IMG/VR virus record: IMGVR_UViG_3300042691_011955
Reading direction: 5' to 3' (one strand)
From: an uncultured virus (IMG/VR IMGVR_UViG_3300042691_011955)
Taxonomy: Duplodnaviria > Heunggongvirae > Uroviricota > Caudoviricetes
DNA length: 64,000 nucleotides
A program made the translations under genes and the position numbers. Each line of letters starts with the position of its first letter. Positions within the stretch are counted from its first letter, which is position 1. Positions 1-64,000 of this stretch are shown here, one piece after another. The notes under the pieces are model-generated. The model had not been told where the DNA came from, ran no database searches, and saw only the letters and a list, made by a program, of their open reading frames with translations.

Positions 1-76
1 CGAAAAGGCTTATGAAAAGGAAGACGAAGCTATGATGATTCGTCTAATTAAAATCCGTCAATCACTTTGGACATGA
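1..76 (+). CDS. 3' end of hypothetical phage protein (truncated by window edge)
   Basis: Frame reads ...EKAYEKEDEAMMIRLIKIRQSLWT-stop; TGA overlaps the next ATG (ATGA). Confidence 0.6.
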   Translation, partial: EKAYEKEDEAMMIRLIKIRQSLWT

Positions 77-831
77 ATATGACATCAGTAACACAGCTTG
101 GACAGATACTAGCACAAATTAAACCAGCGCAATACACCTGGTTAGATGATTTTGAAGTTAAGACTGAAGATCAAGAAAAGACGTTTGATGCACCATTCGA
201 TGTGTTAGCCTCTATTATTTCTGCTATTGACGCAGACGCACCACTTTGGGAAATTGGAGAAGCTTGGAAATCTCTTAAGTATTCGAAAGGATTCGATGGC
301 CTAAAGGTAACTGCTCCTAACGATTTTCAAATTCAGCGAGCAAATCAGATTCGCAAGTATTACAGGAATAAACTTACTATTCTAGCATTGAAGTCGCAGA
401 GTATGAGTAACTTTAGAGTAGATCTGCAAGAGCTGTTAAGCATGGATCCAACAAAATTAAAATTAAAGTTTTTGCCTATGATGATTCGCTTGCCTTCTTT
501 TTATAAAGAAGATACTATAATAGATAATCTAAAGAAAACTACAGTAGTGCCCATGCATAATCGTGCTCGACCCGAAAAGGAATCTAGGACATTGACATTT
601 GTAGATAAGATTCATCGCAAAACTAAAAATCAAGATCTAAATTGGTACTGGTTTGTAAATGAACAAAATGTACTGCATCGTTTGAGCGTAGACGGCAAAA
701 ACAAACTAAGTCATATTCTTGAAAAGTTTCTAGATAAACCTGTAACCATTGAGGCAAATTATCCTGTTCAGACTGTGCGAGGAACTGATCTTAGTTTCTT
801 CAGTGTTGAAGGTGACTGGAAATTGTTATGA
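73..831 (+). CDS. hypothetical protein
   Basis: Long ORF; ATG at 73 overlaps upstream stop. Confidence 0.7.
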   Translation: MNMTSVTQLGQILAQIKPAQYTWLDDFEVKTEDQEKTFDAPFDVLASIISAIDADAPLWEIGEAWKSLKYSKGFDGLKVTAPNDFQIQRANQIRKYYRNKLTILALKSQSMSNFRVDLQELLSMDPTKLKLKFLPMMIRLPSFYKEDTIIDNLKKTTVVPMHNRARPEKESRTLTFVDKIHRKTKNQDLNWYWFVNEQNVLHRLSVDGKNKLSHILEKFLDKPVTIEANYPVQTVRGTDLSFFSVEGDWKLL

Positions 832-1049
832 ATCGAGATGTAAGAACTCTAGTAGATCTTGCTATGGAAGTTGAAATGGAAGATCCTATTGACTGGGGCA
901 TGTTAGCTATTAGTGAACATGATGCTTATGAACTTATGGCTTCCCATGTACTTGAGATGAATAATGATAACTTGACAAACAAGGCTATTATTGTTAAACT
1001 ACTAGTAGAGAATTTTGTACTAAATCTCAAACTAATGGAATTAAGATAA
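828..1049 (+). CDS. hypothetical protein
   Basis: 73-aa ORF overlapping both neighbours. Confidence 0.65.
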   Translation: MNRDVRTLVDLAMEVEMEDPIDWGMLAISEHDAYELMASHVLEMNNDNLTNKAIIVKLLVENFVLNLKLMELR

Positions 1050-1291
1050 TGACAGTTAAAAAAACATACGCAGATACTGTTGATCTGCACTGCACGGATA
1101 AAAATGAAATAGTGCCAGCTGAAATCCTAGAATTTCGCCCAGGCATGCTTATTAGTGTAAGTATACAAAGAAAAATTAAAATGATACTTAAATTTAATCA
1201 TCGAGGCAATAACTATGTTGGCTCGATGGCAGGTCTTGAGTTTACTACTGCTGGCCCAAAAGAAACTATTACTTACGAAGGAAGAAGATAA
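1049..1291 (+). CDS. hypothetical protein
   Basis: 80-aa ORF with TAATG coupling at both ends. Confidence 0.65.
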
Positions 1292-1908
1292 TGCCACTAA
1301 TCCCAATGGTTGTTGAACAAGAGACTCGCGGCGAGCGTTCATATGATATTTACAGCCGCTTGCTCAAAGATCGAATTGTTATGCTCAACGGCCCTGTAGA
1401 AGATAATATGGCTAATGTAATTGTAGCACAGTTATTATTTTTAGAAGCAGAGAATCCAGACAAAGACATTAACCTATATATTAATTCGCCTGGCGGTGCA
1501 GTTACCGCAGGACTAGCTATCTACGACACAATGCAGTACATCAAATGTGATATTCGTACTATTGTCATGGGTCAGGCATGTTCAATGGGCTCGTTCCTAG
1601 CACAAGCAGGCACGGCAGGTAAGCGAGTAGTACTGCCTGAAAGCCGTACTATGATACATCGAGTTAGTTCAGGTACTCCTGGAACACGTGGTTCAGTTCA
1701 TGTACAAGAACTTCAATTTGAAGATGCTATTCGTTCAATGGAAGAAAGTAAAAAACTCAACAAGCGATTAACCGAGCTGTATGTCAAACACAACACCAAA
1801 GGCAAACAATACGATGAGCTTTTTGAAACAATGAAATTTGATACTTTCTTAAATGCACAAGAAGCGGTTGATTACGGTTTAGCAGATAAAGTTGTAGAGA
1901 AACGATAA
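1291..1908 (+). CDS. clpP: ATP-dependent Clp protease proteolytic subunit
   Basis: [39 protein letters not shown] (catalytic Ser), MIH (catalytic His). Confidence 0.97.
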
Positions 1909-2096
1909 TGAGTGACGGAGGAAAAGGCAGTGCAAGAAGAAAAGGCGCAGATGATGCAAAATACAGCAGTGGATGGGACCGAATCTACGGTACAAGATAC
2001 AATGGCGGCACTAAAAGGGATCCCAACAGAGGAAGCCCTGACCCAGATGCTCAAAGAACAGATCCTAAGAGTGACGTTCCTCAAACTAGACGGTGA
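1908..2096 (+). CDS. small protein (MSDGGKGS...WDRIYG), overlapping the next ORF
   Basis: ATG coupled to clpP stop; N-terminus resembles small phage proteins recalled from memory. Confidence 0.4.
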   Translation: MSDGGKGSARRKGADDAKYSSGWDRIYGTRYNGGTKRDPNRGSPDPDAQRTDPKSDVPQTRR

Positions 2097-2289
2097 TCAA
2101 AGAATTATGACCTGTACAAAAAGTTTGAATTATATTCCAGAAAAGTCACGTCCATCCAACAGTTCAAAGCCAAGCAAGCCTGGCACAATCAATGTTTGGG
2201 ACATAGACGCTGACAACTGGCGTAGTTTTCGATATGATCGAGTTCAAGCAGTTGAACTTAACATTTCAAACATACAAGAGGTTGGTTGA
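1912..2289 (+). CDS. WYL_2/SH3-like fold protein; start uncertain
   Basis: VTFLKLDGDQRIMTCT and VWDIDADNWRSFRYDRV motifs. Confidence 0.75.
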   Translation: MTEEKAVQEEKAQMMQNTAVDGTESTVQDTMAALKGIPTEEALTQMLKEQILRVTFLKLDGDQRIMTCTKSLNYIPEKSRPSNSSKPSKPGTINVWDIDADNWRSFRYDRVQAVELNISNIQEVG

Positions 2290-2314
2290 CAAATCTCCGT
2301 TTTGAGCCTATTAT
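2286..2314 (+). promoter_or_regulatory. sigma70-type promoter for leader 1
   Basis: TTGACA-17-TATTAT; late-type ATAAATA also at 2338-2344. Confidence 0.65.
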
Positions 2315-2349
2315 AAGGTAGTTTTTTAGAACTGGGATAAATAAAATAT

Positions 2350-2466
2350 ATGAAAAAGGAAATGCTTTCAATGCTATTCGTAACACTATCCCCCGTAGCG
2401 TCAACAACACTTGGATCAGAGAATCCAGGCAGTGACGCCACCATGACTAGGGTTATGAAGTTGTAA
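2350..2466 (+). CDS. putative attenuator leader peptide 1 (MKKEMLSMLFVTLSPVASTTLGSENPGSDATMTRVMKL)
   Basis: Short ORF between promoter and terminator; codons 11-31 use only amino acids whose tRNAs are in cluster 1. Confidence 0.7.
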   Translation: MKKEMLSMLFVTLSPVASTTLGSENPGSDATMTRVMKL

Positions 2467-2485
2467 GTAAGCACTAACAAACTTT

Positions 2486-2517
2486 AAAAACCCTGGACTA
2501 AACACCCAGGGTTTTTT
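2486..2517 (+). terminator. intrinsic terminator of attenuator 1
   Basis: AAAAACCCTGG...CCAGGGTTTTTT; its 5' arm can instead pair with 2447-2468 (antiterminator). Confidence 0.85.
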
Positions 2518-2543
2518 GTTGCGTAAAAACAACAAAAAAACAG

Positions 2544-2572
2544 TTGACAGGCAAGCAATAAGGCAATACAAT
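2544..2572 (+). promoter_or_regulatory. sigma70 promoter P1 of tRNA cluster 1
   Basis: TTGACA-17-TACAAT. Confidence 0.75.
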
Positions 2573-2636
2573 AGACACTTACTTAAACAACAAAGCGGCT
2601 GCAGAGTTGTTCAAGTAAAAAGATTTTAAAAAGTAG

Positions 2637-2665
2637 TTGACACAGAACTTTTTCGGTGTTATACT
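2637..2665 (+). promoter_or_regulatory. sigma70 promoter P2 of tRNA cluster 1
   Basis: TTGACA-17-TATACT with extended -10 TGn. Confidence 0.8.
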
Positions 2666-2667
2666 AC

Positions 2668-2702
2668 GTAAACTGTAACAAGTTTACAAACGTTCTTTAA
2701 AA
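2668..2702 (+). promoter_or_regulatory. rrn-like boxB/boxA antitermination site
   Basis: Hairpin GTAAACT/AGTTTAC followed by CGTTCTTTAAAA (rrn boxA consensus TGCTCTTTAACA). Confidence 0.6.
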
Positions 2703-2772
2703 AGTTGAATACGGAAACAGATTAATCTGTTTTCATCTGTGTACAAAAGTGTACAGTTGAAAGCAGATTTAT

Positions 2773-2848
2773 TCCTCAGTAGCACAGCGGTAGTTGCACT
2801 TGACTGTTAATCAAGGTGTCCGTGGTTCGATCCCACGCTGAGGAGCCA
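2773..2848 (+). tRNA. tRNA-Asn(GTT)
   Basis: Cloverleaf, loop CT-GTT-AA, TTCGA T-loop, CCA. Confidence 0.95.
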
Positions 2849-2853
2849 ATTTA

Positions 2854-2943
2854 GGAGCGTGGGCCGGATGGTAAGGCAGCGGTTTGCTAAACCGTAGATC
2901 ACGTAAAAAGGGTCACAGGGTTCGACTCCCTGACGCTCCGCCA
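2854..2943 (+). tRNA. tRNA-Ser(GCT)
   Basis: Cloverleaf with long variable arm, TT-GCT-AA, GCCA end. Confidence 0.95.
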
Positions 2944-2951
2944 AATTAAAT

Positions 2952-3026
2952 GCACGATTCGTCTATCGGTTAGGACGCTGCCCTTTCAAGGCGGAAAGAC
3001 GAGTTCGATTCTCGTATCGTGTACCA
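2952..3026 (+). tRNA. tRNA-Glu(TTC)
   Basis: Cloverleaf, CT-TTC-AA, CCA. Confidence 0.95.
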
Positions 3027-3031
3027 AGTTT

Positions 3032-3276
3032 TTTAGTAAGTTGTTTAAGGTTACCTAGTCCGCTAGGGGTGAACGAAAAGGTGATTGCGTAGCAGAAATG
3101 CTCGGCCTTGATACCCATGAAGCAGGAGGGTTCTAGAGTATGACGAGACACCATCGAGTCAAAGGGCAAGAACTATTCCAAACTCCAGGAAGGCGGCGGA
3201 ACTACTAGGCCTGTAATGAGGTCTTGACGCAAGTTGGTGATGCGTGTCAAGAACTTCCTCAAACAATTTATTAAAG
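3032..3276 (+). ncRNA. unknown ~245-nt structured RNA
   Basis: Ends pair (TTTAGTAAGTTGTTTAAGG / CCTCAAACAATTTATTAAA); internal hairpins include AGCA-GAAA-TGCT and CCTAG/CTAGG. Confidence 0.6.
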
Positions 3277-3281
3277 ATTTT

Positions 3282-3358
3282 GCACCGTTAGCTCAGTTGG
3301 TTAGATCGCTTGCCTGTCACGCAAGAGGCCAGGGGTTCGAGTCCCCTACGGTGCGCCA
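3282..3358 (+). tRNA. tRNA-Asp(GTC)
   Basis: Cloverleaf, CT-GTC-AC, CCA. Confidence 0.95.
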
Positions 3359-3364
3359 TATTAG

Positions 3365-3392
3365 TTGACTTTGATTGTAAAGAGTGTACAAT
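3365..3392 (+). promoter_or_regulatory. internal sigma70-type promoter
   Basis: TTGACT-16-TACAAT. Confidence 0.5.
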
Positions 3393-3411
3393 TAAAATAT
3401 AGAAAGTTTTT

Positions 3412-3485
3412 GCCCTTATAGTTAAATGGTATAACGACGGTTTTGTAATCCGTAGTTTGCAGTTCGATTCTGTGTAGGGGCACCA
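3412..3485 (+). tRNA. tRNA-Thr(TGT)
   Basis: Cloverleaf, TT-TGT-AA, CCA. Confidence 0.93.
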
Positions 3486-3499
3486 AAGTGTTAGTTTTT

Positions 3500-3583
3500 G
3501 CCCCGGTGGTGTAATGGTAGCCACGCTGGTCTTAGAAGCCAGTGCCGCAAGGCGTGTCGGTTCGAGTCCGACCTGGGGCACCA
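3500..3583 (+). tRNA. tRNA-Leu(TAG)
   Basis: Cloverleaf with variable arm, CT-TAG-AA, CCA. Confidence 0.95.
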
Positions 3584-3593
3584 ATGTTAGTAA

Positions 3594-3667
3594 GCGGGAT
3601 TAGTTTAATGGTAAAACAGCAGATTTCCAATCTTCGGTCATCAGTTCGATTCTGATATCCCGCTCCA
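3594..3667 (+). tRNA. tRNA-Gly(TCC)
   Basis: GCGGG start, TT-TCC-AA, TCCA end. Confidence 0.93.
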
Positions 3668-3683
3668 ATTTTAAAAGGTAGAT

Positions 3684-3908
3684 ATGAAAGCAAAAACTTT
3701 AAGTCGTGGTCCAACTATTGATACTAATAAATGTGTTGAAAATGTTGGTGGTAGATTTGATCTAGTATTAATTGCTTCAGTTAGAGCTAGAGAAATAGCA
3801 AGGAAACACAGGAACGACGAAATGTCTACCCAAGTTAATGCGCCAGTTTCTGCACTGCTTGAAATTCAAGAAGGCAAAATTGGTAGAGAGTATCTAAGAA
3901 AAGTATAA
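3684..3908 (+). CDS. rpoZ: RNA polymerase omega subunit homologue
   Basis: VENVGGRFDLVLIASVRAREI...ALLEIQEGKI matches the omega core motifs. Confidence 0.88.
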   Translation: MKAKTLSRGPTIDTNKCVENVGGRFDLVLIASVRAREIARKHRNDEMSTQVNAPVSALLEIQEGKIGREYLRKV

Positions 3909-3909
3909 T

Positions 3910-3987
3910 CGGAGTGTGGCGCAGTCTGGCTAGCGCACCTGGTTTGGGACCAGGGGGTCCAAGGTTCGAATCCTTGTACTCCGACCA
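3910..3987 (+). tRNA. tRNA-Pro(TGG)
   Basis: CGG start, TT-TGG-GA, CCA. Confidence 0.95.
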
Positions 3988-3993
3988 TTTTTT

Positions 3994-4068
3994 GGGCTGT
4001 TAGTGATAATGGGAGCACGGGGCCTTTGCAAGGCTTAGGTCGGGGTTCGATCCCCCGACGGTCCACCA
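3994..4068 (+). tRNA. tRNA-Ala(TGC)
   Basis: G3:U70 pair, TT-TGC-AA, CCA. Confidence 0.95.
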
Positions 4069-4073
4069 AATAT

Positions 4074-4147
4074 GCGGGTATGATGTAATGGTAACCTGAA
4101 ACCTTGCCAAGGTTTATTCGCGAGTTCGATTCTCGCTACCCGCTCCA
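4074..4147 (+). tRNA. tRNA-Gly(GCC)
   Basis: GCGGG start, TT-GCC-AA, TCCA end. Confidence 0.93.
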
Positions 4148-4176
4148 AATGTTTTAGAAATATTTTTAAAAAGATG

Positions 4177-4205
4177 TTGACAAGACAGTAAAAATTTGCT
4201 AAAAT
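4177..4205 (+). promoter_or_regulatory. sigma70 promoter for the large ncRNA
   Basis: TTGACA-17-TAAAAT with TGn extension. Confidence 0.75.
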
Positions 4206-4212
4206 AGACACA

Positions 4213-5105
4213 TGTTAAGAATTTAAGGGTGGTTTATCATCCTGTAGGCGGCTTGCCGTTTACAAAGAATAAGTGTGGCGACACACCCAAAGCTAGAATG
4301 CCTACATACTAGCGCCAGCAATGGTTCACGTAAACAAGCCTGCTCACTACCGCGAGGTAGCGTTCACTCATAAGACCGGTGGATGTAACAGCAAAGCTGA
4401 TGTATGGGAAAGAACATTGTTCGACGTGCCGCAAGGAACACGGGGCAGTGAAAAGTAACAGGTGGTGCTGACTTCCATATAAAACCAATCAGTTAGTTGG
4501 TATGAGAAAGGGTAGTGTACTTGTTCGAGGGGTCGCACCTAAGAGCTCGTATACAATGTAAATGGTTAGTGGGCTGTAGTAATACAGTACACCGATCGTG
4601 AAACATCACTGAGTAGCTCGCGAGGCAAAAGGTATGTGGTGAGTTGTATTTTGTATTCCAAAAGAGTATGAAGCAACTGAGGCAGCTCATCGCGGTAGGT
4701 TAATGTAGATCAATGGTAGATCATCTTCCTGTTAAGAAGAATGCTGTCGGTTCAAATCCGATCATTTAAACAAAAATGCAAAGACTGCCTCGGTCGTATG
4801 TGAAAAGTATCTAATACTTGAGTGGTAACACAATCAAGTCTAATGAAGCTCGCAAGGTAACATTAGTTTATACTGGAAGTTTCGTAGGGTGTTAGCGCAC
4901 TCGAATAGCTCGCAAGGTTAACGGAATAGATGGTGTAGAATAGCATATGGCGTCAAGTCTACTGCCTGACTTAAAACGGCGATACTGTAAGCAGACTAGG
5001 TTACATAGTGATATGGACTTAGTGGATGTCTAGAGAACGTATACTCGCAAGGTGTACGGTAATGCTAGAGGTGCTTATGGTTAAGATGTAATCTCAGTCT
5101 TAACA
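4213..5105 (+). ncRNA. giant structured ncRNA, GOLLD-like
   Basis: ~890 nt with no credible ORF, many GCAA/GCGA-tetraloop hairpins, tRNA-cluster context, embedded tRNA-like domain. Confidence 0.75.
4699..4770 (+). other. tRNA-Asn(GTT)-like domain inside the large ncRNA
   Basis: D arm GATC/GATC, anticodon arm TCTTC-CTGTTAA-GAAGA, T arm GTCGG-TTCAAAT-CCGAT; only 4-bp acceptor stem, no CCA. Confidence 0.75.
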
Positions 5106-5180
5106 CTATTCTAAAACACATTACCACAAACAGCAATTAGAGCTGGTTGTATAACAATGTCGTAGTGTGTTTCAGAATAG
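5106..5180 (+). ncRNA. long-stem-enclosed small RNA
   Basis: CTATTCTAAAACACATTAC pairs with GTAGTGTGTTTCAGAATAG; inner CAGC-AATTAGA-GCTG hairpin. Confidence 0.55.
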
Positions 5181-5188
5181 CAGAAATG

Positions 5189-5424
5189 TTATGCACATGA
5201 CAATTCGTTGTCAGCAAGAGAATGTCACGCTATAAAGGTTTCTTCGAAGGACTGATATAGTAGAAGGGGACGGGTTCAACTCCCGGCTGATCGGAAGATC
5301 GGCGCAGATTGGTTGCTAACTGGACTAGTATCCCAAGTGACGTACCGAGTCCCGCTCGAGCTTGTTAATTCGGGTGAATGGTGCTTATAACGATGGAAGT
5401 ACTAATGAGTTGTCAGCTGTATAA
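5189..5424 (+). ncRNA. unknown ~235-nt structured RNA
   Basis: Terminal helix TTATGCA..TGACAATTCGTT / AATGAGTTGTCA..TGTATAA; several internal hairpins. Confidence 0.6.
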
Positions 5425-5432
5425 TATTTTGA

Positions 5433-5511
5433 AGCGGAGTAGAGGAGTCCAGTCGTCCTCGCTAGTCTCATAAGCTAGAGATCGCAGGTGCGAATCCTGC
5501 CTCCGCAACCA
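5433..5511 (+). tRNA. tRNA-Met(CAT), initiator-like, atypical
   Basis: CT-CAT-AA loop, 1:72 mismatch, AACCA end; T-loop TGCGAAT. Confidence 0.85.
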
Positions 5512-5525
5512 GTTTTATTTTCAAA

Positions 5526-5615
5526 GGAAGCGTGGCAGAGCCCGGCTTATTGCGTTAGTCTTGAAAACTAAAGACTCGAAAGGGTCCGTGAGTTCGAATC
5601 TCACCGCTTCCGCCA
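5526..5615 (+). tRNA. tRNA-Ser(TGA)
   Basis: Long variable arm, CT-TGA-AA, GCCA end. Confidence 0.95.
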
Positions 5616-5630
5616 GACATTAAAAAATAC

Positions 5631-5659
5631 TTGACAAGTAGACACAAATCATATACAAT
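5631..5659 (+). promoter_or_regulatory. sigma70 promoter
   Basis: TTGACA-17-TACAAT. Confidence 0.75.
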
Positions 5660-5685
5660 TAACACATAGAGAAAAGGACACAAAC

Positions 5686-6258
5686 ATGGAACTTACACTT
5701 CGTAAAGCAAGCGCACTTCAGAACAGCATCAACGATACTGTTAAAAGTATCACGTTGACACAAACAATTCGCATCAACGAGTTCCAAGAGGCTGAAGCTG
5801 AAATATCTAAGGCTGCTCAGGAATTTAACAGCAATGTGTTTCGTCGTGTAGCACTGACAGATGTGCTGTACGAAATTCGCAAGGCAGTGAGCCGTGCAAA
5901 TGCACAAGCAGGTGTCAATGAAAAGTTGGCAGACTTGGCTCAGCTTGAGAAAGATATCCAATTCTTTTCAGGTCTAACAGCTCATGACGTTCGTGAGTCT
6001 GCTCAAGTCATTGAGGGCAAGTTGAATAAAATTCGGAACCGCAAAGAAGACACTCGTGCAAGTTTGTACGGCCACAGTGATGAAGTTAGTACTTCTGTAT
6101 TGACTCGCAAAGATGTAGATACATTCCGTGCAAAAGTAGCAGAAGCCAAAAAGGCCAAGCAGAAATTGCAGGACGAGCTCTTAGAGCTTAATGTTCGTAC
6201 AACTATTGCCCTAAGTGGTAAGGCTGTGGACATTCTTAAGCACGAAGAATTGATCTAA
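5686..6258 (+). CDS. helical/coiled-coil hypothetical protein (reminiscent of the DIP1984 family)
   Basis: 190 aa, AAGGA RBS, own promoter; family resemblance from memory only. Confidence 0.7.
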   Translation: MELTLRKASALQNSINDTVKSITLTQTIRINEFQEAEAEISKAAQEFNSNVFRRVALTDVLYEIRKAVSRANAQAGVNEKLADLAQLEKDIQFFSGLTAHDVRESAQVIEGKLNKIRNRKEDTRASLYGHSDEVSTSVLTRKDVDTFRAKVAEAKKAKQKLQDELLELNVRTTIALSGKAVDILKHEELI

Positions 6259-6261
6259 GGA

Positions 6262-6870
6262 AAACCCGGGCTCCCTTGCCCGTTATACACAGGGGGTGGG
6301 GCAGTCACCATAAAGAGTGCTAGGCGTGTAGTGCATTGGCCTTCCGATCCCGTGTAGGGAATCCGGGGACGCATTAGGTGAGGTTTAGCACCTTTCCAAA
6401 AGAATAAATGTTATGGACAGAGTAACCGCTCAGTCTAGGGCTCATGTGGTGTGAGTAGCTAGACACTTTATAAATGCTCTTTGAAGTTTAACTACACTTG
6501 AGAACACCAGTAGGTACTAAGTCGACTAACTGCTGAACGTGCAAGGAAGATACGGAGTTAAACAGTTTGGTTCGATTCCAACAGAGAGCACCTATAAGGT
6601 TTTGGTAGTATGCTGGTAACAGTAAACTACCCGGAAGAAGGCGAGAGATGAGGATGAACACCGTTATCGCTTCATGCGATGACTCCAATACTGGCAATCA
6701 GTCTTGAAAACTGATCGTGTTTGTATGCCCCGAATCTATCGAACTTGTGATTTGCTGTTCGGAAATACGCAAGCCACTGTGCTTTGCATATTGTAATTTG
6801 CTTAGGGCCTAGAGTAACCTCAGCCCGTTTGCACCTTGCACAGTTCATTACTTACTTGCTAACTTTCGTT
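6262..6870 (+). ncRNA. ~600-nt structured non-coding region with several modules
   Basis: No credible ORF; pseudoknot, hairpins, tRNA-like module, isolated anticodon loop, TTG-rich repeats, T-tract end. Confidence 0.55.
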
Positions 6871-6904
6871 TTTTTATAAGTAATCTTACAAAGGAGACAA
6901 ACTT

Positions 6905-7579
6905 ATGTATGCAACAGGTGTTTTTCGTTCTGCATCGCAGATTAATAGTGCAATGGGCCGTGTTTACGGACATATGGCACTGGCAGTTATCACATCAATG
7001 ATTGTAAGTTATCTTGTAGGATCAAATACAACGCTGATGGAATTTTTCTTTACAGGCGCAATGAAATGGCTTGTAATCTTTGCGCCGCTTGTAGCCATTC
7101 TTGGCGTTAGCTTTGCAATGGACAAAATGAGTAAGAGTGCGTTACAGCTATTTTTACATGGATTTGCCGCATTAATGGGTCTAAGTTTTGCTACAATCTT
7201 TGTAGTATATAACATGGGAAGCATTGTAAGCGCATTCATGGGAGCTGCCGTTCTATTTGCTACAATGAGTGGCTATGGCTACTTCACTAAACGTAATTTG
7301 GACGGAGTTGGCCAATTTATGTTCATTGGGTTGATTGCGATTGTTATTGCAAGTATAATCAATATTTTTATTGGTAGTACAGTTTTTCAAATGGTCATTA
7401 GTGCTATCGGAATTATTGTGTTCTTAGGCTTAACAGCATACGACACACAAAAGATTCGTGAGATGGTTAGTTACGACAATGATGGTAAGGCAGAAATTGC
7501 AGGCGCTCTTAGCTTGTACTTAGACTTTATCAACTTGTTCTTAATGTTACTACAACTATTTGGTGGTCGTAAGGACTAA
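6905..7579 (+). CDS. Bax inhibitor-1/YccA family membrane protein
   Basis: Multiple hydrophobic helices, LTAYDTQKI, ALSLYLDFINLFL. Confidence 0.95.
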   Translation: MYATGVFRSASQINSAMGRVYGHMALAVITSMIVSYLVGSNTTLMEFFFTGAMKWLVIFAPLVAILGVSFAMDKMSKSALQLFLHGFAALMGLSFATIFVVYNMGSIVSAFMGAAVLFATMSGYGYFTKRNLDGVGQFMFIGLIAIVIASIINIFIGSTVFQMVISAIGIIVFLGLTAYDTQKIREMVSYDNDGKAEIAGALSLYLDFINLFLMLLQLFGGRKD

Positions 7580-7586
7580 AGAATTT

Positions 7587-7661
7587 GCCTGGTTAGCTCA
7601 GGGGTAGAGCAACGCCTTTACACGGCGAAGGTCCGCGGTTCGAAACCGTGACCAGGTACCA
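7587..7661 (+). tRNA. tRNA-Val(TAC)
   Basis: Cloverleaf, TT-TAC-AC, CCA. Confidence 0.95.
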
Positions 7662-7731
7662 GAAATGTTTCCGTATTCAAGAGTGTGGCAAAAATACAAC
7701 AATATTTTTGTCACTTTTTAAAGAAAATCTC

Positions 7732-7760
7732 TTGACAGAGATAAATAAATACAGTATACT
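7732..7760 (+). promoter_or_regulatory. sigma70 promoter for leader 2 and tRNA cluster 2
   Basis: TTGACA-17-TATACT; spacer contains late-type ATAAATA. Confidence 0.8.
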
Positions 7761-7796
7761 ATACACATAGTAAGAAATTAACTAACAGAAAGAAAG

Positions 7797-7898
7797 ATGA
7801 TCAAAATGTTTAAGCAAATTAGAAAACATCAGATGTTTTGCATTCGCTGGTATCGACTACCAGGCGAGGGCCTTTCTGTAGGAGCAAGTTACGCATAA
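7797..7898 (+). CDS. putative attenuator leader peptide 2 (MIKMFKQIRKHQMFCIRWYRLPGEGLSVGASYA)
   Basis: First 20 codons use only, and all of, the 10 amino acids of tRNA cluster 2. Confidence 0.8.
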   Translation: MIKMFKQIRKHQMFCIRWYRLPGEGLSVGASYA

Positions 7899-7920
7899 CC
7901 AGTAACAGCTCAAAAAACAA

Positions 7921-7962
7921 AAAGACCCTCGGAATGTAAAATACTCCGGGGGTTTTTCTTTT
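7921..7962 (+). terminator. intrinsic terminator of attenuator 2
   Basis: AAAGACCCTCGGA...TCCGGGGGTTTTTCTTTT; its 5' arm can instead pair with 7865-7892. Confidence 0.85.
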
Positions 7963-8062
7963 AGTGCTATAGGAAACGAGATCCTGCTATCACTTTAAAC
8001 TAGCAAATGGGCGGCCTAGGGGATGAAGTCTGTGGCGACAACACAGATGTTAAAATCCTAGA

Positions 8063-8140
8063 GTAGTTAAGAACACTATAGGGACGACTGGACTCATAGC
8101 CCAGAACTTTGTAAAAGGCGTTATTAGTGTTCTTAACTAC
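8063..8140 (+). ncRNA. perfect 16-bp stem enclosing a CAT anticodon-like hairpin
   Basis: GTAGTTAAGAACACTA / TAGTGTTCTTAACTAC; inner CTGGA-CTCATAG-CCCAG. Confidence 0.55.
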
Positions 8141-8200
8141 ACACTCTTCATTCGCCCTGCGACGGCGTCTAAAAGCATAGCGGAGAGTGTCACTAAGTTT

Positions 8201-8287
8201 GGAGATGTAGGAAAATTGGTAACCCCAGTGGACTGTAAATCCGCCGCCCTTCGGGCACTACTGGTTCGACTCCAGTCATCTCCACCA
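8201..8287 (+). tRNA. tRNA-Tyr(GTA)
   Basis: CT-GTA-AA, variable arm, CCA. Confidence 0.95.
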
Positions 8288-8292
8288 AACAT

Positions 8293-8367
8293 AGCCGCGT
8301 AGCTCAGAGGAAGAGCACTCGCTTGATAAGCGATAGGTCGACATTTCGAAACTGTCCGTGGCTACCA
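8293..8367 (+). tRNA. tRNA-Ile(GAT)
   Basis: TT-GAT-AA, CCA; imperfect T stem. Confidence 0.88.
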
Positions 8368-8374
8368 AATTAAT

Positions 8375-8448
8375 GTATCTCTAATGTAATGGCAGCATCA
8401 CAGTCTCCAAAACTGTTCGTCGGGGTTCGAGTCCCTGGAGGTACGCCA
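8375..8448 (+). tRNA. tRNA-Trp(CCA)
   Basis: CT-CCA-AA, GCCA end. Confidence 0.94.
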
Positions 8449-8455
8449 AGTATAA

Positions 8456-8530
8456 CTCGCTTTAGTATAATGGATAATACAGTAGGCTTCTACCCTACGA
8501 ATATGGGTTCGATTCCTGTAGGCGAGGCCA
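8456..8530 (+). tRNA. tRNA-Arg(TCT)
   Basis: CT-TCT-AC, CCA. Confidence 0.94.
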
Positions 8531-8537
8531 GTAATAC

Positions 8538-8615
8538 GCACAGGTGGCAGAGAGGCCCAATGCAGTGGATTGCAAATCCGCAAAACCGTGAGTTCGAATC
8601 TCACCCTGTGCTCCA
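8538..8615 (+). tRNA. tRNA-Cys(GCA)
   Basis: TT-GCA-AA, U73 discriminator, CCA. Confidence 0.94.
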
Positions 8616-8737
8616 GTTACTGCAACAATCCGCTCGGGCTTCGTAGCGGAATGTAGTATTGAAGCCTATAAGTCCTGTGGAAGCAGGGGTCTAGATCCGT
8701 GTCCAAAGCGGTGTGGCTAACGAAGTGCCAAATTTAT

Positions 8738-8811
8738 TGGGGTATAGTGTAATGGTAGCACCACAGACTTTGACTCTGTTAGTCTAGGTTCGAACCCTAG
8801 TACCCCTGCCA
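8738..8811 (+). tRNA. tRNA-Gln(TTG)
   Basis: CT-TTG-AC, GCCA end. Confidence 0.94.
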
Positions 8812-8812
8812 T

Positions 8813-8888
8813 AGTGATGTAGCATAGCGGCTAATGTACCTCCTTCATACGGAGTTTATCGTCGGTTCGAGTCCGACCATCACTACCA
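8813..8888 (+). tRNA. tRNA-Met(CAT) elongator (or lysidine-modified Ile2)
   Basis: TT-CAT-AC, paired 1:72, CCA. Confidence 0.88.
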
Positions 8889-8906
8889 ACTTTAAAGGAG
8901 AAATAT

Positions 8907-9098
8907 ATGCCAACGATTAGATATCTTGATACTAGTATGTACGGATCGTATTTTGTCGACTGCGAAATATTAGAAAAAATAGACGAAGACACATTTAAGA
9001 TTAAATTCTATGATGACAATATAGATGAATATGAAATAAAGGTAGTTGAGCGTGATCGTCTTGAGTTTCCTAAGTTTAGTGATTACGCATCTTATTAA
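8907..9098 (+). CDS. small acidic hypothetical protein inside tRNA cluster 2
   Basis: AAGGAG RBS, 63 aa. Confidence 0.7.
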   Translation: MPTIRYLDTSMYGSYFVDCEILEKIDEDTFKIKFYDDNIDEYEIKVVERDRLEFPKFSDYASY

Positions 9099-9272
9099 GG
9101 AGAAAACAAAATGGGGCGATCGTAGTTTTACTTATGATAGTAGCTTTAATTTACTTTATTGACAAAAATTTAAAATAGGAGAATGACATGAAACGTTCAA
9201 GTAAACGTTAGTGTCAACCTTGACCCCGTATTGGTCCTGGTTGGCACATTAAATCAATTTAATTACGACCAA

Positions 9273-9348
9273 CCACTTGTAGCGTTAACGGTAGCGCACT
9301 TGACTCTTAATCAATGAGGTGTGAGTTCGAATCTCACCGGGTGGACCA
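9273..9348 (+). tRNA. tRNA-Lys(CTT)
   Basis: CT-CTT-AA, CCA. Confidence 0.9.
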
Positions 9349-9352
9349 ATAC

Positions 9353-9428
9353 GGGAGTATGGTGAAATGGTTATCACAGCAGACTTTTAATCTGCCAGTT
9401 CCGGGTTCGAGTCCCGGTGCTCCTACCA
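9353..9428 (+). tRNA. tRNA-Lys(TTT)
   Basis: CT-TTT-AA, CCA. Confidence 0.95.
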
Positions 9429-9558
9429 TAGATAAACACACTTTCAATCTGAATTGACAGATACAAACAACCAAGGGGAGCCTCTGGGTTCATCCAGTTT
9501 CATCCTGAATTGACAGGAACAAGGTTGTAAGGGGAGCCGAGTGTGTTTTTCTATGGTA
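9424..9558 (+). ncRNA. stem-enclosed RNA containing two 41-nt repeat units
   Basis: Outer 19-nt stem; units 9442-9482 and 9498-9538 with covarying hairpins. Confidence 0.7.
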
Positions 9559-9561
9559 ATA

Positions 9562-9636
9562 CGGCCCTTGGTGAAATGGATATCATTTCGGTCTTCGAAA
9601 CCGACGGTGGGAGTTCGATCCTCTCAGGGCCGGCCA
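9562..9636 (+). tRNA. tRNA-Arg(TCG)
   Basis: CT-TCG-AA, CCA. Confidence 0.93.
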
Positions 9637-9643
9637 AATATAT

Positions 9644-9718
9644 ACCCCTGTCGTTCAATGGATAGGATACCATGCTACGAACGTGGGGACGGTGGTTCGA
9701 TTCCATCCAGGGGTGCCA
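9644..9718 (+). tRNA. tRNA-Arg(ACG)
   Basis: CT-ACG-AA, CCA. Confidence 0.93.
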
Positions 9719-9724
9719 ATCAAT

Positions 9725-9798
9725 GGTGTTGTTAGTGTAGTGGTAACACGACTGTCTGTGAAACAGTAGACCAGGGTTCGATTCCCGACTTCACCCCA
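9725..9798 (+). tRNA. tRNA-His(GTG), imperfect stems
   Basis: G-1, CT-GTG-AA, C73, CCA; two U:U mismatches in the acceptor stem. Confidence 0.8.
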
Positions 9799-9802
9799 AA
9801 TT

Positions 9803-9924
9803 TGTAGTAACCAGCTAGGTGCTGTGTAAAAGGTGTTGCGGATAGTAGAGGTCTCATAGAGATAAGCTCGCTGTCGTTAAAGATCGTGACGCAAACTAAT
9901 TGAGTTTTGTCTCAACCTACTACA
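9803..9924 (+). ncRNA. stem-enclosed structured RNA
   Basis: TGTAGTA/TACTACA closing helix with internal hairpins. Confidence 0.45.
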
Positions 9925-9934
9925 TTTTATTTTT

Positions 9935-10010
9935 GCCGCTTTAGCTGATGTGGTCATAGCAACGGATTGAAAATCCGAGGAACCCTGTTCGATCCGGGGA
10001 GGCGGCACCA
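9935..10010 (+). tRNA. tRNA-Phe(GAA)
   Basis: TT-GAA-AA, CCA. Confidence 0.92.
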
Positions 10011-10034
10011 TTAACTGTGTATGATTTTATATTA

Positions 10035-10111
10035 TGGAGCGACCGGGGGATTCGAACCTCCGCTTCTTGGGTTACAGTCCCAAGTGTAGTGACCACTCTA
10101 CTACGAGTCGC
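10035..10111 (-). tRNA. atypical tRNA-like gene, identity unclear
   Basis: Reverse complement folds with D arm, 6-bp anticodon stem around ACTGTAA, TTCGAAT T-loop and TCCA end; bulged acceptor and T stems. Confidence 0.65.
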
Positions 10112-10119
10112 ATATTGAT

Positions 10120-10962
10120 TTAAGGTATTGTGCTACTAGTTGCCAACAGTTCTTTTATTTTGTCAAAAATTATCTTATTTCCTTCTGCGTTCATTGCATT
10201 AGCAGATTGTTGATAACCAATGTTATATTGGCTGTTATCTTTATATAGCTCGCGCATAGAAAGATCTACAGGTCCAGACGTAATAGTATACCAAGAAGGG
10301 TACCATTGATCTTTACTAAAAAAATGTACACAGGGTATTTTTTTATTATGCAAGTACGAATCAATTTGCATTAATGCCCCATAGTATCTGTTTAATTGTA
10401 AATCTGGATGATACATATATTTTCTAGTTAGTTCAAAAGCAGTCCAAAGTTCTTGGTAAAACTTTTCATCGTCTGATGCTATTCGAACCTGATCTAATAG
10501 TGCTTGTTTAATTTCACTACTATCCCCATCTTGCCATTTTATAAATGCATCAGTATAGTTTTCAAAATGAATGTTATAATATTCTAATAATTGTAAACAT
10601 GCTCCGTTAGGGACGTTTTCAAAAAAATCAATATAAAAATCATGTTCTTTAAAGTCAGTTCCCCACATTGATTCTACCCAATTTCGAGCAGTGTATTTTC
10701 TATCAAATGTAGTTTTGTCTATGTTCGAAACATCTTTGTTCCAGCTAGGCATAAAGATATGATACGGTGCGGCATGGAATATAATTGCTGTATCTAGTTT
10801 TTTAGTTTTCTTTAAATTGAATAATATTCTTTCCTCACTGCAATGTGGGATTCCAGAATGGACAATATTAGCATCAAACTCTTTTTTTAATAAACTTACA
10901 AAATTCCATTCTTGGTTAGGATCATATCTAGAAATACTATCTCCATACACACCTATGTTCAT
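10120..10962 (-). CDS. hypothetical protein (SGNH-hydrolase-like N-terminus)
   Basis: IGVYGDS start motif; 280 aa. Confidence 0.7.
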   Translation of the reverse strand: MNIGVYGDSISRYDPNQEWNFVSLLKKEFDANIVHSGIPHCSEERILFNLKKTKKLDTAIIFHAAPYHIFMPSWNKDVSNIDKTTFDRKYTARNWVESMWGTDFKEHDFYIDFFENVPNGACLQLLEYYNIHFENYTDAFIKWQDGDSSEIKQALLDQVRIASDDEKFYQELWTAFELTRKYMYHPDLQLNRYYGALMQIDSYLHNKKIPCVHFFSKDQWYPSWYTITSGPVDLSMRELYKDNSQYNIGYQQSANAMNAEGNKIIFDKIKELLATSSTIP

Positions 10963-11047
10963 TCTGAACTCCTAAAAAAGTATTTAGTAGTAGTTTTTTT
11001 TTAAAAATTATATGTGGATCGGTAGAAGATTAATTTTACCACACCAG

Positions 11048-11076
11048 TTGACAACATTACAACTTGACTATATAAT
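11048..11076 (+). promoter_or_regulatory. sigma70 promoter
   Basis: TTGACA-17-TATAAT. Confidence 0.85.
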
Positions 11077-11082
11077 AGCAAT

Positions 11083-11313
11083 ATGTATAACGTAATAGGA
11101 AAAGAAGAAACACTCAAAGTTCTTACACTTGCTGAAGCAATGAATGTTGCAAAGCATATGAATGAATATGTAACTATCGTTGGAAAAGATTTTGAAATCG
11201 TTGGCATATTTGGTGCTGACACAGTGAGCAATGGTAAACTACCAAGTGGTCACGATTACACTTGGAACAAGGCTAGCCGAATTGGTCGTGTGAAAAAAGA
11301 ACGTTCATCATGA
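11083..11313 (+). CDS. hypothetical protein, probably leaderless
   Basis: ATG 7 nt after the -10 element. Confidence 0.7.
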
Positions 11314-11711
11314 TAAAAGAACTATTCGAAGGCCTTGATGAAAAAACAAAAACCTGCGGAATGTGCTTATTGAATCTTCCTTTAGGAATGTTTGGTACAG
11401 ATGGTGGTGCAAAGTATCTTAGATATGAATGTAAACCATGTGCAAAGAAACAATCTGCTTTATTGAAGAAGATAAAATCGACTGCACCTATTAGACCTAA
11501 AGATTATACATGCCCTATTTGTAACAGAAACGAAGAAGAAGCAAAGGGACACAATCCTAATAAAAAAGGAGTTTGGTGTGCAGACCACGATCATGCTACT
11601 GGAAAATTTAGAGGTTGGCTTTGTCATAAATGTAATTTAGGGTTAGGTAATATGAATGATGATATTAGTAGACTAGAATCTGCTATAAAATACTTAAAGG
11701 AGCGAGTATAA
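11310..11711 (+). CDS. endonuclease VII-like (His-Me finger) protein
   Basis: CPIC...[22 protein letters not shown]. Confidence 0.88.
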
Positions 11712-12178
11712 TGCCTTGGATTGAAAATGTAGCAGCCGCTGATATTCCAACAGGATTCCATCACGACGCCGGCGCTAACAGTATGCTGATCAGTATTGTG
11801 GATCCTGCCAGCTGGCGTCCTGAAGCTAAACACCAATTCAAAGAGCGTCATAACTTTGAATTTTTAGATGTAGAAGAAAAAGACGAAGTGTTAGAGGAAG
11901 CAATGAAGTGTAGTCACGAGCAGGCCGCAGAGCTTGTTCGACTGCTACAACACGCATTAGAGAACCGTATGAATGTTGTTGTGCATTGTTATGCAGGCGT
12001 ATGTCGTAGTGGTGCTGTGTGCGAAGTCGGAGTCATGATGGGCTTCAATGACACAGAACGTTTCCGTAGTCCAAACTTGCTAGTCAAGCATCGTATGATG
12101 AAGGCTTTGGGTTGGACATATGATGCTGACGAAAAACCAAACATTGATGATTGGCGTACATTTAGGAGTATTGATTAA
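11711..12178 (+). CDS. protein-tyrosine/dual-specificity phosphatase-like
   Basis: VHCYAGVCRS (CX5R). Confidence 0.88.
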   Translation: MPWIENVAAADIPTGFHHDAGANSMLISIVDPASWRPEAKHQFKERHNFEFLDVEEKDEVLEEAMKCSHEQAAELVRLLQHALENRMNVVVHCYAGVCRSGAVCEVGVMMGFNDTERFRSPNLLVKHRMMKALGWTYDADEKPNIDDWRTFRSID

Positions 12179-12369
12179 TGTATCTATGTAGAGAAGAAGT
12201 TCAAAAGATTCTGGACACTATAGACAAGTTTCCGGAGGCTACTAGTTTTGAGTTAATTCAAGACAACCACAGTGGCATTGGTAGTGTTACTGCGCTTATT
12301 GTGCATACCACAATTAACGGACTCCCTGGTGAGTTTAAAACTGAAATATCTGGCGTGGAGAATTGGTAA
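12178..12369 (+). CDS. hypothetical protein
   Basis: Coupled ORF. Confidence 0.6.
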   Translation: MYLCREEVQKILDTIDKFPEATSFELIQDNHSGIGSVTALIVHTTINGLPGEFKTEISGVENW

Positions 12370-12590
12370 TGTATAAAACTATGTACAAAGAAGTTGAAGT
12401 TGATGTTGATCTCAGCGACTTCGACACAGACGACTTAATTGAAGAATTGGAAAGCCGCGGCGCAGGTGTAACCGACTACGGTGATGGCAAAGATATTCTT
12501 AATGCTATCTACGAAAAACGTAGACTGGGCAAAGACTATCAACAAGATTTAGATCAATTGATTTGGTTGGGTTTAGGGAAGATTCTATGA
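12369..12590 (+). CDS. hypothetical protein
   Basis: Coupled acidic ORF. Confidence 0.6.
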   Translation: MYKTMYKEVEVDVDLSDFDTDDLIEELESRGAGVTDYGDGKDILNAIYEKRRLGKDYQQDLDQLIWLGLGKIL

Positions 12591-12603
12591 GTGGAGGATT
12601 GTA

Positions 12604-13119
12604 ATGTCTGTGTGTTATCAACTAGTTGGAGTTCCTGGTGCAGGTAAATCTACTTGGCTAGACAATCAAGACTGGATCAAAGGATTTGTTTCATTTGGTC
12701 AAACTGGAATTAATTACTGGACTCCAAAAAGTGACTACGTAATAGTTTCTACAGATTACTTTGTAGAACGATTTGCTCGTCGAATGGGTTCAACCTATTC
12801 GGAAGTTTTTGATAAGGTAATGCCTAGAGCTATTCGTTTAATGATGCGTCGAGTTCGAAAAGCGCAGTCTGAAGGTCGCCGCATTATTTGGGATCAAACA
12901 TCTACAACTTTGGCAAGTCGTAAACGTAAGTTTAATGCCTTGCCAGACTATGAGCATGTTGCTGTAGTGTTTAAGACTCCGGACTGGACAGAATTAGAAC
13001 GTAGACTAAGCAATCGTCCTAACAAGATCGTTCCATTAGAAGTTGTTAAAAGTATGATTGATAACTTTGAAATGCCGACTGAAGCAGAAGGATTTAAAGA
13101 AATCTGGTACGCTGATTAA
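12604..13119 (+). CDS. P-loop kinase (polynucleotide kinase-like)
   Basis: GVPGAGKST Walker A; IIWDQTST..SRKR. Confidence 0.85.
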   Translation: MSVCYQLVGVPGAGKSTWLDNQDWIKGFVSFGQTGINYWTPKSDYVIVSTDYFVERFARRMGSTYSEVFDKVMPRAIRLMMRRVRKAQSEGRRIIWDQTSTTLASRKRKFNALPDYEHVAVVFKTPDWTELERRLSNRPNKIVPLEVVKSMIDNFEMPTEAEGFKEIWYAD

Positions 13120-13141
13120 CTGTGGCTTTTTTTTACAACAT

Positions 13142-13189
13142 GCCCTGTCAGTCTATTTGGTTGACAGGGCTTTGTCTTGACTATATAAT
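13142..13189 (+). promoter_or_regulatory. sigma70 promoter with inverted repeat over the -35
   Basis: TTGACA(13161)-17-TATAAT; GCCCTGTCA/TGACAGGGC inverted repeat. Confidence 0.75.
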
Positions 13190-13220
13190 ATATGCATTAC
13201 TAAAGATAAGAGAGAAAAAA

Positions 13221-13778
13221 ATGACAACTTGGTTGACTAGTGACCTGCATTTTGGACACGCAAACATTATGAACTTTTGTTCACAAGCAAGAGCAAGATT
13301 TCATAATGATGTAACGTACATGAACGAAAAAATGATAGAAGAATGGAATGAAACTATTGCTCAAGATGACACCGTTTACATTCTAGGAGATGTTGCATTT
13401 CTTCCAGCTGACAAAGCTGTAAAGATTTTGCAACGATTGAATGGCAGAAAAATTTTGATTGAAGGAAATCACGATCGTAAACTGTTAAATGATCCAGTGT
13501 TTCGTAGATGTTTTGTAGAAATACATCCGTATTTGTGCATTAACTACGAAAAGACTCGTGTAGTAATGTTTCACTATCCTATTGCAGAATGGGATCAAAT
13601 GCATAGAGGTGCTGTTCACTTTCATGGTCACTTACACGGTGGCAAGAGTGGATTAGAAGAATATCGTGCAAGAGACATGGGTATGGATGCAACAGGAATG
13701 ATTGCGGTTACTATGGAGCGAGCCATTGCTGATGCAATGACTGGCAAGGTTAAAGGACACCACACCACTGTTATGTAA
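13221..13778 (+). CDS. calcineurin-like metallophosphoesterase
   Basis: SDLHFGH, LGD, GNHD, HGHLH motifs. Confidence 0.93.
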   Translation: MTTWLTSDLHFGHANIMNFCSQARARFHNDVTYMNEKMIEEWNETIAQDDTVYILGDVAFLPADKAVKILQRLNGRKILIEGNHDRKLLNDPVFRRCFVEIHPYLCINYEKTRVVMFHYPIAEWDQMHRGAVHFHGHLHGGKSGLEEYRARDMGMDATGMIAVTMERAIADAMTGKVKGHHTTVM

Positions 13779-13787
13779 GGAGTGATT

Positions 13788-14291
13788 ATGACAATCGTAG
13801 AAAGAGCTAGGGTATTTGCAACAGCGGCACATTCAGCTGTAGCTCAACTTCGTAAGTACACAGGTGAACCATACATCGTTCACCCTGCTGAAGTTGTTCG
13901 CATTGTTAGTACAGTGACTCACACTGACGCAATGTTAGCGGCGGCTTGGTTACATGATGTTGTAGAAGACACTGGTGTTACTAACGAAGTGATCCGTGCT
14001 GAATTCGGAGACGAAGTTGCAGAGTTAGTGGGATGGTTAACTGATGTTAGTCGTCCTGAACAAGGCAATCGAGCTGTGCGCAAGGCTATTGACAGGGCAC
14101 ACTCTGCTATGGCACCGGCAGCGGCGCAAACAGTAAAGTTAGCTGACTTAATCTCTAACACTCGTAGTATTATGGCACACGATGAAAAGTTTGCTAGAAC
14201 ATACTTAGAAGAAAAGAGATTGTTGTTAGAAGTAATGACTAAGGGCGATCCTGTGTTATTAGCTGAAGCTAGAAAGAATATCAGCAAATGA
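13788..14291 (+). CDS. stand-alone RelA/SpoT-type HD hydrolase ((p)ppGpp hydrolase-like)
   Basis: AH..Q.RK.TGEPYIVHP, LHDVVEDT, VKLADLISN. Confidence 0.9.
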   Translation: MTIVERARVFATAAHSAVAQLRKYTGEPYIVHPAEVVRIVSTVTHTDAMLAAAWLHDVVEDTGVTNEVIRAEFGDEVAELVGWLTDVSRPEQGNRAVRKAIDRAHSAMAPAAAQTVKLADLISNTRSIMAHDEKFARTYLEEKRLLLEVMTKGDPVLLAEARKNISK

Positions 14292-14379
14292 CATATCGTC
14301 AGTACTATTGGCGAGAGATGATGAGAGCTCTCAAGGCTTTCATCATCTACTCACGGGGATTCATTTTAGGTAAACGTAT

Positions 14380-14541
14380 ATGAAAATTAAATTTGATAAA
14401 GAAACTATGCCCGACGAATTGTATAATGCACTACTACAGCATTTTGTAAATGAAGCAGTTGGACTAGGAGTAGAAGTAACCAAGCATACTCGATTTGAAG
14501 ATTGGGTAGTTGAGTGCAACATCAAGGTACCATTACAATGA
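14380..14541 (+). CDS. small hypothetical protein
   Basis: 53-aa ORF, ATGA overlap with next gene. Confidence 0.55.
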   Translation: MKIKFDKETMPDELYNALLQHFVNEAVGLGVEVTKHTRFEDWVVECNIKVPLQ

Positions 14542-14717
14542 AGGACGAAAGTCATTTACCAGTAGCAGAACAGAGTCTAGTTTTTCGTTTGCGTAAGCGA
14601 GCAGAAATACGTAGGCAAATTAAAGATCGTAAATCAGTGCAAGAAGGTGCCAATGATCGCATTGCGGATCTCTTAGAGGAAGCCGCTAACGAAATTGAAA
14701 GACTGCAAAATGAGTGA
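14538..14717 (+). CDS. hypothetical protein
   Basis: Coupled ORF. Confidence 0.65.
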   Translation: MKDESHLPVAEQSLVFRLRKRAEIRRQIKDRKSVQEGANDRIADLLEEAANEIERLQNE

Positions 14718-15084
14718 ACTATATCAATATATATTTAGCGACTATGCAGGTACTGGAGAAGGGCGCACCATGTGCGTTCTAATCACACGAGCATATCCAA
14801 AAAAAGATGACTACGAAGTACAACCAGATTTTGTTACAGACGAAACAGGTAAAATGGTGTATGTTCCAGGCAAACTAAAGCATAGTCAAAAATTTATTGC
14901 GGCTAGAGAATTCAAAGAACGATTTGGAGACTTCTATATTCATTTCGCAGAGAATTTGAGCAAGGAAGACTTCTTAACCAGATCTGGTAGACTTTTACCT
15001 GAAATGGTGTTAAAATTAGTTAACAGTGAGGATCAGCCTGGCAATCTTTACTTTGCACAAGAATTCCATTTTAACTTTAGCTGA
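14710..15084 (+). CDS. hypothetical protein
   Basis: Coupled ORF. Confidence 0.6.
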   Translation: MSELYQYIFSDYAGTGEGRTMCVLITRAYPKKDDYEVQPDFVTDETGKMVYVPGKLKHSQKFIAAREFKERFGDFYIHFAENLSKEDFLTRSGRLLPEMVLKLVNSEDQPGNLYFAQEFHFNFS

Positions 15085-15090
15085 GGACAT

Positions 15091-16407
15091 ATGCGTACAC
15101 AACCCGAATACATTATTGGTGCTTTAGAAGATCACCCTAGCCGTCTTAATAAAGAAGGTATCCTCGAGTCGGCTATGGAAGAAGGACTAGACGAGTTCTT
15201 TGAAGGTGTACGTATGGCCTTGGATCCTCTTGTAACATTTGGCGTTAAGCAAGTACCAGAAGCTACTGTAGACGGGCAAGGACTTACTTGGGCTAATTTT
15301 AAAACACTTGCAGATCAACTTAATCGTAGAGAACTAACCGGTCATGCGGCACGTGATGCTATTAAACTATGCATGGACACAGCTACAGCATCACAGTGGA
15401 ATCGATTCTATCGACGCATCCTTATTAAGGATTTGCGTTGCGGTGTTTCGGAAAAGACTGTAAACAAGGTTGCTAAAAAATTCCCGCAGTACACAATTCC
15501 AATCTTTGAATGTCAGCTTGCGCATGACTCAGCTAATCACGAAAAGAAGATGACTGGCAAGAAACAGATTGAAGTTAAACTAGACGGTGTTCGAGTCATT
15601 GCTGTAGTTCGTGTTGACGGCAGAGTCGAACTGTTTAGCCGCAATGGTAAAGAGTTTCATAACTTTGGACACATCGCAGACGAAATTTCTAAAGTAGTAA
15701 AATTTAATCCGCCAGCTTATGACCTAGTGCTAGACGGCGAAGTAATGAGCGCCAGCTTTCAGGACCTAATGAAGCAGGTTCACCGTAAGGACAATGTTGC
15801 CGCAAGCGATGCAGTACTGCATCTGTTTGACATGTGTCCATTAGAGGATTTCCAAAAAGGTGTATGGGAAAAGCCACAGAGTGTCCGCAGTCAAATGGTT
15901 CAGGCTTGGGTTTCAAAACATGTGGCTTTTCTGCCACACGTCCAATGCTTAGACTGGGAAACTGTGGACTTAGACACCCCCGACGGACAAAAACGCTTTG
16001 TAGACCTGAATAAACGTGCTGTAGACGGTGGTTATGAGGGTGTTATGATCAAGGATGTTGATGCACCCTACGAGTGCAAGCGGAGCCACAGTTGGCTCAA
16101 AGCTAAACCATTTATAGAAGTAACATTAAGTATTACAGCCGTAGAAGAAGGAACCGGAAAAAATGAAGGAAGACTTGGGGCTTTTGTATGCAGTGGCGCG
16201 GATGATGGGCGTGATATTAGGGTCAATGTTGGCAGTGGCTTTACGGATGATCAAAGATCCAGTTTTTGGACTAGTCGTAATGATCTTCTTAGTGCTTTGG
16301 TGGAAGTCCGTGCAGACGCCGTAACACAAAATCAAGACGGTACATATAGCCTTCGCTTTCCTAGGTTCAAAACTTTTAGAGGATTTGAAAAGGATGAAAA
16401 GTTATGA
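15091..16407 (+). CDS. ATP-dependent DNA ligase
   Basis: KLDGVR, LDGE, EGVMIK, WLKAK, SLRFPRF motifs. Confidence 0.96.
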   Translation: MRTQPEYIIGALEDHPSRLNKEGILESAMEEGLDEFFEGVRMALDPLVTFGVKQVPEATVDGQGLTWANFKTLADQLNRRELTGHAARDAIKLCMDTATASQWNRFYRRILIKDLRCGVSEKTVNKVAKKFPQYTIPIFECQLAHDSANHEKKMTGKKQIEVKLDGVRVIAVVRVDGRVELFSRNGKEFHNFGHIADEISKVVKFNPPAYDLVLDGEVMSASFQDLMKQVHRKDNVAASDAVLHLFDMCPLEDFQKGVWEKPQSVRSQMVQAWVSKHVAFLPHVQCLDWETVDLDTPDGQKRFVDLNKRAVDGGYEGVMIKDVDAPYECKRSHSWLKAKPFIEVTLSITAVEEGTGKNEGRLGAFVCSGADDGRDIRVNVGSGFTDDQRSSFWTSRNDLLSALVEVRADAVTQNQDGTYSLRFPRFKTFRGFEKDEKL

Positions 16408-16580
16408 TAAAAATTGGCAGCAGATGGAAGACAGTTGACAACACATTTATAGTTATTGACGTAATAGAAAAAGAAGGAGACCCATGGGTCTATTATAAAA
16501 ACATTAAAACACTACAAGAATATAACTGTCGCCAAGAAGCATTCGTAGGACGCTTCGGCGAAATAGTAAATGAAAATTAA
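16404..16580 (+). CDS. small hypothetical protein
   Basis: 58-aa ORF filling the gap, ATGA coupling. Confidence 0.5.
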   Translation: MIKIGSRWKTVDNTFIVIDVIEKEGDPWVYYKNIKTLQEYNCRQEAFVGRFGEIVNEN

Positions 16581-16803
16581 TACAACACACAGTCAATTAA
16601 AAACAATTAAACAAGGTGAGCCGGGCTTTATGCTCACTGACGGACTTGTAGTCGCACCAAGAGCAGGTTTTGAAATAAGTCAAAATTGTCCAGCTGAATA
16701 TAAAAGTATTTTTATTACAGCAATTAATGCTGGCTGGATTAAACCCATAGCTAATGTCTATGCTCGAGATTTGACTTTCCAAGCATTAAAAGAATCGACG
16801 TGA
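16570..16803 (+). CDS. hypothetical protein
   Basis: ORF in operon. Confidence 0.6.
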   Translation: MKINTTHSQLKTIKQGEPGFMLTDGLVVAPRAGFEISQNCPAEYKSIFITAINAGWIKPIANVYARDLTFQALKEST

Positions 16804-17090
16804 CTTGGTTAGGACAACCTACTTATCATATAGTTGGCAATAACATAGAAGAACGGCGTAAAGTTCTTCTATACCAGTTTAGCATGGGCGATGTAGAAGA
16901 CCCACAGCTATATGCCGCGTTTCCAATAAGTGAATGGCAAAAAACTGAAATTGGTCAGTGGTGTATGAAAAATGCCACAGACATAGAGTGGCACACAAAC
17001 ATAGATCACCATTCATTGGGCTATAATGTAGTAATAACAGGTGTTCTCTCGGGCAAACATTTAACCTACTTTTTACTCAAAAAAGGTTGA
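16800..17090 (+). CDS. hypothetical protein
   Basis: ORF in operon. Confidence 0.6.
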   Translation: MTWLGQPTYHIVGNNIEERRKVLLYQFSMGDVEDPQLYAAFPISEWQKTEIGQWCMKNATDIEWHTNIDHHSLGYNVVITGVLSGKHLTYFLLKKG

Positions 17091-17115
17091 CTTCTTTTGG
17101 ATAAGCATATATACT
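17087..17115 (+). promoter_or_regulatory. sigma70 promoter
   Basis: TTGACT-17-TATACT. Confidence 0.7.
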
Positions 17116-17145
17116 AACGACTTACACAACTGTTAGGAGTAAAGC

Positions 17146-18435
17146 ATGGCAACCAAAGTCGGAATCAAAGTACCAAAAAAGAAAGCTCGGTTGGCGCCCA
17201 CTGTACGCCAAGGATCCAAAATCAAAGGTCCTAGCTTTGAAGGTTGGGAAACTTGGCCAGGTGAACAGTATCACCGTGCTGTGCGTTCTGCTCGTGACTT
17301 TTATTACGACAATTACAAGCCTGCAGATTTGCTACCAGAAGTTCTAGCATGGATGAAAGAAAATGGTTACAAGGCTGACGAAATCAAAAGTGTAAAAGCC
17401 GCTGGTGTAAACATTACCGTTTGCATCTACTGCAAACTGCTTCGTAATGGTATGCCTGACTACAATAAAGTACACGACGAGTTTTGGCAAGGCCTTTCTG
17501 GAACTATGGGTCCAATTAAACCTGTTACTGATTATATTAAAACTGCCCTTGAACTAGCAATAGTTGGAGGCAAATCGATTGTGGTCCAAGAAGCCAAGGC
17601 TGAAAAAGTCAAAGCAAATACCTATACTCCTACTATTCAAGAACGTATTACAGAGCAAGCTCAAAAAGCTGCCGAAGATATCGATAATTGGCTTGAAGGA
17701 TTTGTTGAAGATCGCAAAAACTTTAATCCAAAAGGTTTTGATTTTAAGGCTCACTTTAGTAAAATGGGCGTGACACAAGCACACGCTCGCAAATTGGTTG
17801 GCTTTTATCAAAAGGAATTGGAAGAGTTTCGTTCGCTCCAAAACTTACCCACAGCGGCACAACTCAAAAAAATGGATGCTAGAGAAGCAGATCATGTAGA
17901 GCAACTAAAAGAAGCCTACAGTCACCTTGCTAAGAAGGATGTCTCTAACTACATTGCGGCTCTAGAAACGCTTGTAGACGCTTGTACGCTTATCGTAGAC
18001 ACCAGCAAAGCTACACGCAAACCTCGTACAGCAAAGCCTAAGTCGGCTGATAAATTGGTTGCTAAACTCAAATATATGAAAGTGGATCAAAAGTACAGTT
18101 TGGCATCCATTAACCCTACAGATATTGTGGGTGCAAATGAACTTTGGGTGTTCAATGTAAAGACTCGCAAGTTGGGCAAATATATTGCGTCTAGCATTGA
18201 TCCAACTGGTATGGGCAGAAATGGGAGTGGACTTACAGTCAAAGGTACTACTGTTGAAGGATTTGATCCAGTAAAGAGTATCCAAAAAACTTTGCGTAAA
18301 CCAGAAGAACAAATCAAAGCATTTAAAGCTGCCGGTAAGGTTGTATTGCGTAAGTTTTTAGAAGACATCAATACTACAGATACGATCATGAACGGACGTA
18401 TTAATAGTGATACTATACTACTTAAAGTAGCATAA
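17146..18435 (+). CDS. basic hypothetical phage protein
   Basis: 429 aa, AGGAG RBS. Confidence 0.8.
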   Translation: MATKVGIKVPKKKARLAPTVRQGSKIKGPSFEGWETWPGEQYHRAVRSARDFYYDNYKPADLLPEVLAWMKENGYKADEIKSVKAAGVNITVCIYCKLLRNGMPDYNKVHDEFWQGLSGTMGPIKPVTDYIKTALELAIVGGKSIVVQEAKAEKVKANTYTPTIQERITEQAQKAAEDIDNWLEGFVEDRKNFNPKGFDFKAHFSKMGVTQAHARKLVGFYQKELEEFRSLQNLPTAAQLKKMDAREADHVEQLKEAYSHLAKKDVSNYIAALETLVDACTLIVDTSKATRKPRTAKPKSADKLVAKLKYMKVDQKYSLASINPTDIVGANELWVFNVKTRKLGKYIASSIDPTGMGRNGSGLTVKGTTVEGFDPVKSIQKTLRKPEEQIKAFKAAGKVVLRKFLEDINTTDTIMNGRINSDTILLKVA

Positions 18436-18469
18436 ACCCGCTCATACATGTATCTTGATAAATACATGT

Positions 18470-19570
18470 ATGAGCACAAACAATCCTAACATTCACGATA
18501 TACTAAAGAGTCTCGGCGATGCTATCGACGGGATTTCTAAACGCGAAGTCCAAAAGACTAAAATTTTCGATAGAGAATTAAGCGGCGACAAAATTAACGG
18601 TGGTATGATTACCAACTTTGCAAGTGTCGGTATTAAAGATACTGCTACAAAGGCAATTTTACGAGTAGCAGATGACGGTATTCGAGTTGATGTAGTTCAT
18701 ACAAATGTTGTTGCTTGTCCGTTAACTGTTAAAGGAAACTTAACAGTTGAGGGCGAAATACATGCCCGTAAACTACACGTTGACGAAGTATCAGCGGACA
18801 TAAGATATGAAAGAACAAGTCCGCTAGAATTTAAAGGCGAAGACGGTTCATTAGCATATGGTAAGGGACTTATTTGGACAGGTGGTAGTTACACTAAACA
18901 ATTTGTTCTACAGCCAAAGCCGGATCGATTTTTTAGCTCAGAATCTATTGACCTGTTCAAAGACAAATACTACTCTATATCAGGTCTACCAGTGTTAACA
19001 CAAACTGAGCTAGGCACTAGTGTTGTTAAAAGTAATCTAAAACAAATAGGTACATTAGACGAGCTTCGTGTTGCAGGCAACGTGGTAGTGGACGAATTTT
19101 TATTCTGGGATGCTGACACACAACGTTTAGGTTTAGGAACAGATGCACCTAACGGTGCTATTAGTATTATGAGTTGGGATCACGAATTTGTAATTGATCC
19201 TACTGAAGATAAGAAATTTAAAATAGGCACATGGACTACAACTGCACTAGAAATTATCACAGACGATTCTACTAGGATTGATATTGCACACAATGGTGTT
19301 GTAACTTTTTACGAAAAAGTTGTGTTAAAGCATAAGCTAGGTGTAGGTGTTAAGAACTTTGCTGAGGATGCTGATATCACTACAGCAGGTCCTGTGCGAT
19401 TCCAAGATAAAAAGTTTGAAGTAGGTACAGAGATTCCTACAGCAGGTACTTACAAAAAAGGTGATATAGTATGGGACGCAAATCCTCAAGCTGGAGGGTA
19501 TACTGGTTGGATCTGTATACGTGAAGGCACGCCAGGTGTGTGGAAACCATTTGGTCAAATTTCTGTTTAA
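18470..19570 (+). CDS. putative virion structural protein
   Basis: Late motif GATAAATA upstream; beta-rich; C-terminal GDIVWD..GGYTGWIC. Confidence 0.65.
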   Translation: MSTNNPNIHDILKSLGDAIDGISKREVQKTKIFDRELSGDKINGGMITNFASVGIKDTATKAILRVADDGIRVDVVHTNVVACPLTVKGNLTVEGEIHARKLHVDEVSADIRYERTSPLEFKGEDGSLAYGKGLIWTGGSYTKQFVLQPKPDRFFSSESIDLFKDKYYSISGLPVLTQTELGTSVVKSNLKQIGTLDELRVAGNVVVDEFLFWDADTQRLGLGTDAPNGAISIMSWDHEFVIDPTEDKKFKIGTWTTTALEIITDDSTRIDIAHNGVVTFYEKVVLKHKLGVGVKNFAEDADITTAGPVRFQDKKFEVGTEIPTAGTYKKGDIVWDANPQAGGYTGWICIREGTPGVWKPFGQISV

Positions 19571-19582
19571 TCAAACAATTTT

Positions 19583-20179
19583 ATGTGGGTCTTTGGCAAC
19601 GGCGAAAGTCGTAAACATATTGATCTAGATCGTCTTAAAGGTTATAAGATAGGGTGTAACGCTATAATGCGTGACCATGAAGTAGACTATCTAGTATGTG
19701 TTGACAGACGTATGGTCAACGAAGCAATTAAAGATAATATAAACGAGACTACATTAGTTTATACTAGAAAAGACTGGTATGGCGATTATCGACATTTAAA
19801 AAATGTTAGAGAAGTTCCAGATATTCCATACGAGTCTGTGATACGAGCCGATGAGCCGTTTCAATGGGGCAGTGGCCCTTATGCTGTGTTACTTGCGGCA
19901 AAATTATCTAAAGAACGTTCTGTTAGTCTAGTAGGCTTTGATTTATACAGTGACAATAAACTTGTAAATAATTTATACAAAGACACACAGGGCTATGATG
20001 AAGCATCAAAGTCCGCAGTCGATCCACGCTATTGGATACACCAAATAGGCAAAGTTTTTGAACATTTTTCAAAAGTAAATTTTACAGTCTATCGTCCGCT
20101 TAATTGGGAGACTCCCAAAGCCTGGATTAAATCTAACGTTGAGGTTGACAAGATAAGTAACATATACTATAATACATAG
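19583..20179 (+). CDS. hypothetical protein (glycosyltransferase-associated type)
   Basis: GNGESR, GCNA..RD, LVGFD motifs. Confidence 0.6.
   Translation: MWVFGNGESRKHIDLDRLKGYKIGCNAIMRDHEVDYLVCVDRRMVNEAIKDNINETTLVYTRKDWYGDYRHLKNVREVPDIPYESVIRADEPFQWGSGPYAVLLAAKLSKERSVSLVGFDLYSDNKLVNNLYKDTQGYDEASKSAVDPRYWIHQIGKVFEHFSKVNFTVYRPLNWETPKAWIKSNVEVDKISNIYYNT
20145..20173 (+). promoter_or_regulatory. sigma70 promoter of queD
   Basis: TTGACA-17-TATAAT. Confidence 0.8.
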
Positions 20180-20270
20180 TATACTATACAGTGGTCTTTT
20201 AATGACGTTCACCCCACTTTAAATACTCTGCATGTCATCAAACTTGCTACCTACAAAAAGGAGACTAGAG

Positions 20271-20795
20271 ATGGCAAAATATCTTTCAACAAAAACTTAT
20301 GGCAATGACAGAGGTCTGTCATGTTGCTTTAGACAATGGCGTAGTACACATTCACACTGTTCGTTACTACACGGATACTCAATTGGTATCAAATTAATCT
20401 TTGAATCAAAAACACTAGATGATCGCAACTGGGTTATGGACTTTGGTGGACTCAAAGCATTCAAAGAGTGGAGTGAATGGCAATTTGATCACACTACTGT
20501 TATGGCTTTAGATGATCCTCATCTCCCAAAGTTTAAGGAACTTGCTAAGTTGGGTAAACAAGCTGAAGGCGGTGTATTGGATTTGCGTCTAGTAGAAGCT
20601 GTTGGATGCGAAAAATTTGCTGAACTGGCATATCGCACAATGAATGAAATACTAGAAGCATACAAAGAAGGTCGTGCTTGGACTCATCCAGACGGAAGAG
20701 TATTTGAAGCACGGTATCCTGTTGGTGCTGGTGTTCGTCTACGTTCAGTTGAAGTGTTTGAACACGCTGGTAACTCTGCTACTTATGAGGGTTAA
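20271..20795 (+). CDS. queD: 6-carboxytetrahydropterin synthase / PTPS family
   Basis: HCSLLHGY, WVMDFG.LK, FDH, VFEH motifs; GGAG RBS before ATG 20271. Confidence 0.9.
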   Translation: MAKYLSTKTYGNDRGLSCCFRQWRSTHSHCSLLHGYSIGIKLIFESKTLDDRNWVMDFGGLKAFKEWSEWQFDHTTVMALDDPHLPKFKELAKLGKQAEGGVLDLRLVEAVGCEKFAELAYRTMNEILEAYKEGRAWTHPDGRVFEARYPVGAGVRLRSVEVFEHAGNSATYEG

Positions 20796-20797
20796 AA

Positions 20798-21628
20798 TTG
20801 CCAAAGATTGACAAAGGTCAATATACTAAAGAAGAATGGCGTAAGATAAAAGAACAGAGGCATTTAGAAAAACAAAAGCCTCAAGAAATTATTACGCCTA
20901 ATTTAGTTACCCATGAAGATAGTCTAAAAAATTATCTTCTTTGTTTAAAACACGGCACAAAATACGGTCCAGAATATGTAAACAAACTCTACAACATGGT
21001 TAAGAGAAACTGTAGTTTAGACTACGAGTTTGTTTGTTTAACAGATAACGCTAATGGACTAGATCCAAGAATAAAAACAATACCTTTGCCCGCCAACTTA
21101 CAAGGATGGTGGTGTAAACCTTATATGTACAGTAAAGAGTTGCCTATTAATGGCACAATACTTTACATGGATTTAGATGTAGTAATAGCAAGTAATATAG
21201 ATAAACTTTTTACCTACCAACCTAATCACTGGTGTACTATTAGAGATTTTACCAGAGCTATGCGCCCAAGTTGGAAAAAATATAATAGCAGTGTAGTTCG
21301 ATTTAAAACTGGCCAGCTAGATTATGTCTGGACAGGATTCCGAGAAAATCAACACGATATTCAAAGAAGACTACATGGCGATCAAGATTGGTTATTTGAA
21401 GCTACACAAAAAAATCAAGCAATGCTGTATCCGGACAGTTGGATACTAAGTTGGAAATGGGAAGTTAGACGTACTAAAGAATTTGATTATGGCAGCACTA
21501 AAGGAAATCGAAAATTTAAACAGATAGAAGATGTAAAACCAAGGATTGAATGTTGTGTAACAGTATTTCACGGAGACCCAAATCCTCATAATTGTGAAGA
21601 CCCTTGGGTGGTTGACAACTGGCGCTAA
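20798..21628 (+). CDS. glycosyltransferase-like protein
   Basis: K.GTKY..YVN.L, YMDLDVV (DXD), GDQDW, FHG.P.P. Confidence 0.75.
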   Translation: MPKIDKGQYTKEEWRKIKEQRHLEKQKPQEIITPNLVTHEDSLKNYLLCLKHGTKYGPEYVNKLYNMVKRNCSLDYEFVCLTDNANGLDPRIKTIPLPANLQGWWCKPYMYSKELPINGTILYMDLDVVIASNIDKLFTYQPNHWCTIRDFTRAMRPSWKKYNSSVVRFKTGQLDYVWTGFRENQHDIQRRLHGDQDWLFEATQKNQAMLYPDSWILSWKWEVRRTKEFDYGSTKGNRKFKQIEDVKPRIECCVTVFHGDPNPHNCEDPWVVDNWR

Positions 21629-21640
21629 ATCTAGTATAAT
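21612..21640 (+). promoter_or_regulatory. sigma70 promoter of uvsE (leaderless)
   Basis: TTGACA-17-TATAAT, ATG 6 nt later. Confidence 0.8.
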
Positions 21641-21645
21641 AACTT

Positions 21646-22746
21646 ATGAAAAAACGTATCGGCTTTGCTTGCAAATATATGTACCCTGATCGAACTCAAA
21701 AGAAAAAACTTTTGGAAGAAATTCAGAGACCACTAAATACTCGGTCAACTACTGTACAATGGTTGAACAGACAAACTAAGGCTGTAGCAGAACAGCGGCT
21801 TTGGGAAATTATGGAGCACAATATTGCTTCGTATAGGAGACTTATAGAATATGTTGGACGTTTGCCGCAAGATCTTAGAATGGTTAGACTGGGTAGCGAT
21901 TGCCTTCCTGTGTACACTGAGCCGACTTGGGGGTACTATTGGAAGTTACCAGACGTTAGAGCATATTGTGAAAGAGAGTTTGCCTTGGTGGGCGAAACGG
22001 CTCGTAGGCTTGATGTGCGTGTGTCTATGCATCCTGGCCAGTTTACTGTGTTGGCATCTGAGTCAGATGACATTGTTAATCGATCAATAGAGGAGTTTGA
22101 ATATCATGCAGATATGGCCCGTTGGATGGGGTTCGGCAAACAATTTCAGGACTTTAAAATCAATGTCCACATCGCGGGTCGCAGAGGTCCAGCCGGTATT
22201 ATCAGCGCACTTGGGCGTCTCTCACCAGAGGCGCGAAACTGTATTACTATCGAAAACGACGAAATGTCTTGGGGAATCGACGCCTCTCTCGAACTATCAA
22301 AGCATCTCGCTTTGGTGCTAGACATACATCATCATTGGATTAATTCTGGAGAATATATTGAAGCTACTGACGACCGTTTTAAAAGGATTATTGATAGCTG
22401 GCGTGGTGTTCGGCCTGTTATACATTATAGTGTTTCACGGGAAGACTGCCTTATTGGCCATTCCAAACACCAGCGCCCCGATCTTTGGACGCTACTAGAA
22501 AACGGATACAAGAAAGCTAAACTTAGAGCACACAGCGATTACATGTGGAATGACGCTGTAAATGATTGGGCTCTTACATTCCGTGAATATGCAGATATTA
22601 TGGTTGAATCTAAATGTAAGAATTTAGCAACATTGGACTTATATAACTATGCCAATACCAATGCAAGTATTAAGAATGAGTACGGATTCTTGGATGTTCA
22701 ACAAGCGCAGGATAGGGCATCAGCAGAAACTGTGCTTATTGCCTAG
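21646..22746 (+). CDS. uvsE: UV damage endonuclease
   Basis: RIGFACK, RLGSD, SMHPGQF, IEND, LDIHH, AHSD, MVESK. Confidence 0.95.
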   Translation: MKKRIGFACKYMYPDRTQKKKLLEEIQRPLNTRSTTVQWLNRQTKAVAEQRLWEIMEHNIASYRRLIEYVGRLPQDLRMVRLGSDCLPVYTEPTWGYYWKLPDVRAYCEREFALVGETARRLDVRVSMHPGQFTVLASESDDIVNRSIEEFEYHADMARWMGFGKQFQDFKINVHIAGRRGPAGIISALGRLSPEARNCITIENDEMSWGIDASLELSKHLALVLDIHHHWINSGEYIEATDDRFKRIIDSWRGVRPVIHYSVSREDCLIGHSKHQRPDLWTLLENGYKKAKLRAHSDYMWNDAVNDWALTFREYADIMVESKCKNLATLDLYNYANTNASIKNEYGFLDVQQAQDRASAETVLIA

Positions 22747-22888
22747 GCGCTGTTATCTAAGTAATAAGTTTTTGTGGCTTAAACGCTGTGAAGTAATTAC
22801 TAGTATGATAACTGGCCCTGGTGAATCTATTTTTGAAACGTATTGGTGTGACCCTAAAGAATTTCTACTCAACGAATTGAAACGGTAA
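22649..22888 (+). CDS. hypothetical protein, start uncertain
   Basis: Overlaps the uvsE 3' end. Confidence 0.45.
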   Translation: MPIPMQVLRMSTDSWMFNKRRIGHQQKLCLLPRRCYLSNKFLWLKRCEVITSMITGPGESIFETYWCDPKEFLLNELKR

Positions 22889-22895
22889 ATACAAT

Positions 22896-23183
22896 ATGAA
22901 CTACTTAACCAAAATGTACGGTCGCACATCAAGCGTAGTACCTAAAACTTCAGACAAAAATCCTAACCGAGTTGCCGGCGGGCTTCGTGGTCAAGGTGTA
23001 GACACATTTACTATGCTAGGAGAAGATGGTATAGAAAAGCGTATTCCTACTCATGCTTATGTGCAGAGTCTGGAAGAGCAGATAAGAAAACAGCGAGCAG
23101 CCATCGATGTATTAGATCGAAAGCTAGCTCGCCAAGATAGTGCAATTCAAACTATAGAAAGTTTGTTGCGCTCGCGTAATTAA
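22896..23183 (+). CDS. hypothetical coiled-coil protein
   Basis: Late motif TAAATA upstream. Confidence 0.65.
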   Translation: MNYLTKMYGRTSSVVPKTSDKNPNRVAGGLRGQGVDTFTMLGEDGIEKRIPTHAYVQSLEEQIRKQRAAIDVLDRKLARQDSAIQTIESLLRSRN

Positions 23184-23503
23184 GCACTAGTTTTCGGCTT
23201 ACGGCCACGTGTTGAAGCAGTCTTAGTGGCTGCTTTTTTAACGGTTGCCTTTGCTTTGGTTGCAGTCTTCTTAACGGCTGCTTTTGCTTTAGTCGCTACA
23301 ACTTTTACATCAGCTACATCAACTTTACCGTCTTTGTTAGCATCTGCAACTTCTGCAACAGCTTCAACAGTCTTTTCAACTGCGGCTTTCGCATCAGCTA
23401 AATCAACTTTTCCGTCTTGATTGACATCAATACCAGTTTTACGATTTGCGTACCAAATCGCTGTACCAGCTACTACAACTATAATTGCAATTATAATTTC
23501 CAT
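23180..23503 (-). CDS. membrane-anchored protein with two EF-hand-like loops and a Lys/Ala-rich tail
   Basis: N-terminal TM, DVNQDGKVD and DANKDGKVD; AAGGAGGT RBS. Confidence 0.75.
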   Translation of the reverse strand: MEIIIAIIVVVAGTAIWYANRKTGIDVNQDGKVDLADAKAAVEKTVEAVAEVADANKDGKVDVADVKVVATKAKAAVKKTATKAKATVKKAATKTASTRGRKPKTSA

Positions 23504-23563
23504 GTTAAAATACCTCCTTAAGGTCTTTTATTTAACTAAATACAAATAACTGGAGATTAAATT

Positions 23564-23740
23564 ATGGCAGGACTATACAGCGGAAGTTTAAAATTGGATC
23601 GTGTAACAGGAATTAGACACGACAAAGGTCAATACATGACTTACGTTCCTGTTAAGAAAGATACTACTAAACTTCAAGAATCACCTAAAGGTATGAAAAT
23701 AACCCCTAACGTCACTAGTGACGGACTTAAAAAATCATAA
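23564..23740 (+). CDS. small hypothetical protein
   Basis: GGAG RBS, 58 aa, TAAATA upstream. Confidence 0.55.
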   Translation: MAGLYSGSLKLDRVTGIRHDKGQYMTYVPVKKDTTKLQESPKGMKITPNVTSDGLKKS

Positions 23741-24022
23741 CTTACTAATATCTAAACTAGAGCTAGCAGGTAAATCCCATACCTGCTTTTTTTGTACTCC
23801 GCGTTTCTGAGCAAATCTTTTAGCATCACATTTTGAGCAAACATGGAAATAGTTGTTGCTCAACCTCTTTGGATCCATACTTCCTTTTTCTCTTGAAAAT
23901 TCCGTATCACAACTATCGCACCGAAATAGAGCATAAGTTCGTTCCCTGTCATACAGATGCTCAACACCCAGTTTACTTTTACGAGTGTGTTGTGTTTTTT
24001 CAATTCTAGTGCCAATGAACAT
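23735..24022 (-). CDS. putative zinc-binding protein
   Basis: CDSC and CSKC pairs. Confidence 0.65.
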   Translation of the reverse strand: MFIGTRIEKTQHTRKSKLGVEHLYDRERTYALFRCDSCDTEFSREKGSMDPKRLSNNYFHVCSKCDAKRFAQKRGVQKKQVWDLPASSSLDISKL

Positions 24023-24108
24023 ATACTATTTACATTAAGATTATAAAATTTTACGATAAATAATTGAGCAGGAAAGAAATCCTGCTACATCTAATATCGG
24101 AGTAAAGT

Positions 24109-27100
24109 ATGGCAAGAAAAGAGATTAACATTGGCGTAGAAGGCAATGACGGCACAGGTGATAGTATCCGTGAGTCGTTTAGAAAGACCAACGAAAACTT
24201 TAATGAACTATATGCTATTTTTGGAGCAGGCGGTACTATTAGATTTACTACGCTAAGTGATACTCCTGACGGCTATGAACCTAATACTGTATTATTTGTT
24301 GATTCAAACGCTGACGGAATTAAATTTAGAGCCTTAGCTTCTAATTCAGCTGCTGATCCTACTGCCGACGATAGTATTTTAATTAGCTATGATACTCCTA
24401 ATAAAATTGTACTGTCAACATCTTTCAGAGCATTATCACAAGATTTATCACCGCAATTAGGCGGTCCTTTAGATGGAAGAAATAAAGCTATTGCTCGTAT
24501 AGCAATATCACAAGAAGCAGTTGACGAGTTTAACGCAGAACAACCTAATCCTCAAATAACCATTGACGATCTAGTTATTACCAAAGGTTACGCTGATAAT
24601 AGATATATTGCGGGTGCCTTACCAATTAGAATTCCAGACGAGCCTGCTAATGCAAGTGATTATACGTTGGTTATTGAATCTTATTCAAATGGTAATATTG
24701 TAGTTACTGGTCACGGATTTGACAATACCATTAACGGAACTCCTTACAAATTTCGAGCAGAAGATACTGATCCATCCGGAATAGTAACTGATACAACTTA
24801 TTATTTACGGTATGCTACAGCAAATCAATTAAGTGTACATGCTACCAGAGCCGATGCTACTGTTCTAAGTCAGTCCGATGCCAATACAAATAAGATATTC
24901 ATTACGGGTACTATTGGTGTAGATGATGAGCATATTTTTGTTGATGCTGCATACGACTCAAACTTACAAGGATTTTATCTAGCTAATCAAGCAATACCTA
25001 GAAAATCAGTAGTTCGCCGTCAGGGTGATAAGATGACTGGACCGTTGATACTGCATGACAGCCCAGGCGAACTTGCAGGGCTAGCCAGCAGCGATGAAGA
25101 TTTACAAGCAGCAACTAAATTTTATGTTGACAATACCAGTTATGCTAGTATCAGTAACTTATATGTAACTACGCAGGGCGACGATAGAATGACAGGAGTG
25201 CCAGCTGGTAAAGCAGGAACTTCTTGGAGTTATGCGTATAGAACTATTAACGCAGCAGCTCGGCGAGCTGAAGAAATTATTCAAGCATCTGAAGCTGAAC
25301 CCGGTCCGTACATGCAGACTATTACTCGAGACGGCGGCACAACACCAGCTGAAGTACTTGAAGCTGCCATTGTTACTCCTGTGTTTAATCAAGCAAGGTA
25401 TTTGATCGAACAAAATAGAGCGTTTGTTGTTAGTGAAGTTACAGGTTACTTACAATTTAAATATCCTAATTTTGATTATAATATTGAAACTTGCGAACGT
25501 GATCTAGGTTTGATTTTAGATTCTATTGCATTTGATATTAATAGAGGACCCGCAGTTGATGCTACAGCTAACTACCTAACAAGATTGGCTGCTGAAAGAT
25601 ATTATGCTAATGCAAGTGCTATTGTAGCAATTACAAGACAATTAACAGAAACTGTTGATGCTATTAATACTGCAAGAGATATGATTGCAGCAGTTCTGTT
25701 AAATCGTCCATATTTACAAAGACCAATATCAAATATTACACAAGCAGCTATAGCAAGAGTTACTACTAGCGTTTCACATAATCTAGTAAGCGGTAATCAG
25801 GTGATTATTAAAAATGTATCTGGTATGACACAGGTCAACGAGAACGTTTATTATGTAAGAGTAGTAAGCCCAAATCAATTTGAGTTATTCACTGATCGAA
25901 CACTATTAACCGCAGTAAATTCATTATCTTTTACAGCATATAGTTCGGGCGGTATAATTGGTATTAGATATCAAGACGACGAAGGTCAATTTTTTGATAT
26001 TGGTAATGATGCTGACGCAACATCAAGAACTGCTATCAGTGATAAGTTTAATTTAGTTACCAACATTATCCAGAACGGTATTAATGCTGGTGCATTAGTA
26101 GTATATGGTAGTACATACAAAGTTGTTGTTAATAACGGCGGTCTTAGTGCAATTGACCAAGGTGTAGGCAATAACGTAGACTTATTACCAGGAAAAATAC
26201 TAGTTGGTAAAATATCAGGCGCACAAGGACGTATTGTTAGCTTAACAACTAATGATCCAGCCGAAGGCGGCCAAGATAAAATTCTTGTGCATTTAATAAA
26301 GCCTATTGATTTTATACCAGGTGAAGATCTAGAGTTTGATAATTTTGTTAAACGCAAACAGATTACGATTTTTATTGAATCAGGTATTTATGAAGAAGAC
26401 TACCCTATTAAAGTTGCTGCCAACGTTTCAGTTGTGGGTGATGAATTTCGTCGCGTAATTATAAGACCAAATCGTCGAGTATCTCAATCACCTTGGGCAA
26501 GTACTTACTTCTACAGAGATTTAGAATTTGATGGTATACCGCTGGTTACAGGAGGTAATAGATTCTATAACCAAGTAGGCGAAATACAAGGTAGATTTGG
26601 ATATCATTACTTAGAAAATCCAACCAAAGTTAAAAACACAGGCACGTCTGTTGTAAACCCAGGAAAATTTTCAACAGCCTCAAACATTCTTCAAGAAAAT
26701 AAAAAGTTTATACAAGAAGAAGTAATTGCGTATATCAATCAAAACTTCCAAGATTTGCTCTACGACAAAATTCAGTTTGCTAGCGACTTTGGAGAAATAC
26801 TTGACGGCATTACCTATGACATAGTATTAGGTACAAATTACAATCAAGTACTAGAAGGATTAAAATTTTCTCGTGCAGGCAGTATATACAGAGATTCATA
26901 TCTAAGAGAACTTTGGGTAGATGCATTAATTAGAGCTAGAAATCTTGTTTCAGCATTACCAGCAGTTATTAGTAGTGCAACTGCAACTACTAGATCAAAC
27001 ACAGCGTTTAATGAAATAATTGATATTATTCAAAACGGTGTTGTTAGTACTGAGACTGCGGCAAATGCATTAACATTTAGTCCTATTGACAGTACCTTAC

Positions 27101-30100
27101 AAGATCAAATTGATGCAAAGAATCAATTGCAGGCAAATAGAAACTTCATTGCTGCTGAGATTACTGCATACATAGCTGTAAACTTTCCTAGGTTAGAATA
27201 CAATTCAACTAAGTGTGCAAGGGATGTTAAGTATATAGTTGATGCATTAAGCTATGATGTGATGTATGGAGGTAACTTTGCTACTAGACAATCTGCAATT
27301 AGTTACTTTGTTAATGCAGTAAGTCAGTTAGGATTAAATCAAAGATCTTTTACTGTTGATGCGTACGAGCATTTGTCAGGAGTAGTAGCAGACATAGTTC
27401 GTGGTATTGCTATAGTACCAACTTCAGGAAATGTATTGTCACAGACTGGCGTAGGATCTAACCCAGCTAGTACAACAGAATCAACAATAGTAACTAATTT
27501 AGTTAATATTATTAAAAATCAAATTAATAATAATAATTTGCTAACATTGCCTAGCGCCGTGTATCCTTCATTAACAAGTGCAAACGTAACCTTACTTGAT
27601 GTAAAAACTGCAATCAACGGCAGTACTAATACTATTGTTTCTGATGTAATCAGTACACTTGATGGTATTGCTGTATACTCATACAATCAGGCAAAGTGTC
27701 GTCGAGACGTTGGATTAATCGTTAATGCACTAGCAGATGATTTAAAGCTAGGCGGTGATGAGTTTTCTACAGAAGTACAAGGAGAATATTTTAGAAGCTA
27801 TATTCAAAAGTATAATAACGACGGATTTGGTGGACAAGAAAATGTTACCAAAGGCGCTATTAGATATATTTCAGAAATTGCTGCTAGACTATTTGACGGT
27901 GCATACGATGCCGGCGCTATCCAACAAAATCCTCTAGCTGTTAATTATGTTGCTCCTGACTTTGAATATGGAGTAGCAGAAAATGATACAGATAATATAA
28001 TAAGCAATTTAATTGAAAAGATTGTTTTTGTTTTTGATCCTAGATATAATCCTCCAAAACGAAATGACGAAGTAGATGTGTTTTTAATGAACGATGCTAC
28101 AATTTTACGTAACATGACAGTTCAGGGGCACGGCGGATTTATGTGTACTCTTGATCCAGACGGTCAAATATTAACTAAGTCACCTTACATACAGACAGGA
28201 TCTTCATTCTCACAAACATTAAATCGCAAACGTTTTGCTGGCGGTATGTTTGTTGATGCATATGTAGGTAACTTACCAGCTGAGATAACTGGAAAAATTA
28301 ATGCGTTTACTCTTACAATTCGCAGCGAAGAAACTCAAGGTCTAAGAATTCGACCACCCCAGTTACCATGTCCATTCTACATAGAAGGCAGACGCTATCA
28401 AGTTAATGCAATTTCTGATTATGACCAAGCACAAGGTACTGCAACTATCTATCTAGATGCTACATCTAACGCAGGTGTTGGATATCTAGAAAGTCAATTT
28501 GAAGAAGACACTGGACAAGTAGAACGTCCGTTATATTTACAAACTGCTGGTAATCGTTCGATGCTGGGCAATGACTTTACACAGATTAATGACCTTGGTT
28601 ACGGCTTAGTAACTAACAATGGCGCATTCTCTGAAATGGTGTCAATGTTTACCTATTATTGTCAAGCAGCCTACTATGCTAAGAACGGATCAGAAATTCG
28701 TTCACTAAACGGTTCTAACGGTTATGGTAACTTTGGTCTTGTGTCAGAAGGCGCAGATCCTAACGAAATTCCTGATCAGGTTACATTAGAATTTCCTATG
28801 ACTGCTCCAGCTAGAACGCTTCGATTCCCTCAAGGAGTTGACAATCTCGGTGCACCTACTAATTTTACAAACGTAGAAGCAGCAAATAGCATAGTAGTAA
28901 CAGATGTACCATATGCTCCACTAACTGGTTCTGTGGTTACAATTAATCACGGCGGTACAGTAGGAACCTTACAGTATAACGTTTCTGTTGTTAGGTATTT
29001 AGGAGACGGTAATCAATCTGGAGACGTAGTTCTAACAGGTATACAATCTGTTAGTTCTGTAGCTGGTAATGCTTCTAGAACTCCTGGAACATATACTGGC
29101 AAAGTAGGTACTGGTGGTACACCTACTGTACAAGCAACATATACTATAGTAATAGTGCCTGGCGGAGCAACTACAGTAACCGTTGAAGGCTGTGGTGAAG
29201 GATATGCTATTGGTAATACTATTACTATTGCTAATACACAGTTTGGAGGTACAGGAACTGCAATTACATTTACGGTTGCATCAATTTACGGCAACGACGG
29301 TGTAACAGCATTACCTGCTAGTGTATATAATAATAAGGTATATAGATTACAAATAAGCGGACAACCTAACGGTACTAACGGAGATTTCTACTCAGCAATT
29401 AAGGCTGATGTAGCCAACGGAGTACTAGTTGAATATCGTAACGGCGGAACTCATATATTTGACAGCGTTAAGGATACTTCAAGATTAGTTACTAGACCAA
29501 GTACAGCTATTAACTTTGACGAGAGTGACAATGTTACTTACAGAAGTATTGGTTTCAGTGCATTTAATTCACTAGGTTTACCTTTAGACAGTAATTCTAT
29601 TCAGACAACTTTTGAAGTTAGTTACGATCATATTGAGTTGTACGTTGAAGCAGCGAACGTTACCAGTACAACTGGTGGAACTATTGGTAATACACAAATT
29701 AAAATTAATCCAGATAAAGAAGGATTCGGATTACTTGCAGATGAACTTGCAAGAATTACTAGAGACGTTGCTGGTAGATTGCCTGGAGCTCCAGGCTATA
29801 GTGGTGGTATGGTGTTTACATGGGCAGGTAGAACACATCAAATTATAAATTATACCCCAGTTGATACAGACGAAGCTATACTTACTATAAGCAGTACAAA
29901 CATACATAATCTTGCAGGCGCAGGCACAGGCATTGCTGAAGCGTTTACTACCGATAAAGTATTACGTGCTGGTTTGCCTGTAGGCAGTACTGCTGAGATA
30001 ACTATTGCTATTTCATTGTGCCGCGCTACAGGTCACGATTTTACACAAATTGGTACTGGTGGATTTAATACATCTAACTATCCTAATGTAATTTTAGGTG

Positions 30101-33100
30101 ATCCATTAGGCTCTCTTGCACCTGCTTATGTAGATTCTCCTAATGCCACATCAGGACAAGTTTACGAAAAACGAAAAGGTCGTGTATTTTGGATGAGTAC
30201 TGACCAATTTGGATTCTTCCGAGTTGGTAAGTTCTTTGAAGTTGATCAAGGCCAGGGTAGTATTAAGTTCTCAGGTGACATTGGTATTACTGGTGCAACA
30301 GCATTAGGATTTAAGAAAGGTGTTACTATTGATGAATTCTCCATTGACGATACAATGGCAGATGAGTCAGATACAAAAGTACCTGTTGAAAAGGCTATCG
30401 TTAGTTACATTAACAGACGATTAGGCAGAGATAGAAATGACACTAACATATCTAACAAAATTGGTCCAGGATTCTTACCGCTAAGTGGTACCGCAGAAAT
30501 GCAAGGAAACTTGCTGATGGGTAACCAAAAAATTACTAACTTAGGTGATCCAGGAGTTGATCCTACCGCGGCTGTTAATAAAGCCTACGTTGACGATGCG
30601 GTATCTAGTTTTGATACCTTAGAAGATCAACGAAACATTAGCTTCAACAGAATTGAATCTGGTGATATTTTAGTTGGTACTGGTTTGAAAAAGATATTTG
30701 TAACACCTCCAAGCGGTGGTGTTTTTGTTGCTGGTGATACTATTACAGATATTTCTGCAAGTAAATCTGGAACAGTAGTTGATGTACAAGAAGTTACAGA
30801 CGAAATTTTAGGTTCTGCGCCAGGGTACGATCTAACTATAATTACATACCTACCAGTAACTAATTCTTTTAACCTAGGTGAAGACGTTGTTAAGGGTGCT
30901 ATTTCAGCTAACATAGTAGACGGTCCTATTGATGAAGTTGCTAATGCAAGAGAATCAACCAACAGCGTTATTAATATAACTGTATCAAGAACAGCGGCAG
31001 TATATCAAGACGGTTTAACTGTTCCAATCGCACAACTTAATCTTCAAATAGAAAATGATTCAATAGTTAATGCTGACATTAATGCTAATGCAAGTATTCA
31101 GCAAAGTAAACTATTAATGGAAAGAGCAAGACCATTATCAGCTAGTACTGGTTTATATGGTGTGAACAATGCAGTTGGACAAACTGACAGAGGTTTATCA
31201 GCATACGATGCTAAAAACTTTACAGAAGAGCTGCAAGTAACATTGGCAAATTCTGTCTCTGCTAATGCTGGAGATATATTATACCAAGGAACTTCAAAAG
31301 GTGTAGTAGTAAACACGATTGTTAATAACACTACTGTAATAATTAAAACTTCGGACACTTGGGCTACTAGTCCAACTGTATTAACCAAAGCAATATTCAC
31401 TAACGGTATAGAACAAACTCCTACTACATTAACTGGGGTCAATGTAACAGCCGTTAATCGTAGTGCATATATAGGTTTAAAAGAAAGAAGTATTGGACTT
31501 GATAAACACGAACCAATTTCAACTGATACTGTATTGGGAAGATTTACTCCTGGAACAGGAGCAGTTGAACTAGTACCATTTGATACCATTGTTGATCAAG
31601 GCTTCGCTGTTCAGGATAAAGATTTTACAAACAGTGAAATTACTCAACTAACAGGTCAGCGACTTGTGTTTACTAGTGAACTAAGCGTAGCAGATGGCGC
31701 TTCTGTAACACAAGCAGGTAGCGGTGCAACTGGTACTGTACAAGGACAAACATTTAGTGAAACATCATTTATTGTTGTAAACATTACTGGTGCGTTCAAC
31801 AACAGTGGCATTGTAACTGTTGGCGGAGTAGCAGTAGGAATTCCTACTCCGGCATCAATAAGTCTTGCTGGTAAAGCAATGGTACAGATAGCCGACGGCA
31901 TTTATGGAACTACTAGTATATCAACAGGTTCATCTAACAATAGTATTGTAAGAAGAACTGGTGATGGTAAAATACAAGCTGAAGCATTTATTATTGGCGG
32001 TACGCCAAGTCAAGAAATACTAAGTCAAAGTGGCGGTGTATTATCATTTAAAACTCCTGTGCAAGGCGTTATATTAACAGCCGCAGGCGGTAGTGGCGGT
32101 GGAAGTCCTACATATCCAGTTGTTCAAATGCCGGGTTCATTAAACGTTGGAGTTGAACTGTTTAGTGGATTAGTTAACACCACACAAGGAACTGCACAAT
32201 CTAACATTGCTGGACTAACTGGAAAAGGCTTTGTAAGTGCTCCGTGGATGTACAGTAACTTTATCCAAGCATTAGATAATAAAGGAACAGCAAACACTAC
32301 AGGCATTTCTCTTGGTGCTACATCTGGATTTACAAGTTCTGCACTCAGCACACTAGTATTGGTTGCAAACGGTTCAGAAGCTATCAAAGTTAACAGTACA
32401 GAGTCTCAGTTCTTTGGTAATGTAAAAGTTTCCAGTGGAGGCCTAGATAGATTTGTTATTACAGCATCTAGTGGAAACACTGCTGTTGGAGGCACTCTAG
32501 GTGTTGGTGGAAACTTTGCAGTAGCTACTACTAAATTTACTGTAGCAAGTGCTAGTGGTGATACAGCAATTGCAGGTAATCTAAGTGTTACAGGCACCTT
32601 GGGTATAACTAGTAACACAACATTAACAGGAAATCTAACTGTTAATGGTAACACTATTATTGGTGATGCTAATACTGATACTGTGACTTTTACTGCTAGG
32701 GCTGCAAGTGATCTTGTACCAAGTACTAATAATGCAAACAATCTAGGAAGCGGTTTATTAAAATGGAATACTGTATATGCTACTACATTTGACGGTACTG
32801 CATTAACTGCTCGTTATGCTGACTTAGCTGAAAACTATCAAGCAGATGCTGCATACGAACCAGGCACTGTGCTGATATTTGGCGGTGATGCTGAAGTTAC
32901 TATAACTACCATTAAAGACGATCATAGAGTAGCAGGTATTGTTTCTACAAATCCAGCATATCTAATGAACAGCAATCTACAAGGAGCCAATGTTGTTTCA
33001 GTGGCACTGCAAGGCCGAGTACCATGCAAAGTGTTAGGTAAGGTAAGAAAAGGTGACTTGTTAGTTTCTAGTGCAATTCCTGGATATGCTATGGTTGGAC

Positions 33101-33195
33101 AGACACCAGCAGTTGGTACTGTAATAGGTAAGGCTCTTGAAAATAAAGACAGTGAAGGTAAAGGTATTATTGAAGCTGTAGTAGGAAGAGTATAA
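24109..33195 (+). CDS. giant tail fibre/baseplate structural protein (3028 aa)
   Basis: N-terminal NDGTGD.R..F...N.NF motif; C-terminal YADLAENY...VALQGRVPCKV domain. Confidence 0.8.
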   Translation: MARKEINIGVEGNDGTGDSIRESFRKTNENFNELYAIFGAGGTIRFTTLSDTPDGYEPNTVLFVDSNADGIKFRALASNSAADPTADDSILISYDTPNKIVLSTSFRALSQDLSPQLGGPLDGRNKAIARIAISQEAVDEFNAEQPNPQITIDDLVITKGYADNRYIAGALPIRIPDEPANASDYTLVIESYSNGNIVVTGHGFDNTINGTPYKFRAEDTDPSGIVTDTTYYLRYATANQLSVHATRADATVLSQSDANTNKIFITGTIGVDDEHIFVDAAYDSNLQGFYLANQAIPRKSVVRRQGDKMTGPLILHDSPGELAGLASSDEDLQAATKFYVDNTSYASISNLYVTTQGDDRMTGVPAGKAGTSWSYAYRTINAAARRAEEIIQASEAEPGPYMQTITRDGGTTPAEVLEAAIVTPVFNQARYLIEQNRAFVVSEVTGYLQFKYPNFDYNIETCERDLGLILDSIAFDINRGPAVDATANYLTRLAAERYYANASAIVAITRQLTETVDAINTARDMIAAVLLNRPYLQRPISNITQAAIARVTTSVSHNLVSGNQVIIKNVSGMTQVNENVYYVRVVSPNQFELFTDRTLLTAVNSLSFTAYSSGGIIGIRYQDDEGQFFDIGNDADATSRTAISDKFNLVTNIIQNGINAGALVVYGSTYKVVVNNGGLSAIDQGVGNNVDLLPGKILVGKISGAQGRIVSLTTNDPAEGGQDKILVHLIKPIDFIPGEDLEFDNFVKRKQITIFIESGIYEEDYPIKVAANVSVVGDEFRRVIIRPNRRVSQSPWASTYFYRDLEFDGIPLVTGGNRFYNQVGEIQGRFGYHYLENPTKVKNTGTSVVNPGKFSTASNILQENKKFIQEEVIAYINQNFQDLLYDKIQFASDFGEILDGITYDIVLGTNYNQVLEGLKFSRAGSIYRDSYLRELWVDALIRARNLVSALPAVISSATATTRSNTAFNEIIDIIQNGVVSTETAANALTFSPIDSTLQDQIDAKNQLQANRNFIAAEITAYIAVNFPRLEYNSTKCARDVKYIVDALSYDVMYGGNFATRQSAISYFVNAVSQLGLNQRSFTVDAYEHLSGVVADIVRGIAIVPTSGNVLSQTGVGSNPASTTESTIVTNLVNIIKNQINNNNLLTLPSAVYPSLTSANVTLLDVKTAINGSTNTIVSDVISTLDGIAVYSYNQAKCRRDVGLIVNALADDLKLGGDEFSTEVQGEYFRSYIQKYNNDGFGGQENVTKGAIRYISEIAARLFDGAYDAGAIQQNPLAVNYVAPDFEYGVAENDTDNIISNLIEKIVFVFDPRYNPPKRNDEVDVFLMNDATILRNMTVQGHGGFMCTLDPDGQILTKSPYIQTGSSFSQTLNRKRFAGGMFVDAYVGNLPAEITGKINAFTLTIRSEETQGLRIRPPQLPCPFYIEGRRYQVNAISDYDQAQGTATIYLDATSNAGVGYLESQFEEDTGQVERPLYLQTAGNRSMLGNDFTQINDLGYGLVTNNGAFSEMVSMFTYYCQAAYYAKNGSEIRSLNGSNGYGNFGLVSEGADPNEIPDQVTLEFPMTAPARTLRFPQGVDNLGAPTNFTNVEAANSIVVTDVPYAPLTGSVVTINHGGTVGTLQYNVSVVRYLGDGNQSGDVVLTGIQSVSSVAGNASRTPGTYTGKVGTGGTPTVQATYTIVIVPGGATTVTVEGCGEGYAIGNTITIANTQFGGTGTAITFTVASIYGNDGVTALPASVYNNKVYRLQISGQPNGTNGDFYSAIKADVANGVLVEYRNGGTHIFDSVKDTSRLVTRPSTAINFDESDNVTYRSIGFSAFNSLGLPLDSNSIQTTFEVSYDHIELYVEAANVTSTTGGTIGNTQIKINPDKEGFGLLADELARITRDVAGRLPGAPGYSGGMVFTWAGRTHQIINYTPVDTDEAILTISSTNIHNLAGAGTGIAEAFTTDKVLRAGLPVGSTAEITIAISLCRATGHDFTQIGTGGFNTSNYPNVILGDPLGSLAPAYVDSPNATSGQVYEKRKGRVFWMSTDQFGFFRVGKFFEVDQGQGSIKFSGDIGITGATALGFKKGVTIDEFSIDDTMADESDTKVPVEKAIVSYINRRLGRDRNDTNISNKIGPGFLPLSGTAEMQGNLLMGNQKITNLGDPGVDPTAAVNKAYVDDAVSSFDTLEDQRNISFNRIESGDILVGTGLKKIFVTPPSGGVFVAGDTITDISASKSGTVVDVQEVTDEILGSAPGYDLTIITYLPVTNSFNLGEDVVKGAISANIVDGPIDEVANARESTNSVINITVSRTAAVYQDGLTVPIAQLNLQIENDSIVNADINANASIQQSKLLMERARPLSASTGLYGVNNAVGQTDRGLSAYDAKNFTEELQVTLANSVSANAGDILYQGTSKGVVVNTIVNNTTVIIKTSDTWATSPTVLTKAIFTNGIEQTPTTLTGVNVTAVNRSAYIGLKERSIGLDKHEPISTDTVLGRFTPGTGAVELVPFDTIVDQGFAVQDKDFTNSEITQLTGQRLVFTSELSVADGASVTQAGSGATGTVQGQTFSETSFIVVNITGAFNNSGIVTVGGVAVGIPTPASISLAGKAMVQIADGIYGTTSISTGSSNNSIVRRTGDGKIQAEAFIIGGTPSQEILSQSGGVLSFKTPVQGVILTAAGGSGGGSPTYPVVQMPGSLNVGVELFSGLVNTTQGTAQSNIAGLTGKGFVSAPWMYSNFIQALDNKGTANTTGISLGATSGFTSSALSTLVLVANGSEAIKVNSTESQFFGNVKVSSGGLDRFVITASSGNTAVGGTLGVGGNFAVATTKFTVASASGDTAIAGNLSVTGTLGITSNTTLTGNLTVNGNTIIGDANTDTVTFTARAASDLVPSTNNANNLGSGLLKWNTVYATTFDGTALTARYADLAENYQADAAYEPGTVLIFGGDAEVTITTIKDDHRVAGIVSTNPAYLMNSNLQGANVVSVALQGRVPCKVLGKVRKGDLLVSSAIPGYAMVGQTPAVGTVIGKALENKDSEGKGIIEAVVGRV

Positions 33196-33228
33196 TGACC
33201 GATAAATATAATGTAACAGGACAAAAAA

Positions 33229-34479
33229 ATGGCTAATAAGTTTCCCTTAATATTTGACACCACTGACGGCAACAAGATTAAAGAGTTACCCAGCGGTGAT
33301 AATTTAAATCTTCAAGGCAGTAGTATTGTTGACGTTGTTAATGTTAATGCTTCGGGCACTTTGCAAGCAAATACTTTGTCAGTGCAGTCTATAAGCGTAG
33401 GTGGAAGCAATCTCGCTAGTGTAGCGTTATCTGGAAATTATAATTCACTAATTAATAAACCTAATATTTTTAGTGGTGACTATAACGATCTTAATAATCG
33501 TCCAGTAATTTTCTCTGGCAGTTATATTGATTTAACTAACAAGCCTGTAATACCTACCGCAGTGTCACAACTAACTAACGATGCAGGATATGTTACAAGT
33601 GTTACAGCTACCGTTCCTGCTTCAAATGTAGTTGGACTAGCTGATGTAGCTGTTACAAATGATTATAATGATTTAGATAACTTACCAGATGTAATTCTTA
33701 GAAGCGAATTTACAAGCGGTGCATTAACTATTGATGTTACTAACACTGGTAATTTGACAGGTAGTGTGTTTTCAGATTCGAATGTTTTATTAGTGGATCA
33801 CATAAATTCTATCATTCCAGCTAGTGTGCTATCTGGGACTGCCGGCATAGATATTAACAGTGTTGGAAATAGTGCATTTAATCAAATGAGTGCAGTAAGA
33901 CTTTCAGTGGCACTTGCAACATTCGAAGATATTAAACTAGAAGGAAACTTAACAGCTGACGATTCTAGTTTAATTATAGACGGAACTACTAAACGAATTT
34001 TTGGTAGTTTCAACGGCCCGTTAGATGGTAATATTAATAGAGCAGGTTCAGAATTATTAGTAACTGCTGTAGGAGGCATTACATTATCCCCAGCGGGAGT
34101 ATTAAACGTACCCAATGCTACGGATATCTCATTGAGTGGTACTGGTGATATGCAACTATCAGGTTCTACCGAAATTGGTATTCAAAGTAGTGCTGGGCCA
34201 GTTCAAGTTACTTCATTTACTGAAACTGACATATCATCAACTAGTTCATTTGTTCGATTAAAAGCGCAAACTAATTTGACGCTAGAAGGTAATACAATAA
34301 TTTTTAAACCTTTGAAAGCAAAGCCTACAACAAGGTTTGGGGCGGTTGGCGACACAGCAGGAGAAATTCGCATAGACAGTAGTACTGGATTTACATACAT
34401 TTATTATTGTGTTAAAGATTACACTGATGGAATTGATGGTATTTGGACAAGAACAATTATGGATACTTTCTGGCCATGA
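33229..34479 (+). CDS. tail-associated structural protein
   Basis: SG.Y.DL.NKP repeats; late motif upstream. Confidence 0.7.
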   Translation: MANKFPLIFDTTDGNKIKELPSGDNLNLQGSSIVDVVNVNASGTLQANTLSVQSISVGGSNLASVALSGNYNSLINKPNIFSGDYNDLNNRPVIFSGSYIDLTNKPVIPTAVSQLTNDAGYVTSVTATVPASNVVGLADVAVTNDYNDLDNLPDVILRSEFTSGALTIDVTNTGNLTGSVFSDSNVLLVDHINSIIPASVLSGTAGIDINSVGNSAFNQMSAVRLSVALATFEDIKLEGNLTADDSSLIIDGTTKRIFGSFNGPLDGNINRAGSELLVTAVGGITLSPAGVLNVPNATDISLSGTGDMQLSGSTEIGIQSSAGPVQVTSFTETDISSTSSFVRLKAQTNLTLEGNTIIFKPLKAKPTTRFGAVGDTAGEIRIDSSTGFTYIYYCVKDYTDGIDGIWTRTIMDTFWP

Positions 34480-34492
34480 TAAGGAATTTAAA

Positions 34493-35188
34493 ATGACTAT
34501 AAATTATATTGATGTAGGTATTGTTGCTAACGATGGCACCGGTGATGATCTCCGTGAGGCATTTATAAAAGTTAACGATAACTTTCAAGAACTAGATTTA
34601 AGAATTGTTGAAGAAACTGTTATAGACAATGCAGGAGTTTTAGGTGTAGGTATATATGCTGGAAAAATTGATGGAGAAAATATATTTAAACGTCTCCTGG
34701 CTGGCTCTAATATAAACTTAAATCAAAACGCTAACACTATTACAATCAATGCTAATGACAGCTTAGACCAATTAATTGTTGTATCAGACAGTGGTACTGT
34801 TACGATTTCAAGAGGACAAACACTATCAATACAAGGTGGCCAAGGAATTAACACTAGAGTTAATGGTCAGCAGCTGATAGTTGACCTAGACAATAATGGA
34901 ATTCTAGTTAAAGATTTAACTCCTACCCTAGCTGGTAACTTAAATGCTAACAACAAGAACATACAGAATGCCAACACAATTTCTGCAACTACATTCAGCG
35001 GAGAATTACAAGGCAACGTATACGGATTTGATGTTCGAGATTTTGGTCCTTACTTAACTGGTTTTGACTTTGGTGAATTTAGAGCAGTTTATACTAATTC
35101 GCTTCAATTTATTATGCGTAAAGTAGACGTTGACTTTGGTCCTTTTGACCCACCTAGCGGAGATACTGTAGACCTGGGTGGTTTTTGA
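34493..35188 (+). CDS. baseplate/tail protein
   Basis: ANDGTGDDLREAFIKVNDNF N-terminal motif. Confidence 0.7.
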   Translation: MTINYIDVGIVANDGTGDDLREAFIKVNDNFQELDLRIVEETVIDNAGVLGVGIYAGKIDGENIFKRLLAGSNINLNQNANTITINANDSLDQLIVVSDSGTVTISRGQTLSIQGGQGINTRVNGQQLIVDLDNNGILVKDLTPTLAGNLNANNKNIQNANTISATTFSGELQGNVYGFDVRDFGPYLTGFDFGEFRAVYTNSLQFIMRKVDVDFGPFDPPSGDTVDLGGF

Positions 35189-35229
35189 ATCCGTTGTTTC
35201 CGATAAATACGCTATATAGGATATAAAAT

Positions 35230-37911
35230 ATGGCAGACTTGTGGACGCAACCGTCTAATACTAAATTAGCTACGCTAGAAGAAAATGTTACAACAAGCAT
35301 AAATTTGCCGTTGGTTAATCCTTCATCTACGGTTTCTCTTATCAGTGGAAAATTGCCTGGTGGGATACGAATCCAAGGTTCTCAAATAGTAGGTACTCCT
35401 TACGAAGTGCCGCGTGTTACAGATTACAGATTTGTCCTAAGAGCTAGCTATAACAATGTAACTAGAGATAGAACATTTGTAATTACTGTAGGTGATGCTG
35501 ATGCACCTGTATGGCAAACAACTCCTGGATTATTACCAGTAGGTAATAACAATACATTTTATATTTTAGACAATTCACCAGTTGATTTTCAATTAGTGGC
35601 AACTGACGTTGATTTACCTATTGGTGAAAGTTTAGATTTTTATATAGCGTCCGGAGACGGACAATTACCGCCTGGTATACAATTAACCAGAGACGGCAGA
35701 TTAGTAGGAGTAGTTGATCCTATTCTTGCTATTGAAAGAACACTGCTTTATAATGCAGGCTCGTATGATACAGCGCCGTACGATTTTACTTCTGCAGGAT
35801 ATGATTTTGGCTTAAGATCATCTAATGGTTTTGATAGTTTTTTCTACGATACTGACATTTATGATTTTAACTATCCAGAACGAACACCTAAAAAATTAAA
35901 TAGATATTATCAATTTACTGTAAGTGTATCTGACGGAGATATTATATCTCGACGAACATTTAGAATTTATGTAGTAGGCGATGACTTTTTACGTGCTGAC
36001 AACACTATTATGCAGGTTGGTACAGGTACGTTTACTGCTGATAACACTAATATAAGAGTTCCCATATGGTTAACACCTAGCGACTTAGGTGTTAGACGAG
36101 CCAACAATTATATTACTTTGTTCTTAGATGTTATTGATTCAAATACATTAACAGGTATTGTTACATATTTCTTACAGGCTACTAATCCCGATAGTTCTCT
36201 TAGCAGACTACCTCCAGGACTAACACTAGATAGTAGCACCGGAGAAATTGCAGGTAAAGTGCCCTATCAAGCAGAGGTTACAAAAACTTTTAAATTTACT
36301 ATACGGGCTCAAAGATTTACCCCTGATCAAGCACAAGAATTAGTTGCAAGTAGTAAAACATTTACTGTAAAATTACTAGGGGAAATTAATTCTGAAACAA
36401 AATGGATTACTGATAGTAATCTAGGACTGTTGGGATCAAATGTTATTTCTGTACTAAAAGTTGAAGCAACTACAAATGTTCCCGGAAGTAACGTAATTTA
36501 TAACTTATCATCAGGAAGACTGCCGCCTGGACTTGCACTAAGTTTTGATGGTGAAGTTGTAGGTAAAGTAAATGCATTTGGTGAAAATGTTTATAAAAGC
36601 ACTTGGAAAAACGAACGACAATATACATTAAACGATGTTGTACGTTATCAAGGGTTGCTTTATCAAGCTCTGAGTACTCATCAGAGTACCAGTACTGGGT
36701 CATTTAGTACTGATCAGGCGCTATGGGCAAGATTTGCATATAGAACTAACGGGCTGACAGTATTTGATAATGATACATTTAGACTTGATGCCAATTCGAC
36801 TACAATAGATAGAGAATATCGTTTCACTGTTACTGCACAAGATCTTTACAAATATAGCGTAGTGAGTAAAGAATTTGTAATTAGAATATCAGACCCTGAT
36901 AGTAAAAAGTATAGTAATTTATACATGAAGCCTTTTCTTAAAGAACAAGTTAGAAGAAACTTTAATGCTTTCATTTCTAATCCAGAAATTTTTATTCCAG
37001 AATACATTTATCGACCAAGCGATCCTAATTTTGGTATACAACGTGAAATTAAAATGCTTGCATATGCTGGTATTGAAACTAAAGAATTACAAGAAGTAGT
37101 TAGAGCAATGTCTACAAATCATAGAAGAAAACGCTATCGAGTGGGCGATTTAAAGAGTGCTATTGCAAAAGTTCCTGGAACTAATGATATAGTTTATGAA
37201 GTACTTTATTTGGATGTAATAGATCCTTATAATCCAAGTGAAGGTCGAACTAAGAAAAGTATTACAGTACGTAATTCTAAAAAGATTAAAGTTAATTCTG
37301 TTAGTGCAACGCCTAAAGACATGTTTTACGACTACGAAGAAAAACCTTCTTTTACAGTACAGGCTAGAGGAAAAACTATTACTGTTACACTAGGCGAAGA
37401 TTTCGTAGTTGAAACTAGAGCTGATGGAGAATTTAAGTTAAAATGGGAAGATGGATTGGAAATAGATTCTAGAACAGAAACTAGAATTCTATCAATACTA
37501 GAGGGACTATCTCCAAACATGGTGTTAAGACCCGAACCTGAAGCTAATACAGTTAAAGCGGATTCTAATATATACACTGCTGGACAGACAATTGATTCAA
37601 TAAAATATATCAGTAATATCACAAACATGCGTGATAATATACGACCGTTAGGTCGTACTGAAAGATCTTTTGTTCCGCTTTGGATGCGATCATCACAACA
37701 GAGTAGTGTAGACGAACTAGGTTATACTCCATCGTTGGTGTTGTGCTATTGTAAACCAGGAACTAGTCAAATTATTCAAAGTGCCATTAAAGCTAGCAAT
37801 TTTGACTTTAGTCAATTTGACTTAGACATGGACAGATACATTATTGATAATACTCTTATAAGCAGTAAATCGCAGTATTTACTGTTCGCAAATTATCAGT
37901 ACAATATATAA
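35230..37911 (+). CDS. structural protein with Ig-like repeats (baseplate wedge-like)
   Basis: Repeated SG.LPPG..L...G.I.G motifs. Confidence 0.75.
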   Translation: MADLWTQPSNTKLATLEENVTTSINLPLVNPSSTVSLISGKLPGGIRIQGSQIVGTPYEVPRVTDYRFVLRASYNNVTRDRTFVITVGDADAPVWQTTPGLLPVGNNNTFYILDNSPVDFQLVATDVDLPIGESLDFYIASGDGQLPPGIQLTRDGRLVGVVDPILAIERTLLYNAGSYDTAPYDFTSAGYDFGLRSSNGFDSFFYDTDIYDFNYPERTPKKLNRYYQFTVSVSDGDIISRRTFRIYVVGDDFLRADNTIMQVGTGTFTADNTNIRVPIWLTPSDLGVRRANNYITLFLDVIDSNTLTGIVTYFLQATNPDSSLSRLPPGLTLDSSTGEIAGKVPYQAEVTKTFKFTIRAQRFTPDQAQELVASSKTFTVKLLGEINSETKWITDSNLGLLGSNVISVLKVEATTNVPGSNVIYNLSSGRLPPGLALSFDGEVVGKVNAFGENVYKSTWKNERQYTLNDVVRYQGLLYQALSTHQSTSTGSFSTDQALWARFAYRTNGLTVFDNDTFRLDANSTTIDREYRFTVTAQDLYKYSVVSKEFVIRISDPDSKKYSNLYMKPFLKEQVRRNFNAFISNPEIFIPEYIYRPSDPNFGIQREIKMLAYAGIETKELQEVVRAMSTNHRRKRYRVGDLKSAIAKVPGTNDIVYEVLYLDVIDPYNPSEGRTKKSITVRNSKKIKVNSVSATPKDMFYDYEEKPSFTVQARGKTITVTLGEDFVVETRADGEFKLKWEDGLEIDSRTETRILSILEGLSPNMVLRPEPEANTVKADSNIYTAGQTIDSIKYISNITNMRDNIRPLGRTERSFVPLWMRSSQQSSVDELGYTPSLVLCYCKPGTSQIIQSAIKASNFDFSQFDLDMDRYIIDNTLISSKSQYLLFANYQYNI

Positions 37912-37943
37912 AGTAAATAAATACTGTTAGGAGATAAATTAAA

Positions 37944-38546
37944 ATGGCTAGTAATATAAATTATATAAATGTCGACGAAAGTTTTCCAATAGCTGGACAG
38001 GACAACGATAGTCAGGGTTTTCGAGATAACTTTGCAACAATTAAAAGTAGTTTAGCATCTGCTAAAACTGAGATTACAAATCTTCAAGATAATACTGCAA
38101 AATTAAACGTTAACAATAACTTTAATCAAAACGAAATTTCAAATGCTAAACTTAGAAACACACCATATGTGTTTTTTAATAAAAATATTAACCAAGGCGA
38201 TACGCATAATTTACTGTTCAGTGACGGAAGTTACCAGCAATTAAATATCAACAATTTTGCTATTATAGATTTAGAAGATTTTAGACCACCAAACGGTGCT
38301 CAAGTTCAGTTTAAAATTCAAATTTTGTTTAATGGAAACGGAACAGTTGAGTGGCTTACTGGATCTCCAAGCAATGTTTTTAGGGTTAATTCTACCTGGC
38401 CTAAGAGAGTAAACCCAACTAATCCATTTACTGTTACGACAAATCAACCCGTTCTAGTTGATATTTGGACAACTGACGGTATAACATTCTACGGCCATTA
38501 TTACGGAAACTATGTAACGATTGCTCAAGACGATGGTATCATTTAA
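37944..38546 (+). CDS. structural protein
   Basis: FPIAGQDNDSQGFRDNF; late motif upstream. Confidence 0.65.
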   Translation: MASNINYINVDESFPIAGQDNDSQGFRDNFATIKSSLASAKTEITNLQDNTAKLNVNNNFNQNEISNAKLRNTPYVFFNKNINQGDTHNLLFSDGSYQQLNINNFAIIDLEDFRPPNGAQVQFKIQILFNGNGTVEWLTGSPSNVFRVNSTWPKRVNPTNPFTVTTNQPVLVDIWTTDGITFYGHYYGNYVTIAQDDGII

Positions 38547-38772
38547 TCCTCTAGTAGACGATTTTTCAAAACTTTCAGACCTTGAAGTAGAATCAAAGGT
38601 TACTGATCTAGGGCGAAAATATTTTATGTCTAGAAATCCAGAAGTACAAATGCAGATAGCAGCACTGCTAGGAATGTACAAGGAAGAAATGCAAGCAAGG
38701 CGTGCTCGCACACAATTACAATCACAACAAAACGGCAATTCTGATCTTGACAATTTAATCAATATCAGCTAA
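38533..38772 (+). CDS. hypothetical protein
   Basis: ORF in gene run. Confidence 0.6.
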   Translation: MVSFNPLVDDFSKLSDLEVESKVTDLGRKYFMSRNPEVQMQIAALLGMYKEEMQARRARTQLQSQQNGNSDLDNLINIS

Positions 38773-38781
38773 TATAGTTAG

Positions 38782-39339
38782 ATGCTTATTAAAACTGACA
38801 AGTTAGGGGTGCCTAGATTTTCTAACCAAGACTTAATATCTATGATCTATAGCGGACATGTAGATAAATGTCACGTAGTACTATGCGAGCCTTCCGATGA
38901 CATTGATAAATTTAATGCTACTATGGAAGAACAAGGACTCCCAACATTAACCAAATACATTGCACTAGATGTAGATCAGAAAGATTTTGACAACGCTTTA
39001 CAGTCAGAATGGTTCATGCCTGAAGATTATAAAAATCTAGATATAGGTGCCTATATCATGCATAAGTTGATGCAAAAACTAGGCACAATTGAACCCTACG
39101 AAATACAAGAACGAGAAGAATACAAAAGAGTATGCGAAGAATTAGATGCATTTGGTGAGCATAATATGCAGGATTTGCTTCGATATATGGTATATCTTGT
39201 AGACTTTATGAGAGAAAATAACATAGTTTGGGGAGTTGGGAGAGGCTCTAGTGTAGCAAGTTATATTTTATATCTAATTGGTATACACAGAATTGATTCA
39301 ATTCAGTATAACCTAGACTGGCGAGAGTTCTTGAGATAA
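38782..39339 (+). CDS. DNA polymerase III alpha (DnaE)-like fragment
   Basis: GVGRGSSVASYILYLIGIHRID..Y.L...EFL resembles DnaE GPGRGSAAGSLVAY.LGIT.IDP...LLFERFL. Confidence 0.85.
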   Translation: MLIKTDKLGVPRFSNQDLISMIYSGHVDKCHVVLCEPSDDIDKFNATMEEQGLPTLTKYIALDVDQKDFDNALQSEWFMPEDYKNLDIGAYIMHKLMQKLGTIEPYEIQEREEYKRVCEELDAFGEHNMQDLLRYMVYLVDFMRENNIVWGVGRGSSVASYILYLIGIHRIDSIQYNLDWREFLR

Positions 39340-39367
39340 GTACATATATAATATTAGGAGAATTAAT

Positions 39368-39706
39368 ATGCCAATGAAACAACCACAAAAAAAGATTTAC
39401 AAAACTGCCCAAGGCAAAATAGTTGATATGGACATGCTTAGGCAGCGCAACGAACTTACACCTGCTGTAGGTAATGCTCGCGTAAATGCTAGAGGAGATG
39501 AATTAGGTCCTGGCGGGAAAGTTATTCGTAAGCGGGAAGATGTTCTTAAAGAATATTACGACACAGCACAAGGTGTAGCAGATCAAACGCCAGTAAGAAA
39601 AGCTAAAACTGTTACAGAAACAGCAAGTGAAGAAGAATGGGTTGAGGACGACGAAGGTAATTTTGTTCCGGCAGACGAAGTTAAAGTTACAAAAAGAGGG
39701 CGTTAA
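39368..39706 (+). CDS. hypothetical protein
   Basis: AGGAG RBS. Confidence 0.7.
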   Translation: MPMKQPQKKIYKTAQGKIVDMDMLRQRNELTPAVGNARVNARGDELGPGGKVIRKREDVLKEYYDTAQGVADQTPVRKAKTVTETASEEEWVEDDEGNFVPADEVKVTKRGR

Positions 39707-40107
39707 TGAGTATTCAGCTTAACGTTACCAAAGGCAAACCAAGAGCAGTTAGTAATAGAGTACTAGTCTCCGATATGTACTTTGGTGAGCAAAAAACTAC
39801 AAGCGGCATTGTGCTAACGTCAGACGACGGAACTACTCGAGGAATTTATCCTCGCTGGGCAAAGGTTTACTGTAAAGGTCCAAATAATAAAGATCCTTAT
39901 GAGATTGGACAGTGGATCCTAGTTGAACACGGACGCTGGACTCGAGGGTTCAAAGTTGATGACGGAGAAGGCGAAAAAGAGCTACGTATGGTTGAATCTG
40001 AAAGTGTTCTTGCCTATGCAGATGAAAAACCAAATGATGTTTATGTTGGTCAAGAATATGCCAACGGATCTAGTACTACTATTAAACCGGAAGATTTTAT
40101 AAAATGA
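39706..40107 (+). CDS. groES: GroES-like co-chaperonin
   Basis: RVLV..EQKTTSGIVL mobile loop, V...GP, C-terminal ESVLA. Confidence 0.8.
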   Translation: MSIQLNVTKGKPRAVSNRVLVSDMYFGEQKTTSGIVLTSDDGTTRGIYPRWAKVYCKGPNNKDPYEIGQWILVEHGRWTRGFKVDDGEGEKELRMVESESVLAYADEKPNDVYVGQEYANGSSTTIKPEDFIK

Positions 40108-40505
40108 CAAATCCCTTCAGAGATCAAGAAAAATTTATGCGAGCCTGTGACCAAACAGTTGGTGAGAGTAACTTAAATCAATTTGGTCTGTATACAAAAT
40201 TGATAGAAGAAGAGTATAAAGAATTTAAACATGCCTGTGATATGAATGATAATGTAGAAGCATTAGATGCTTTAATTGATATTTTAGTTGTAACAATTGG
40301 AGCTATTCACAGTGCAGGATTTGATGCAGAAGGTGCATGGAAAGAAGTTATGCGTACTAACTTTGCTAAGATTGATAAGGACACTGGCAAGGTTCGAAAG
40401 CGTGAGGACGGCAAAGTATTGAAACCTGTGGGATGGACTGCTCCGGATTTAAAACCGTTTGTAACCAAAATACCACCTAATGGATTTGTAACAGACTGCG
40501 TTTAA
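40104..40505 (+). CDS. MazG-like NTP pyrophosphohydrolase
   Basis: LIEEEYKE, LDALIDIL, KREDGKVLKP. Confidence 0.88.
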   Translation: MTNPFRDQEKFMRACDQTVGESNLNQFGLYTKLIEEEYKEFKHACDMNDNVEALDALIDILVVTIGAIHSAGFDAEGAWKEVMRTNFAKIDKDTGKVRKREDGKVLKPVGWTAPDLKPFVTKIPPNGFVTDCV

Positions 40506-40515
40506 CCTAAATTAC

Positions 40516-40544
40516 TTGACTCCTAATAGATTATGCAGTATAAT
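40516..40544 (+). promoter_or_regulatory. sigma70 promoter
   Basis: TTGACT-17-TATAAT. Confidence 0.75.
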
Positions 40545-40570
40545 GTATATAAACTATTAGGAGTTTTCTT

Positions 40571-41110
40571 TTGGCCACACACGGAATGATTGACTTAGAA
40601 ACACTTGGTGTAGAACCTGATTGTGTCGTAATGACAATAGGTGCTATTAAGTTTGATCCTTTTACTGATGCAGAACCGCATAGCGGTTTATACTTGCGTT
40701 GCGATGTTGATGAACAGACGGCCATGGGCAGGACTATTGACGACAATACTCTAGCTTGGTGGGCAAAACAAGACGAAGCTATCAAAGAAGAAGCATTTGG
40801 CGAACACAAACGAGCGTCAATGGATCAAGTTACAAGAGCAATCAACAAGTTTTGCGTAGGATTAGATGTATTATGGTGTCAAGGTCCGTTGTTTGACTAT
40901 GCTATTTTACAAAATCTTTACAAGCAACTGGGAAAGCCTGCACCGTGGCACTATTGGCAGATTCGCGATAGTCGAACACTGTTTTCTATGATGCCTCAAG
41001 ATCCTCGAAAAGCAATTCAAGAAAGTTTACACAATGCGCTTGCTGACTGTTATTATCAAGCAAAGTGTGTACAACAAAGTTACAAGCATTTTGGAGTTAA
41101 AGCAAGATGA
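40571..41110 (+). CDS. DEDDh 3'-5' exonuclease
   Basis: MIDLETL, FD, RDSRT, HNALAD. Confidence 0.9.
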   Translation: MATHGMIDLETLGVEPDCVVMTIGAIKFDPFTDAEPHSGLYLRCDVDEQTAMGRTIDDNTLAWWAKQDEAIKEEAFGEHKRASMDQVTRAINKFCVGLDVLWCQGPLFDYAILQNLYKQLGKPAPWHYWQIRDSRTLFSMMPQDPRKAIQESLHNALADCYYQAKCVQQSYKHFGVKAR

Positions 41111-41451
41111 TAAATGGCATTACATCTAACAGTAGATATATTACTGTGTCAGATGGTTCAGGTACTAATCCGTATATTAGTCCCGGAGCAGTAGGAGCAG
41201 GCATGATGCGCTGGAACCCAAACATGAATTGTATGGAAGTATGTGACGGTAATAGTTGGAAGTCTTTAGGTATGAGCTATGCCAGCGTGGGACTAACAGG
41301 TGAAACTGAATCTTTGTTAGACTGGGCTAGAGAAAAACGTATGGAAGAACAACGACTACAGGAAATGATGGAGAAGTATCCAGCACTTAAAAAAGCCAAA
41401 GATAACTTTGATATATTACTCAATATAGTTAAGGATGATTTTAAGCAATGA
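41107..41451 (+). CDS. hypothetical protein
   Basis: Coupled ORF. Confidence 0.65.
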   Translation: MINGITSNSRYITVSDGSGTNPYISPGAVGAGMMRWNPNMNCMEVCDGNSWKSLGMSYASVGLTGETESLLDWAREKRMEEQRLQEMMEKYPALKKAKDNFDILLNIVKDDFKQ

Positions 41452-41852
41452 AAATAGGTTTTACTTGTTCAACTTTTGATTTGTTTCATGCCGGGCATGT
41501 AATGATGCTGGAAGAGGCAAAAACACAATGTGAGTTTTTAATTGTAGGATTACAGACTGACCCTACACTTGATAGGCCCGATACTAAAAATAAACCTGTA
41601 CAAGGAGTATTTGAACGTTGGGCACAATTGAAGGCTTGTAAATTTGTAGATCAAATCGTACCTTACTCCACTGAGCGAGAGTTACGCGATATTCTTTTAT
41701 CGTTTCCTATCAATATTAGAATTTTAGGTGAAGAGTATCAAAGTAAAGAATTTACGGGACACGACATTCCTATGGAATTTTACTTTAATAAACGTAGACA
41801 CAGTTTTTCAACTTCAGAATTAAGACAACGTGTAATAGAGGCCACAAAATGA
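41448..41852 (+). CDS. cytidylyltransferase (TagD-like)
   Basis: TFDLFHAGH (HXGH), RHSFSTSELR. Confidence 0.9.
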   Translation: MKIGFTCSTFDLFHAGHVMMLEEAKTQCEFLIVGLQTDPTLDRPDTKNKPVQGVFERWAQLKACKFVDQIVPYSTERELRDILLSFPINIRILGEEYQSKEFTGHDIPMEFYFNKRRHSFSTSELRQRVIEATK

Positions 41853-42019
41853 AATGTGATACTTGCGGTGAAAATTTAAAAGAAAATGGTTATGGATGTG
41901 ACTGGCGACAAGGTCGTTGCCCGCATCGCCATCCCATGTTTAACGAAATCGTACTTGACAATTACAAGATGCGATATTATAATTTAGTACAAACTATTAA
42001 AGGCTGGTTTAAATTTTGA
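41849..42019 (+). CDS. small Cys-rich protein
   Basis: 56-aa ORF filling the gap, coupled. Confidence 0.5.
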   Translation: MKCDTCGENLKENGYGCDWRQGRCPHRHPMFNEIVLDNYKMRYYNLVQTIKGWFKF

Positions 42020-42207
42020 GAAACTTAGAATTAGAAGATGCTGTAATAGCATTACATGACACAGCTAGAACTGTTGAAAAAAGAATTGGTCGAGGTCAAT
42101 TAAGCGACGACATTAGATCCTGTGCAGATCGATTGCATCAATATTTAAGAACCGATGCATCAATTAATATACTAACACAAAATATTATTAACAAGGCAGA
42201 AGAATGA
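42016..42207 (+). CDS. hypothetical protein
   Basis: Coupled ORF. Confidence 0.55.
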   Translation: MRNLELEDAVIALHDTARTVEKRIGRGQLSDDIRSCADRLHQYLRTDASINILTQNIINKAEE

Positions 42208-43118
42208 AAGAACTATGGGTAGAAAAGTATCGTCCTAAAAAGGTCAACGGATATGTGTTCCGAGATGACGCACAACGAAAACAAATACAGCAATGGATTA
42301 AAGACCAAAGTATTCCTCACTTACTGTTTAGTGGCAATGCAGGTATTGGTAAAACCACTCTTGCTCGGATTTTGTTTAATGAATTAGATATTAACGATCT
42401 AGACATTATGGAGATTAACGCAAGTCGTGAAAACAATGCAGATACTATTCGTGACAAAATCACAAACTTTGTACAAATGATTCCGTTTGGCCCGTTCAAG
42501 GTTGTACTGCTGGATGAGGCAGATTACTTAACTCCAAATGCACAGGCTATCTTGCGCGGTGTTATGGAAGAGTATCATACCACAGCAAGATTTATTCTAA
42601 CTTGTAACTATCCTAACAGGATCATTCCTGCGATTCACAGTCGCTGTCAAGGCTTCCACGTTGCAAAAGTAGATCAAACTGAGTTTACTGCTAGAGTAGC
42701 TGAGATCCTTATCACTGAAGAAGTAGAATTTGACATTGATACTCTTGACACATATGTTAAAGCAACATATCCAGACCTCCGTAAGTGCATTAATACTGTT
42801 CAAATGAACAGTCAAGAAGGTAAATTAGTAAAACCCAATGAGGCAGACACTGGTGAAGCAGACTGGAAGATTCATATGGTAGAACTATTTAAAGCTGGTA
42901 AGATCAGCGAAGCACGAAAACTACTGTGCGGAAGTGTTCGACCTGAAGAAATGGAAGATATTTTCCGCTGGCTTTATGACAATATTGAACTGTTTGGTGA
43001 CGAAGAAAAACAAAACTCTGCGGTGCTTACTATCAAACAAGGATTAGTTGATCATACTCTTGTAGTAGATCCAGAAATAAATCTTGCCGCAACTCTTATT
43101 AGACTTGCAAGACTGTAA
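42204..43118 (+). CDS. clamp loader AAA+ subunit (T4 gp44/RFC small-like)
   Basis: WVEKYRP, GNAGIGKTT, LDEAD, SRC motif. Confidence 0.95.
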   Translation: MKELWVEKYRPKKVNGYVFRDDAQRKQIQQWIKDQSIPHLLFSGNAGIGKTTLARILFNELDINDLDIMEINASRENNADTIRDKITNFVQMIPFGPFKVVLLDEADYLTPNAQAILRGVMEEYHTTARFILTCNYPNRIIPAIHSRCQGFHVAKVDQTEFTARVAEILITEEVEFDIDTLDTYVKATYPDLRKCINTVQMNSQEGKLVKPNEADTGEADWKIHMVELFKAGKISEARKLLCGSVRPEEMEDIFRWLYDNIELFGDEEKQNSAVLTIKQGLVDHTLVVDPEINLAATLIRLARL

Positions 43119-43139
43119 TAATTAAGTAAAGGAAATTAA

Positions 43140-43841
43140 ATGAGAGTTCGTATTGTAGGCTATACTGTAGCAGACCCAGAATTTGTAGAAGAATGTAAAG
43201 CAGAAGCTCTGGCCAAGGGTAAAACAGAACCAGAATTTGCAGACATTCAAGATCTAATTGCGTTTTGCGCAAGAGTTAGTAACCCAGCTAACCAAATGAA
43301 TGAAGAAACTAGTGCTAAACTTATCAAATATTTGATCAAACACAGTCACTGGAGTCCACTCGAGATGGTTAATGCTACTCTCGAAATTGATACTACTCGT
43401 GATATTGCACATCAAATTGTGCGTCATCGCAGTTTTTCCTTTCAAGAGTTTAGCCAGAGGTATGCTAACCCAGAAGACATGGGCGACATGTTTGAATATT
43501 CAGAAGCAAGATTGCAAGATGAAAAGAATCGTCAGAACAGTATTGAAACTGAAGACCGTCAGTTAGCCATAGACTGGTTGCATGCACAGATGCGAGTAGC
43601 ACATAACTGTAAGAAAGAATACGACTGGGCTATTAAAAACGGTATTGCTAAAGAACAAGCACGTAAGGTTTTGCCAGAAGGCATTACCAAGACACGATTA
43701 TACATGCAAGGCAGTTTGCGTAGCTGGTTACACTATATTGAACTACGCAGTGCAAATGGCACACAGAAAGAACACATGGCTATTGCGATTGCTTGTGCAG
43801 AAATCATTGGAAAGATCTTTCCGTTGATGAATGAATTATGA
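43140..43841 (+). CDS. thyX: flavin-dependent thymidylate synthase
   Basis: HWSPLE, RHRSFSFQEFSQRY. Confidence 0.96.
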   Translation: MRVRIVGYTVADPEFVEECKAEALAKGKTEPEFADIQDLIAFCARVSNPANQMNEETSAKLIKYLIKHSHWSPLEMVNATLEIDTTRDIAHQIVRHRSFSFQEFSQRYANPEDMGDMFEYSEARLQDEKNRQNSIETEDRQLAIDWLHAQMRVAHNCKKEYDWAIKNGIAKEQARKVLPEGITKTRLYMQGSLRSWLHYIELRSANGTQKEHMAIAIACAEIIGKIFPLMNEL

Positions 43842-44308
43842 AAGCAAAGTTTGTAGATGCATACATGGATGTTGCTGACAGGTTTAGCAAATTAAGTTCT
43901 GCTAAACGACTGCAAGTTGGTGCTATTGTTGTTAAAGATGATAGGATTATCAGTATTGGCTATAACGGTATGCCTAGTGGGTGGGACAATAATTGCGAAC
44001 ACGAAGATATTGGATTTAGTGATGCAGTGTTTGGAGAGTCACAATCTCTAGTTAATAGAGGTTTAAAAACGAGACCAGAGGTTTTACACGCAGAGTCAAA
44101 CGCCATAGCAAAATTAGCCCGCAGTTCTGAGAGCGGAGATGGTGCTACGTTATTTGTAACGCACCAACCTTGCATGGAATGTGCTAAATTGATCTATCAA
44201 AGTGGCATAAAAGCTGTTTATTATGCCCATCCATACAGACTCAACGATGGTCTAGACTTTTTACAAAAGTCAAATATCAATGTTATTAAAGTAGAAAAGG
44301 GCTCGTAA
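43838..44308 (+). CDS. dCMP deaminase
   Basis: GYNG, HAE, PCMEC. Confidence 0.95.
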   Translation: MKAKFVDAYMDVADRFSKLSSAKRLQVGAIVVKDDRIISIGYNGMPSGWDNNCEHEDIGFSDAVFGESQSLVNRGLKTRPEVLHAESNAIAKLARSSESGDGATLFVTHQPCMECAKLIYQSGIKAVYYAHPYRLNDGLDFLQKSNINVIKVEKGS

Positions 44309-44322
44309 GCCCTTTTCCTTTT
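44294..44322. terminator. bidirectional intrinsic terminator between convergent genes
   Basis: GAAAAGGGCT-CGTA-AGCCCTTTTC. Confidence 0.8.
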
Positions 44323-44334
44323 AGTCTATATTAC

Positions 44335-45051
44335 TTATTCATCTCCGTAAAGTTGTAATACTTCCTTAACTGCCTCGTGACGTTCGATGTCTCCTTGTTC
44401 GAAACGGACTATGTCCAAATGTTTTAATTGTTTGGATTCAAGCTGTTCGATAAAACTTATCAAGCCGTTATCTTTTAAACGATCTGCTTGAGCTAAATCT
44501 CCTGTTACAGCCATCATTGAGCCTTCTCCTAATCTAGTTAAGAGCATTTTCATTTGATTTTGAGTTGCATTTTGCATTTCATCAGCTAGAATAAATGCAT
44601 TTTTGAATGTCCTGCCTCGCATATAGGCTAGGGGTGCAATTTCAATGATGCCTTCTTCTATCATGCCTTCTATTTCCTTAGCATTAAAGTATTCGCGTAA
44701 GACGTCAAATATAGGTCTTGTCCACGGTGCCATCTTTTGTTCTAGTGTGCCTGGTAAAAATCCTATATCCTCATCTACTGATACTGCTGGTCTTGTAACA
44801 ATAATTTTGTCAATTTCGCCTTCTTTAAACAATTTTACAGCCACCTGCACCGCAATAAGCGTTTTGCCGGTTCCTGCTGGACCCACTCCGAAGACTATAT
44901 CTTTCTTTGGATCTAGTAATTTTAGCATGTAAGTTTCTTGGTGTTTATTGCGTGGAAGAATTTGCACTTGACGCTTGTGTTTATAATTGTTGATATCTAC
45001 AACGTTTTCAAAGTTTTGTTTTTTAGTACGAGACGCTCTTTTTGCACTCAT
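44335..45051 (-). CDS. phoH: PhoH family ATPase
   Basis: GPAGTGKT, GFLPG, YMRGRTF, DEMQN; GGAGG RBS before ATG 45051. Confidence 0.95.
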   Translation of the reverse strand: MSAKRASRTKKQNFENVVDINNYKHKRQVQILPRNKHQETYMLKLLDPKKDIVFGVGPAGTGKTLIAVQVAVKLFKEGEIDKIIVTRPAVSVDEDIGFLPGTLEQKMAPWTRPIFDVLREYFNAKEIEGMIEEGIIEIAPLAYMRGRTFKNAFILADEMQNATQNQMKMLLTRLGEGSMMAVTGDLAQADRLKDNGLISFIEQLESKQLKHLDIVRFEQGDIERHEAVKEVLQLYGDE

Positions 45052-45202
45052 TAAGTCCTCCTTACGGATATTGAGTAACTGTGTACAGCGTTCCGGGCTG
45101 GAACACCCTACAAAGATATTTAGCTCAGACCTCCAAAAGTAAAAACATAATGTTATCTTTTTGATGCGATAAATAAGTATAGTAGATTTATAGGACAGCA
45201 CA

Positions 45203-45772
45203 ATGCACGACATTTATGACGTTATTAAAAACATCGAAGGAATATACGAAAACGACACTGCTTTTCAGGTGTTGAAAGACTTCGAACGAGTTCTAGACGA
45301 ACTAGATCTTTATGTATATGCTAATTGGGAAGATGCTGAACTTTTAAGCGGCCCTGTGATTGATCGCCATTGGGTTACATGCTCGTTTATGTGGCCACGC
45401 AACAAGATGCCGGATCCAATGGGAGGCAAGCGTCTAGTAGACTATGATTGTAAGATAGGCTATAAAAAAGACTACGTCATTGTTCCTAGAAAAATTAAAG
45501 ACCCTGATGATATTCGACCAGGAACTAAAAAAGGAAAGCTGGATAGAAACCCAGTATGGATTGTTGAAATTCAAATGCCTAAGAAATTAATCGTTGATAT
45601 CTATACAGGATATAACGAAATGGAGAGTTTTGAAACTGAACCTGCTGTGGCTGCTAATTCTCCAGGATCAGAATCACAACCTGCTGATCAATCAATGGCT
45701 CCACCAGTAGCTGCACCGGGCGGAGCAGTGGCTGCACCCAGCGGCAGCGAACCAACCGGAGGTGTAGCATAA
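45203..45772 (+). CDS. hypothetical protein
   Basis: Late motif upstream; 189 aa. Confidence 0.7.
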   Translation: MHDIYDVIKNIEGIYENDTAFQVLKDFERVLDELDLYVYANWEDAELLSGPVIDRHWVTCSFMWPRNKMPDPMGGKRLVDYDCKIGYKKDYVIVPRKIKDPDDIRPGTKKGKLDRNPVWIVEIQMPKKLIVDIYTGYNEMESFETEPAVAANSPGSESQPADQSMAPPVAAPGGAVAAPSGSEPTGGVA

Positions 45773-46485
45773 TGGGACTACGAATAGGTGACCTACGAGA
45801 TATGATCTACGAGATATTTGAAATTGATTCATTTGCCTCTAAAATGGGCGATGATCAAAACATTATCACACTAAGCTTCAGCGTAAAAACAAAAGAACCT
45901 GCAGACGATCTAGTGAGTTTTTTAGAAAAAGGGTACGATTTTATTCTTGATGCAGACACAACAGCAGGAGAACAAAGCGATGGTACTTTTAAAGTTTTTG
46001 TAGAGTTAGAAAGAAATTCTGAAGCACATGAACAGATCGCTGAAATAGTAGACGGTATCAAAAAACTTGCAGATAAAGATAAACTAAAATTTAGATATTA
46101 TAAAGATTTTAGAAGCCACGAAGCCACGTTAGAAAATTTACAACAATTTGTACCCAGCGACCCTGACAACTATGGAATTGTAGCTAACGAAAGCAACATG
46201 AATAATTTTAAAAATTTCTTTAGTAAAAGTTTTGTTGAATCTATAGATATGTTAGATGATATTCTTACTATTAAAAAAATGTATGCAGATCCATTGCATT
46301 TTAGATTTGTAGATATTGGTGAAAAACATCTTATACTAAATAACATTACTGAAAGTTTGAATTTTAACGACTTCGGAGAAGTGATATATCTCAGTAAATA
46401 TATAGGTAATTACAATATTACAAAATATGGTAAAAAACTTACACTAGAAAATAACGGCAGAACACTAGTTCTCGAACGTTTATAA
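45772..46485 (+). CDS. hypothetical protein
   Basis: Coupled ORF, 237 aa. Confidence 0.7.
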   Translation: MGLRIGDLRDMIYEIFEIDSFASKMGDDQNIITLSFSVKTKEPADDLVSFLEKGYDFILDADTTAGEQSDGTFKVFVELERNSEAHEQIAEIVDGIKKLADKDKLKFRYYKDFRSHEATLENLQQFVPSDPDNYGIVANESNMNNFKNFFSKSFVESIDMLDDILTIKKMYADPLHFRFVDIGEKHLILNNITESLNFNDFGEVIYLSKYIGNYNITKYGKKLTLENNGRTLVLERL

Positions 46486-46499
46486 AATAAGGAACTACA

Positions 46500-47129
46500 A
46501 TGAGTTTTACATTTGAATTTAAAAAAGAATATTTGTCAGAAATAATTGGCAAGAACCCATATACAGATTACTGGTACAGTGCATTATGCGAAATCCTTCC
46601 AGTATACGAAATACATACTCCTGAGCGTGTGGCAGCATTTGTTGCACAGTGCGCTCACGAATCAGGTGGCTTTAAATTCCTTAAAGAAAATTTAAACTAT
46701 AAAGCAGAAAGTTTGACAAAGACTTTTTCTAAGTATTTTAAAACTTTAGATGAAGCTAGGGCCTACGAGAAAAAGCCAGAAAAGATTGCCAATAAAGTAT
46801 ATGCGAATCGTATGGGCAACGGAGACGAAGCTAGTGGTGACGGTTTCCGTTATCTAGGTCGAGGACTTATTCAGTTGACAGGTAAAAATAATTACACATT
46901 ATTTGCGGCTGCTATTGATACTCCATTAGAAGAAATTCCAGAGTACCTACAAACGTTTGAAGGTGCTGTACAATCAGCTTGCTGGTTCTGGGAGCAGAAC
47001 AATCTTAATCAATGGGCTGATAAGAAAGACATCCTTACACTAACTAAGCGTATCAACGGTGGTACTATTGGTTTAGAAGACCGCATCAAGCATTACAATC
47101 ACGCATTACACTTGTTTGTAGGACATTAA
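46500..47129 (+). CDS. GH19 (chitinase-like) endolysin
   Basis: AQCAHESG, ENLNY, GRGLIQLTGKNNY, INGG. Confidence 0.93.
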   Translation: MSFTFEFKKEYLSEIIGKNPYTDYWYSALCEILPVYEIHTPERVAAFVAQCAHESGGFKFLKENLNYKAESLTKTFSKYFKTLDEARAYEKKPEKIANKVYANRMGNGDEASGDGFRYLGRGLIQLTGKNNYTLFAAAIDTPLEEIPEYLQTFEGAVQSACWFWEQNNLNQWADKKDILTLTKRINGGTIGLEDRIKHYNHALHLFVGH

Positions 47130-47130
47130 T

Positions 47131-47595
47131 ATGTGGATGCTATCCTTTGTGCCAGATAGTTTTTTACTTTGGGTAGTTAACACTATCCTTATCGCTGGCG
47201 CAATTGGTACTTTCTTTACATTTTTTATACTACACAGAGTAGTTCGTTGGCTTCCAGCAATAGCTCCATATCATTTAATTTTACAAATAGTCAGTATTGT
47301 ATTATTGATTGTAGGTGTATATTTCAAAGGTGGTGTAGGTGTTGAAATGGAATGGCGCGAAAAACTTCGTGTTGCTGAAGAACGTGCTAGAATCGCTGAA
47401 GAACAGGGAAAACAAGTAAACAAAGAAATTGTTACTGTTTACAAAGACCGTGTTAAAGTTGTAAAAGAAAATGTAGTTATCTATCAAGATAAGATTAAAG
47501 AAATAGAAAAAATAATCAATCAAGAGTGTAAAGTAGCACCCGAAGCTATTGATATTCTTAACGAAGCAGCGAAACCACCAGGGAGCAAGAAATGA
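47131..47595 (+). CDS. putative i-spanin
   Basis: N-terminal TMs plus coiled coil, follows endolysin. Confidence 0.7.
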   Translation: MWMLSFVPDSFLLWVVNTILIAGAIGTFFTFFILHRVVRWLPAIAPYHLILQIVSIVLLIVGVYFKGGVGVEMEWREKLRVAEERARIAEEQGKQVNKEIVTVYKDRVKVVKENVVIYQDKIKEIEKIINQECKVAPEAIDILNEAAKPPGSKK

Positions 47596-47858
47596 AAAAA
47601 CTTCTAATGTTGCTTCCTGCGGTTTTATTAACAGGATGTTTGTCCATAACAAAGCCGCCAACATTTCCTGAACTACCGCAAGAAATTGCAGATCCTTGCC
47701 CAGAACTTAAACAAGCAGAAAAGTCGCCTGAATTAAGTAAACTTCTTGACAGTGTAGTTCAAAACTACGGAACTTATTACGAATGCCGTGTAAAAATTGA
47801 AGCTATGGTTGAATGGCACAAACGTCAAAAAGAAATTTACGACAAGGCAGTAAAATAA
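47592..47858 (+). CDS. putative o-spanin lipoprotein
   Basis: LLTGC lipobox, Pro-rich. Confidence 0.75.
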   Translation: MKKLLMLLPAVLLTGCLSITKPPTFPELPQEIADPCPELKQAEKSPELSKLLDSVVQNYGTYYECRVKIEAMVEWHKRQKEIYDKAVK

Positions 47859-47859
47859 A

Positions 47860-48198
47860 ATGTCAGGATCAACTGTACACGAAGATTGGATGAATAGAAA
47901 ATGGCGTCCTGCTATGGGCTGGACCTACATGTTTATTTGTATTCTAGACTTTGCTGTGTTTCCTATACTATGGTCAATTACGCAGGCAGCATATTCAGGC
48001 ACGGTATCTACACAATGGGATCCTATTACTCTTAAAGGCGCTGGCCTGTTCCACATGGCCATGGGTGCTATACTAGGCATTGCTGCTTGGAGTAGAGGAC
48101 AAGAAAAAATAATGAATGCTACGACAGTACCAGCTCAGACTGTAGTAACACCAACAGGGCTACGTAAGCCTGTGCAACCAACTGAGCCAGAATTATAA
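47860..48198 (+). CDS. putative holin
   Basis: WRPAMGW motif, TM segments, lysis cassette context. Confidence 0.7.
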   Translation: MSGSTVHEDWMNRKWRPAMGWTYMFICILDFAVFPILWSITQAAYSGTVSTQWDPITLKGAGLFHMAMGAILGIAAWSRGQEKIMNATTVPAQTVVTPTGLRKPVQPTEPEL

Positions 48199-48210
48199 AG
48201 GAGATTTTAC

Positions 48211-48333
48211 ATGTTAGATATATTATTATGGGTAGCAGTAGGTGCATTTGTAGGATGGAATTTTCCACAACCTTTCTGGGCAAAAGCCGTACAAGAAAAA
48301 GTTCAAGCCATGTTAGCTAAAAAGGAAAAATAA
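48211..48333 (+). CDS. small membrane protein
   Basis: AAGGAG RBS, 40 aa, one TM. Confidence 0.6.
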   Translation: MLDILLWVAVGAFVGWNFPQPFWAKAVQEKVQAMLAKKEK

Positions 48334-48334
48334 A

Positions 48335-48646
48335 ATGAAATTATTAACAACAGCAATTTTTGCAGGTATGATGGTTATTGGTACAGCAGCCTGCGCCAAA
48401 GAAGAACCAAAAAAAGCAACACAAGCAACACCAGCAGCCACAGCAAACGCAACTGCTCCGGCTGCTCCAGCGGATACTAATAAAGAAGCTCCAAAAACTA
48501 AACAAGTTTGCTTAGATGTACAAGGTAAAGACGGAAAACCTGTAATGGATCCTAAAACTAATAAACCAAAACAAACTTGTACTACAGTCAAAGTTCGTGA
48601 AAAGTTCGAAGGAACTAAGATCGAAGACGCTAAGAAGAGCAAGTAA
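48335..48646 (+). CDS. secreted protein or lipoprotein
   Basis: Signal peptide ending TAAC. Confidence 0.65.
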   Translation: MKLLTTAIFAGMMVIGTAACAKEEPKKATQATPAATANATAPAAPADTNKEAPKTKQVCLDVQGKDGKPVMDPKTNKPKQTCTTVKVREKFEGTKIEDAKKSK

Positions 48647-49035
48647 TGAGAATCTTAGCTGCCGCAGTTCTTGCTTTATCATTAACAGGCTGTGCTACTG
48701 TACAGAATTGGATACCCAGCTTCTGGGATGATAATCAAAGCCGCGCAATCGTTGATGTACGTCAATCAGTAGCACAGTTAGATTGCAATATAGATCATGC
48801 TCCACAAGTAAAACGCATTAAAGATCATCTAGAATGGTTTGATCTTTATAGTGAAAGCAAGGGATCACGTCAACAGGATGTTCGTAAGTTGATCGGACCG
48901 ATGAAAGAAACTGTTGACGATTTTTATAAACGCAGTATTGACAAACAGGGCACCAAAGCCTACTGTGAAATTAAAAAGAAAATAATGATACTTCAGTCTG
49001 AAAAGTCTGCAAGTGCAGTATTAGGGAGATTCTAA
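48646..49035 (+). CDS. lipoprotein
   Basis: LTGC lipobox. Confidence 0.7.
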   Translation: MRILAAAVLALSLTGCATVQNWIPSFWDDNQSRAIVDVRQSVAQLDCNIDHAPQVKRIKDHLEWFDLYSESKGSRQQDVRKLIGPMKETVDDFYKRSIDKQGTKAYCEIKKKIMILQSEKSASAVLGRF

Positions 49036-49266
49036 ATGCAAGAACTAAGAGCACTAATTGGTTGTGGTCGTCCATGGGCAGAACAAAGAGCTCAAATGGC
49101 ATTGCAACTATCAGAAGCGTATTCCGCTGGACAAATTAGTCCTGATGAATATAAAGAATTACTACAAGACTTAGTCAGAACAGATATACTAGACAATGAA
49201 GCAGACGATATGGCTGTAAAAGCCATGCTGGTTACAGGTGTGTATGGTCTACTTCAAGTTGTTTAA
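49036..49266 (+). CDS. hypothetical protein
   Basis: ORF in operon. Confidence 0.6.
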   Translation: MQELRALIGCGRPWAEQRAQMALQLSEAYSAGQISPDEYKELLQDLVRTDILDNEADDMAVKAMLVTGVYGLLQVV

Positions 49267-49278
49267 CAAAGGAAAATT

Positions 49279-49725
49279 ATGAAAAGTTTATTTGTATTTT
49301 TATTAGCAACAGTATTATCTGTTCCGGCTTTTGCACAAGGCAAAATGCCTACTAAGTCAGCAACATATGATGCACAAATTATTAGAGTGAGTGATGGCGA
49401 TACTATTGTAATCGCCGCCCCCTTTCTACCAGCCCCGCTCAAACCTGAACTTGCTGTTAGAATCTACGGCGTTGACACCCCAGAAAAAGGACACAGAGCT
49501 CAATGTCCACAAGAAGACCAGCGAGCGCAACTGGCGAGTAAATTTACAACTCAAGCCATACAATCCCACCCAAAGCACCAGGTTATTATCTATGGATGGG
49601 ATAAGTTTGGTGGCCGTATATTGGGAGACATCTTGGTAAATGGACAAAGTATTCGACAAGGATTAATTGCCAACGGTTTAGCTAGAGAGTATTACGGCGA
49701 TGCTAAACAAAGTTGGTGTAACTAA
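49279..49725 (+). CDS. secreted thermonuclease (SNase family)
   Basis: Signal peptide, DGDT, R..GVDTPE, DKFGGR. Confidence 0.9.
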   Translation: MKSLFVFLLATVLSVPAFAQGKMPTKSATYDAQIIRVSDGDTIVIAAPFLPAPLKPELAVRIYGVDTPEKGHRAQCPQEDQRAQLASKFTTQAIQSHPKHQVIIYGWDKFGGRILGDILVNGQSIRQGLIANGLAREYYGDAKQSWCN

Positions 49726-49818
49726 CACACCTTAGGACCGGTATTAAGTTACCGAAAGTGTGCGCCGGCTGCTGGCGCGGAGAAAGCGATTCGCTACCGT
49801 AGACTTCGAAAGTGAGCT
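49726..49818 (+). ncRNA. unknown GC-rich structured RNA
   Basis: CACAC/GTGTG enclosing CGGTA/TACCG; CGCCGG/CTGGCG hairpin. Confidence 0.5.
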
Positions 49819-49833
49819 TTATAAAGATTAAAG

Positions 49834-50463
49834 TTGAAAAAGATAGCATTATTTTTGCATCAACCCATCTGTGCCGTGGACTCTGCTAACGGCATCATCA
49901 AAGCTCTTTCATCCCACTACAGTTTTAAATTATTTTCTAGAGACGAAGTTGAACCTACCTTCTTTGATGATGTAGACTGCGTATGTTTTCCCGGAGGCTA
50001 CGGTGACAGCGATAGATATGATACTCTAATGAAATGGAACTGTGACGCTGTTAGAAACTTTGTAAAGAGTGGAGGCAAATTTCTTGGAATATGCATGGGA
50101 GCATACTGGGCAGATCGAGACTACCTTAATGTCTTAGATGGTGTTAGAGCAGTACAGTACATCAAACAACCTAACACTGACACAAGACGCCCCCATCCTA
50201 AAGCTATGCCAGTGAATTGGTTAGGTGTTAACGAAAGGATGTATTTCTATGACGGCTGTGCATTTGTTGGTAATAATATGGATGTTGTGGCTACCTATAG
50301 CAACGGTGATCCTATGGCTATTATACAAGGACGCATTGGTGTAATAGGATGCCATCCAGAAAGTGAACAGTGGTGGTACGACAAAAAATATCTACAGCCT
50401 CACTGGCACGAGAATCGACATCACCAATTATTATTAAATTTTGTTAATAGACTATTAAGCTAA
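49834..50463 (+). CDS. class I glutamine amidotransferase-like (BPL_N-type) protein
   Basis: FPGG, FLGICMGAY, HPE. Confidence 0.8.
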   Translation: MKKIALFLHQPICAVDSANGIIKALSSHYSFKLFSRDEVEPTFFDDVDCVCFPGGYGDSDRYDTLMKWNCDAVRNFVKSGGKFLGICMGAYWADRDYLNVLDGVRAVQYIKQPNTDTRRPHPKAMPVNWLGVNERMYFYDGCAFVGNNMDVVATYSNGDPMAIIQGRIGVIGCHPESEQWWYDKKYLQPHWHENRHHQLLLNFVNRLLS

Positions 50464-51036
50464 AACAAGTTCGTAAATCTCTTTCCAATTTTTAACAATA
50501 TTATATTCACAAACGTGGTGCATGTTATGTCCATGCTCAATAAGAATACTTTTTAATCCCAACGCATGTCCAACATCTGCGTTTTGCGGCTTGTCTTCAA
50601 TCCACCACATACCACTATCCTTGTACGGAGCCAATGCACTGTCTTTATCTGCGCCTGTGTCTAAGCAAATAACTGATTCAATAGCATTGCCAAAGATCTT
50701 GCGTAAATTCATTTCACGCAGTTTCTGTGCATTTTTATCTAGACTCAAACTTGTAATAACACGGAATTGATATCCGTGTTCTTCGTGCAGTCGTTTAACA
50801 TAGAAAGCACTGTCACGAAGTGCAGGAAGAAAGCCAATGGCTGCAGATTCATTAAAAGTCTTAACAACTTTCTTAGCATCTTTTTCTTCTAATTCATTGT
50901 AGTGATGATGCAGATAATAGCTTTTCTTATTATCCGCTGTTAGTGTATAACCTCGTTCTTGCATCCAAACTGAGAATGCCCATTCCCAATCTAGTAGAAC
51001 TCCGTCTGCGTCTGTGAGTATAAGTTTACGTTTCAT
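50455..51036 (-). CDS. HAD-family nucleotidase-like protein
   Basis: TDADGVLLDW (DxDG), IEDK. Confidence 0.8.
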   Translation of the reverse strand: MKRKLILTDADGVLLDWEWAFSVWMQERGYTLTADNKKSYYLHHHYNELEEKDAKKVVKTFNESAAIGFLPALRDSAFYVKRLHEEHGYQFRVITSLSLDKNAQKLREMNLRKIFGNAIESVICLDTGADKDSALAPYKDSGMWWIEDKPQNADVGHALGLKSILIEHGHNMHHVCEYNIVKNWKEIYELVLA

Positions 51037-51118
51037 AATGCTATTATACAATATTCTTGCTCACCTGTCAACAGGTAAATATACTATTACACAGACACAA
51101 CATCTTTTGGAGAATATT

Positions 51119-51823
51119 TTGGAAATTATCTTAGCAATCCTAATAATGACGCACATTACTATAGTGTGTGTTACGCTGTATTTGCATAGAAGTCAGGCAC
51201 ATAGAGGAATTGAGTTTCATCCAATTCTAAGTCATTTTATGAGATTTTGGTTATGGATGACCACAGGAATGACTACTAAAGCATGGGTAGCAGTGCATCG
51301 CAAGCATCATCAATCAACTGATGTAGAAGGCGATCCACACAGTCCTCACATCTTTGGTATTAAACGATTACTACTAGGTGGATGGAGTTTATATCACGAA
51401 GCTACTAAAGATCCACAAATGGTTATTAAGTATGGTGCAGGTACTCCGAAAGATCGTATTGAAGTTTTCTATACTAGATATCACCGCCATGGCATTCTCT
51501 TAATGTTAGTCATAGACTTGTTATTATTTGGGCTATGGGGTTTTCTAGTATGGGGCGTACAGATGATCTGGATTCCATTCTGGGCCGCAGGATTTATTAA
51601 TGGCATTGGTCACTGGTGGGGATATCGTAACGGTGAAACCAAAGACCATAGTCGTAATGTTGGGCCTTGGGGCATACTAATTGGTGGTGAAGAACTACAC
51701 AATAATCATCACTTGGATCCTGCTAACCCTAAACTAAGTCGTCGTTGGTTTGAGTTTGATATTGGCTGGATGTGGTTTAAGTTATTTGAATTATTTGGAT
51801 TAGCCAAGTTGAGAAACAGTTAA
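51119..51823 (+). CDS. delta-9 fatty acid desaturase
   Basis: His boxes HRSQAH, HRKHH, HNNHH; GGAG then TTG start. Confidence 0.92.
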   Translation: MEIILAILIMTHITIVCVTLYLHRSQAHRGIEFHPILSHFMRFWLWMTTGMTTKAWVAVHRKHHQSTDVEGDPHSPHIFGIKRLLLGGWSLYHEATKDPQMVIKYGAGTPKDRIEVFYTRYHRHGILLMLVIDLLLFGLWGFLVWGVQMIWIPFWAAGFINGIGHWWGYRNGETKDHSRNVGPWGILIGGEELHNNHHLDPANPKLSRRWFEFDIGWMWFKLFELFGLAKLRNS

Positions 51824-51842
51824 TAACCTGAGTAAATACTAA

Positions 51843-52418
51843 ATGAAAATAACAGAATTAGTCGGCGTAAAGCAAGATTTGGCAACAGCATCCTATACAG
51901 ATGTTCTACAACAAAAAGGCTTTGCTGCTTTAGGCAGTGGTTCTTTCGCTACTGTGTGGGGGCACCCCGACTTTGATTATGTATTAAAAACATTCAAAGC
52001 CAGCGACACTTCTTATTTGGAATGGTTAGCTGCTTGTCGATCTAATCAACAGAATCTTTTCATTCCACAGTTTATTAGCCCAAAGCCTGTAAAAGTTGTT
52101 CCTGGCATACTTGCAATACGTATGGAAAAACTCACGCCTGCCTCAGCCGCGGTCAAACCTATTTTGGATAAGTTAGAGGATGTAATAAATGAAGTTACTA
52201 TTGAAGCTGACCGGCCCACTAGTAGTGCTAGAACCATCTCAAGAATAATAAAAGAAAGTTATCCTGGACTAGCTGCCTATGCAGCGGCTAACAAAGGGTT
52301 GATCCCGGCTATCTCCCTTATTGCCAATATCATCAATAATGGTAGTGGAGTAAATGATTTAAGCGTTAGTAATATTATGATGCGTGGCGAGCAAATGGTA
52401 TTTACTGACCCAGTATAA
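51843..52418 (+). CDS. protein kinase-like fold protein
   Basis: LGSGSFATV, VLK, DL...NIM, TDP. Confidence 0.7.
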   Translation: MKITELVGVKQDLATASYTDVLQQKGFAALGSGSFATVWGHPDFDYVLKTFKASDTSYLEWLAACRSNQQNLFIPQFISPKPVKVVPGILAIRMEKLTPASAAVKPILDKLEDVINEVTIEADRPTSSARTISRIIKESYPGLAAYAAANKGLIPAISLIANIINNGSGVNDLSVSNIMMRGEQMVFTDPV

Positions 52419-52462
52419 TCCAAGCTACGCTCTTAATATAATTTATTGCGATATATAATAGT

Positions 52463-53257
52463 ATGGATTATTACTCTGTACTAGGCATTGCCAAATCTGC
52501 TAATCAAGATGACATTAAGCGAGCATATCGAAAACTTGCAATGCAACATCACCCTGACAAAGGCGGTGACGAAGCTAAGTTTAAAGAGATTAACGAAGCC
52601 TATTCTGTATTAGGCGATCCAGCTCAACGAGCGCAATACGACAATCCTCAACCACAGGTTAGATTTAGAGCCGGTGACTTTAATAACGATCCATTCTCTG
52701 ACATGATGTCACAGATGTTTGGTGGTCGAACAAGACGTAACCCAGACATTACTATTGCAGCAAAAATAGATCTAGTAGATTCAATTGTTGGTAAAAAATT
52801 AATAGCAGCCTATAGATTAAGATCAGGTAGGGAAGAAACTGTAAATATTGATATACCACCCGGTGCTAGACACGGAGACACTATTCGATTCAGCGGGCTA
52901 GGCGATGATATTATGCCGGGACAACGCGGCAATCTTTTTGTAAAAATACAAATACTAGCACATCCTGTTTGGCGTAGAGAAGATGATGACTTGTATGCTA
53001 AACAGAATGTCAACGCTCTTGACTTAATCTTAGGATGTAGTATAATAGTAAATACTGTAGAAGGTCGTCAATTAGAATTAAAAATTCCTAAAGCATCAAG
53101 AAACGGAATAACATTTAGTATCAGCGACTATGGCGCACCAAATGTACACACAGGCAGACGTGGAAAAATTTTCCTAACAGTCGAAGCAGAAATTCCTAAA
53201 ATAGACGACGAAGATATGCTAAACAAAATTAGAGAGATAAGAAATGCAATTAGTTAA
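52463..53257 (+). CDS. dnaJ: DnaJ-family chaperone (no zinc finger)
   Basis: J domain with HPD; DnaJ C-terminal domain. Confidence 0.93.
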
Positions 53258-53753
53258 ATCACCGGATCCTTGGCTAGATAAAGCAGTATCTGCTTTTGAT
53301 TTTGAAACACTGGATGCTAAACAAATAGAAAAAGAAATGATTGAGCTAATGATTGCCGAAGGCGGTATAGGCCTTAGTGCTAATCAAGTTGCACTAGATG
53401 CTCAAATATTTGTTATAAAACCGTATCTGCTAGAAAATAAAGAACCGTTCGCTGTTATTAATCCTGTTATACTTAGAGTAACAGAAGATACAGATGCTAG
53501 TCCAGAAGGATGTCTGAGTCATCCGTTGCTGTTCTTGAATGTAAAAAGACCTAGGGGGTTGGTGGCCAAGTACCTTGACACAGACGCAAAAGAGTGTACA
53601 ATAGAACTATACGATATTGATGCTCGTTGCTTCCTACATGAATATGATCATCTTCAAGGGATTGAGTTCGTTGATAGAGTATCGAAACTAAAATTAGATT
53701 TAGCACGTAAAAAACAAATTAAAATAGAAAAAAGGATTGCACAACATGGTTGA
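53244..53753 (+). CDS. def: peptide deformylase
   Basis: [22 protein letters not shown]. Confidence 0.95.
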
Positions 53754-55983
53754 ACCATCAGAAGAACTACAACTTGTCTTTGATAAAGCTGTTAAAGATG
53801 CTAAGGCACTCAAGCACGAATATGTTACCCTTGAGCATCTGCTTTTTGCAATGTTGTGCTCTGAAAACTTTTACAATCTAGTAAAAGGTGCTAGTGCTGA
53901 TGTTGATTATATCAAAACTAATCTAGAATATTATCTTAAAAATAATCTAGAAGAAATTAAAACAGAAGCAGAAAAGTATAAGCCAAAGAAAACACAGTCA
54001 GTTGAACGCTGTTTGAATAGAGCATTTACACAAGTATTGTTTGCTGGACGATCTGAGATTCAACTGAGCGATGTATTGCTTAGTATACTGTCTGAAAAGA
54101 AAAGTCATGCCGCATACTATGCAGAAAAAGCAGGTATTGAAAAAGAAAAGTTTGCTGATTATATCAACAATGAATTAGAAGTTGAAACACAAGATGAAGA
54201 AGTGTCAGGTGTTGCTCAAAAGGCACTGAGACAATTTACGACTAACCTTAACGACGAAGTTAAAAAGAAACGCATTGATCCATTGATTGGTCGTGCAGAC
54301 GAACTTGAAAGTATTGCTCTTGCTTTGGGTAGACGCAGTAAGAACAACGTACTGTTAGTTGGTGAGCCCGGTGTTGGTAAGACTGCTATTGCAGAAGGTC
54401 TTGCATACAATATCGTTGAAGGTACTGTGCCAGCGTTTTTAAAAGATTACTCTGTGTACATGCTGGACATTGGTAGTATGCTTGCAGGTTCTAAGTATCG
54501 CGGTGACTTTGAAGAACGTTTTAAACTTGTACTGTCAGGATTAAAGAGCAAAGGTAAAACTATTATGTTTATCGACGAAGCTCACATGATGAACGGTGCA
54601 GGTGCAGGTGGCGGCAACAGTGCTAATGACCTTGCTAATATGTTAAAGCCTGCACTGAGCAAAGGTAACATCAAAGTTGTAGCAAGTACTACTTGGGAAG
54701 AATATCGCAAGTACTTTGAAAAGGATCGTGCGTTGATGCGCAGATTCCAACGTGTTACTGTTGACGAGCCTACTCCAGAAGTAACCAAAGACATCTTACG
54801 TGGTATTAAGAAGTACTACGAAGATCATCACAAAGTAACTATCACAGACGAAGCGATTGAAGTTGCTGTTAAGCTCAGTGTCAAGTATCAAGCAGATAAG
54901 AAGTTACCAGATAAGGCTATTGACTTGATCGATCTTGCGTGTTCTAGATTTAATCTAAAAGATGTCAAAGAAAAAATCGTAGGCGAACAAGAAGTACAGT
55001 TTGAACTTGCTAAGGTAGTAAATCTTCCTCCAGAACAGGTTATGGAGAAAGAAACTTCTAATCTAGAAAATCTAGAAAAGAATTTAAAAGCAGAAGTATA
55101 CGGCCAAGATAACGCGATTGAAAATATTGTTGATAAGATTCTTGTTGCACAAGCTGGACTAAAACCAGAAAACAAACCAATTGGTAGCTTTGTATTCATG
55201 GGTCCAACTGGTACAGGTAAAACAGAAACTGCTAAACAACTTGCTGGACAGCTTGGTGTAAAATTAGTACGCTTTGACATGAGTGAATATCAGGAAAAGC
55301 ACAGCGTTAGTAAACTGATTGGTTCACCTCCAGGCTATGTAGGCTTTGAAGAAAACGCAGGTATTCTAATTACTAAATTACAAGAACACCCTAACTGTGT
55401 GCTGTTGCTGGATGAGATTGAAAAAGCACATCCTGATGTAGCCACAATCCTATTACAGATTATGGACAACGGTCGTATAACTGGATCAAATGGTAAAGAA
55501 GCTGATGCACGTAACTGTGTATTAATCTTAACTACTAACTTGGGCGCACAGGATGCTGAAAAGAATAATATAGGATTCGGTGACAGTCAAGACAAGGAAT
55601 ACGAAGACAAAGAGCTTAAGAAATTCTTTAGTCCAGAGTTCCGCAATCGATTAGATGGTATTATTACATTTGGTAAACTGACTAAAGAAGTAATGATGAA
55701 GGTTGTTGGCAAGTTCTTAGTTGAACTTAAGGCTCAAGTAGCTGATAAAAATGTTGAAATTTCAATCACAAACGAATCACTTGATGCACTAGTAGATCGT
55801 GGATTTGATAAAAAGATGGGTGCTCGTCCTCTACAACGTGTGATTGACAAAGATATTAAACGTCCTTTGGCTCGCAAGCTGTTGTTTGGCGAGTTGAAGA
55901 ATGGTGGAAAAGTAAACATCGACTTCAGAAACAACGAGTTTGTACTCGAATGTGTCACGGAGCAAGTAGTTGAAAAAGTGTGA
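53746..55983 (+). CDS. clpA: Clp protease ATP-binding subunit ClpA
   Basis: Clp N domain, GEPGVGKT and GPTGTGKT, no middle domain, IGF loop. Confidence 0.93.
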   Translation: MVEPSEELQLVFDKAVKDAKALKHEYVTLEHLLFAMLCSENFYNLVKGASADVDYIKTNLEYYLKNNLEEIKTEAEKYKPKKTQSVERCLNRAFTQVLFAGRSEIQLSDVLLSILSEKKSHAAYYAEKAGIEKEKFADYINNELEVETQDEEVSGVAQKALRQFTTNLNDEVKKKRIDPLIGRADELESIALALGRRSKNNVLLVGEPGVGKTAIAEGLAYNIVEGTVPAFLKDYSVYMLDIGSMLAGSKYRGDFEERFKLVLSGLKSKGKTIMFIDEAHMMNGAGAGGGNSANDLANMLKPALSKGNIKVVASTTWEEYRKYFEKDRALMRRFQRVTVDEPTPEVTKDILRGIKKYYEDHHKVTITDEAIEVAVKLSVKYQADKKLPDKAIDLIDLACSRFNLKDVKEKIVGEQEVQFELAKVVNLPPEQVMEKETSNLENLEKNLKAEVYGQDNAIENIVDKILVAQAGLKPENKPIGSFVFMGPTGTGKTETAKQLAGQLGVKLVRFDMSEYQEKHSVSKLIGSPPGYVGFEENAGILITKLQEHPNCVLLLDEIEKAHPDVATILLQIMDNGRITGSNGKEADARNCVLILTTNLGAQDAEKNNIGFGDSQDKEYEDKELKKFFSPEFRNRLDGIITFGKLTKEVMMKVVGKFLVELKAQVADKNVEISITNESLDALVDRGFDKKMGARPLQRVIDKDIKRPLARKLLFGELKNGGKVNIDFRNNEFVLECVTEQVVEKV

Positions 55984-56638
55984 AACACACAAACTTTTTT
56001 GGAATAAATACTTCTACAAGTTGGTCATAAACAACCGACTTGCAGGAGCATTTAGGAATAAGAATCTAAGAATGGCCAAATCATTCTTAGATTCACTTGA
56101 CATAGAGTATAAGGCTGGTAGACCTTTGATGCTTACTAAAACACTACGTCAAGATGTAATAACAGAAAGTCATTATCGTGATGCAAAAAAGATACATAAG
56201 TATCTTAACAATGTTGATGACTATATGCTTAGAGTTGAAAGTTCTAATCTATGCATTTACAGCAACGATCGAAAATGGTTAACTAATCTAAAAGCAGATA
56301 TAAGCGCATATAACTTAGAAGAATTTTGGGAACCAAGTCCTGAAGCACTTAATATTCTTAATGCCAACACCATCATTGTAGAACAAGAAATACCATTCCA
56401 GTTCCGCGTTACCCTTGGTCGTAAGCGTGGAAATGAAAACTTTGCATTATGGGCTGAGAAAAATCCCAAGCAAATAAAACTGGGCCCCGTGCTTAAAGAA
56501 GTAATGATAGAAAATGGGTACGTTGACGGCATGTATTTTTATGCCCGAGACGATCGTACTCTCCAGCTATGTAACTTAATGCTGGACAATATTCGCAGAG
56601 TTGATCGTATAGTGTCAAAGCGTAATATTGATAAATAG
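55970..56638 (+). CDS. hypothetical protein
   Basis: 222-aa ORF. Confidence 0.65.
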   Translation: MKKCETHKLFWNKYFYKLVINNRLAGAFRNKNLRMAKSFLDSLDIEYKAGRPLMLTKTLRQDVITESHYRDAKKIHKYLNNVDDYMLRVESSNLCIYSNDRKWLTNLKADISAYNLEEFWEPSPEALNILNANTIIVEQEIPFQFRVTLGRKRGNENFALWAEKNPKQIKLGPVLKEVMIENGYVDGMYFYARDDRTLQLCNLMLDNIRRVDRIVSKRNIDK

Positions 56639-56642
56639 TTAC

Positions 56643-57050
56643 ATGAGCACAAATTCAGAAACCATTTTATCCCAACAAACACACATAGGCGACAGTTCGT
56701 TACAGTCGCTTATCAGCAATCCGTTCAAGGGCGACGGCTTTTATAGCCGATCAGACGGCTTGCACACTATCCAAGTATCTATAGCAGGATTTATTGGTAA
56801 GATATCTATTCAAGGTACTCTTGCAGTAAATCCTGTAGAATCAGATTGGTTCACTGTAGAACTAGGCACAGGTGCTATGAGTGTTGACACTACCGGACTA
56901 CTTACAGAACAAAATATTACATCTGTAGAATACACAAGTCCTACAACAAATTCAAAATCTTACAATTTTATTGGTAATTATGTTTGGGTACGTGCTCGAG
57001 TATTTGACTGGACCGATGGTACAATTAATACTATTAAATTAAATCATTAA
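56643..57050 (+). CDS. putative structural protein
   Basis: GATAAATA late motif upstream. Confidence 0.65.
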   Translation: MSTNSETILSQQTHIGDSSLQSLISNPFKGDGFYSRSDGLHTIQVSIAGFIGKISIQGTLAVNPVESDWFTVELGTGAMSVDTTGLLTEQNITSVEYTSPTTNSKSYNFIGNYVWVRARVFDWTDGTINTIKLNH

Positions 57051-57059
57051 GGGTAGAGC

Positions 57060-60000
57060 ATGGCTAAGAAAACTATTAATTTGGGCTCAGGAGAATTAAC
57101 AGGAGACGGCGAAAGTATACGCTCTGCTTTTTCAAAAGTAAATGAAAACTTTACTGAAATATATAATGGCGGGATTGGTGGAAATATCGATCTGTCAGCT
57201 GTTGCGCAAAATATTGTACCGTCAGTAGACAGCGACGGTACTACAGGATATACGCTAGGTAGTCCAGATTTTAAATGGAAAGAATTATTTGTTTCTAACG
57301 GTTCTATCTACATTGGTGATATTAAACTAACTAACGTTGGCGGTAAGTTTGTTGCTACAAAAGTCGTTAATCCTGGCACAGAAGAAGAAGAGGATGATCC
57401 AGAAGACAGCGATGCTACAAGTGACATTAGTGGCAATGCTAACACTGGAAACTTTACGTTCAACGCAGATACAATCGCAAACAATAACGACGCATCGATT
57501 GAAGTAGTTGGTGGTTCATTAGGAAACATCGAGGTAGCTACAGTAGATGAACTTGTGCCGCCAGGCGGCATTTGGAGATTGTTTATTGGTGATGAAGCAT
57601 ATCCTACTTTAGGTACAACTGTTCAGATAGGCGACACTGTAACCACATCCTGGGGAACTCCCATAACTGCCACTATTACAGATATCCAACAAGATAACGG
57701 CTATTGGCAAATCCACGTTGATCAAGATATTACTGCGGGACATGATTATTATGACACAGTTACATTTAGTACAGTAGTAACAACTAAGACTTGGACATTT
57801 GGCCAAGATGGTAGTTTACAGATTCCAGGTGGTATTACCGGCGACAACGACATCAACATCACTATTGACAATGACGACAGTAGTACATACACTTGGAACT
57901 TTGATCGGACTGGTGATCTAACTGCTCCTGGAGATATTACCACAGGCCTCGACGGTATTGGTGGTAGATTTATTCAAGACTGTGCTGACGGAGCTACTAG
58001 TATGCGTTGGATCAATGTCAATCAAGGCAGCAGTAACACACAACTTATCCGTGCTTACACAGGTGATCCTAAACTAAACACAGAAGTTGAACGAGCACAG
58101 ATCAAACTAAACTGGGATCAAACTGAAGACAAGAGTGGTTTGACTATTAGAACATTTGATCAATCCAATCCAAACAACGAAGTAGATCACGATTGGCTAT
58201 TTAAGGGCGACGGTGTACTACAACTACCTGTGGGTGGAGACATTGTAGACAGCACTGGTGCGTCAGTATTAGGCGGTGGGTCAAGCGGTGATGCCAACAT
58301 CTGGGTACAGACATTTGAATCTGAGGACGGTGCCCCAACAGACATTGTGTCAATAGCATCCAGCGTGGAATATGATAGTGCGGGCAATGTTATTGCCTTG
58401 TTCAGTCATTTTAACGACAATGACAACAGTCGTTACTATTCAGTGGGCAAGTATACCACCACAGGTACCAAGATATGGACAGCAAGATTTGAGGATGGTT
58501 TTCAAACAGACGGCTGGGGCTTGGCTGTGGACAATGACAGCAACTCAATATATGTGGCAGGTAAAACACTGGTATCAAACGAATCGGGATATGATGTATC
58601 CACACTGACCAAACTTGACGCCGCTGATGGCACCTTTGAGTGGAGCAAGGTCTATGACTTTGGCTTCGTCAGTGACAGTCCTGTAGTTGATGTGGCCTCA
58701 GACGGCAATCCAGTCATGGTGGGATATGCCAGCAACGGCACTGACAATTATATCACCACTACCAAAGTTGATCCGGCAGACGGCACAATAATATGGTCAA
58801 GAGCACTGGATGGACAAGGCAATGAAGAAGCCTTTGGTATGGCAGTGGGTCCTACAGGAGAAGTAGTGGCTGTTGGTTATATGACTCAGTTAGGTGTACT
58901 GTATGCGGCCGAGACATTGTCAGTTGATCCAGCGAGCAATCCACTATGGACTGTAGGCGGTTCAATAAATTTTGTGAATGGCATCACAGCAAATTACTCT
59001 TTCACTGACGGTGTTCCCACATTTACCAATGTGGTTGATACTACGGGTGGCAGATCAGTGGACGATGTAATTGTCACTGTGTTGGGTGAGGACCTTGGCG
59101 GCGTTACTGGTGTAGATGATATGATCGTCAAAGTGGCCACCTTGGCTGCTAACGACACTGACGACCGTATGCTTGTGGTCAAGTACAACAGTTCAGGAGT
59201 AATACAGTGGCAAAAAGCCATACAGTTTGATGCGGGCTTTGACTGCCGTGGAGCAGATGCTGACATTGACAGCGACGGTAACATCTATGTTACTGGCAGT
59301 TATCAATATAGTTTTGAAAGCGGAACAACCAGTGCTCTCAGCATACTGAAACTGGACAGCGCGGGTGTGAAACAGTGGAGTAGACGAGTAACAGGCAACT
59401 GTGAAACATTTGGCGTCAGTGTGGTGGTTGGCGCTGATGATAAACTGTACTTGTCAGCTATGACTGGCAACAACAATGATGTGAACAACGCTTTTACCTG
59501 GGTCGCAGCCAAATATGGCATTAATGGCACCGTGGAATGGCAAAGACTCATAGACAATACCACAGGTTGGTCATTTACTGGCGACATCTTTTCAGGCGAG
59601 GGCGGCGGCAGTAACATAGCAGTCAAACAGGACTATGTGGTACTTGCGGGCGGGTTTGGTCTTCTAATAGAAGAGCCTCCTCGGGCCACAGTGGTTCAGG
59701 TCGCGGCCACTGGAGATGTGTTCTCTGTAGGCGACTGGGCGTTCACAGCGGCTTCATTCAGCGGTGTACTCAACAGTTCAGCCAGTGACATCACAGTGGT
59801 TGACGCACAAAAATTTGACGCAGACAACGGTGAAGGCGAAGTCACAGTCACAACAGCAGAATTAACAACAGAGGTCAGCGGTTTCTTGATAGGCACGCTG
59901 TACACAGTGGGTGGTGACAACAGTTTAATCAACGGTGCCTACACAGTTACTTTGGAAAATACTGGCACTTTAACATTGCCAGCAGGTGGTACTATCACTG

Positions 60001-61598
60001 AAGGCTATGTTACCAGCAATCCCACAATCCAACTTACTCCAGCAAGCCCGGATGTGGCCAGCCAGAAGTTGGTGATCAAGGGCGGTGCTCTCTATAATTT
60101 TACCGACAACGGTATAAGCATAAATTACAGTAATAACACCGCCCTAGTTGGTGATACTCTTACTTTCTATATATCTTCAAACACCTACGCTGATCAAACG
60201 CTCTACTGGTGGATCTACCCAGAGGATGCTAACATATCAGATCCAGGATCAGGCACAGTGGCTGTTAATGAGTTTGGCAATGGCGATTTTAGTTTTACAC
60301 TAGACAGTGATGACAATGAGTTTACTATTCGTGTGTCACCTGAAGAGGACAACTACGGTCCGGGAGTTATAGGTGTTCAATCAGGATTGATTAACCCTGA
60401 CGCACCTACATTTGATTTTGAGCATCACCTACACTTGACCACAGGCGACTTGGCTGAAACCAGCATCTTCCTGGGCACTGATGATCACAATGTGCGAACA
60501 ACTGTTAACGGTGACATACAAATTACCACTCCTAACACGGGCAACAATGTTTGGACCTTTGACAATGAAGGCGGGTTAACATTACCGGCAGGTGGCGACA
60601 TTCTTGATAGTAATGGCACAAGCGTGTTGGGCGGAGCAAATACTGGCGATATTACTTTTAGCGGTAGAACTATAGGAGCATCAACTGGTACTGGTTCCGA
60701 TGCTATCACTATTGATGACGATTTAACAATAACCGGAAATGATTTAAACTTAGATGCAACTACAGGGTCTCCTAGAATATATTTCTATGAAGGCGGACAA
60801 AGTGGCGGCCCAGTTTTAACTATTCAAACTTATGATGTTGTATCCGGAGAGACGGGAGCAATGGTTTGGGCAGACAACAGAGGTTCTGGAGTTAGGAATT
60901 TATTATTAGGAACAGATGGCGGGGCTGTAAAAATTAGAAGTACTGGAGATAACGCTTCTACACACGATTGGACATTTGGCCAAGATGGTAAAACAACATT
61001 GCCAGGTGCTGTAGTTAACAGCACAGTGGCCAAGACTGGGATTGCCTATAACACTGGAACAGCAACTTCTCTATCAGATAGTGGATATATAGGTGCTATT
61101 GTAGATGGCAACTACGGACCATTTACTCGAGGACCGGTCACATTTACAGTAGTGGTCACTGGTGGCGCGGCCGCATATACTGTTACTAACACAACTGGTA
61201 ATACCGCAGTGAATGACGTTATTGGAACATTAGATACCGGTGATCTAGGCGGAACTTTAGGAAGCACCGCAAATATATCAGTTGCGGATGTTATTCAAGC
61301 AGTTACAGCACTGGATCTAACTAAAACTGTCAACAAACTAACAGACGGTATATATTCTTTAGCAGACGGTGTTGAAGGACAGATCATGTACTTGGTACCA
61401 CAGAACGGAGCAACACCCGCAAACGTAAGTGTTACTGTAGCTACTTACAGAATAGGTGGTGGTACAGGAACTAACGGACTGCTATTACCATTTAGAATAT
61501 TCAATGATGCCATCGCTTCATATGTTGATAGTAGTGCTTTCTGTACACTGATATTCACAGACGGTGCTTGGCAACAAACGGGCGGAGCGTGGGATTAA
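57060..61598 (+). CDS. large modular tail fibre/receptor-binding protein with beta-propeller-like repeats
   Basis: GESIRSAFSKVNENF N-terminal motif; repeated K.D..G...W blades; W.F..DG.L..P junction repeats. Confidence 0.75.
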   Translation: MAKKTINLGSGELTGDGESIRSAFSKVNENFTEIYNGGIGGNIDLSAVAQNIVPSVDSDGTTGYTLGSPDFKWKELFVSNGSIYIGDIKLTNVGGKFVATKVVNPGTEEEEDDPEDSDATSDISGNANTGNFTFNADTIANNNDASIEVVGGSLGNIEVATVDELVPPGGIWRLFIGDEAYPTLGTTVQIGDTVTTSWGTPITATITDIQQDNGYWQIHVDQDITAGHDYYDTVTFSTVVTTKTWTFGQDGSLQIPGGITGDNDINITIDNDDSSTYTWNFDRTGDLTAPGDITTGLDGIGGRFIQDCADGATSMRWINVNQGSSNTQLIRAYTGDPKLNTEVERAQIKLNWDQTEDKSGLTIRTFDQSNPNNEVDHDWLFKGDGVLQLPVGGDIVDSTGASVLGGGSSGDANIWVQTFESEDGAPTDIVSIASSVEYDSAGNVIALFSHFNDNDNSRYYSVGKYTTTGTKIWTARFEDGFQTDGWGLAVDNDSNSIYVAGKTLVSNESGYDVSTLTKLDAADGTFEWSKVYDFGFVSDSPVVDVASDGNPVMVGYASNGTDNYITTTKVDPADGTIIWSRALDGQGNEEAFGMAVGPTGEVVAVGYMTQLGVLYAAETLSVDPASNPLWTVGGSINFVNGITANYSFTDGVPTFTNVVDTTGGRSVDDVIVTVLGEDLGGVTGVDDMIVKVATLAANDTDDRMLVVKYNSSGVIQWQKAIQFDAGFDCRGADADIDSDGNIYVTGSYQYSFESGTTSALSILKLDSAGVKQWSRRVTGNCETFGVSVVVGADDKLYLSAMTGNNNDVNNAFTWVAAKYGINGTVEWQRLIDNTTGWSFTGDIFSGEGGGSNIAVKQDYVVLAGGFGLLIEEPPRATVVQVAATGDVFSVGDWAFTAASFSGVLNSSASDITVVDAQKFDADNGEGEVTVTTAELTTEVSGFLIGTLYTVGGDNSLINGAYTVTLENTGTLTLPAGGTITEGYVTSNPTIQLTPASPDVASQKLVIKGGALYNFTDNGISINYSNNTALVGDTLTFYISSNTYADQTLYWWIYPEDANISDPGSGTVAVNEFGNGDFSFTLDSDDNEFTIRVSPEEDNYGPGVIGVQSGLINPDAPTFDFEHHLHLTTGDLAETSIFLGTDDHNVRTTVNGDIQITTPNTGNNVWTFDNEGGLTLPAGGDILDSNGTSVLGGANTGDITFSGRTIGASTGTGSDAITIDDDLTITGNDLNLDATTGSPRIYFYEGGQSGGPVLTIQTYDVVSGETGAMVWADNRGSGVRNLLLGTDGGAVKIRSTGDNASTHDWTFGQDGKTTLPGAVVNSTVAKTGIAYNTGTATSLSDSGYIGAIVDGNYGPFTRGPVTFTVVVTGGAAAYTVTNTTGNTAVNDVIGTLDTGDLGGTLGSTANISVADVIQAVTALDLTKTVNKLTDGIYSLADGVEGQIMYLVPQNGATPANVSVTVATYRIGGGTGTNGLLLPFRIFNDAIASYVDSSAFCTLIFTDGAWQQTGGAWD
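57791..60990 (+). repeat. exact 23-bp in-frame direct repeat (57791-57813 and 60968-60990)
   Basis: TTGGACATTTGGCCAAGATGGTA occurs twice, 3177 bp apart. Confidence 0.85.
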
Positions 61599-61699
61599 AG
61601 AACGGTAAATAGTACTAAAGAGATAATCTATGCTAGTCTACACTAAGAACTTGAGATTAAGTAAAAAAGTAAATACATGATAAATTTAAGGTTTGATAT

Positions 61700-62266
61700 A
61701 TGGAACATTTTGTAAGAGTAATATTTGAAAAGAGCGATAGTCTAACTGAAAGTTTAGACGAATCTGTCTTTCCAGGTAACGAACTATTTGAAACTGCGCA
61801 GGGCGCACATGTGTTTCAAATACCTCTACCAAGAGCACTTACAGAACAAGAATCAGACGAATATGCACAACGCCTAAGCAACTACATGTTTGAGCAAGGA
61901 TTTGACGATTTTGATATTGAAATAAGCTCAGATATAGATGAGAACATTATTGAAGAAACCTACGAAGGTGACGACTTCTTTATAGAGTACGGTGTAATGT
62001 GGTTCAACGAAGATCAGCTAGACGAAGCAGAATATCAAGGTCGTAAAGTTTCGTTGGGCAAGCCCATGCAGGGCGATGTTAAAAAGTTTAAGGTATATGT
62101 TAAAGATCCAGGCACAGGTAACATTAAAAAAGTTAACTTTGGTGATCCTAACATGACCATTAAGAAATCTAATCCAGCTAGACGTAGAAGCTTTAGAGCA
62201 AGACATAATTGTGATAATCCAGGACCGCGTACTAAGGCACGCTATTGGTCTTGCAGAAAATGGTAA
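61700..62266 (+). CDS. hypothetical protein
   Basis: Acidic N-terminus; basic C-terminal KVNFGD...SFRARH.C...ARYWSC. Confidence 0.7.
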   Translation: MEHFVRVIFEKSDSLTESLDESVFPGNELFETAQGAHVFQIPLPRALTEQESDEYAQRLSNYMFEQGFDDFDIEISSDIDENIIEETYEGDDFFIEYGVMWFNEDQLDEAEYQGRKVSLGKPMQGDVKKFKVYVKDPGTGNIKKVNFGDPNMTIKKSNPARRRSFRARHNCDNPGPRTKARYWSCRKW

Positions 62267-62270
62267 TAAT

Positions 62271-62606
62271 ATGAGAATAGTTGAATTTACACACCCAGAT
62301 AATAAAGAACTACCTTTTGATGTAGTTGAAGACGCAATAGTATTCATGCGTAACGATCCCATGTTCTATCGCAAACAATACTATCCTACTGTAACTAAAC
62401 TTGCAGACATGAGTCGCGCAGGTAAATCTTGCAACAAAATGGAAATGTTTTCTTCTATGGTTGAAGAAGGTATTACTCAATACTGCCGAAAATTTAAGCT
62501 AGCCGATCAAGCTGATGAAATTTTTAACAATGACGATCGCTCTGCTATTATAGATAAACTATTTTCCGAAGAAATGGATCTTATTAAAAAGGGCGATTAC
62601 AAATGA
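62271..62606 (+). CDS. hypothetical protein
   Basis: ORF in late operon. Confidence 0.65.
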   Translation: MRIVEFTHPDNKELPFDVVEDAIVFMRNDPMFYRKQYYPTVTKLADMSRAGKSCNKMEMFSSMVEEGITQYCRKFKLADQADEIFNNDDRSAIIDKLFSEEMDLIKKGDYK

Positions 62607-63490
62607 AAGTCTATCAAATTGTTGAAGCTAAAAGTGCAGCCGTAATAGCATTTGGTAGGATGAATCCCCCTACTATAGGGCACAAAAAACTAGTTGACAA
62701 AATTAAAAGTTTACCCGGTGACCCTTATATCTTTTTAAGTCAATCGCAGAAACCTAAGACTGACCCACTAGACTTTCAAACAAAATTGCGCTACGCAAAG
62801 TTTTTCTTTCCAGAGCTAACCATTGGTAATCCAGAAGTAAAAACAATCATTCAAGCATTACAAAAGATTAATCAACTTGGGTATACTGAGCTAATTTATG
62901 TAGCAGGATCTGATCGTGTAGAATCATTTCAAGAACTAATTAACAAATACAACGGTGTTGAATACAATTTTAACAACATACAAGTAGTTAGTGCAGGCGA
63001 GCGTGATCCAGATGCAGATGGTGCTGAAGGTATGAGTGCAAGTAAAATGCGAGCTGCTGCGGCCAGCGGTGACTTTGATGCATTTGCACAAGGTGTGCCT
63101 AATCAAGAACTAGCACATGAAATGTTTGCGGCTGTACGCAAGGGTATGGGAATCAAAGACAAAGAAGCTGTGCCTGCAGAAAGTATGGAAGAACAAACAG
63201 TTGATCCTAACAAACTAATGGCATCTATGTTAATGGGTGGTGAATATAAAGAATTTGATTTAACACCAACTATGGAAAAAAATAATTGGGTTGGAACACC
63301 AAGACAAGTTATCGAGCAAGCTGATAAATGGTTGTCAGATTTTTTAAGACAACGTGGCGCCATGTATTCTAATTTAAAATTAAGATACAAGGGCACGACT
63401 ATGAACTCTAGTAAAACAGGTGATGTTGATGCAAGCGACCCAGAGTTAGACGATATGCTTAATCAAGCAAGACAACGATTAAAAAAATAA
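62603..63490 (+). CDS. cytidyltransferase-like nucleotidyltransferase
   Basis: FGRMNPPTIGH, GSDR, MSASKMR. Confidence 0.88.
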   Translation: MKVYQIVEAKSAAVIAFGRMNPPTIGHKKLVDKIKSLPGDPYIFLSQSQKPKTDPLDFQTKLRYAKFFFPELTIGNPEVKTIIQALQKINQLGYTELIYVAGSDRVESFQELINKYNGVEYNFNNIQVVSAGERDPDADGAEGMSASKMRAAAASGDFDAFAQGVPNQELAHEMFAAVRKGMGIKDKEAVPAESMEEQTVDPNKLMASMLMGGEYKEFDLTPTMEKNNWVGTPRQVIEQADKWLSDFLRQRGAMYSNLKLRYKGTTMNSSKTGDVDASDPELDDMLNQARQRLKK

Positions 63491-63717
63491 TGGACGAAAT
63501 CCAACAGCTCAAACGCCTAGCGGGTATCAACGAATTTAAAGGATACACTGCATACGAAGGCTCAAACATTTCAGTTACAGGTACTGAAAAGAAACGGATT
63601 GAGCGTGAACGTAATATACAACCTGGTACAGAAGAATGGTTTCAACTTTGGTTTACTATTCCTGGGCTTACTGGCCCCTTGAGTCAACAGCCAGGATTTA
63701 GAGGACGCAAGCGATGA
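63490..63717 (+). CDS. hypothetical protein
   Basis: Coupled ORF. Confidence 0.6.
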   Translation: MDEIQQLKRLAGINEFKGYTAYEGSNISVTGTEKKRIERERNIQPGTEEWFQLWFTIPGLTGPLSQQPGFRGRKR

Positions 63718-64000
63718 AGTTACGAGAAATTTTTGAAAACGGAGGTCGCATTGTAAAGGGCGTCAATACAACAGTTGATGTTGGTCCTGATGAAATTAAA
63801 ATACAAGCTGCAAAGTTTGGCAATACAGTAGACAAAGATGGTTACCCACCTACACACAAAAGACGTGTTAAAGGTTCTTCAACTAATGTTTTATCTAATC
63901 TAGGTGAAGGCAAAAATAAAGTAAGTATGGAAGATCGACATCCAAATGATCGTCCATATGGTCCAGAAACTAAACCAACTATGCCAGCTGGCACTGTTAA
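63714..64000 (+). CDS. hypothetical protein (runs off the window)
   Basis: ATGA coupling; open to window end. Confidence 0.55.
   Translation, partial: MKLREIFENGGRIVKGVNTTVDVGPDEIKIQAAKFGNTVDKDGYPPTHKRRVKGSSTNVLSNLGEGKNKVSMEDRHPNDRPYGPETKPTMPAGTV

What the first reader, a model, noticed from the sequence alone, without database searches (positions are those of the whole stretch)
2286..2517. Second, complementary attenuator in front of tRNA cluster 1
Seen: promoter 2286-2314, leader ORF 2350-2466, terminator 2486-2517. Codons 11-31 (VTLSPVASTTLGSENPGSDAT) are 21 consecutive residues drawn only from Asn, Ser, Glu, Asp, Thr, Leu, Gly, Pro, Ala and Val. These are the elongator tRNAs of cluster 1 (2773-7661), and all 10 appear. 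Isoacceptors fit as well: GGA and GGC for the two Gly tRNAs, TCA and AGT for the two Ser tRNAs, CTA/CTT for Leu-TAG. The ORF end (2447-2468) can pair with 2473-2496 as an antiterminator, and an upstream hairpin forms at 2398-2438. The sequence is unrelated to leader 2, so the same design appears twice. Caveat: further sigma70 promoters lie downstream of this terminator (2544, 2637, 3365, 4177, 5631), so attenuation may control only part of the output, such as late transcripts from ATAAATA at 2338.
Basis: partly seen in the sequence, partly recalled or inferred. Interest (0 to 1): 0.9.

Follow-up and report, generated by a model that had tools for sequence, protein, structure and literature searches.

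The report
Leader-peptide attenuator gating phage tRNA genes
A giant uncultured lake phage puts a tiny translated test gene, written only in the ten amino acids whose tRNAs follow it, and a switchable transcription stop in front of a tRNA gene cluster, so it probably makes more of those tRNAs when ribosomes read those codons slowly.

Summary
A near-consensus promoter (2286-2314), a 38-codon ORF (2350-2466) and an intrinsic terminator (2486-2516) lie where stated. Codons 11-31 use only, and all of, the ten amino acids served by tRNA cluster 1.

The reading as a ribosome-sensing transcription attenuator is supported by comparison, not by experiment. The terminator belongs to a conserved element found in at least 120 IMG/VR stretches. 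Of 80 fetched, 77 carry a 30-63 codon ORF ending 25-38 nt before it, and 52 of 70 distinct leaders contain all 20 amino acids. Most stand before large tRNA clusters.

Only two lineages split their tRNAs into two units: this phage and a complete 357.6-kb relative. In both, each unit's leader is confined to that unit's amino acids. The antiterminator pairs the ORF's last codons with the terminator's 5' arm and shows compensatory changes.

Limits:
- No RNA evidence was obtained.
- Codon or isoacceptor-level tuning is not supported.
- Two strong promoters downstream of the terminator bypass it here.

An unrelated analogue exists in cultured Ralstonia phage RsoM2USA. This scan had already noted the same idea on other DNA, in about 98 genomes. 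I found no paper describing it.

The parts
2286..2314 (+). sigma-70-type promoter of the leader transcript (TTGACA-17-TATTAT); start site expected near 2321
   Evidence: 11 of 12 matches. In the family, 67 of 69 leaders have a promoter-like site of at least 10/12 within 160 nt upstream of the leader ATG.
2336..2344 (+). GATAAATAA motif shared with the leader-2 promoter region (7740-7748) and with both leaders of G006; role unknown, possibly a phage late-promoter-like element
   Evidence: 4 matches in the window against 1.43 expected. Searches show it in G006.
2356..2361 (+). AAGGAA, a Shine-Dalgarno-like site 10 nt before ATG 2371
   Evidence: Sequence. The arrangement AAGGAA...CTTTCAATG is conserved in G006.
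2350..2466 (+). leader ORF (38 codons from ATG 2350; in-frame ATGs at 2362 and 2371, the last being the likely start)
   Evidence: Identical in two near-identical contigs.
2380..2442 (+). sensing run: 21 codons using only and all of N,S,E,D,T,L,G,P,A,V
   Evidence: The homologous run SSLVETTPGASNPGADLLGL in G006 has the same property.
2395..2441 (+). hairpin inside the sensing run (core 2410-2430); possible RNA polymerase pause site (inferred)
   Evidence: The core YUGGA...UCCAGG is kept in G006. The region is not better than shuffles (z -1.3).
2447..2496 (+). antiterminator: the last six codons plus the stop codon pair with the 5' arm of the terminator
   Evidence: dG -18.3, z -4.1. Family: the pairing is predicted in 68 of 70 members, with compensatory changes. 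Nascent-RNA model.
2486..2522 (+). intrinsic terminator (stem 2486-2516) with its U run
   Evidence: The motif is conserved in at least 120 IMG/VR stretches.
2544..2665 (+). two near-consensus promoters (2544-2572, 2637-2665) downstream of the terminator that bypass the attenuator
   Evidence: Both are conserved in G006. Only 19 of 63 family members have such a site.
2773..7661 (+). tRNA cluster 1 (N,S,E,D,T,L,G,P,A,G,N,M,S,V), the presumed regulated genes
7732..7960 (+). context: the complementary leader-2 module (promoter, ORF 7797-7898, antiterminator, terminator 7921-7953) before cluster 2

Best explanation
This is a ribosome-mediated (leader-peptide) transcription attenuator that gates read-through from the 2286 promoter into tRNA cluster 1.

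Proposed mechanism:
1. RNA polymerase transcribes a short ORF. Its central 21 codons sample the ten amino acids whose tRNAs lie downstream.
2. As the RNA emerges, the ORF's last codons (2447-2466) pair with 2473-2496. This antiterminator ties up the 5' arm of the terminator, so polymerase reads on into the tRNA genes.
3. If the ribosome decodes the run quickly and reaches the last codons or the stop, it covers the antiterminator's 5' arm. The terminator (2486-2516) then forms and transcription ends near 2517-2522.
4. If the ribosome stalls in the run because any of those ten charged tRNAs is scarce, or if the leader is not translated at all, the antiterminator persists and the phage makes more of exactly those tRNAs.

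Shown: the parts, their conservation, the helix covariation, and the match between leader composition and tRNA set.

Inferred: translation of the ORF, kinetic coupling of ribosome and polymerase, and the direction and size of the response.
For: Anatomy and statistics in the window.

Homologous family:
- The terminator motif retrieved at least 120 IMG/VR stretches.
- Of 80 fetched loci, 77 have a 30-63 codon ORF ending 25-38 nt before the motif.
- There are 70 distinct peptides. 52 have all 20 amino acids, 10 have 19, 4 have 18 and 2 have 17. About 3% would be expected to have all 20 even when drawing from the leaders' own pooled composition. Among ordinary 25-70 aa ORFs the figures are 22 of 960 (+ strand) and 19 of 1366 (- strand).
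- The leader frame is open for at least 30 codons in 70 of 70, against 16 of 140 for the other frames.
- Rare residues are kept but move. Cys is present in 62 of 68 pan-type leaders, once in 55, spread over 30 alignment columns. His is present in 68 of 68, over 21 columns. Codon-position entropies are nearly equal at 1.27/1.22/1.31 bits. This points to selection on which amino acids are present, not on a protein sequence.

Composition tracks the tRNAs:
- The two 13-14-kind leaders are this phage and G006/L208. Their downstream unit holds only the ten S1 tRNAs plus Met.
- G006's second leader, MTKQIFKHMFCIRWYQPGGGIS, precedes I,W,C,K,Q,M,K,R,H,F.
- Among 47 pan-type leaders with at least 16 tRNAs downstream, an amino acid missing from the leader tends to be one with no tRNA downstream: 7 of 13, against 99 of 880. 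Odds ratio 9.2, Fisher p 2.6e-4. The sequences are related, so these cases are not independent.

Structure:
- The CCC of the terminator's 5' arm is predicted to pair with a GGG lying 3-30 nt before the stop codon in 68 of 70 members.
- Core helix: 91.5% of 480 cells are paired. There are 32 double-change cells against 13.9 +/- 5.3 in shuffles (0 of 500 reach it). Slid controls reach at most 61%.
- CC:GG changes to UU:AA while the terminator's 3' arm stays U.

Nascent-RNA model for this leader:
- Antiterminator probability is 0.97 with no ribosome, or with the A site at codons 12-27.
- It is 0.71 at codon 29, and 0 at codon 31 and at the stop.
- The sensing run therefore ends where stalling stops helping.

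Promoters: 67 of 69 leaders have a promoter upstream. 44 of 63 have none between the terminator and the first tRNA.

Independent analogue: cultured Ralstonia phage RsoM2USA has a 37-codon ORF whose first 31 residues all belong to the set of the next 15 tRNAs. The next longest such run in 40 kb is 19. It has an antiterminator (-24.1, z -5.1) and a terminator (-19.2, z -5.0).
Against: - No expression or 3'-end evidence. Metatranscriptome contigs covered only tRNA bodies.
- Two 11/12 promoters (2544, 2637) lie downstream of the terminator and are conserved in G006. Here the attenuator can control only part of cluster 1's transcription.
- No codon or isoacceptor-level match in the family: 1502 of 1868 leader codons are readable by downstream tRNAs, against 1477 expected (z 1.8). 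For Leu/Arg/Ser, z is -1.5.
- At equilibrium the full-length leader folds into the terminator whatever 30 nt are masked (P 0.83-0.96). The switch must therefore be kinetic, which is assumed.
- The ribosome-binding site is weak and the start codon ambiguous.
- A Phe codon (not one of the ten) sits at residue 10. It is kept near the start in G006 (MFTF).
- Composition tracking is imperfect in pan-type leaders. 6 of 13 amino acids absent from a leader do have a tRNA downstream. L177 keeps D, E and Y although those tRNAs lie upstream of it.
- The closest distinct relative found through the 190-aa protein (L111, 82%) shows no leader on its short contig.
Confidence: 0.7

Rival explanations
1. A sensor of general translation activity rather than of particular tRNAs. 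The switch reports only whether ribosomes are loading and moving at all, for example after host shut-off or ribosome-targeting defence. The amino-acid make-up of the leader matters little.
For: Without a ribosome the nascent RNA is predicted to form the antiterminator (P 0.97), so any loss of translation gives read-through. Most family members use all 20 amino acids. No isoacceptor-level tuning was found.
Against: A general sensor gives no reason to exclude ten amino acids from the sensing run, yet two diverged lineages do so, each in two leaders with complementary sets. Amino acids missing from leaders tend to lack a downstream tRNA. Rare residues are retained while changing position.
Confidence: 0.15
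2. A small protein gene with its own promoter and terminator. The peptide itself has a function, and the terminator merely ends its transcript and insulates the tRNA promoters.
For: Pan-type leaders share conserved positions: a nearly fixed Trp and an N-D-R-T-P-E block. Two strong promoters follow the terminator in this phage.
Against: Codon-position entropies are nearly equal (1.27/1.22/1.31 bits), unlike a protein under purifying selection. The conserved block is conserved at all three codon positions. The window's peptide shares no such block with the pan-type leaders, yet it keeps the ORF, the geometry and the composition rule. The ORF's 3' end is always the antiterminator arm.
Confidence: 0.08
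3. An ordinary terminator of the upstream ClpP/WYL operon, with an incidental open frame in the spacer.
For: The same terminator hairpin follows a 128-136 aa gene, with no tRNAs nearby, in 3 of 80 loci (L189, L219, L233). Runs of 21 or more residues from the ten common amino acids occur 12 times in the window's six frames.
Against: A promoter lies between the upstream gene and the ORF. The ORF is conserved in 70 of 70 members. The all-ten run is unique in the 98-kb record and recurs in G006 with a different sequence. The antiterminator helix covaries.
Confidence: 0.04

Closest known systems
Leader-peptide transcription attenuators of enterobacterial amino-acid operons (trpL, hisL, leuL, pheL; multivalent thrL, ilvL). 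Recalled textbook knowledge. pheL was seen only as the abstract of PMC3082878 in the listing.
   Same: A promoter-proximal short ORF carries the codons to be sensed. An intrinsic terminator lies before the regulated genes. A mutually exclusive antiterminator shares the terminator's 5' arm. The position of the ribosome decides which structure forms.
   Different: The regulated genes are tRNA genes of a phage, not biosynthetic enzymes. The leader samples ten (or, in relatives, all twenty) amino acids one to four times each, instead of repeating one to three. No region-1:2 anti-antiterminator was found, so an untranslated leader is predicted to read through rather than terminate. There is no sequence relationship and no Rfam match.
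pheM leader of the pheST (phenylalanyl-tRNA synthetase) operon of E. coli (recalled)
   Same: Leader-peptide attenuation applied to a gene of the translation apparatus, so that supply of the decoding machinery follows decoding demand.
   Different: It senses one amino acid and controls a synthetase rather than tRNAs. It is cellular, not viral.
T-box riboswitches (recalled)
   Same: Transcription antitermination that responds to tRNA charging and controls translation-related genes.
   Different: T-boxes bind uncharged tRNA directly and need no translated ORF. No T-box or other Rfam family matched 1-12000 at E up to 0.1.
Ribosome-stalling uORF attenuators that sense translation stress: whiB7 uORF in mycobacteria (abstracts of PMC10274678 and 10.1101/2025.10.10.681568, listing) and vmlR of Bacillus subtilis (abstract of PMC9226507, same listing)
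   Same: A stalled ribosome in a short upstream ORF prevents terminator formation. The pan-20 leaders of the relatives resemble such broad sensors.
   Different: Those respond to antibiotics or alanine starvation and control resistance genes. Here the output is the tRNAs for the very amino acids sampled.
Unannotated leader before the tRNA block of Ralstonia phage RsoM2USA (MG752970.1, about 87248-87361, minus strand; found here)
   Same: A short ORF whose first 31 residues all belong to the set of the following tRNAs. The antiterminator is formed by the ORF's last codons. A terminator stands just before the first tRNA.
   Different: Unrelated in sequence. It has a different amino-acid set (M,I,N,Q,K,R,F,A,V,P,D,T) and belongs to a cultured phage of a different host.

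Membership tests
Ribosome-mediated leader-peptide transcription attenuator | Short ORF close to the transcript's 5' end with a usable start | tested here: met
   ORF 2350-2466 lies about 30-50 nt after the expected start of the 2286 promoter. AAGGAA sits 10 nt before ATG 2371 and is conserved in G006. The frame is open in 70 of 70 family members. Translation itself is not shown.
Ribosome-mediated leader-peptide transcription attenuator | Codons in the ORF correspond to the amino acids or tRNAs relevant to the regulated genes | tested here: met
   21 consecutive codons use only and all ten amino acids of cluster 1. The same holds in G006. Family-level association. The match is at amino-acid level only; the isoacceptor level is not met.
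Ribosome-mediated leader-peptide transcription attenuator | Intrinsic terminator between the leader and the regulated genes | tested here: met
   Stem 2486-2516 plus U run, dG -15.7, z -3.3. 95.9% of cells are paired across 70 sequences, partly by construction of the search pattern.
Ribosome-mediated leader-peptide transcription attenuator | Mutually exclusive antiterminator sharing the terminator's 5' arm | tested here: met
   2447-2496, dG -18.3, z -4.1. Predicted in 68 of 70 members. Compensatory changes.
Ribosome-mediated leader-peptide transcription attenuator | Geometry such that a ribosome at the end of the ORF favours the terminator and a ribosome stalled at the sensed codons favours the antiterminator | tested here: met
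   The antiterminator's 5' arm lies 3-30 nt before the stop codon in the family. The masking model gives P 0.97 for stalls at codons 12-27 and 0 at codon 31 and at the stop. This is a model only, and equilibrium folding does not show the switch.
Ribosome-mediated leader-peptide transcription attenuator | Anti-antiterminator (region 1:2) that gives termination when the leader is untranslated | tested here: not met
   The upstream hairpin 2395-2441 does not overlap the antiterminator. Without a ribosome the antiterminator is predicted at P 0.97. This feature is typical of trp-type leaders but not needed for the mechanism.
Ribosome-mediated leader-peptide transcription attenuator | Read-through rises when the sensed charged tRNAs are limiting | not testable with these tools
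   This needs reporter or in vitro coupled assays. RNA contigs gave nothing on the leader.
T-box riboswitch or any curated RNA family | Match to an Rfam covariance model | tested here: not met
   No match at 2286-2517 in the E-value search of 1-12000.

The most novel reading that the evidence does not exclude
Giant freshwater phages run a demand-driven tRNA supply. A conserved family of 'codon-sampler' leader ORFs, usually carrying every one of the 20 amino acids, gates transcription of the phage's tRNA genes through an antiterminator/terminator switch. In this lineage the system has been split into two regulons that divide the 20 amino acids ten and ten, each with its own matching sampler. 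The phage can therefore replenish just the half of the tRNA pool that is failing, for instance after host tRNA-cleaving defence or phage-induced tRNA loss.
Probability: 0.6. Interest if true: 0.9.

Novelty: new variant of a known kind. Interest (0 to 1): 0.82.

Why it matters
Phage tRNA genes are usually discussed as codon-usage aids or as counter-measures to host tRNA depletion. How they are regulated is hardly known.

A leader-peptide attenuator whose output is the tRNAs themselves would close a direct feedback loop: slow decoding leads to more tRNA. It would extend a classic bacterial mechanism to a new class of genes and to viruses.

It would also give a natural sensor that reads the supply of ten, or all twenty, amino-acid tRNAs at once. 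The family found here offers many natural variants for testing: at least 120 stretches, 70 distinct leaders, a complete 357.6-kb relative and an unrelated analogue in a cultured phage.

Four literature searches found no paper describing leader-peptide attenuation of tRNA genes. Only listings and abstracts were seen. Subscription journals are not covered.

Tried and rejected
- DNA searches of GenBank phages with 1900-2800, 1-12000 and a pan-type leader gave nothing useful.
- Relatives found through the WYL_2 protein (13 loci) have tRNAs beside it only in the two near-identical contigs. The others have few or none.
- Relatives of the Bax1-I protein (at least 598, 80 kept) are not syntenic and mostly lack tRNAs.
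- Run-length scans of tRNA loci found through the 190-aa protein, using arbitrary tRNA blocks, were as noisy in the controls as in the test. A hit in L149 lies inside a 347-aa ORF.
- A strict terminator-plus-ORF scan of those loci first showed only the window-type leaders as significant. The homology was recognised only on reading the 3' ends.
- RNA runs: 20 freshwater runs hold small shares of 2250-4150. Four RNA runs were laid, and their contigs cover only tRNA bodies, with nothing on 2200-2735. This gives no verdict on expression.
- Isoacceptor or codon-level tuning: not supported.
- Equilibrium folding with masked ribosome positions does not reproduce a switch. My pair indices for leader 2 in that call were off, so its probabilities there are void.
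- Xanthomonas phage XacN1 (40 kb around its tRNAs): no comparable leader.
- No earlier notes exist on this genome itself.
Full report
**What the window is.** The window is part of a 98-kb IMG/VR virus record that CheckV rates 27% complete. This suggests a genome of roughly 350 kb. It carries 28 tRNA genes.

- The first 14 tRNAs (2773-7661) serve N,S,E,D,T,L,G,P,A,G,N,M,S,V.
- The next 13 (8201-10010) serve Y,I,W,R,C,Q,M,K,K,R,R,H,F.

Apart from Met, the two blocks split the 20 amino acids ten and ten. Neighbouring genes include ClpP, a WYL_2 protein, an RNA polymerase omega-like ORF inside the tRNA block and a Bax1-I membrane protein.

- TTGACA-17-TATTAT lies at 2286-2314 (11/12).
- The ORF at 2350-2466 reads MKKEMLSMLFVTLSPVASTTLGSENPGSDATMTRVMKL.
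- A hairpin at 2486-2516 is followed by a U run (dG -15.7, z -3.3).
- My own + strand terminator finder gives only this hairpin and the one after leader 2 between 1 and 10,000.
- Residues 11-31 use only, and all of, the ten amino acids of block 1.

How unusual is the run? Runs of 21 or more residues from these ten common amino acids are not rare: there are 12 in the window's six frames. This is the only one with all ten kinds. It is also the only qualifying 21-residue window among 195,956 in the whole record.

- For the 483-nt spacer, the chance is about 3e-5 on a random-sequence null.
- It is about 0.013 (my arithmetic) if residues are drawn with the phage proteome's 0.667 share of these amino acids.

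Leader 2 (7797-7898, MIKMFKQIRKHQMFCIRWYR...) is the mirror image. It has 20 residues from the other ten amino acids, all ten present. The next longest such run in the window is 14, and the chance is about 5e-7.

The region is identical in two near-identical contigs.

**Structure.** The last six codons and the stop (2447-2466) pair with 2473-2496 (dG -18.3, z -4.1). They use the same bases as the terminator's 5' arm. Leader 2 has the same layout (antiterminator -25.2, terminator -19).

In a model of the nascent RNA ending at 2497, I masked 30 nt as a ribosome. The antiterminator's probability was:

| Ribosome position | Antiterminator probability |
|---|---|
| No ribosome | 0.97 |
| A site at codons 12-27 | 0.97 |
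| A site at codon 29 (the only Asp codon) | 0.71 |
| A site at codon 31 | 0 |
| A site at the stop | 0 |

The ten-amino-acid run therefore ends where a stall would stop favouring read-through. The foreign residues at the C-terminus (MTRVMKL) lie in the zone where a stall would favour termination.

At equilibrium the complete leader folds into the terminator in every masked state (P 0.83-0.96). Any switch is therefore kinetic, which is typical of attenuators but is assumed here.

**The start codon.** AAGGAA (2356-2361) lies 10 nt before ATG 2371. The relative G006 has the same AAGGAA...CTTTCAATG arrangement, and its promoter's -10 ends 7 nt before its first ATG. The working peptide is therefore probably MLFVTL...; the frame is unchanged.

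**Relatives: first attempts.**

- Neighbours found through the WYL_2 protein or the Bax1-I protein were not informative.
- The 190-aa protein embedded in the tRNA block (5686-6258) led to 49 loci with large tRNA clusters in other orders.
- Crude run scans of these loci were no better than their controls.

**Relatives: the family.** Reading the 3' ends of short ORFs upstream of those clusters showed that their terminators are nearly identical to the one at 2486-2516.

I fetched 80 of them with 8-kb flanks.

- 77 of the 80 have a 30-63 codon ORF (median 46) ending 25-38 nt before the motif.
- The other three (L189, L219, L233) have the hairpin after a 128-136 aa gene with no tRNAs.
- Most of the 77 are followed within 170-1100 nt by a large tRNA cluster.
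- Among 70 distinct leader peptides, 52 contain all 20 amino acids, 10 contain 19, 4 contain 18 and 2 contain 17. The two exceptions have 13 and 14 kinds.

Expected share with all 20 kinds:

- About 3% when drawing from the leaders' own pooled composition.
- 22 of 960 (+) and 19 of 1366 (-) among ordinary 25-70 aa ORFs of related loci.

At 50% identity the leaders form 15 clusters, 10 of which include a 20-kind member.

**Evidence that the ORF is read and selected for its composition.**

- The leader frame is open for at least 30 codons in 70 of 70. The other two frames are open that far in 16 of 140.
- Variation is almost equal at the three codon positions (1.27, 1.22, 1.31 bits). This is not the pattern of a protein under ordinary purifying selection.
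- Rare residues are kept while changing place. Cys is present in 62 of 68 pan-type leaders, exactly once in 55, but spread over 30 alignment columns. His is present in 68 of 68, over 21 columns. Only Trp keeps its column.

**Composition follows the tRNA set.** The two leaders with few kinds are the window type and L208. L208 lies in a complete 357.6-kb genome, G006.

- G006's first leader is MRLSMFTFSSLVETTPGASNPGADLLGLRM. Its run SSLVETTPGASNPGADLLGL again uses only and all ten amino acids. It precedes N,S,D,A,E,G,T,L,P,G,?,M,S,V.
- Its second leader, MTKQIFKHMFCIRWYQPGGGIS, precedes I,W,C,K,Q,M,K,R,H,F.
- Another contig, L282, is of the same type.

The core of leader 1 can be aligned between the two lineages (TTLGSENPGSD against TTPGASNPGAD). 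All four replacements stay within the set. The flanks cannot be aligned but obey the rule.

Among 47 pan-type leaders with at least 16 tRNAs downstream, an amino acid missing from the leader lacks a downstream tRNA in 7 of 13 cases. For amino acids present in the leader the figure is 99 of 880. The odds ratio is 9.2 and Fisher p is 2.6e-4. The sequences are related, so this is indicative only. For example, L187 lacks D, L and Y, whose tRNAs lie upstream of that leader. Counter-examples exist: L165, L166, L173, L175, L214 and L177.

**Covariation.**

- In 68 of 70 members the CCC of the terminator's 5' arm is predicted to pair with a GGG lying 3-30 nt before the stop codon.
- Anchored counts on 65 rows show N-GGG-U-Y-Y pairing with R-R-A-CCC-N. 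CC:GG is replaced by UU:AA at two positions, and A:U/G:C alternate at a third, with 62-65 of 65 rows paired.
- On the MAFFT alignment of 70 sequences, 91.5% of 480 cells pair (shuffles 87.9 +/- 0.5). There are 32 double-change cells against 13.9 +/- 5.3, and 0 of 500 shuffles reach either value. Slid controls reach at most 61%.
- The positions that covary were not fixed by the search pattern. The terminator's 3' arm stays U opposite both G and A. The covariation therefore speaks for the antiterminator itself.

**Promoters.**

- 67 of 69 leaders have a site of at least 10/12 within 160 nt upstream.
- Only 19 of 63 have one between the terminator and the first tRNA.
- The window and G006 are in that minority, each with two strong sites.

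In this phage the attenuator can therefore modulate only transcripts from 2286 and from upstream. Cluster 2, by contrast, has no promoter-like site between leader 2's terminator and tRNA-Tyr.

**What failed.**

- Isoacceptor tuning. Over 48 leaders, 1502 of 1868 codons are readable by downstream tRNAs against 1477 expected from each phage's own synonymous usage (z 1.8). For Leu/Arg/Ser, z is -1.5.
- Expression. Four freshwater metatranscriptome runs gave contigs only on tRNA bodies.

**An independent analogue.** In cultured Ralstonia phage RsoM2USA an unannotated 37-codon ORF (MG752970.1, about 87248-87361, minus strand) reads MFNAFNNNQRQNQAAMFDVRAIAFNAKNDIKGVALVE.

- Its first 31 residues all belong to the set of the next 15 tRNAs (M,I,N,N,Q,K,R,F,A,V,F,P,K,D,T). 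The next longest such run in 40 kb is 19.
- Its last codons form an antiterminator (-24.1, z -5.1) with the 5' arm of a terminator (-19.2, z -5.0). The terminator ends 15 nt before the first tRNA.

Xanthomonas phage XacN1 showed nothing comparable.

**Earlier notes of this scan.** A word search returned 103 notes in at least 98 other genomes proposing leader-peptide attenuators before phage tRNA clusters. One of these is in a look-alike giant lake phage. They are unchecked AI notes and I do not count them as evidence. The family analysis and the cultured example above were made here.

**Literature.** Four full-text searches found no paper on leader-peptide attenuation of tRNA genes. I saw listings and abstracts only.

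**Verdict.** The finding is real. It is best read as a leader-peptide transcription attenuator of a new kind of target, and as one member of a large conserved family. Its amino-acid composition tracks the tRNAs it precedes. Confidence in the mechanism is about 0.7, because translation, coupling and response are all inferred.

Noticed in passing
window 4636-5100: GOLLD RNA (Rfam RF02032, 201 bits, E 5.6e-56) inside tRNA cluster 1, with tRNA-Asn (4699-4771) embedded in it. The conserved pseudo-ORF 'MVHVNKPAHYREVAFT...' just upstream (4321-4458) recurs in relatives (L111, L114, L153). It may be more of the same RNA.
   Followed up: partly
window 7960-8200: A 240-nt stretch between leader 2's terminator and tRNA-Tyr is conserved in G006, with what look like compensatory changes (TCTGTG...CACAGA against TCTACG...CGTAGA). 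No Rfam match was found. It may be an unknown structured RNA.
   Followed up: partly
window 3684-3908: An RNA polymerase omega-like ORF (Pfam RNA_pol_Rpb6, E 1.3e-10) sits among the tRNA genes. Homologous ORFs lie inside the tRNA clusters of relatives (L111 2042-2272, L149 9197-9424).
   Followed up: no
L002/L015/L108 (contig 3300008262_000113), corresponding to window 9273-9428: This near-identical contig lacks the two tRNA-Lys genes, yet keeps leader 2 with its four Lys codons. This looks like a recent deletion not yet mirrored in the leader.
   Followed up: no
pan-type leaders, e.g. L217:6427-6542: The block AATGATCGYACACCAGAG (read as N-D-R-T-P-E), just before the antiterminator arm, is conserved at all three codon positions in most pan-type leaders. 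It is absent from the window's leader. Its role is unknown; it could be a pause site, an arrest motif or a further pairing partner.
   Followed up: no
L114 4274-4444, L118 4477-4659: In pan-type relatives a conserved 56-60 aa ORF lies between the attenuator and the first tRNA. In the window it is replaced by two strong promoters.
   Followed up: no
window 6905-7579: A Bax1-I family membrane protein has at least 598 relatives (up to 90% identity) on other IMG/VR contigs that are not syntenic and mostly lack tRNAs. The gene was probably acquired from a host.
   Followed up: partly
L277 (G006:C1:281000-293500, reverse strand) oriented 4262-4333 and about 9600-9698: G006 has a tRNA-like gene that ARAGORN reads with a four-base anticodon (tgat), at the place corresponding to the GOLLD-embedded tRNA. 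It also has a Tyr-like tRNA sequence with extra bases before tRNA-Ile that neither ARAGORN nor Rfam called.
   Followed up: no
window 2336-2344, 7740-7748, 24055-24063, 45168-45176: GATAAATAA occurs four times (1.43 expected). Two of the copies are at the two leader promoters. In leader 2, and in both G006 leaders, it directly follows the -35 hexamer. It may be a second, phage-specific promoter signal.
   Followed up: partly

Follow-up and report, generated by a model that had tools for sequence, protein, structure and literature searches.

The stretch from 4213 to 5102 on the + strand of the window, by which we mean the whole 64,000-nucleotide stretch of viral DNA that was analysed, is very probably a GOLLD RNA gene lodged in the tRNA island of an uncultured freshwater jumbo phage, with a product that would form a cage and retain a tRNA-shaped domain as an integral part, neither matured nor charged. 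In itself, the locus is an ordinary member of the GOLLD family carrying an already known kind of insert: the presence of a tRNA in the GOLLD linker has been published, and the insert is therefore no new feature. What is new, modestly, is that the embedded modules of this and related GOLLDs are devoid of CCA, have weak, A/U-rich acceptor stems and misfit discriminators, resemble one another, and drift in their anticodons.

The IMG/VR virus record containing the window is 98 kb long (27% complete by CheckV) and carries genes of the large-phage type, i.e., those for ClpP, a ClpB-like ATPase, a clamp-loader subunit, an ATP-dependent DNA ligase, endonuclease VII and UvdE; its source is an uncultured freshwater jumbo phage. 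ARAGORN finds 28 tRNA genes in an island spanning 2773-10111, comprising the embedded one and 27 others. The longest ORF overlapping 4100-5500 encodes just 65 aa on the minus strand, so the stretch can be taken as non-coding, as the initial annotation had held. Within it, the Rfam GOLLD model (RF02032) matches 4636-5100 (+) at 201 bits (gathering score 150, E 3e-55), with model positions 1-416 covered from end to end and no truncation. The score is contributed by the paired 3' domain, with the linker columns having low posterior probability, and hence it is not an artefact of the tRNA or of low complexity. This is the sole non-tRNA match in an Rfam 15 scan of the whole window. ROOL (RF03087) is matched nowhere in the window at its gathering threshold, nor at E up to 5 in 4150-5450. 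Thus, the assignment to GOLLD, which had been proposed from resemblance, stands on a full-length match well above the curated cut-off with none to ROOL beside it, and the alternative of a new RNA class falls. The other features of the family are also present: the RNA is phage-encoded, lies beside tRNA genes, has the two-domain layout and the variable linker, and measures about 890 nt. Two further Rfam hits, one to SAM-II over the promoter (17.5 bits, E 2.7) and one to mir-653 over the 3' hairpin (17.2 bits, E 3.5), were rejected as chance matches. The features of the locus are as follows:

4177..4205 (+): sigma-70-type promoter-like site, TTGACA at 4177-4182, a 17-nt spacer, TG, and TAAAAT at 4200-4205 (11/12 matches)
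4213..5102 (+): GOLLD RNA, about 890 nt (RF02032, full-length relatives, covariation, RNA contigs)
4213..4635 (+): lineage-specific 5' domain, 423 nt, outside the Rfam model and aligned in eight relatives
4636..5100 (+): conserved GOLLD 3' domain (Rfam model positions 1-416, E 3e-55)
4636..4693 (+): first hairpin of the Rfam model (positions 1-62), directly before the linker (model and covariation)
4695..4701 (+): GUAGGUU, of which UAGGUU is invariant in 9/9 aligned GOLLDs; shares 3 nt with the start of the tRNA-like acceptor strand
4699..4770 (+): domain shaped like a tRNA, within the variable linker (Rfam tRNA 57.4 bits, cut-off 29; ARAGORN tRNA-Asn(GTT))
4793..4951 (+): long-range helix 4793-4801/4943-4951, the square-bracket helix of the Rfam model
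5082..5102 (+): terminal hairpin UAAGAU-GUAAUCUCA-GUCUUA, with the loop GUAAUCUCAG invariant in the family (covariation)
5103..5186 (+): long hairpin with arms CACUAUUCUAAAACACAUU and AGUGUGUUUCAGAAUAG, directly behind the GOLLD, with conserved arms and a variable loop

As blastn with 4150-5450 gave no match among GenBank phages, the relatives were drawn from IMG/VR contigs: 36 viral contig loci were fetched by a two-motif GOLLD pattern, 28 of which pass the GOLLD cut-off, and homologues were sought among the fetched loci by blastn of 4101-5450. The full-length homologues have sharp common ends, starting at 4212-4215 and ending at 5122-5124. The closest, L039, which was added by a later fetch, is 87% identical over 4215-5122, followed by L015/L024 (78.6% over 4214-5122), L019 (76% over 4214-5124), L004/L016 (75% over 4212-5122), L017/L023/L028 (72.5% over 4286-5101) and L013 (69.5% over 4266-5097). 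The full-length relatives are thus about 69-87% identical to the GOLLD of the window with the 5' domain included. To most of the other fetched GOLLDs, the 5' domain has no detectable similarity, and it is common to a single clade of freshwater phage contigs.

Nine GOLLDs (the window, L015, L019, L004, L017, L028, L013, L030 and L027) were aligned, and from this alignment, A1, RNAalifold predicts 231 pairs, 137 of which show changes on both sides, as against 76 in shuffles. Pairing is retained in 95.6% of the alignment cells compared with 77.5% on shuffling (0/500 shuffles reach the observed value) and 37-42% with the partners slid, figures that are flattered by the tested structure having been derived from the same alignment. 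Compensatory changes are spread across the RNA: in the 5' domain they occur in 17 of helices 1-19 (none in helices 2 and 6), and in the 3' domain (helices 20-40) they are seen, for example, in the first-hairpin pairs of 4636-4693, in 6/9 pairs of the long-range helix (helix 26, 4793-4801/4943-4951) and in 5/6 pairs of the terminal hairpin (helix 40, 5082-5087/5097-5102). The D, anticodon and T stems of the embedded module covary as well (helices 22-24). The conserved RNA can be followed to about 5102, with conservation of sequence onward to 5122-5124. RNAalifold also proposes a closing helix, 4266-4269/5109-5112 (helix 2), no pair of which has changed on both sides, and a pairing of AGCCUGC at 4337-4343 with the GUAGGUU at 4695-4701 (helix 6), in which 5/7 pairs never vary and none is double-changed.

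On two structural points, the initial annotation needs revision. It had described six hairpins of the form C-GC(A/G)A-G, and the motif CGC(A/G)AG is indeed found on the + strand at all six positions (4351, 4430, 4619, 4851, 4911 and 5046), i.e., 6 in 893 nt compared with 39 on both strands of the 64 kb (27.5 in shuffles). At 4851, 4911 and 5046, however, it is not the C-G-closed tetraloop form that is seen: covariation and the Rfam consensus give stems of 3 bp that end in a U.G pair below a CGCAA loop of 5 nt, and the bases involved never vary, so that the two registers are indistinguishable there. It had also suggested that the ends of the RNA might pair, and TGTTAAGA (4213-4220) and TCTTAACA (5098-5105) are complementary at 8/8 positions in the window; yet the eight relatives form only 4, 4, 6, 2, 2, 3, 2 and 2 of the 8 pairs, and 61.1% of the cells are paired versus 60.1% on shuffling, with 253/500 shuffles reaching the observed value. 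Further, five bases of the 3' arm are shared with the covarying terminal hairpin (CG:5/GC:4 at one pair). This helix, being unconserved and paired at the level of shuffles, was rejected as a coincidence of one sequence.

An own promoter for the RNA is plausible in the phage of the window. The sequence TTGACA-17-TG-TAAAAT precedes the RNA and predicts a start near 4212-4213, in keeping with the homology to the relatives, which begins at 4212-4215, seven bases past the end of the site at 4205. Such sites are, however, no more frequent in the 8-kb region than in shuffles (18 vs 15.5, i.e., not enriched), so the site is consistent with the claim and goes no further. Promoter-like hexamers also precede the GOLLDs of L017 and L013, whereas in L015 and L019 the upstream homology is separated from the GOLLD by a tRNA; an own promoter is not a rule of the family. 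Behind the RNA, the arms of the hairpin at 5103-5186 recur in L015, L019 and L004 around a loop of about 28 to about 100 nt, and because the arms are conserved in sequence, the hairpin comes without covariation. In L013, L030 and L027, its place is taken by a stem and a U-run. It is likely to be a processing or termination structure.

Twenty public runs contain the DNA of the window or a part of it, under the labels of freshwater, lake-water and fungus metagenomes; six of these are freshwater metatranscriptomes, of which four (X15-X18, from three studies) were examined. RNA-library contigs with 0 differences from the window jointly cover 4224-5097 across the four runs. In X15 they span 4224-4368, 4339-4519, 4490-4983 and 4954-5096, and in X16 4265-4672, 4643-4841 and 4812-5097, while the coverage in X17 extends over 4234-4519 and 4490-5021 and that in X18 over 4238-4918, including a contig at 4481-4918. 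The tRNA-like domain at 4699-4770 is bridged, with over 31 bases to either side, in 4/4 runs (X15 4490-4983, X16 4643-4841, X17 4490-5021, X18 4481-4918), and so is the border between the 5' and 3' domains at 4636 (by X16 4265-4672 and the same contigs of X15, X17 and X18). Uncut RNA of the exact sequence of the window is present in lake RNA libraries, with carried-over DNA being the less likely source. The contigs speak for the existence of the uncut form, and are uninformative as to ends, levels or a lack of the cut form, since libraries of this kind recover short modified RNAs poorly and an excised tRNA-sized piece could be missed. Likewise, the four runs have no contig on 4000-4215, 5098-5206 or 5404-5600, which is uninformative on absence, on ends and on the flanking tRNAs; and as the X15 and X16 contigs that stop at 5096 and 5097 come from the same study, no 3' end is drawn from them. 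A separate observation is a low-depth contig of X17 with joints at 4392>4498 and 4519>4608 and 4-8 differences per piece, which looks like the variant of a relative.

The cloverleaf at 4699-4770, which the initial annotation had described as tRNA-Asn-like, is called both by the Rfam tRNA model (at the 57.4 bits given above) and by ARAGORN as tRNA-Asn(GTT). It has intact D (4708-4711/4719-4722), anticodon (4724-4728/4736-4740) and T (4746-4750/4758-4762) stems, and its anticodon loop reads CUGUUAA. The erosion of the acceptor noted at the outset is equally evident: 5/7 pairs form, with G.A at 1-72 and U.U at 3-70, the discriminator is A73, and the 3' end reads A-CAA in place of CCA. The free tRNA-Asn(GTT) of the same phage at 2773-2848 has 7/7 acceptor pairs, G73 and CCA, and across the window CCA is encoded by 26/27 free tRNAs and not by the embedded one.

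This difference is systematic among the relatives. ARAGORN on the window and the 36 loci gives 20 embedded tRNAs (16 distinct) and 129 free ones (104 distinct), which compare as follows when distinct sequences are counted:

Encoded CCA: embedded 0/16; free 82/104
All seven acceptor pairs: embedded 4/16; free 91/104
G at position 1: embedded 4/16; free 66/104
G+C of the acceptor stem: embedded 28%; free 65%

A second sample, reached by the different route of the GOLLDs on contigs carrying the neighbouring RNA (of the 5209-5404 type, below), adds 4 new distinct embedded modules, with CCA in 0/4 and a full acceptor stem in 0/4, and 74 new distinct free tRNAs, with CCA in 74/74 and full stems in 70/74. 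Pooled, CCA is found in 0/20 distinct embedded modules and in 156/178 distinct free neighbours. The Fisher p-values of the first comparison, on the window and the 36 loci (7e-10 and 6e-7), overstate independence, as both the embedded and the free sets contain related sequences. Bacterial Asn identity resides in the anticodon and G73 (PMC9976931), and among distinct sequences the discriminator is G73 in 4/4 free tRNA-Asn versus A73 in 5/5 embedded Asn-like modules. The embedded modules also resemble one another: the nearest core is another embedded core in 10/16 modules, whatever the anticodon (embedded cores being 15/119 of the candidates), and the fourth base of the T loop is A in 12/16 embedded modules versus G in 96/104 free tRNAs. 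In the literature on GOLLD with tRNA or nanocage, we found no systematic comparison of embedded with free tRNAs, and subscription papers or supplements might contain one.

What has been kept and what has been allowed to drift can be read off the orthologues. The module aligns column for column in the nine orthologous GOLLDs under the anticodons GTT, TTT, GAT and TCT; the closest relative, L039, has ATT, and in two relatives the anticodon loop has 6 or 8 bases. On the other hand, the D- and T-loop motifs of the elbow are conserved, and among the seven-base anticodon loops of the embedded modules U33 is present in 14/14 and a purine at 37 in 13/14, features that speak for a decoding tRNA. The D, anticodon and T arms have probably been under selection that kept the L-shape of a tRNA. 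On balance, the domain is probably a tRNA-shaped piece inherited with the GOLLD RNA, and one that does not go through the maturation of the tRNAs around it. The earlier idea of a domain that is not charged fits both the pattern of CCA, acceptor and A73 in the relatives and the uncut RNA contigs.

The structure in which this module would sit can be sketched by analogy. Two GOLLDs have been solved, i.e., the 14-mer of env-38 and the 12-mer of Streptococcus agalactiae (PMC12990946 and PMC12286853), and in these separate 5' and 3' domains build a protein-free closed cage of 12 to 14 copies (Kretsch et al. 2025; PMC12990946). By homology to these, the 5' domain of the RNA of the window would form a cap and its 3' domain a ring, and 12-14 copies might assemble, protein-free, into a closed cage. 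The linker, which sometimes contains tRNAs, points into the cage in the published accounts (PMC12286853, PMC12990946 and PMC6582537), and here the tRNA-shaped domain at 4699-4770 would accordingly face the cavity; the basis for the cage, the copy number and the inward linker is the cryo-EM of two other GOLLD sequences. There, the domain would remain an integral module of the GOLLD, neither matured nor charged like the real phage tRNAs.

A published question, on which the locus bears, is whether such cages store real tRNAs or carry a structural or bait domain, and the present data favour the second. Were the embedded cloverleaf a working tRNA-Asn gene, with the GOLLD serving as its precursor or to store it, it would be excised by RNase P together with a 3' nuclease, a host enzyme would add CCA, and the product would decode AAC/AAU for the phage; an idea of "inhibited storage" has been proposed in a review (PMC12990946), and the authors of PMC12286853 regard linker tRNAs as phage tRNAs. 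The score of the cloverleaf lies within the range of the + strand free tRNAs (47.7-67.2 bits) and it has canonical D and T loops, U33 and A37, but the phage already possesses the normal tRNA-Asn(GTT) at 2773-2848, and the embedded copy differs from it in the G.A and U.U mismatches, A73 and the lack of CCA. The count of 0/20 distinct embedded modules versus 156/178 distinct neighbours with CCA likewise tells against a working tRNA. The CCA could, however, come from a host CCA-adding enzyme after cleavage, and the 4/16 modules with full acceptor stems could be substrates of RNase P. The embedded anticodons of the relatives (GTT, TTT, TTG, TCT, TAG and TAT) all read A/U-rich codons, as is common among phage tRNAs, whereas the ATT of the closest relative and the 6- or 8-base loops of two others sit poorly with decoding. 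The RNA contigs cross both borders of the domain in 4/4 runs, and in PMC6582537 a Northern blot of Mycobacterium aubagnense did not detect expression of the embedded pseudo-tRNA. Altogether, we regard a stored working tRNA as unlikely.

That the stretch is a set of separate adjoining RNAs in a tRNA operon, namely a 5' RNA, a tRNA and a 3' GOLLD core, is exceedingly improbable. It would account for the Rfam model covering 4636-5100 only, but the eight relatives of A1 and L039 all retain the 5' and 3' parts as one unit with sharp common ends, contigs from X15, X16, X17 and X18 bridge 4636, and the published architecture of GOLLD has the same two domains, the 5' region measuring about 420 nt (PMC12286853). 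A decoy role of the tRNA-like domain is speculation. In its fullest form, the modules of GOLLDs would be a vertically inherited class of tRNA mimics, never cut out or charged, with the caged anticodon stem-loops baiting host factors that recognise tRNAs; we consider this quite unlikely. If it were true, each cage would hold 12 to 14 anticodon stem-loops and act as a multivalent sponge, with modules of the Lys, Gln, Arg, Leu or Ile type in the relatives and of the Asn type in the window. Its targets might be found among, e.g., the anticodon nucleases of anti-phage defence, working phage tRNAs would be spared, and the switches of anticodon between close relatives would reflect an arms race and not the needs of decoding. 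The locus itself is one more gene in a family with solved structure. What it offers is a clade of full-length GOLLDs from freshwater phages with environmental RNA evidence, and a natural comparison in which linker tRNAs differ systematically from the free tRNAs adjoining them.

A second RNA of about 196 nt lies close by at 5209-5404, expressed, conserved, uncatalogued and with a capped tRNA-like core, and it may be the more novel object in the window than the GOLLD. RNA contigs with 0 differences cover 5223-5392 in X15 and 5207-5361 in X16. Against Rfam it has no family to E 10 apart from a 15-nt T-loop match, and its homologues, with sharp ends, are found at 40 viral loci (30 distinct). In the alignment of these 30 sequences, 21/45 predicted pairs show compensatory change. 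Its elements are a stem formed of both ends, a hairpin that varies, a second hairpin resembling a T arm (ACGGGUUCAACUCCCGG), a third, acceptor-like one with a GGAA cap and 15-18 double changes per pair, and a D-like stretch that is invariant in the 30 sequences; the terminal stem, the V-like hairpin, the T stem and the capped stem all covary. Because its copies often follow ...CCA and precede a tRNA, they can be placed inside tRNA arrays. Of the 35 records with this RNA, 13 also have a GOLLD, on one side of it or the other and never more than a few kb away. If the D-like stretch pairs as a D arm, the order of elements would be that given for the YrlA Y RNAs, i.e., variable arm, T arm, loop-capped acceptor-like stem and D arm enclosed by an end-to-end stem, a likeness taken from the description in PMC4201824 and not from a comparison of models. 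A Ro60/TROVE gene had no match in the record of the window or in two complete related phage genomes carrying this RNA (G001, G002).

When set beside known systems, the GOLLD of the window agrees by description with the solved GOLLDs of env-38 and S. agalactiae in its two domains, its 5' region of about 420 nt and its total length of about 800-900 nt. With the family at large, it shares the many GNRA-type loops, the setting in a phage tRNA island, the variable linker and the full-length match to the 3' model, while differing in a 5' domain that is dissimilar in sequence to those of most fetched GOLLDs. Another parallel is the mycobacterial GOLLD (PMC6582537), which likewise has a tRNA-like gene (a pseudo-tRNA or tRNA-Phe) within the linker, lies in a large, horizontally moving tRNA array, and was itself seen as RNA whereas a separate product of its embedded pseudo-tRNA was not. 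The two differ in host, Actinobacteria there and a freshwater host here, and in anticodon; in addition, the present analysis follows the module through orthologues and measures it against free tRNAs. ROOL (RF03087) is similar in being a phage RNA of large size and ornate structure, found near tRNA islands, that forms an RNA-only cage (PMC12286853), but it is unrelated to the GOLLD of the window in sequence and fold. The YrlA Y RNAs and related uncharged tRNA mimics, as described in PMC4201824, supply the idea of a tRNA-like fold set within a larger non-coding RNA, its T and D arms intact but its acceptor end non-functional. In YrlA, however, a loop caps the acceptor and the stem that binds Ro60 is made by the two ends of the RNA, whereas the GOLLD module is a normally connected cloverleaf whose open ends run on into the GOLLD domains.

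ARAGORN places 28 tRNAs in the tRNA island of the window (2773-10111), and CCA is encoded in 26 of the 27 that are free, i.e., that lie outside the giant phage RNA GOLLD. tRNA-Asn(GTT) is present in two copies, one free and one embedded in GOLLD, and a weakly called tRNA-Thr is seen at 10035-10111 on the minus strand (Rfam 31 bits vs. a cut-off of 29). The tRNA genes alternate with protein-coding ones, e.g., that of a Bax1-I family membrane protein (6905-7579). Two further structured elements are found behind GOLLD:

5103-5186, plus strand: long hairpin directly 3' of GOLLD, also in the GOLLD-carrying viral contigs L015, L019 and L004
5209-5404, plus strand: another structured RNA, roughly 196 nt long, flanked by the GOLLD 3' hairpin and tRNA-Met

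In all four of these loci, the hairpin retains sequence-conserved arms of about 19 nt around a loop whose length ranges between about 28 and 100 nt. In other GOLLD clades, this position is occupied by a stem and a U-run, and in L039, a relative with 87% identity, similar AAAACACA/UGUGUUUU arms form a hairpin upstream of GOLLD.

The GOLLD loci of other contigs display RNAs of their own. A permuted tmRNA (Rfam 101 bits; tag peptide ANASFAMAA by ARAGORN) lies directly 3' of GOLLD in L012 (1040-1396, minus strand), and L014 has a Pistol ribozyme match (49-118, plus strand; 52 bits vs. a cut-off of 34.5) at a distance of some 1.2 kb on the 5' side of a GOLLD lacking the embedded tRNA. Close to GOLLD are also a tRNA with the amber-reading CTA anticodon in L021 (2040-2114, plus strand) and, in L004/L016 (2860-2959, minus strand), a tRNA call by ARAGORN that spans 100 nt and has an anticodon of four bases (tacc). 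Elsewhere in the window, two very large plus-strand ORFs were noted: one of 3028 aa (24109-33195), whose sole domain hit is a weak E1_FCCH, and one of 1512 aa (57060-61598) with no Pfam match at E 0.001.

The 5209-5404 RNA has no Rfam match; its sequence recurs with 0 differences in RNA-library contigs, and 30 distinct homologues were recovered from large freshwater phage contigs. Covariation is seen in its terminal stem, a V-like hairpin and a GGAA-capped acceptor-like hairpin. Behind it, an extended -10-like motif, TGTATAAT (5419-5426, plus strand), was spotted by eye 7 bases upstream of tRNA-Met (5433), which suggests that the downstream tRNAs may have a separate start.

The 5209-5404 RNA also presents T-arm-like and D-like elements in the same order as in the description of the bacterial Y RNA YrlA. 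However, a search for the gene of Ro60 (TROVE), the partner protein of YrlA, gave no match in the record to which the window belongs, nor in two complete related phage genomes that carry this RNA.

Follow-up and report, generated by a model that had tools for sequence, protein, structure and literature searches.

A tRNA operon in the window, which is the whole 64,000-nucleotide stretch of DNA analysed here, is probably under the control of a ribosome-mediated leader-peptide transcription attenuator. By default this switch would be on, and only quick reading of the leader would shut it. Three features carry this reading: the anatomy of the unit, the selection on the amino acid composition of its leader, and the covariation of its alternative helices. 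The control of phage tRNA genes is largely unexplored, and the arrays are usually taken as constitutive cargo for codon usage or anti-defence. No description of leader-peptide attenuation was found in the literature for phage tRNA arrays or for any tRNA operon. An attenuator whose codons list the tRNA set behind it would provide feedback control of decoding capacity, and the finding makes it testable whether phage tRNAs respond to the loss of host tRNAs.

Anatomy of leader 2 and the tRNA operon behind it

The operon (cluster 2) and its leader (leader 2) are composed of the following elements.

7685-7714, plus strand: terminator-like hairpin 3′ of tRNA-Val, a 12-pair stem and then TTTTT
7732-7760, plus strand: sigma-70-type promoter TTGACA-17-TATACT, consensus match 11/12
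about 7767, plus strand: predicted transcript start of the leader 2 unit, from the promoter at 7732-7760
7797-7898, plus strand: leader 2 ORF, 33 codons and a stop, translation MIKMFKQIRKHQMFCIRWYRLPGEGLSVGASYA*
7797-7856, plus strand: sensing part of leader 2, 20 codons (M, I, K, F, Q, R, H, C, W, Y)
7964-8200, plus strand: conserved structured RNA between the terminator and the first tRNA (z -3.2)
8201-10010, plus strand: cluster 2, 13 tRNAs

The positions given to the promoter, the leader ORF, the terminator and the 13 tRNAs in the first-pass annotation were all confirmed. ARAGORN returned exactly these 13 tRNAs with the anticodons already assigned, in the order Tyr, Ile, Trp, Arg-TCT, Cys, Gln, Met, Lys-CTT, Lys-TTT, Arg-TCG, Arg-ACG, His and Phe. 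The hairpin at 7685-7714 ends the upstream unit, and therefore cluster 2 relies on its own promoter; no promoter with at least 10/12 consensus positions was found in the interval from the terminator to tRNA-Tyr. The structured RNA at 7964-8200 would be the first product of readthrough. Its motif is present in 44 of 77 related loci, where covarying stems were seen by eye, and no credible Rfam family emerged for it from scans of window positions 1-12000 (E ≤ 1) and 7960-8205 (E ≤ 10). Low-depth contigs from RNA libraries cover 7667-7950, and those of relatives span 7799-8013, across the terminator, and show neither strand nor RNA ends; because one of these contigs covers DNA upstream of the promoter, they may stem from DNA carry-over.

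A clear division is seen within the leader peptide. It had been claimed that the first 20 residues use only, and all of, the amino acids of the downstream tRNAs, and comparison of the translation with the ARAGORN tRNAs bears this out: residues 1-20 comprise all 10 cluster-2 amino acids and none besides, and 12 of the last 13 residues lie outside the set, also as claimed. Under standard wobble rules, cluster-2 tRNAs can decode all 20 sensing codons, and none of the 13 is without a codon among them. The amino acid set has a frequency of 0.40 in the six-frame translation of the window, and the in-set run at leader 2 is the longest in all six frames (22 residues, namely the 20 leader residues and the two that precede the ATG; the runner-up has 14). 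The match of the leader codons to the Arg and Lys isoacceptors of the cluster likewise exists, but it does not go beyond chance (P ~0.21 for Arg, with three tRNAs, and 0.64 for Lys, with two).

Alternative helices and the proposed switch

The 3′ part of the leader and the region behind it can adopt mutually exclusive structures, which are formed from the following elements.

7840-7871, plus strand: 1:2 hairpin, able to hold the antiterminator strand (-13.6 kcal/mol)
7865-7931, plus strand: antiterminator, CGAGGG at 7865-7870 with CCCTCG at 7926-7931
7871-7892/7902-7925, plus strand: antiterminator extension, capped by the stop-codon hairpin 7882-7911
7920-7962, plus strand: intrinsic terminator, stem 7921-7957 and then a U-tract (-19.0 kcal/mol)

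Folding recovered both the 1:2 hairpin and the terminator stem with its U-tract, as predicted earlier, and the proposed pairing of 7865-7892 with 7902-7931 was obtained at -25.0 kcal/mol for 7860-7935. A consensus terminator scan did not list the 7921-7957 hairpin on the plus strand. The nascent minimum-energy fold of leader 2 forms the antiterminator despite the 1:2 hairpin, and, going by these folds, a transcript free of ribosomes would leave the switch on, and the 1:2 hairpin may be less important than its trp counterpart.

The effect of a stalled ribosome was modelled by nascent-transcript folds with a masked footprint. In these folds, the antiterminator is intact when the A site holds any of codons 1-20 and is lost at codons 21-31 and at the stop; the boundary is model-dependent, and a cruder run with the RNA starting at the ATG gave an earlier one. 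On geometric grounds, a footprint whose leading edge lies 9-15 nt downstream of the first A-site nucleotide would put the latest antiterminator-sparing stall at codons 18-20. The change of composition at codon 20/21, from in-set to out-of-set residues, coincides in the stall model with the last antiterminator-sparing position. The features matched to those of an attenuator, as predicted, are a promoter-proximal ORF, the cognate amino acids, an intrinsic terminator, an exclusive antiterminator and the stall geometry.

From these elements we infer that the leader is translated and that stalling on it sets the outcome, in the following way. Polymerase would start from the promoter at 7732-7760, and a ribosome would translate the 33-codon leader close behind it. 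When reading is smooth, the ribosome at codons 21-34 would cover or unwind the antiterminator strand 7865-7892 together with the stop-codon hairpin; with the antiterminator blocked, the terminator at 7920-7962 would form and transcription would end ahead of the tRNAs. When reading is slow and the ribosome lingers anywhere within the first 20 codons, or when there is no ribosome, the antiterminator would form first and exclude the terminator, and polymerase would enter the structured RNA and the 13 tRNAs. Since the 20 sensing codons name exactly the amino acids of the operon's tRNAs, the circuit would be a negative feedback on decoding capacity. Its sensitivity to one slow codon may be low, because each amino acid has one to three codons and no run.

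The trigger could be the loss of host tRNAs through shut-off or tRNA-cutting defences, or amino-acid shortage. The latter would make the same attenuator a device that tunes the phage programme to host nutrition, with host amino-acid starvation, felt as uncharged tRNA, for its natural signal. The trp, his and ilv attenuators respond to tRNA charging, and a missing tRNA and an uncharged one would be indistinguishable to the mechanism. Extra tRNA, however, does not relieve an amino-acid shortage, so that the feedback would not close, and what the leaders match is the product that the operon can supply, namely tRNAs. Starvation as the natural signal is accordingly regarded as quite improbable.

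Homologous leaders and their tRNA arrays

The window comes from an uncultured lake phage, and the relatives with homologous leaders are uncultured jumbo-phage contigs; they were taken from IMG/VR, and 6-10 kb were fetched per locus. Leader 2 aligns with this leader family, with a conserved Trp column and a ..G(A/S)(G/S)YA* tail common to L167 and L198. The leaders had no match in Pfam or PHROGs, an outcome that counts neither for nor against a protein role. Among cultured phages, blastn of 7660-8200 gave nothing, tblastn with the leader gave chance matches alone (E at least 4), and the tRNA cluster matched single tRNAs only. The neighbouring gene at 6905-7579 has about 600 relatives, the array being common to near-identical contigs only, and the gene downstream has five near-identical contigs as relatives. 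A scan of all fetched loci for ORF-plus-terminator modules yielded, besides alternative frames of leaders already known, a single ORF of 18 codons.

Across the family, the frame is open in 73 distinct diverged leader peptides, and for 70 of 73 a near-consensus promoter lies no more than 120 nt ahead of the ATG. In every family locus with downstream DNA, a same-strand tRNA array begins 300-1040 nt past the leader. At least one near-consensus promoter lies behind the terminator in 32 of 73 arrays, window cluster 1 included, and therefore the attenuator is not always the sole gate.

The leaders carry an unusual repertoire. All 20 amino acids occur in 65 of 76 distinct leaders from all sets, and in 43 of 44 in one family, whereas random peptides would be expected to show this in 1.7-7.4% of cases, and among 2487 real windows of 47 residues 105 do. 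Across the alignment, the single Cys occupies 15 different columns, His 12 and Tyr 8: the residues move but persist. The selection is on the presence of the rare residues and not on their position. The open frame and the selected composition make sense only if the ORF is read, but the Shine-Dalgarno sequence is weak or absent in the family, and leaderless mRNAs carry about 20 of the leaders.

The helices covary. Contiguous pairing of at least 6 nt between the ORF 3′ end and the terminator 5′ arm was found in 77 of 77 leader regions, against 13 of 77 for a control segment, and the antiterminator segment near the ORF end is 6-14 nt long across them. Its changes are compensated in the opposite strand, as in GGGGTCC/GGACCCC, AGGGTCC/GGACCCT, AGGGTTC/GAACCCT, AGGGTTT/AAACCCT and AGGGTCTC/GAGACCCT. 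In alignment A1, the antiterminator helix is 95.8% paired as compared with 15-65% in slid controls, and one of its pairs is GC in 23, AU in 16, GU in 2 and other in 3. The terminator helix is kept in 44 of 44 aligned relatives. The covariation that the first-pass annotation had proposed to look for in related phages is therefore present in the antiterminator and terminator strands. The 1:2 element is weak in the family, consisting of a predicted GAUC/GGUC helix only.

These results bear on an alternative in which the leader is just one more small protein gene of the phage, with a conventional terminator behind it, and its match to the tRNA set is a coincidence or a by-product of RNA structure. 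Small ORFs are indeed common in phage tRNA regions, and T5 has many, the pattern being absent from the 14 that were translated. However, a 20-residue in-set run at a set frequency of 0.40 is unique in the window, the all-20 property recurs in 65 of the 76 diverged leaders, where 2-7% would be expected by chance, and the ORF 3′ end covaries with the terminator arm; we consider an ordinary gene very improbable. Taken over frame, repertoire and covarying helices, the comparison with relatives argues for the trp/his/ilv-type attenuator architecture, and for the link between leader and tRNA content, that had been proposed for leader 2.

That link can also be followed within the window, in which cluster 1 is headed by a leader of its own.

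2286-2314, plus strand: promoter of the cluster-1 leader (11/12)
2350-2466, plus strand: cluster-1 leader ORF, MKKEMLSMLFVTLSPVASTTLGSENPGSDATMTRVMKL
2447-2454, plus strand: leader 1 antiterminator strand CTAGGGTT, complementary to the terminator 5′ arm AAAACCCTGG
2486-2518, plus strand: leader 1 terminator
2544-2572 and 2637-2665, plus strand: two further strong promoters behind the leader 1 terminator, before the first tRNA at 2773

Both window leaders are homologous to the all-20 leaders of relatives, and the two are complementary (11 and 10 amino acids), fronting two halves of one complete tRNA set. Codons 1-29 of leader 1 include all 11 cluster-1 amino acids. In L218, the 16 amino acids found in the sensing part of the leader are exactly those of the downstream tRNAs, and the tRNAs for the four missing ones sit upstream of the leader. 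Leaders restricted to the amino acids of their own array are thus three, each heading a partial array (window 1, window 2 and L218). Strict restriction has an exception in window 1, where K2, K3 and F10 are the sole extras.

Whether leader content follows array content was counted in 39 leader/array pairs, the window left out and the tRNAs sought in the 6-10 kb fetched. The downstream tRNA was lacking in 5 of 6 cases when the amino acid was absent from the leader, and in 78 of 774 when it was present (Fisher p = 7e-5). A Tyr tRNA in particular seems to be missing from many of the arrays. The L218 match and this family-wide association support the tracking that was to be expected in relatives, with exceptions: L167 has Val tRNAs in the array and no Val in the leader, and the L228 leader is without Cys and Trp, whose tRNAs lie 2.7 kb downstream. 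Contig L002 has a deletion of 47 nt that breaks both Lys tRNA genes, and the Lys codons of its leader remain. The synonymous codons read by array tRNAs are not enriched in the relatives' leaders (1008 of 1213 observed versus 996 expected); with the window isoacceptors also within chance, a matching of leader to array at the level of synonymous codons was rejected.

The attenuator could instead be a general sensor of translation capacity, shut by any ribosome that paces polymerase, so that it reports ribosome availability or elongation rate and not the listed tRNAs; host shut-off and ribosome-targeting toxins would be its signals. The folds agree with such a device, the terminator 5′ arm being paired with the antiterminator segment, without a ribosome, in 72 of 76 nascent-transcript folds and the full-transcript minimum-energy fold retaining the antiterminator in 47 of 76, and so do the roughly 20 leaders on leaderless mRNAs and the lack of a synonymous-codon preference. 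Yet a capacity sensor needs no set composition, whereas most leaders keep all 20 amino acids while the rare residues move, and the three leaders of partial arrays are restricted to the amino acids of those arrays. On balance, we consider a general capacity sensor unlikely.

Returning to the attenuator that reads its own tRNA list, a broader reading, to which we give an even chance, is that the leader is a rewritable sensor of decoding supply. An ancestral all-20 leader would gate a full array, and where arrays have split, as in the window and in L218, each leader would be re-spelled until it listed no amino acids but those of its own tRNAs; every tRNA set would then have a separate loop, switched on when shut-off or tRNA-cutting immunity removes the cognate host tRNAs. 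If this is true, attenuation would act as a counter-defence trigger, and nature would have supplied, in these leaders, a design for sensors adjustable to whatever group of amino acids is wanted. The window is a clean case, with two complementary leaders, all-20 homologues and no second strong promoter before cluster 2.

Comparison with known systems

Among the enterobacterial amino-acid operons, the thr (Thr, Ile) and ilvGMEDA (Leu, Val, Ile) leaders are multivalent, and trp, his, leu and pheA each use a single amino acid. The phage unit resembles them in its promoter-proximal short ORF with regulatory codons, in the alternative pairing of the terminator 5′ arm with a segment at the ORF end, and in the geometry by which an early stall permits the antiterminator and a ribosome at the stop blocks it. 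Three differences are found. One is that the genes predicted to be regulated are tRNAs and a structured RNA, not biosynthetic enzymes. Another is the breadth of the leader's list, which has 10 amino acids here and either 16 or 20 in relatives, each with one to three codons and no run. The last is that the anti-antiterminator is weak, and the folds suggest an on-by-default switch.

The pheST operon, in which a Phe-rich leader precedes phenylalanyl-tRNA synthetase, is likewise a case of leader-peptide attenuation of a decoding-apparatus gene instead of a biosynthetic pathway; it concerns one amino acid and a synthetase in a cell, whereas whole tRNA sets in a phage would be controlled here. T-box riboswitches also sense a specific tRNA state through a terminator/antiterminator switch, as is predicted for the phage leader. 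They bind the tRNA directly and without an ORF, however, while leader 2 has one, and a T-box was rejected as no T-box model matched in the Rfam scans described above, of 1-12000 (E ≤ 1) and 7960-8205 (E ≤ 10). In the leader peptides of resistance genes (ermC, cat, bmrCD), a stalled ribosome remodels the downstream RNA and induces expression. The proposed phage switch shares this logic of a stalled ribosome on a short leader; in those genes, the trigger is a drug with a specific nascent peptide, whereas selection in the phage leaders is on the amino acids present and not on a peptide motif.

Finally, in the tRNA region of T5, a brief look at translations of 14 small annotated ORFs disclosed no comparable leader, and the idea that short T5 ORFs match the phage's own tRNAs was dropped, as the pattern is absent from these 14. 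The available parts of papers citing the T5 work hold no statement of tRNA-matched short ORFs. Against the PARIS system, infection is rescued by the tRNA-Lys of T5 (PMC11464382), and the part of that paper available to us describes no control of tRNA expression. This case offers a reason why a phage would make tRNAs on demand.

The two tRNA units of the window

The window represents the minus strand of an IMG/VR virus record of 98 kb with a completeness of 27% (CheckV) and contains every one of that record's 28 tRNA genes. The first-pass annotation had placed a promoter, a leader ORF (leader 2), a terminator and 13 tRNAs (cluster 2) in this order, and ARAGORN, translation and folding recovered the layout at those positions. 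A sister unit (leader 1 and cluster 1) lies upstream.

Features of the two units, in window coordinates
2286–2314: cluster 1 promoter
2350–2466: leader 1, ORF of 38 codons
2486–2518: leader 1 terminator
2773–7661: cluster 1, tRNAs Asn, Ser, Glu, Asp, Thr, Leu, Gly, Pro, Ala, Met, Val
7685–7714: terminator-like hairpin parting cluster 2 from the upstream unit
7732–7760: promoter of the cluster 2 unit, TTGACA-17-TATACT
7797–7898: leader 2 ORF, reading MIKMFKQIRKHQMFCIRWYRLPGEGLSVGASYA
7840–7871: 1:2 hairpin, a putative anti-antiterminator (folding)
7882–7911: stop-codon hairpin (folding)
7921–7957: strong terminator hairpin followed by Us (folding)
8201–10010: cluster 2, 13 tRNAs, anticodons as in the first-pass annotation (ARAGORN)

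The fold of the whole leader 2 RNA beats 200 of 200 shuffles (z = −4.5), and no strong promoter was found between its terminator and the first cluster 2 tRNA. In the six-frame translation of the window, 40% of residues belong to the ten amino acids of cluster 2. At leader 2 they form a run of 22 residues, 20 of them within the ORF, which contains all ten and is the longest of its kind in that translation, the runner-up being 14. Under standard wobble rules, all 20 sensing codons, the early codons that name array amino acids, are decodable by cluster 2 tRNAs, and none of the 13 is without a matching leader 2 codon. The match claimed for the first 20 codons is real and well above chance, a run of 20 in-set residues being unique in the window. 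The accompanying isoacceptor claim stood less firmly: every one of the three Arg and the two Lys isoacceptors has its codon in the leader, but the chance of this, computed from the phage's own codon usage, is about 0.21 for Arg and 0.64 for Lys.

In leader 1, codons 1–29 hold all 11 amino acids of cluster 1; the sole out-of-set residues there are K2, K3 and F10. Taken together, the sensing parts of the two leaders cover the full 20 amino acids, and the same is true of the two clusters. A further pair of strong promoters lies between the leader 1 terminator and the first cluster 1 tRNA, so that leader 1 is not the sole gate of its cluster.

Several other elements were found in this region. A GOLLD RNA (Rfam RF02032, 201 bits) lies within cluster 1 at 4636–5100, probably starting from about 4200, and encloses tRNA-Asn (4699–4771); the related contig L089 also has one. 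Over 4244–4930, contigs of three lake/river RNA libraries add up to depths in the hundreds to thousands, far exceeding the rest of the region. A 74-residue ORF within the tRNA cluster (3684–3908) shows a match to the omega/Rpb6 family of RNA polymerase subunits (Pfam PF01192, E 1e-10), and the L087 array has a similar 76-residue ORF; a phage omega subunit beside tRNA genes may bear on how the host polymerase treats these promoters. Between the clusters, 6905–7579 encodes a membrane protein of the Bax inhibitor-1/YccA type (Pfam PF01027, E 2e-53) with about 600 relatives in IMG/VR contigs; most of those fetched lack any tRNA gene within 6 kb. Between the leader 2 terminator and the first tRNA, 7964–8200 holds a conserved structured RNA (fold z = −3.2; no Rfam match) with a hairpin whose loop is AACGNGR and a GGGCGG motif. 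It is also present in L088, L089, L218, L228 and others, in 44 of 77 loci by motif search, and several of its stems vary on both sides by eye. Two mini-ORFs, MIVALIYFIDKNLK and MKRSSKR (9134–9178 and about 9188–9211), precede the Lys tRNA pair together with a hairpin and are kept upstream of Lys tRNAs in four distinct phage contigs; they may form a Lys/Arg leader of a second tier, or else a promoter element. The near-identical contig L002 has a 47-nt deletion at about 8410 (window 9310–9360), from the middle of tRNA-Lys(CTT) to the start of tRNA-Lys(TTT), and ARAGORN calls neither gene; its leader, Lys codons included, is unchanged. The deletion could be a variant of recent origin, or an error of assembly.

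Leaders and tRNA arrays in related phages

No close cultured-phage relative of the window locus was found. Related jumbo-phage contigs of 210–383 kb carry arrays of 27–38 tRNAs, each preceded at about 0.4–0.7 kb by a homologous module in which a consensus promoter, a short ORF and a terminator follow one another. Three IMG/VR pattern scans, using a conserved coding stretch, the leader 3′ end and a terminator variant, supplied additional leaders, giving 77 distinct leader regions with the two of the window counted in. The first set was retrieved through a fixed coding motif and the other two independently of it; conservation of the motif in the first set therefore carries no weight, because it was the search anchor. 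Leaders 1 and 2 both align with the family, and the leader 2 tail and terminator are common to the L167/L198 type.

All 20 amino acids occur in 43 of 44 distinct peptides of 43–54 residues in the first set, and in 65 of 76 leaders over all sets, the shortest having 38 residues. By chance, this is expected of 1.7–7.4% of random peptides with phage proteome composition, and it was found in 105 of 2487 real 47-residue windows. Cys, His, Trp and Tyr mostly occur once per leader. Trp is fixed in one alignment column, and the single Cys is spread over 15 columns, His over 12, and Tyr and Phe over 8 each. Since the columns of Cys, His, Tyr and Phe shift, lost residues are replaced elsewhere in the leader. 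The pattern points to selection on the presence of amino acids and not on the peptide fold.

Wherever a family locus includes downstream DNA, a same-strand tRNA array starts 300–1040 nt past the leader, and no opposite-strand tRNA was found at these loci. Arrays of at least 27 tRNAs span all or nearly all amino acids; the informative cases for tracking are leaders heading partial arrays. Leader 2 names the same 10 amino acids as its tRNAs, leader 1 names all 11 of its cluster, and the sensing part of L218 names the same 16 as its 20 downstream tRNAs; the L218 tRNAs for the missing Cys, Asp, Glu and Tyr lie upstream of its promoter. Among 39 leader/array pairs (window left out; pairs not phylogenetically independent; tRNA absence bounded by fetches of 6–10 kb), a downstream tRNA was lacking in 5 of 6 cases for amino acids absent from the leader and in 78 of 774 for those present. 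Exceptions include L167, whose leader lacks Val, yet Val tRNAs follow, and L228, whose leader lacks Cys and Trp, yet both tRNAs occur 2.7 kb downstream. Many fetched arrays seem to have no Tyr tRNA, which may be a detection problem. No synonymous-codon signal was found: array tRNAs can read 1008 of the 1213 leader codons, where 996 would be expected. Tracking of array content by leader codon sets in relatives is supported, though imperfectly, at the amino-acid level and failed for synonymous codons.

Further variants were found among the relatives. In about 20 of 73 leaders (L105, L112, L124, L182, L199, L205 and L218 among them), the −35 hexamer begins only 34–38 nt before the ATG, and the transcript is therefore expected to begin at the start codon or right beside it, as a leaderless mRNA. 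L177, L191 and L194 have repeat-rich ORFs of 489–798 residues that look like tail fibres and end in ..TVGASYA*; their last 18 nt fit the same 18-nt search pattern as the leader 2 end, and an exchange between the end of a structural gene and the leader tail plus terminator may have taken place. On the reverse strand of L231, an 18-codon ORF at 5485–5541, MAYNRAIKQHCLPGVETS, has 17 different amino acids and precedes a terminator-like hairpin, about 300 nt 5′ of the main leader.

Antiterminator pairing and ribosome position

In all 77 leader regions, 6–14 nt within the last 48 nt of the ORF pair with the terminator 5′ arm, as compared with 13 of 77 for the preceding 48 nt. The two strands covary across subfamilies: GGGGTCC/GGACCCC, AGGGTCC/GGACCCT, AGGGTTC/GAACCCT, AGGGTTCC/GGAACCCT, AGGGTCTC/GAGACCCT and AGGGTTT/AAACCCT. 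In the window, the pairs are CTAGGGTT/AAAACCCTGG (leader 1) and CGAGGG/CCCTCG (leader 2). In a 44-sequence alignment, the antiterminator helix is 95.8% paired, against 15–65% when slid; one of its pairs is GC in 23, AU in 16, GU in 2 and other in 3, and the terminator tolerates G-U at the same position. Inspection of the alignment by eye shows changes in both strands of the small stop-codon hairpin too.

When the nascent transcript stops at the 5′ arm, the arm pairs with the ORF-end segment in 72 of 76 leaders, and the minimum-energy fold of the full transcript retains the antiterminator in 47 of 76. Because both folds favour the antiterminator, the switch looks to be on by default and would be shut by a ribosome reaching the ORF end. 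The 1:2 element is weak across the family. In L149, a natural deletion fuses the leader ORF to the terminator 3′ arm; the 5′ arm is gone, and termination is therefore expected to be lost.

The leader 2 antiterminator core starts at 7865, and a footprint of 9–15 nt past the first base of the A-site codon leaves it free only up to codons 18–20. In masked folds, the antiterminator is intact with A-site codons 1–20 and lost at codons 21–31 and the stop, a boundary that varies with the assumed footprint and RNA start point and coincides with the peptide's change from residues of the set to residues outside it. The leader 1 boundary lies near codon 29, again at the end of the listed amino acids. In a cruder run over the family, the leader 2 boundary came earlier, and the boundary of many relatives fell one codon ahead of the last needed Glu.

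Expression and comparison with known attenuators

Low-depth contigs from RNA libraries cover the leader and, among relatives, run across the terminator; carried-over DNA is possible, because one such contig also covers DNA 5′ of the promoter. Near-consensus promoters lie behind the terminator in 32 of 73 arrays, the leaders have few codons per amino acid, and no runs of identical codons were found in them. These features and the weak 1:2 element argue against a simple gate. A ribosome-mediated attenuator at leader 2 is nevertheless supported as a reading of the sequence, with independent comparative evidence from the relatives behind it. The physiological trigger, the role that the 1:2 hairpin would play, and the defence scenario of the first-pass annotation, in which replacement tRNAs would be made on demand, stay at the level of inference.

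Full-text literature searches, covered largely at abstract level and with passages of PMC4810235 and PMC11464382 included, found neither leader-peptide attenuation of tRNA genes nor all-amino-acid leaders nor control of phage tRNA arrays described. The mechanism proposed here is the same as that of the classical enterobacterial attenuators; what is new relative to them is the regulated cargo and the leader that lists many amino acids.
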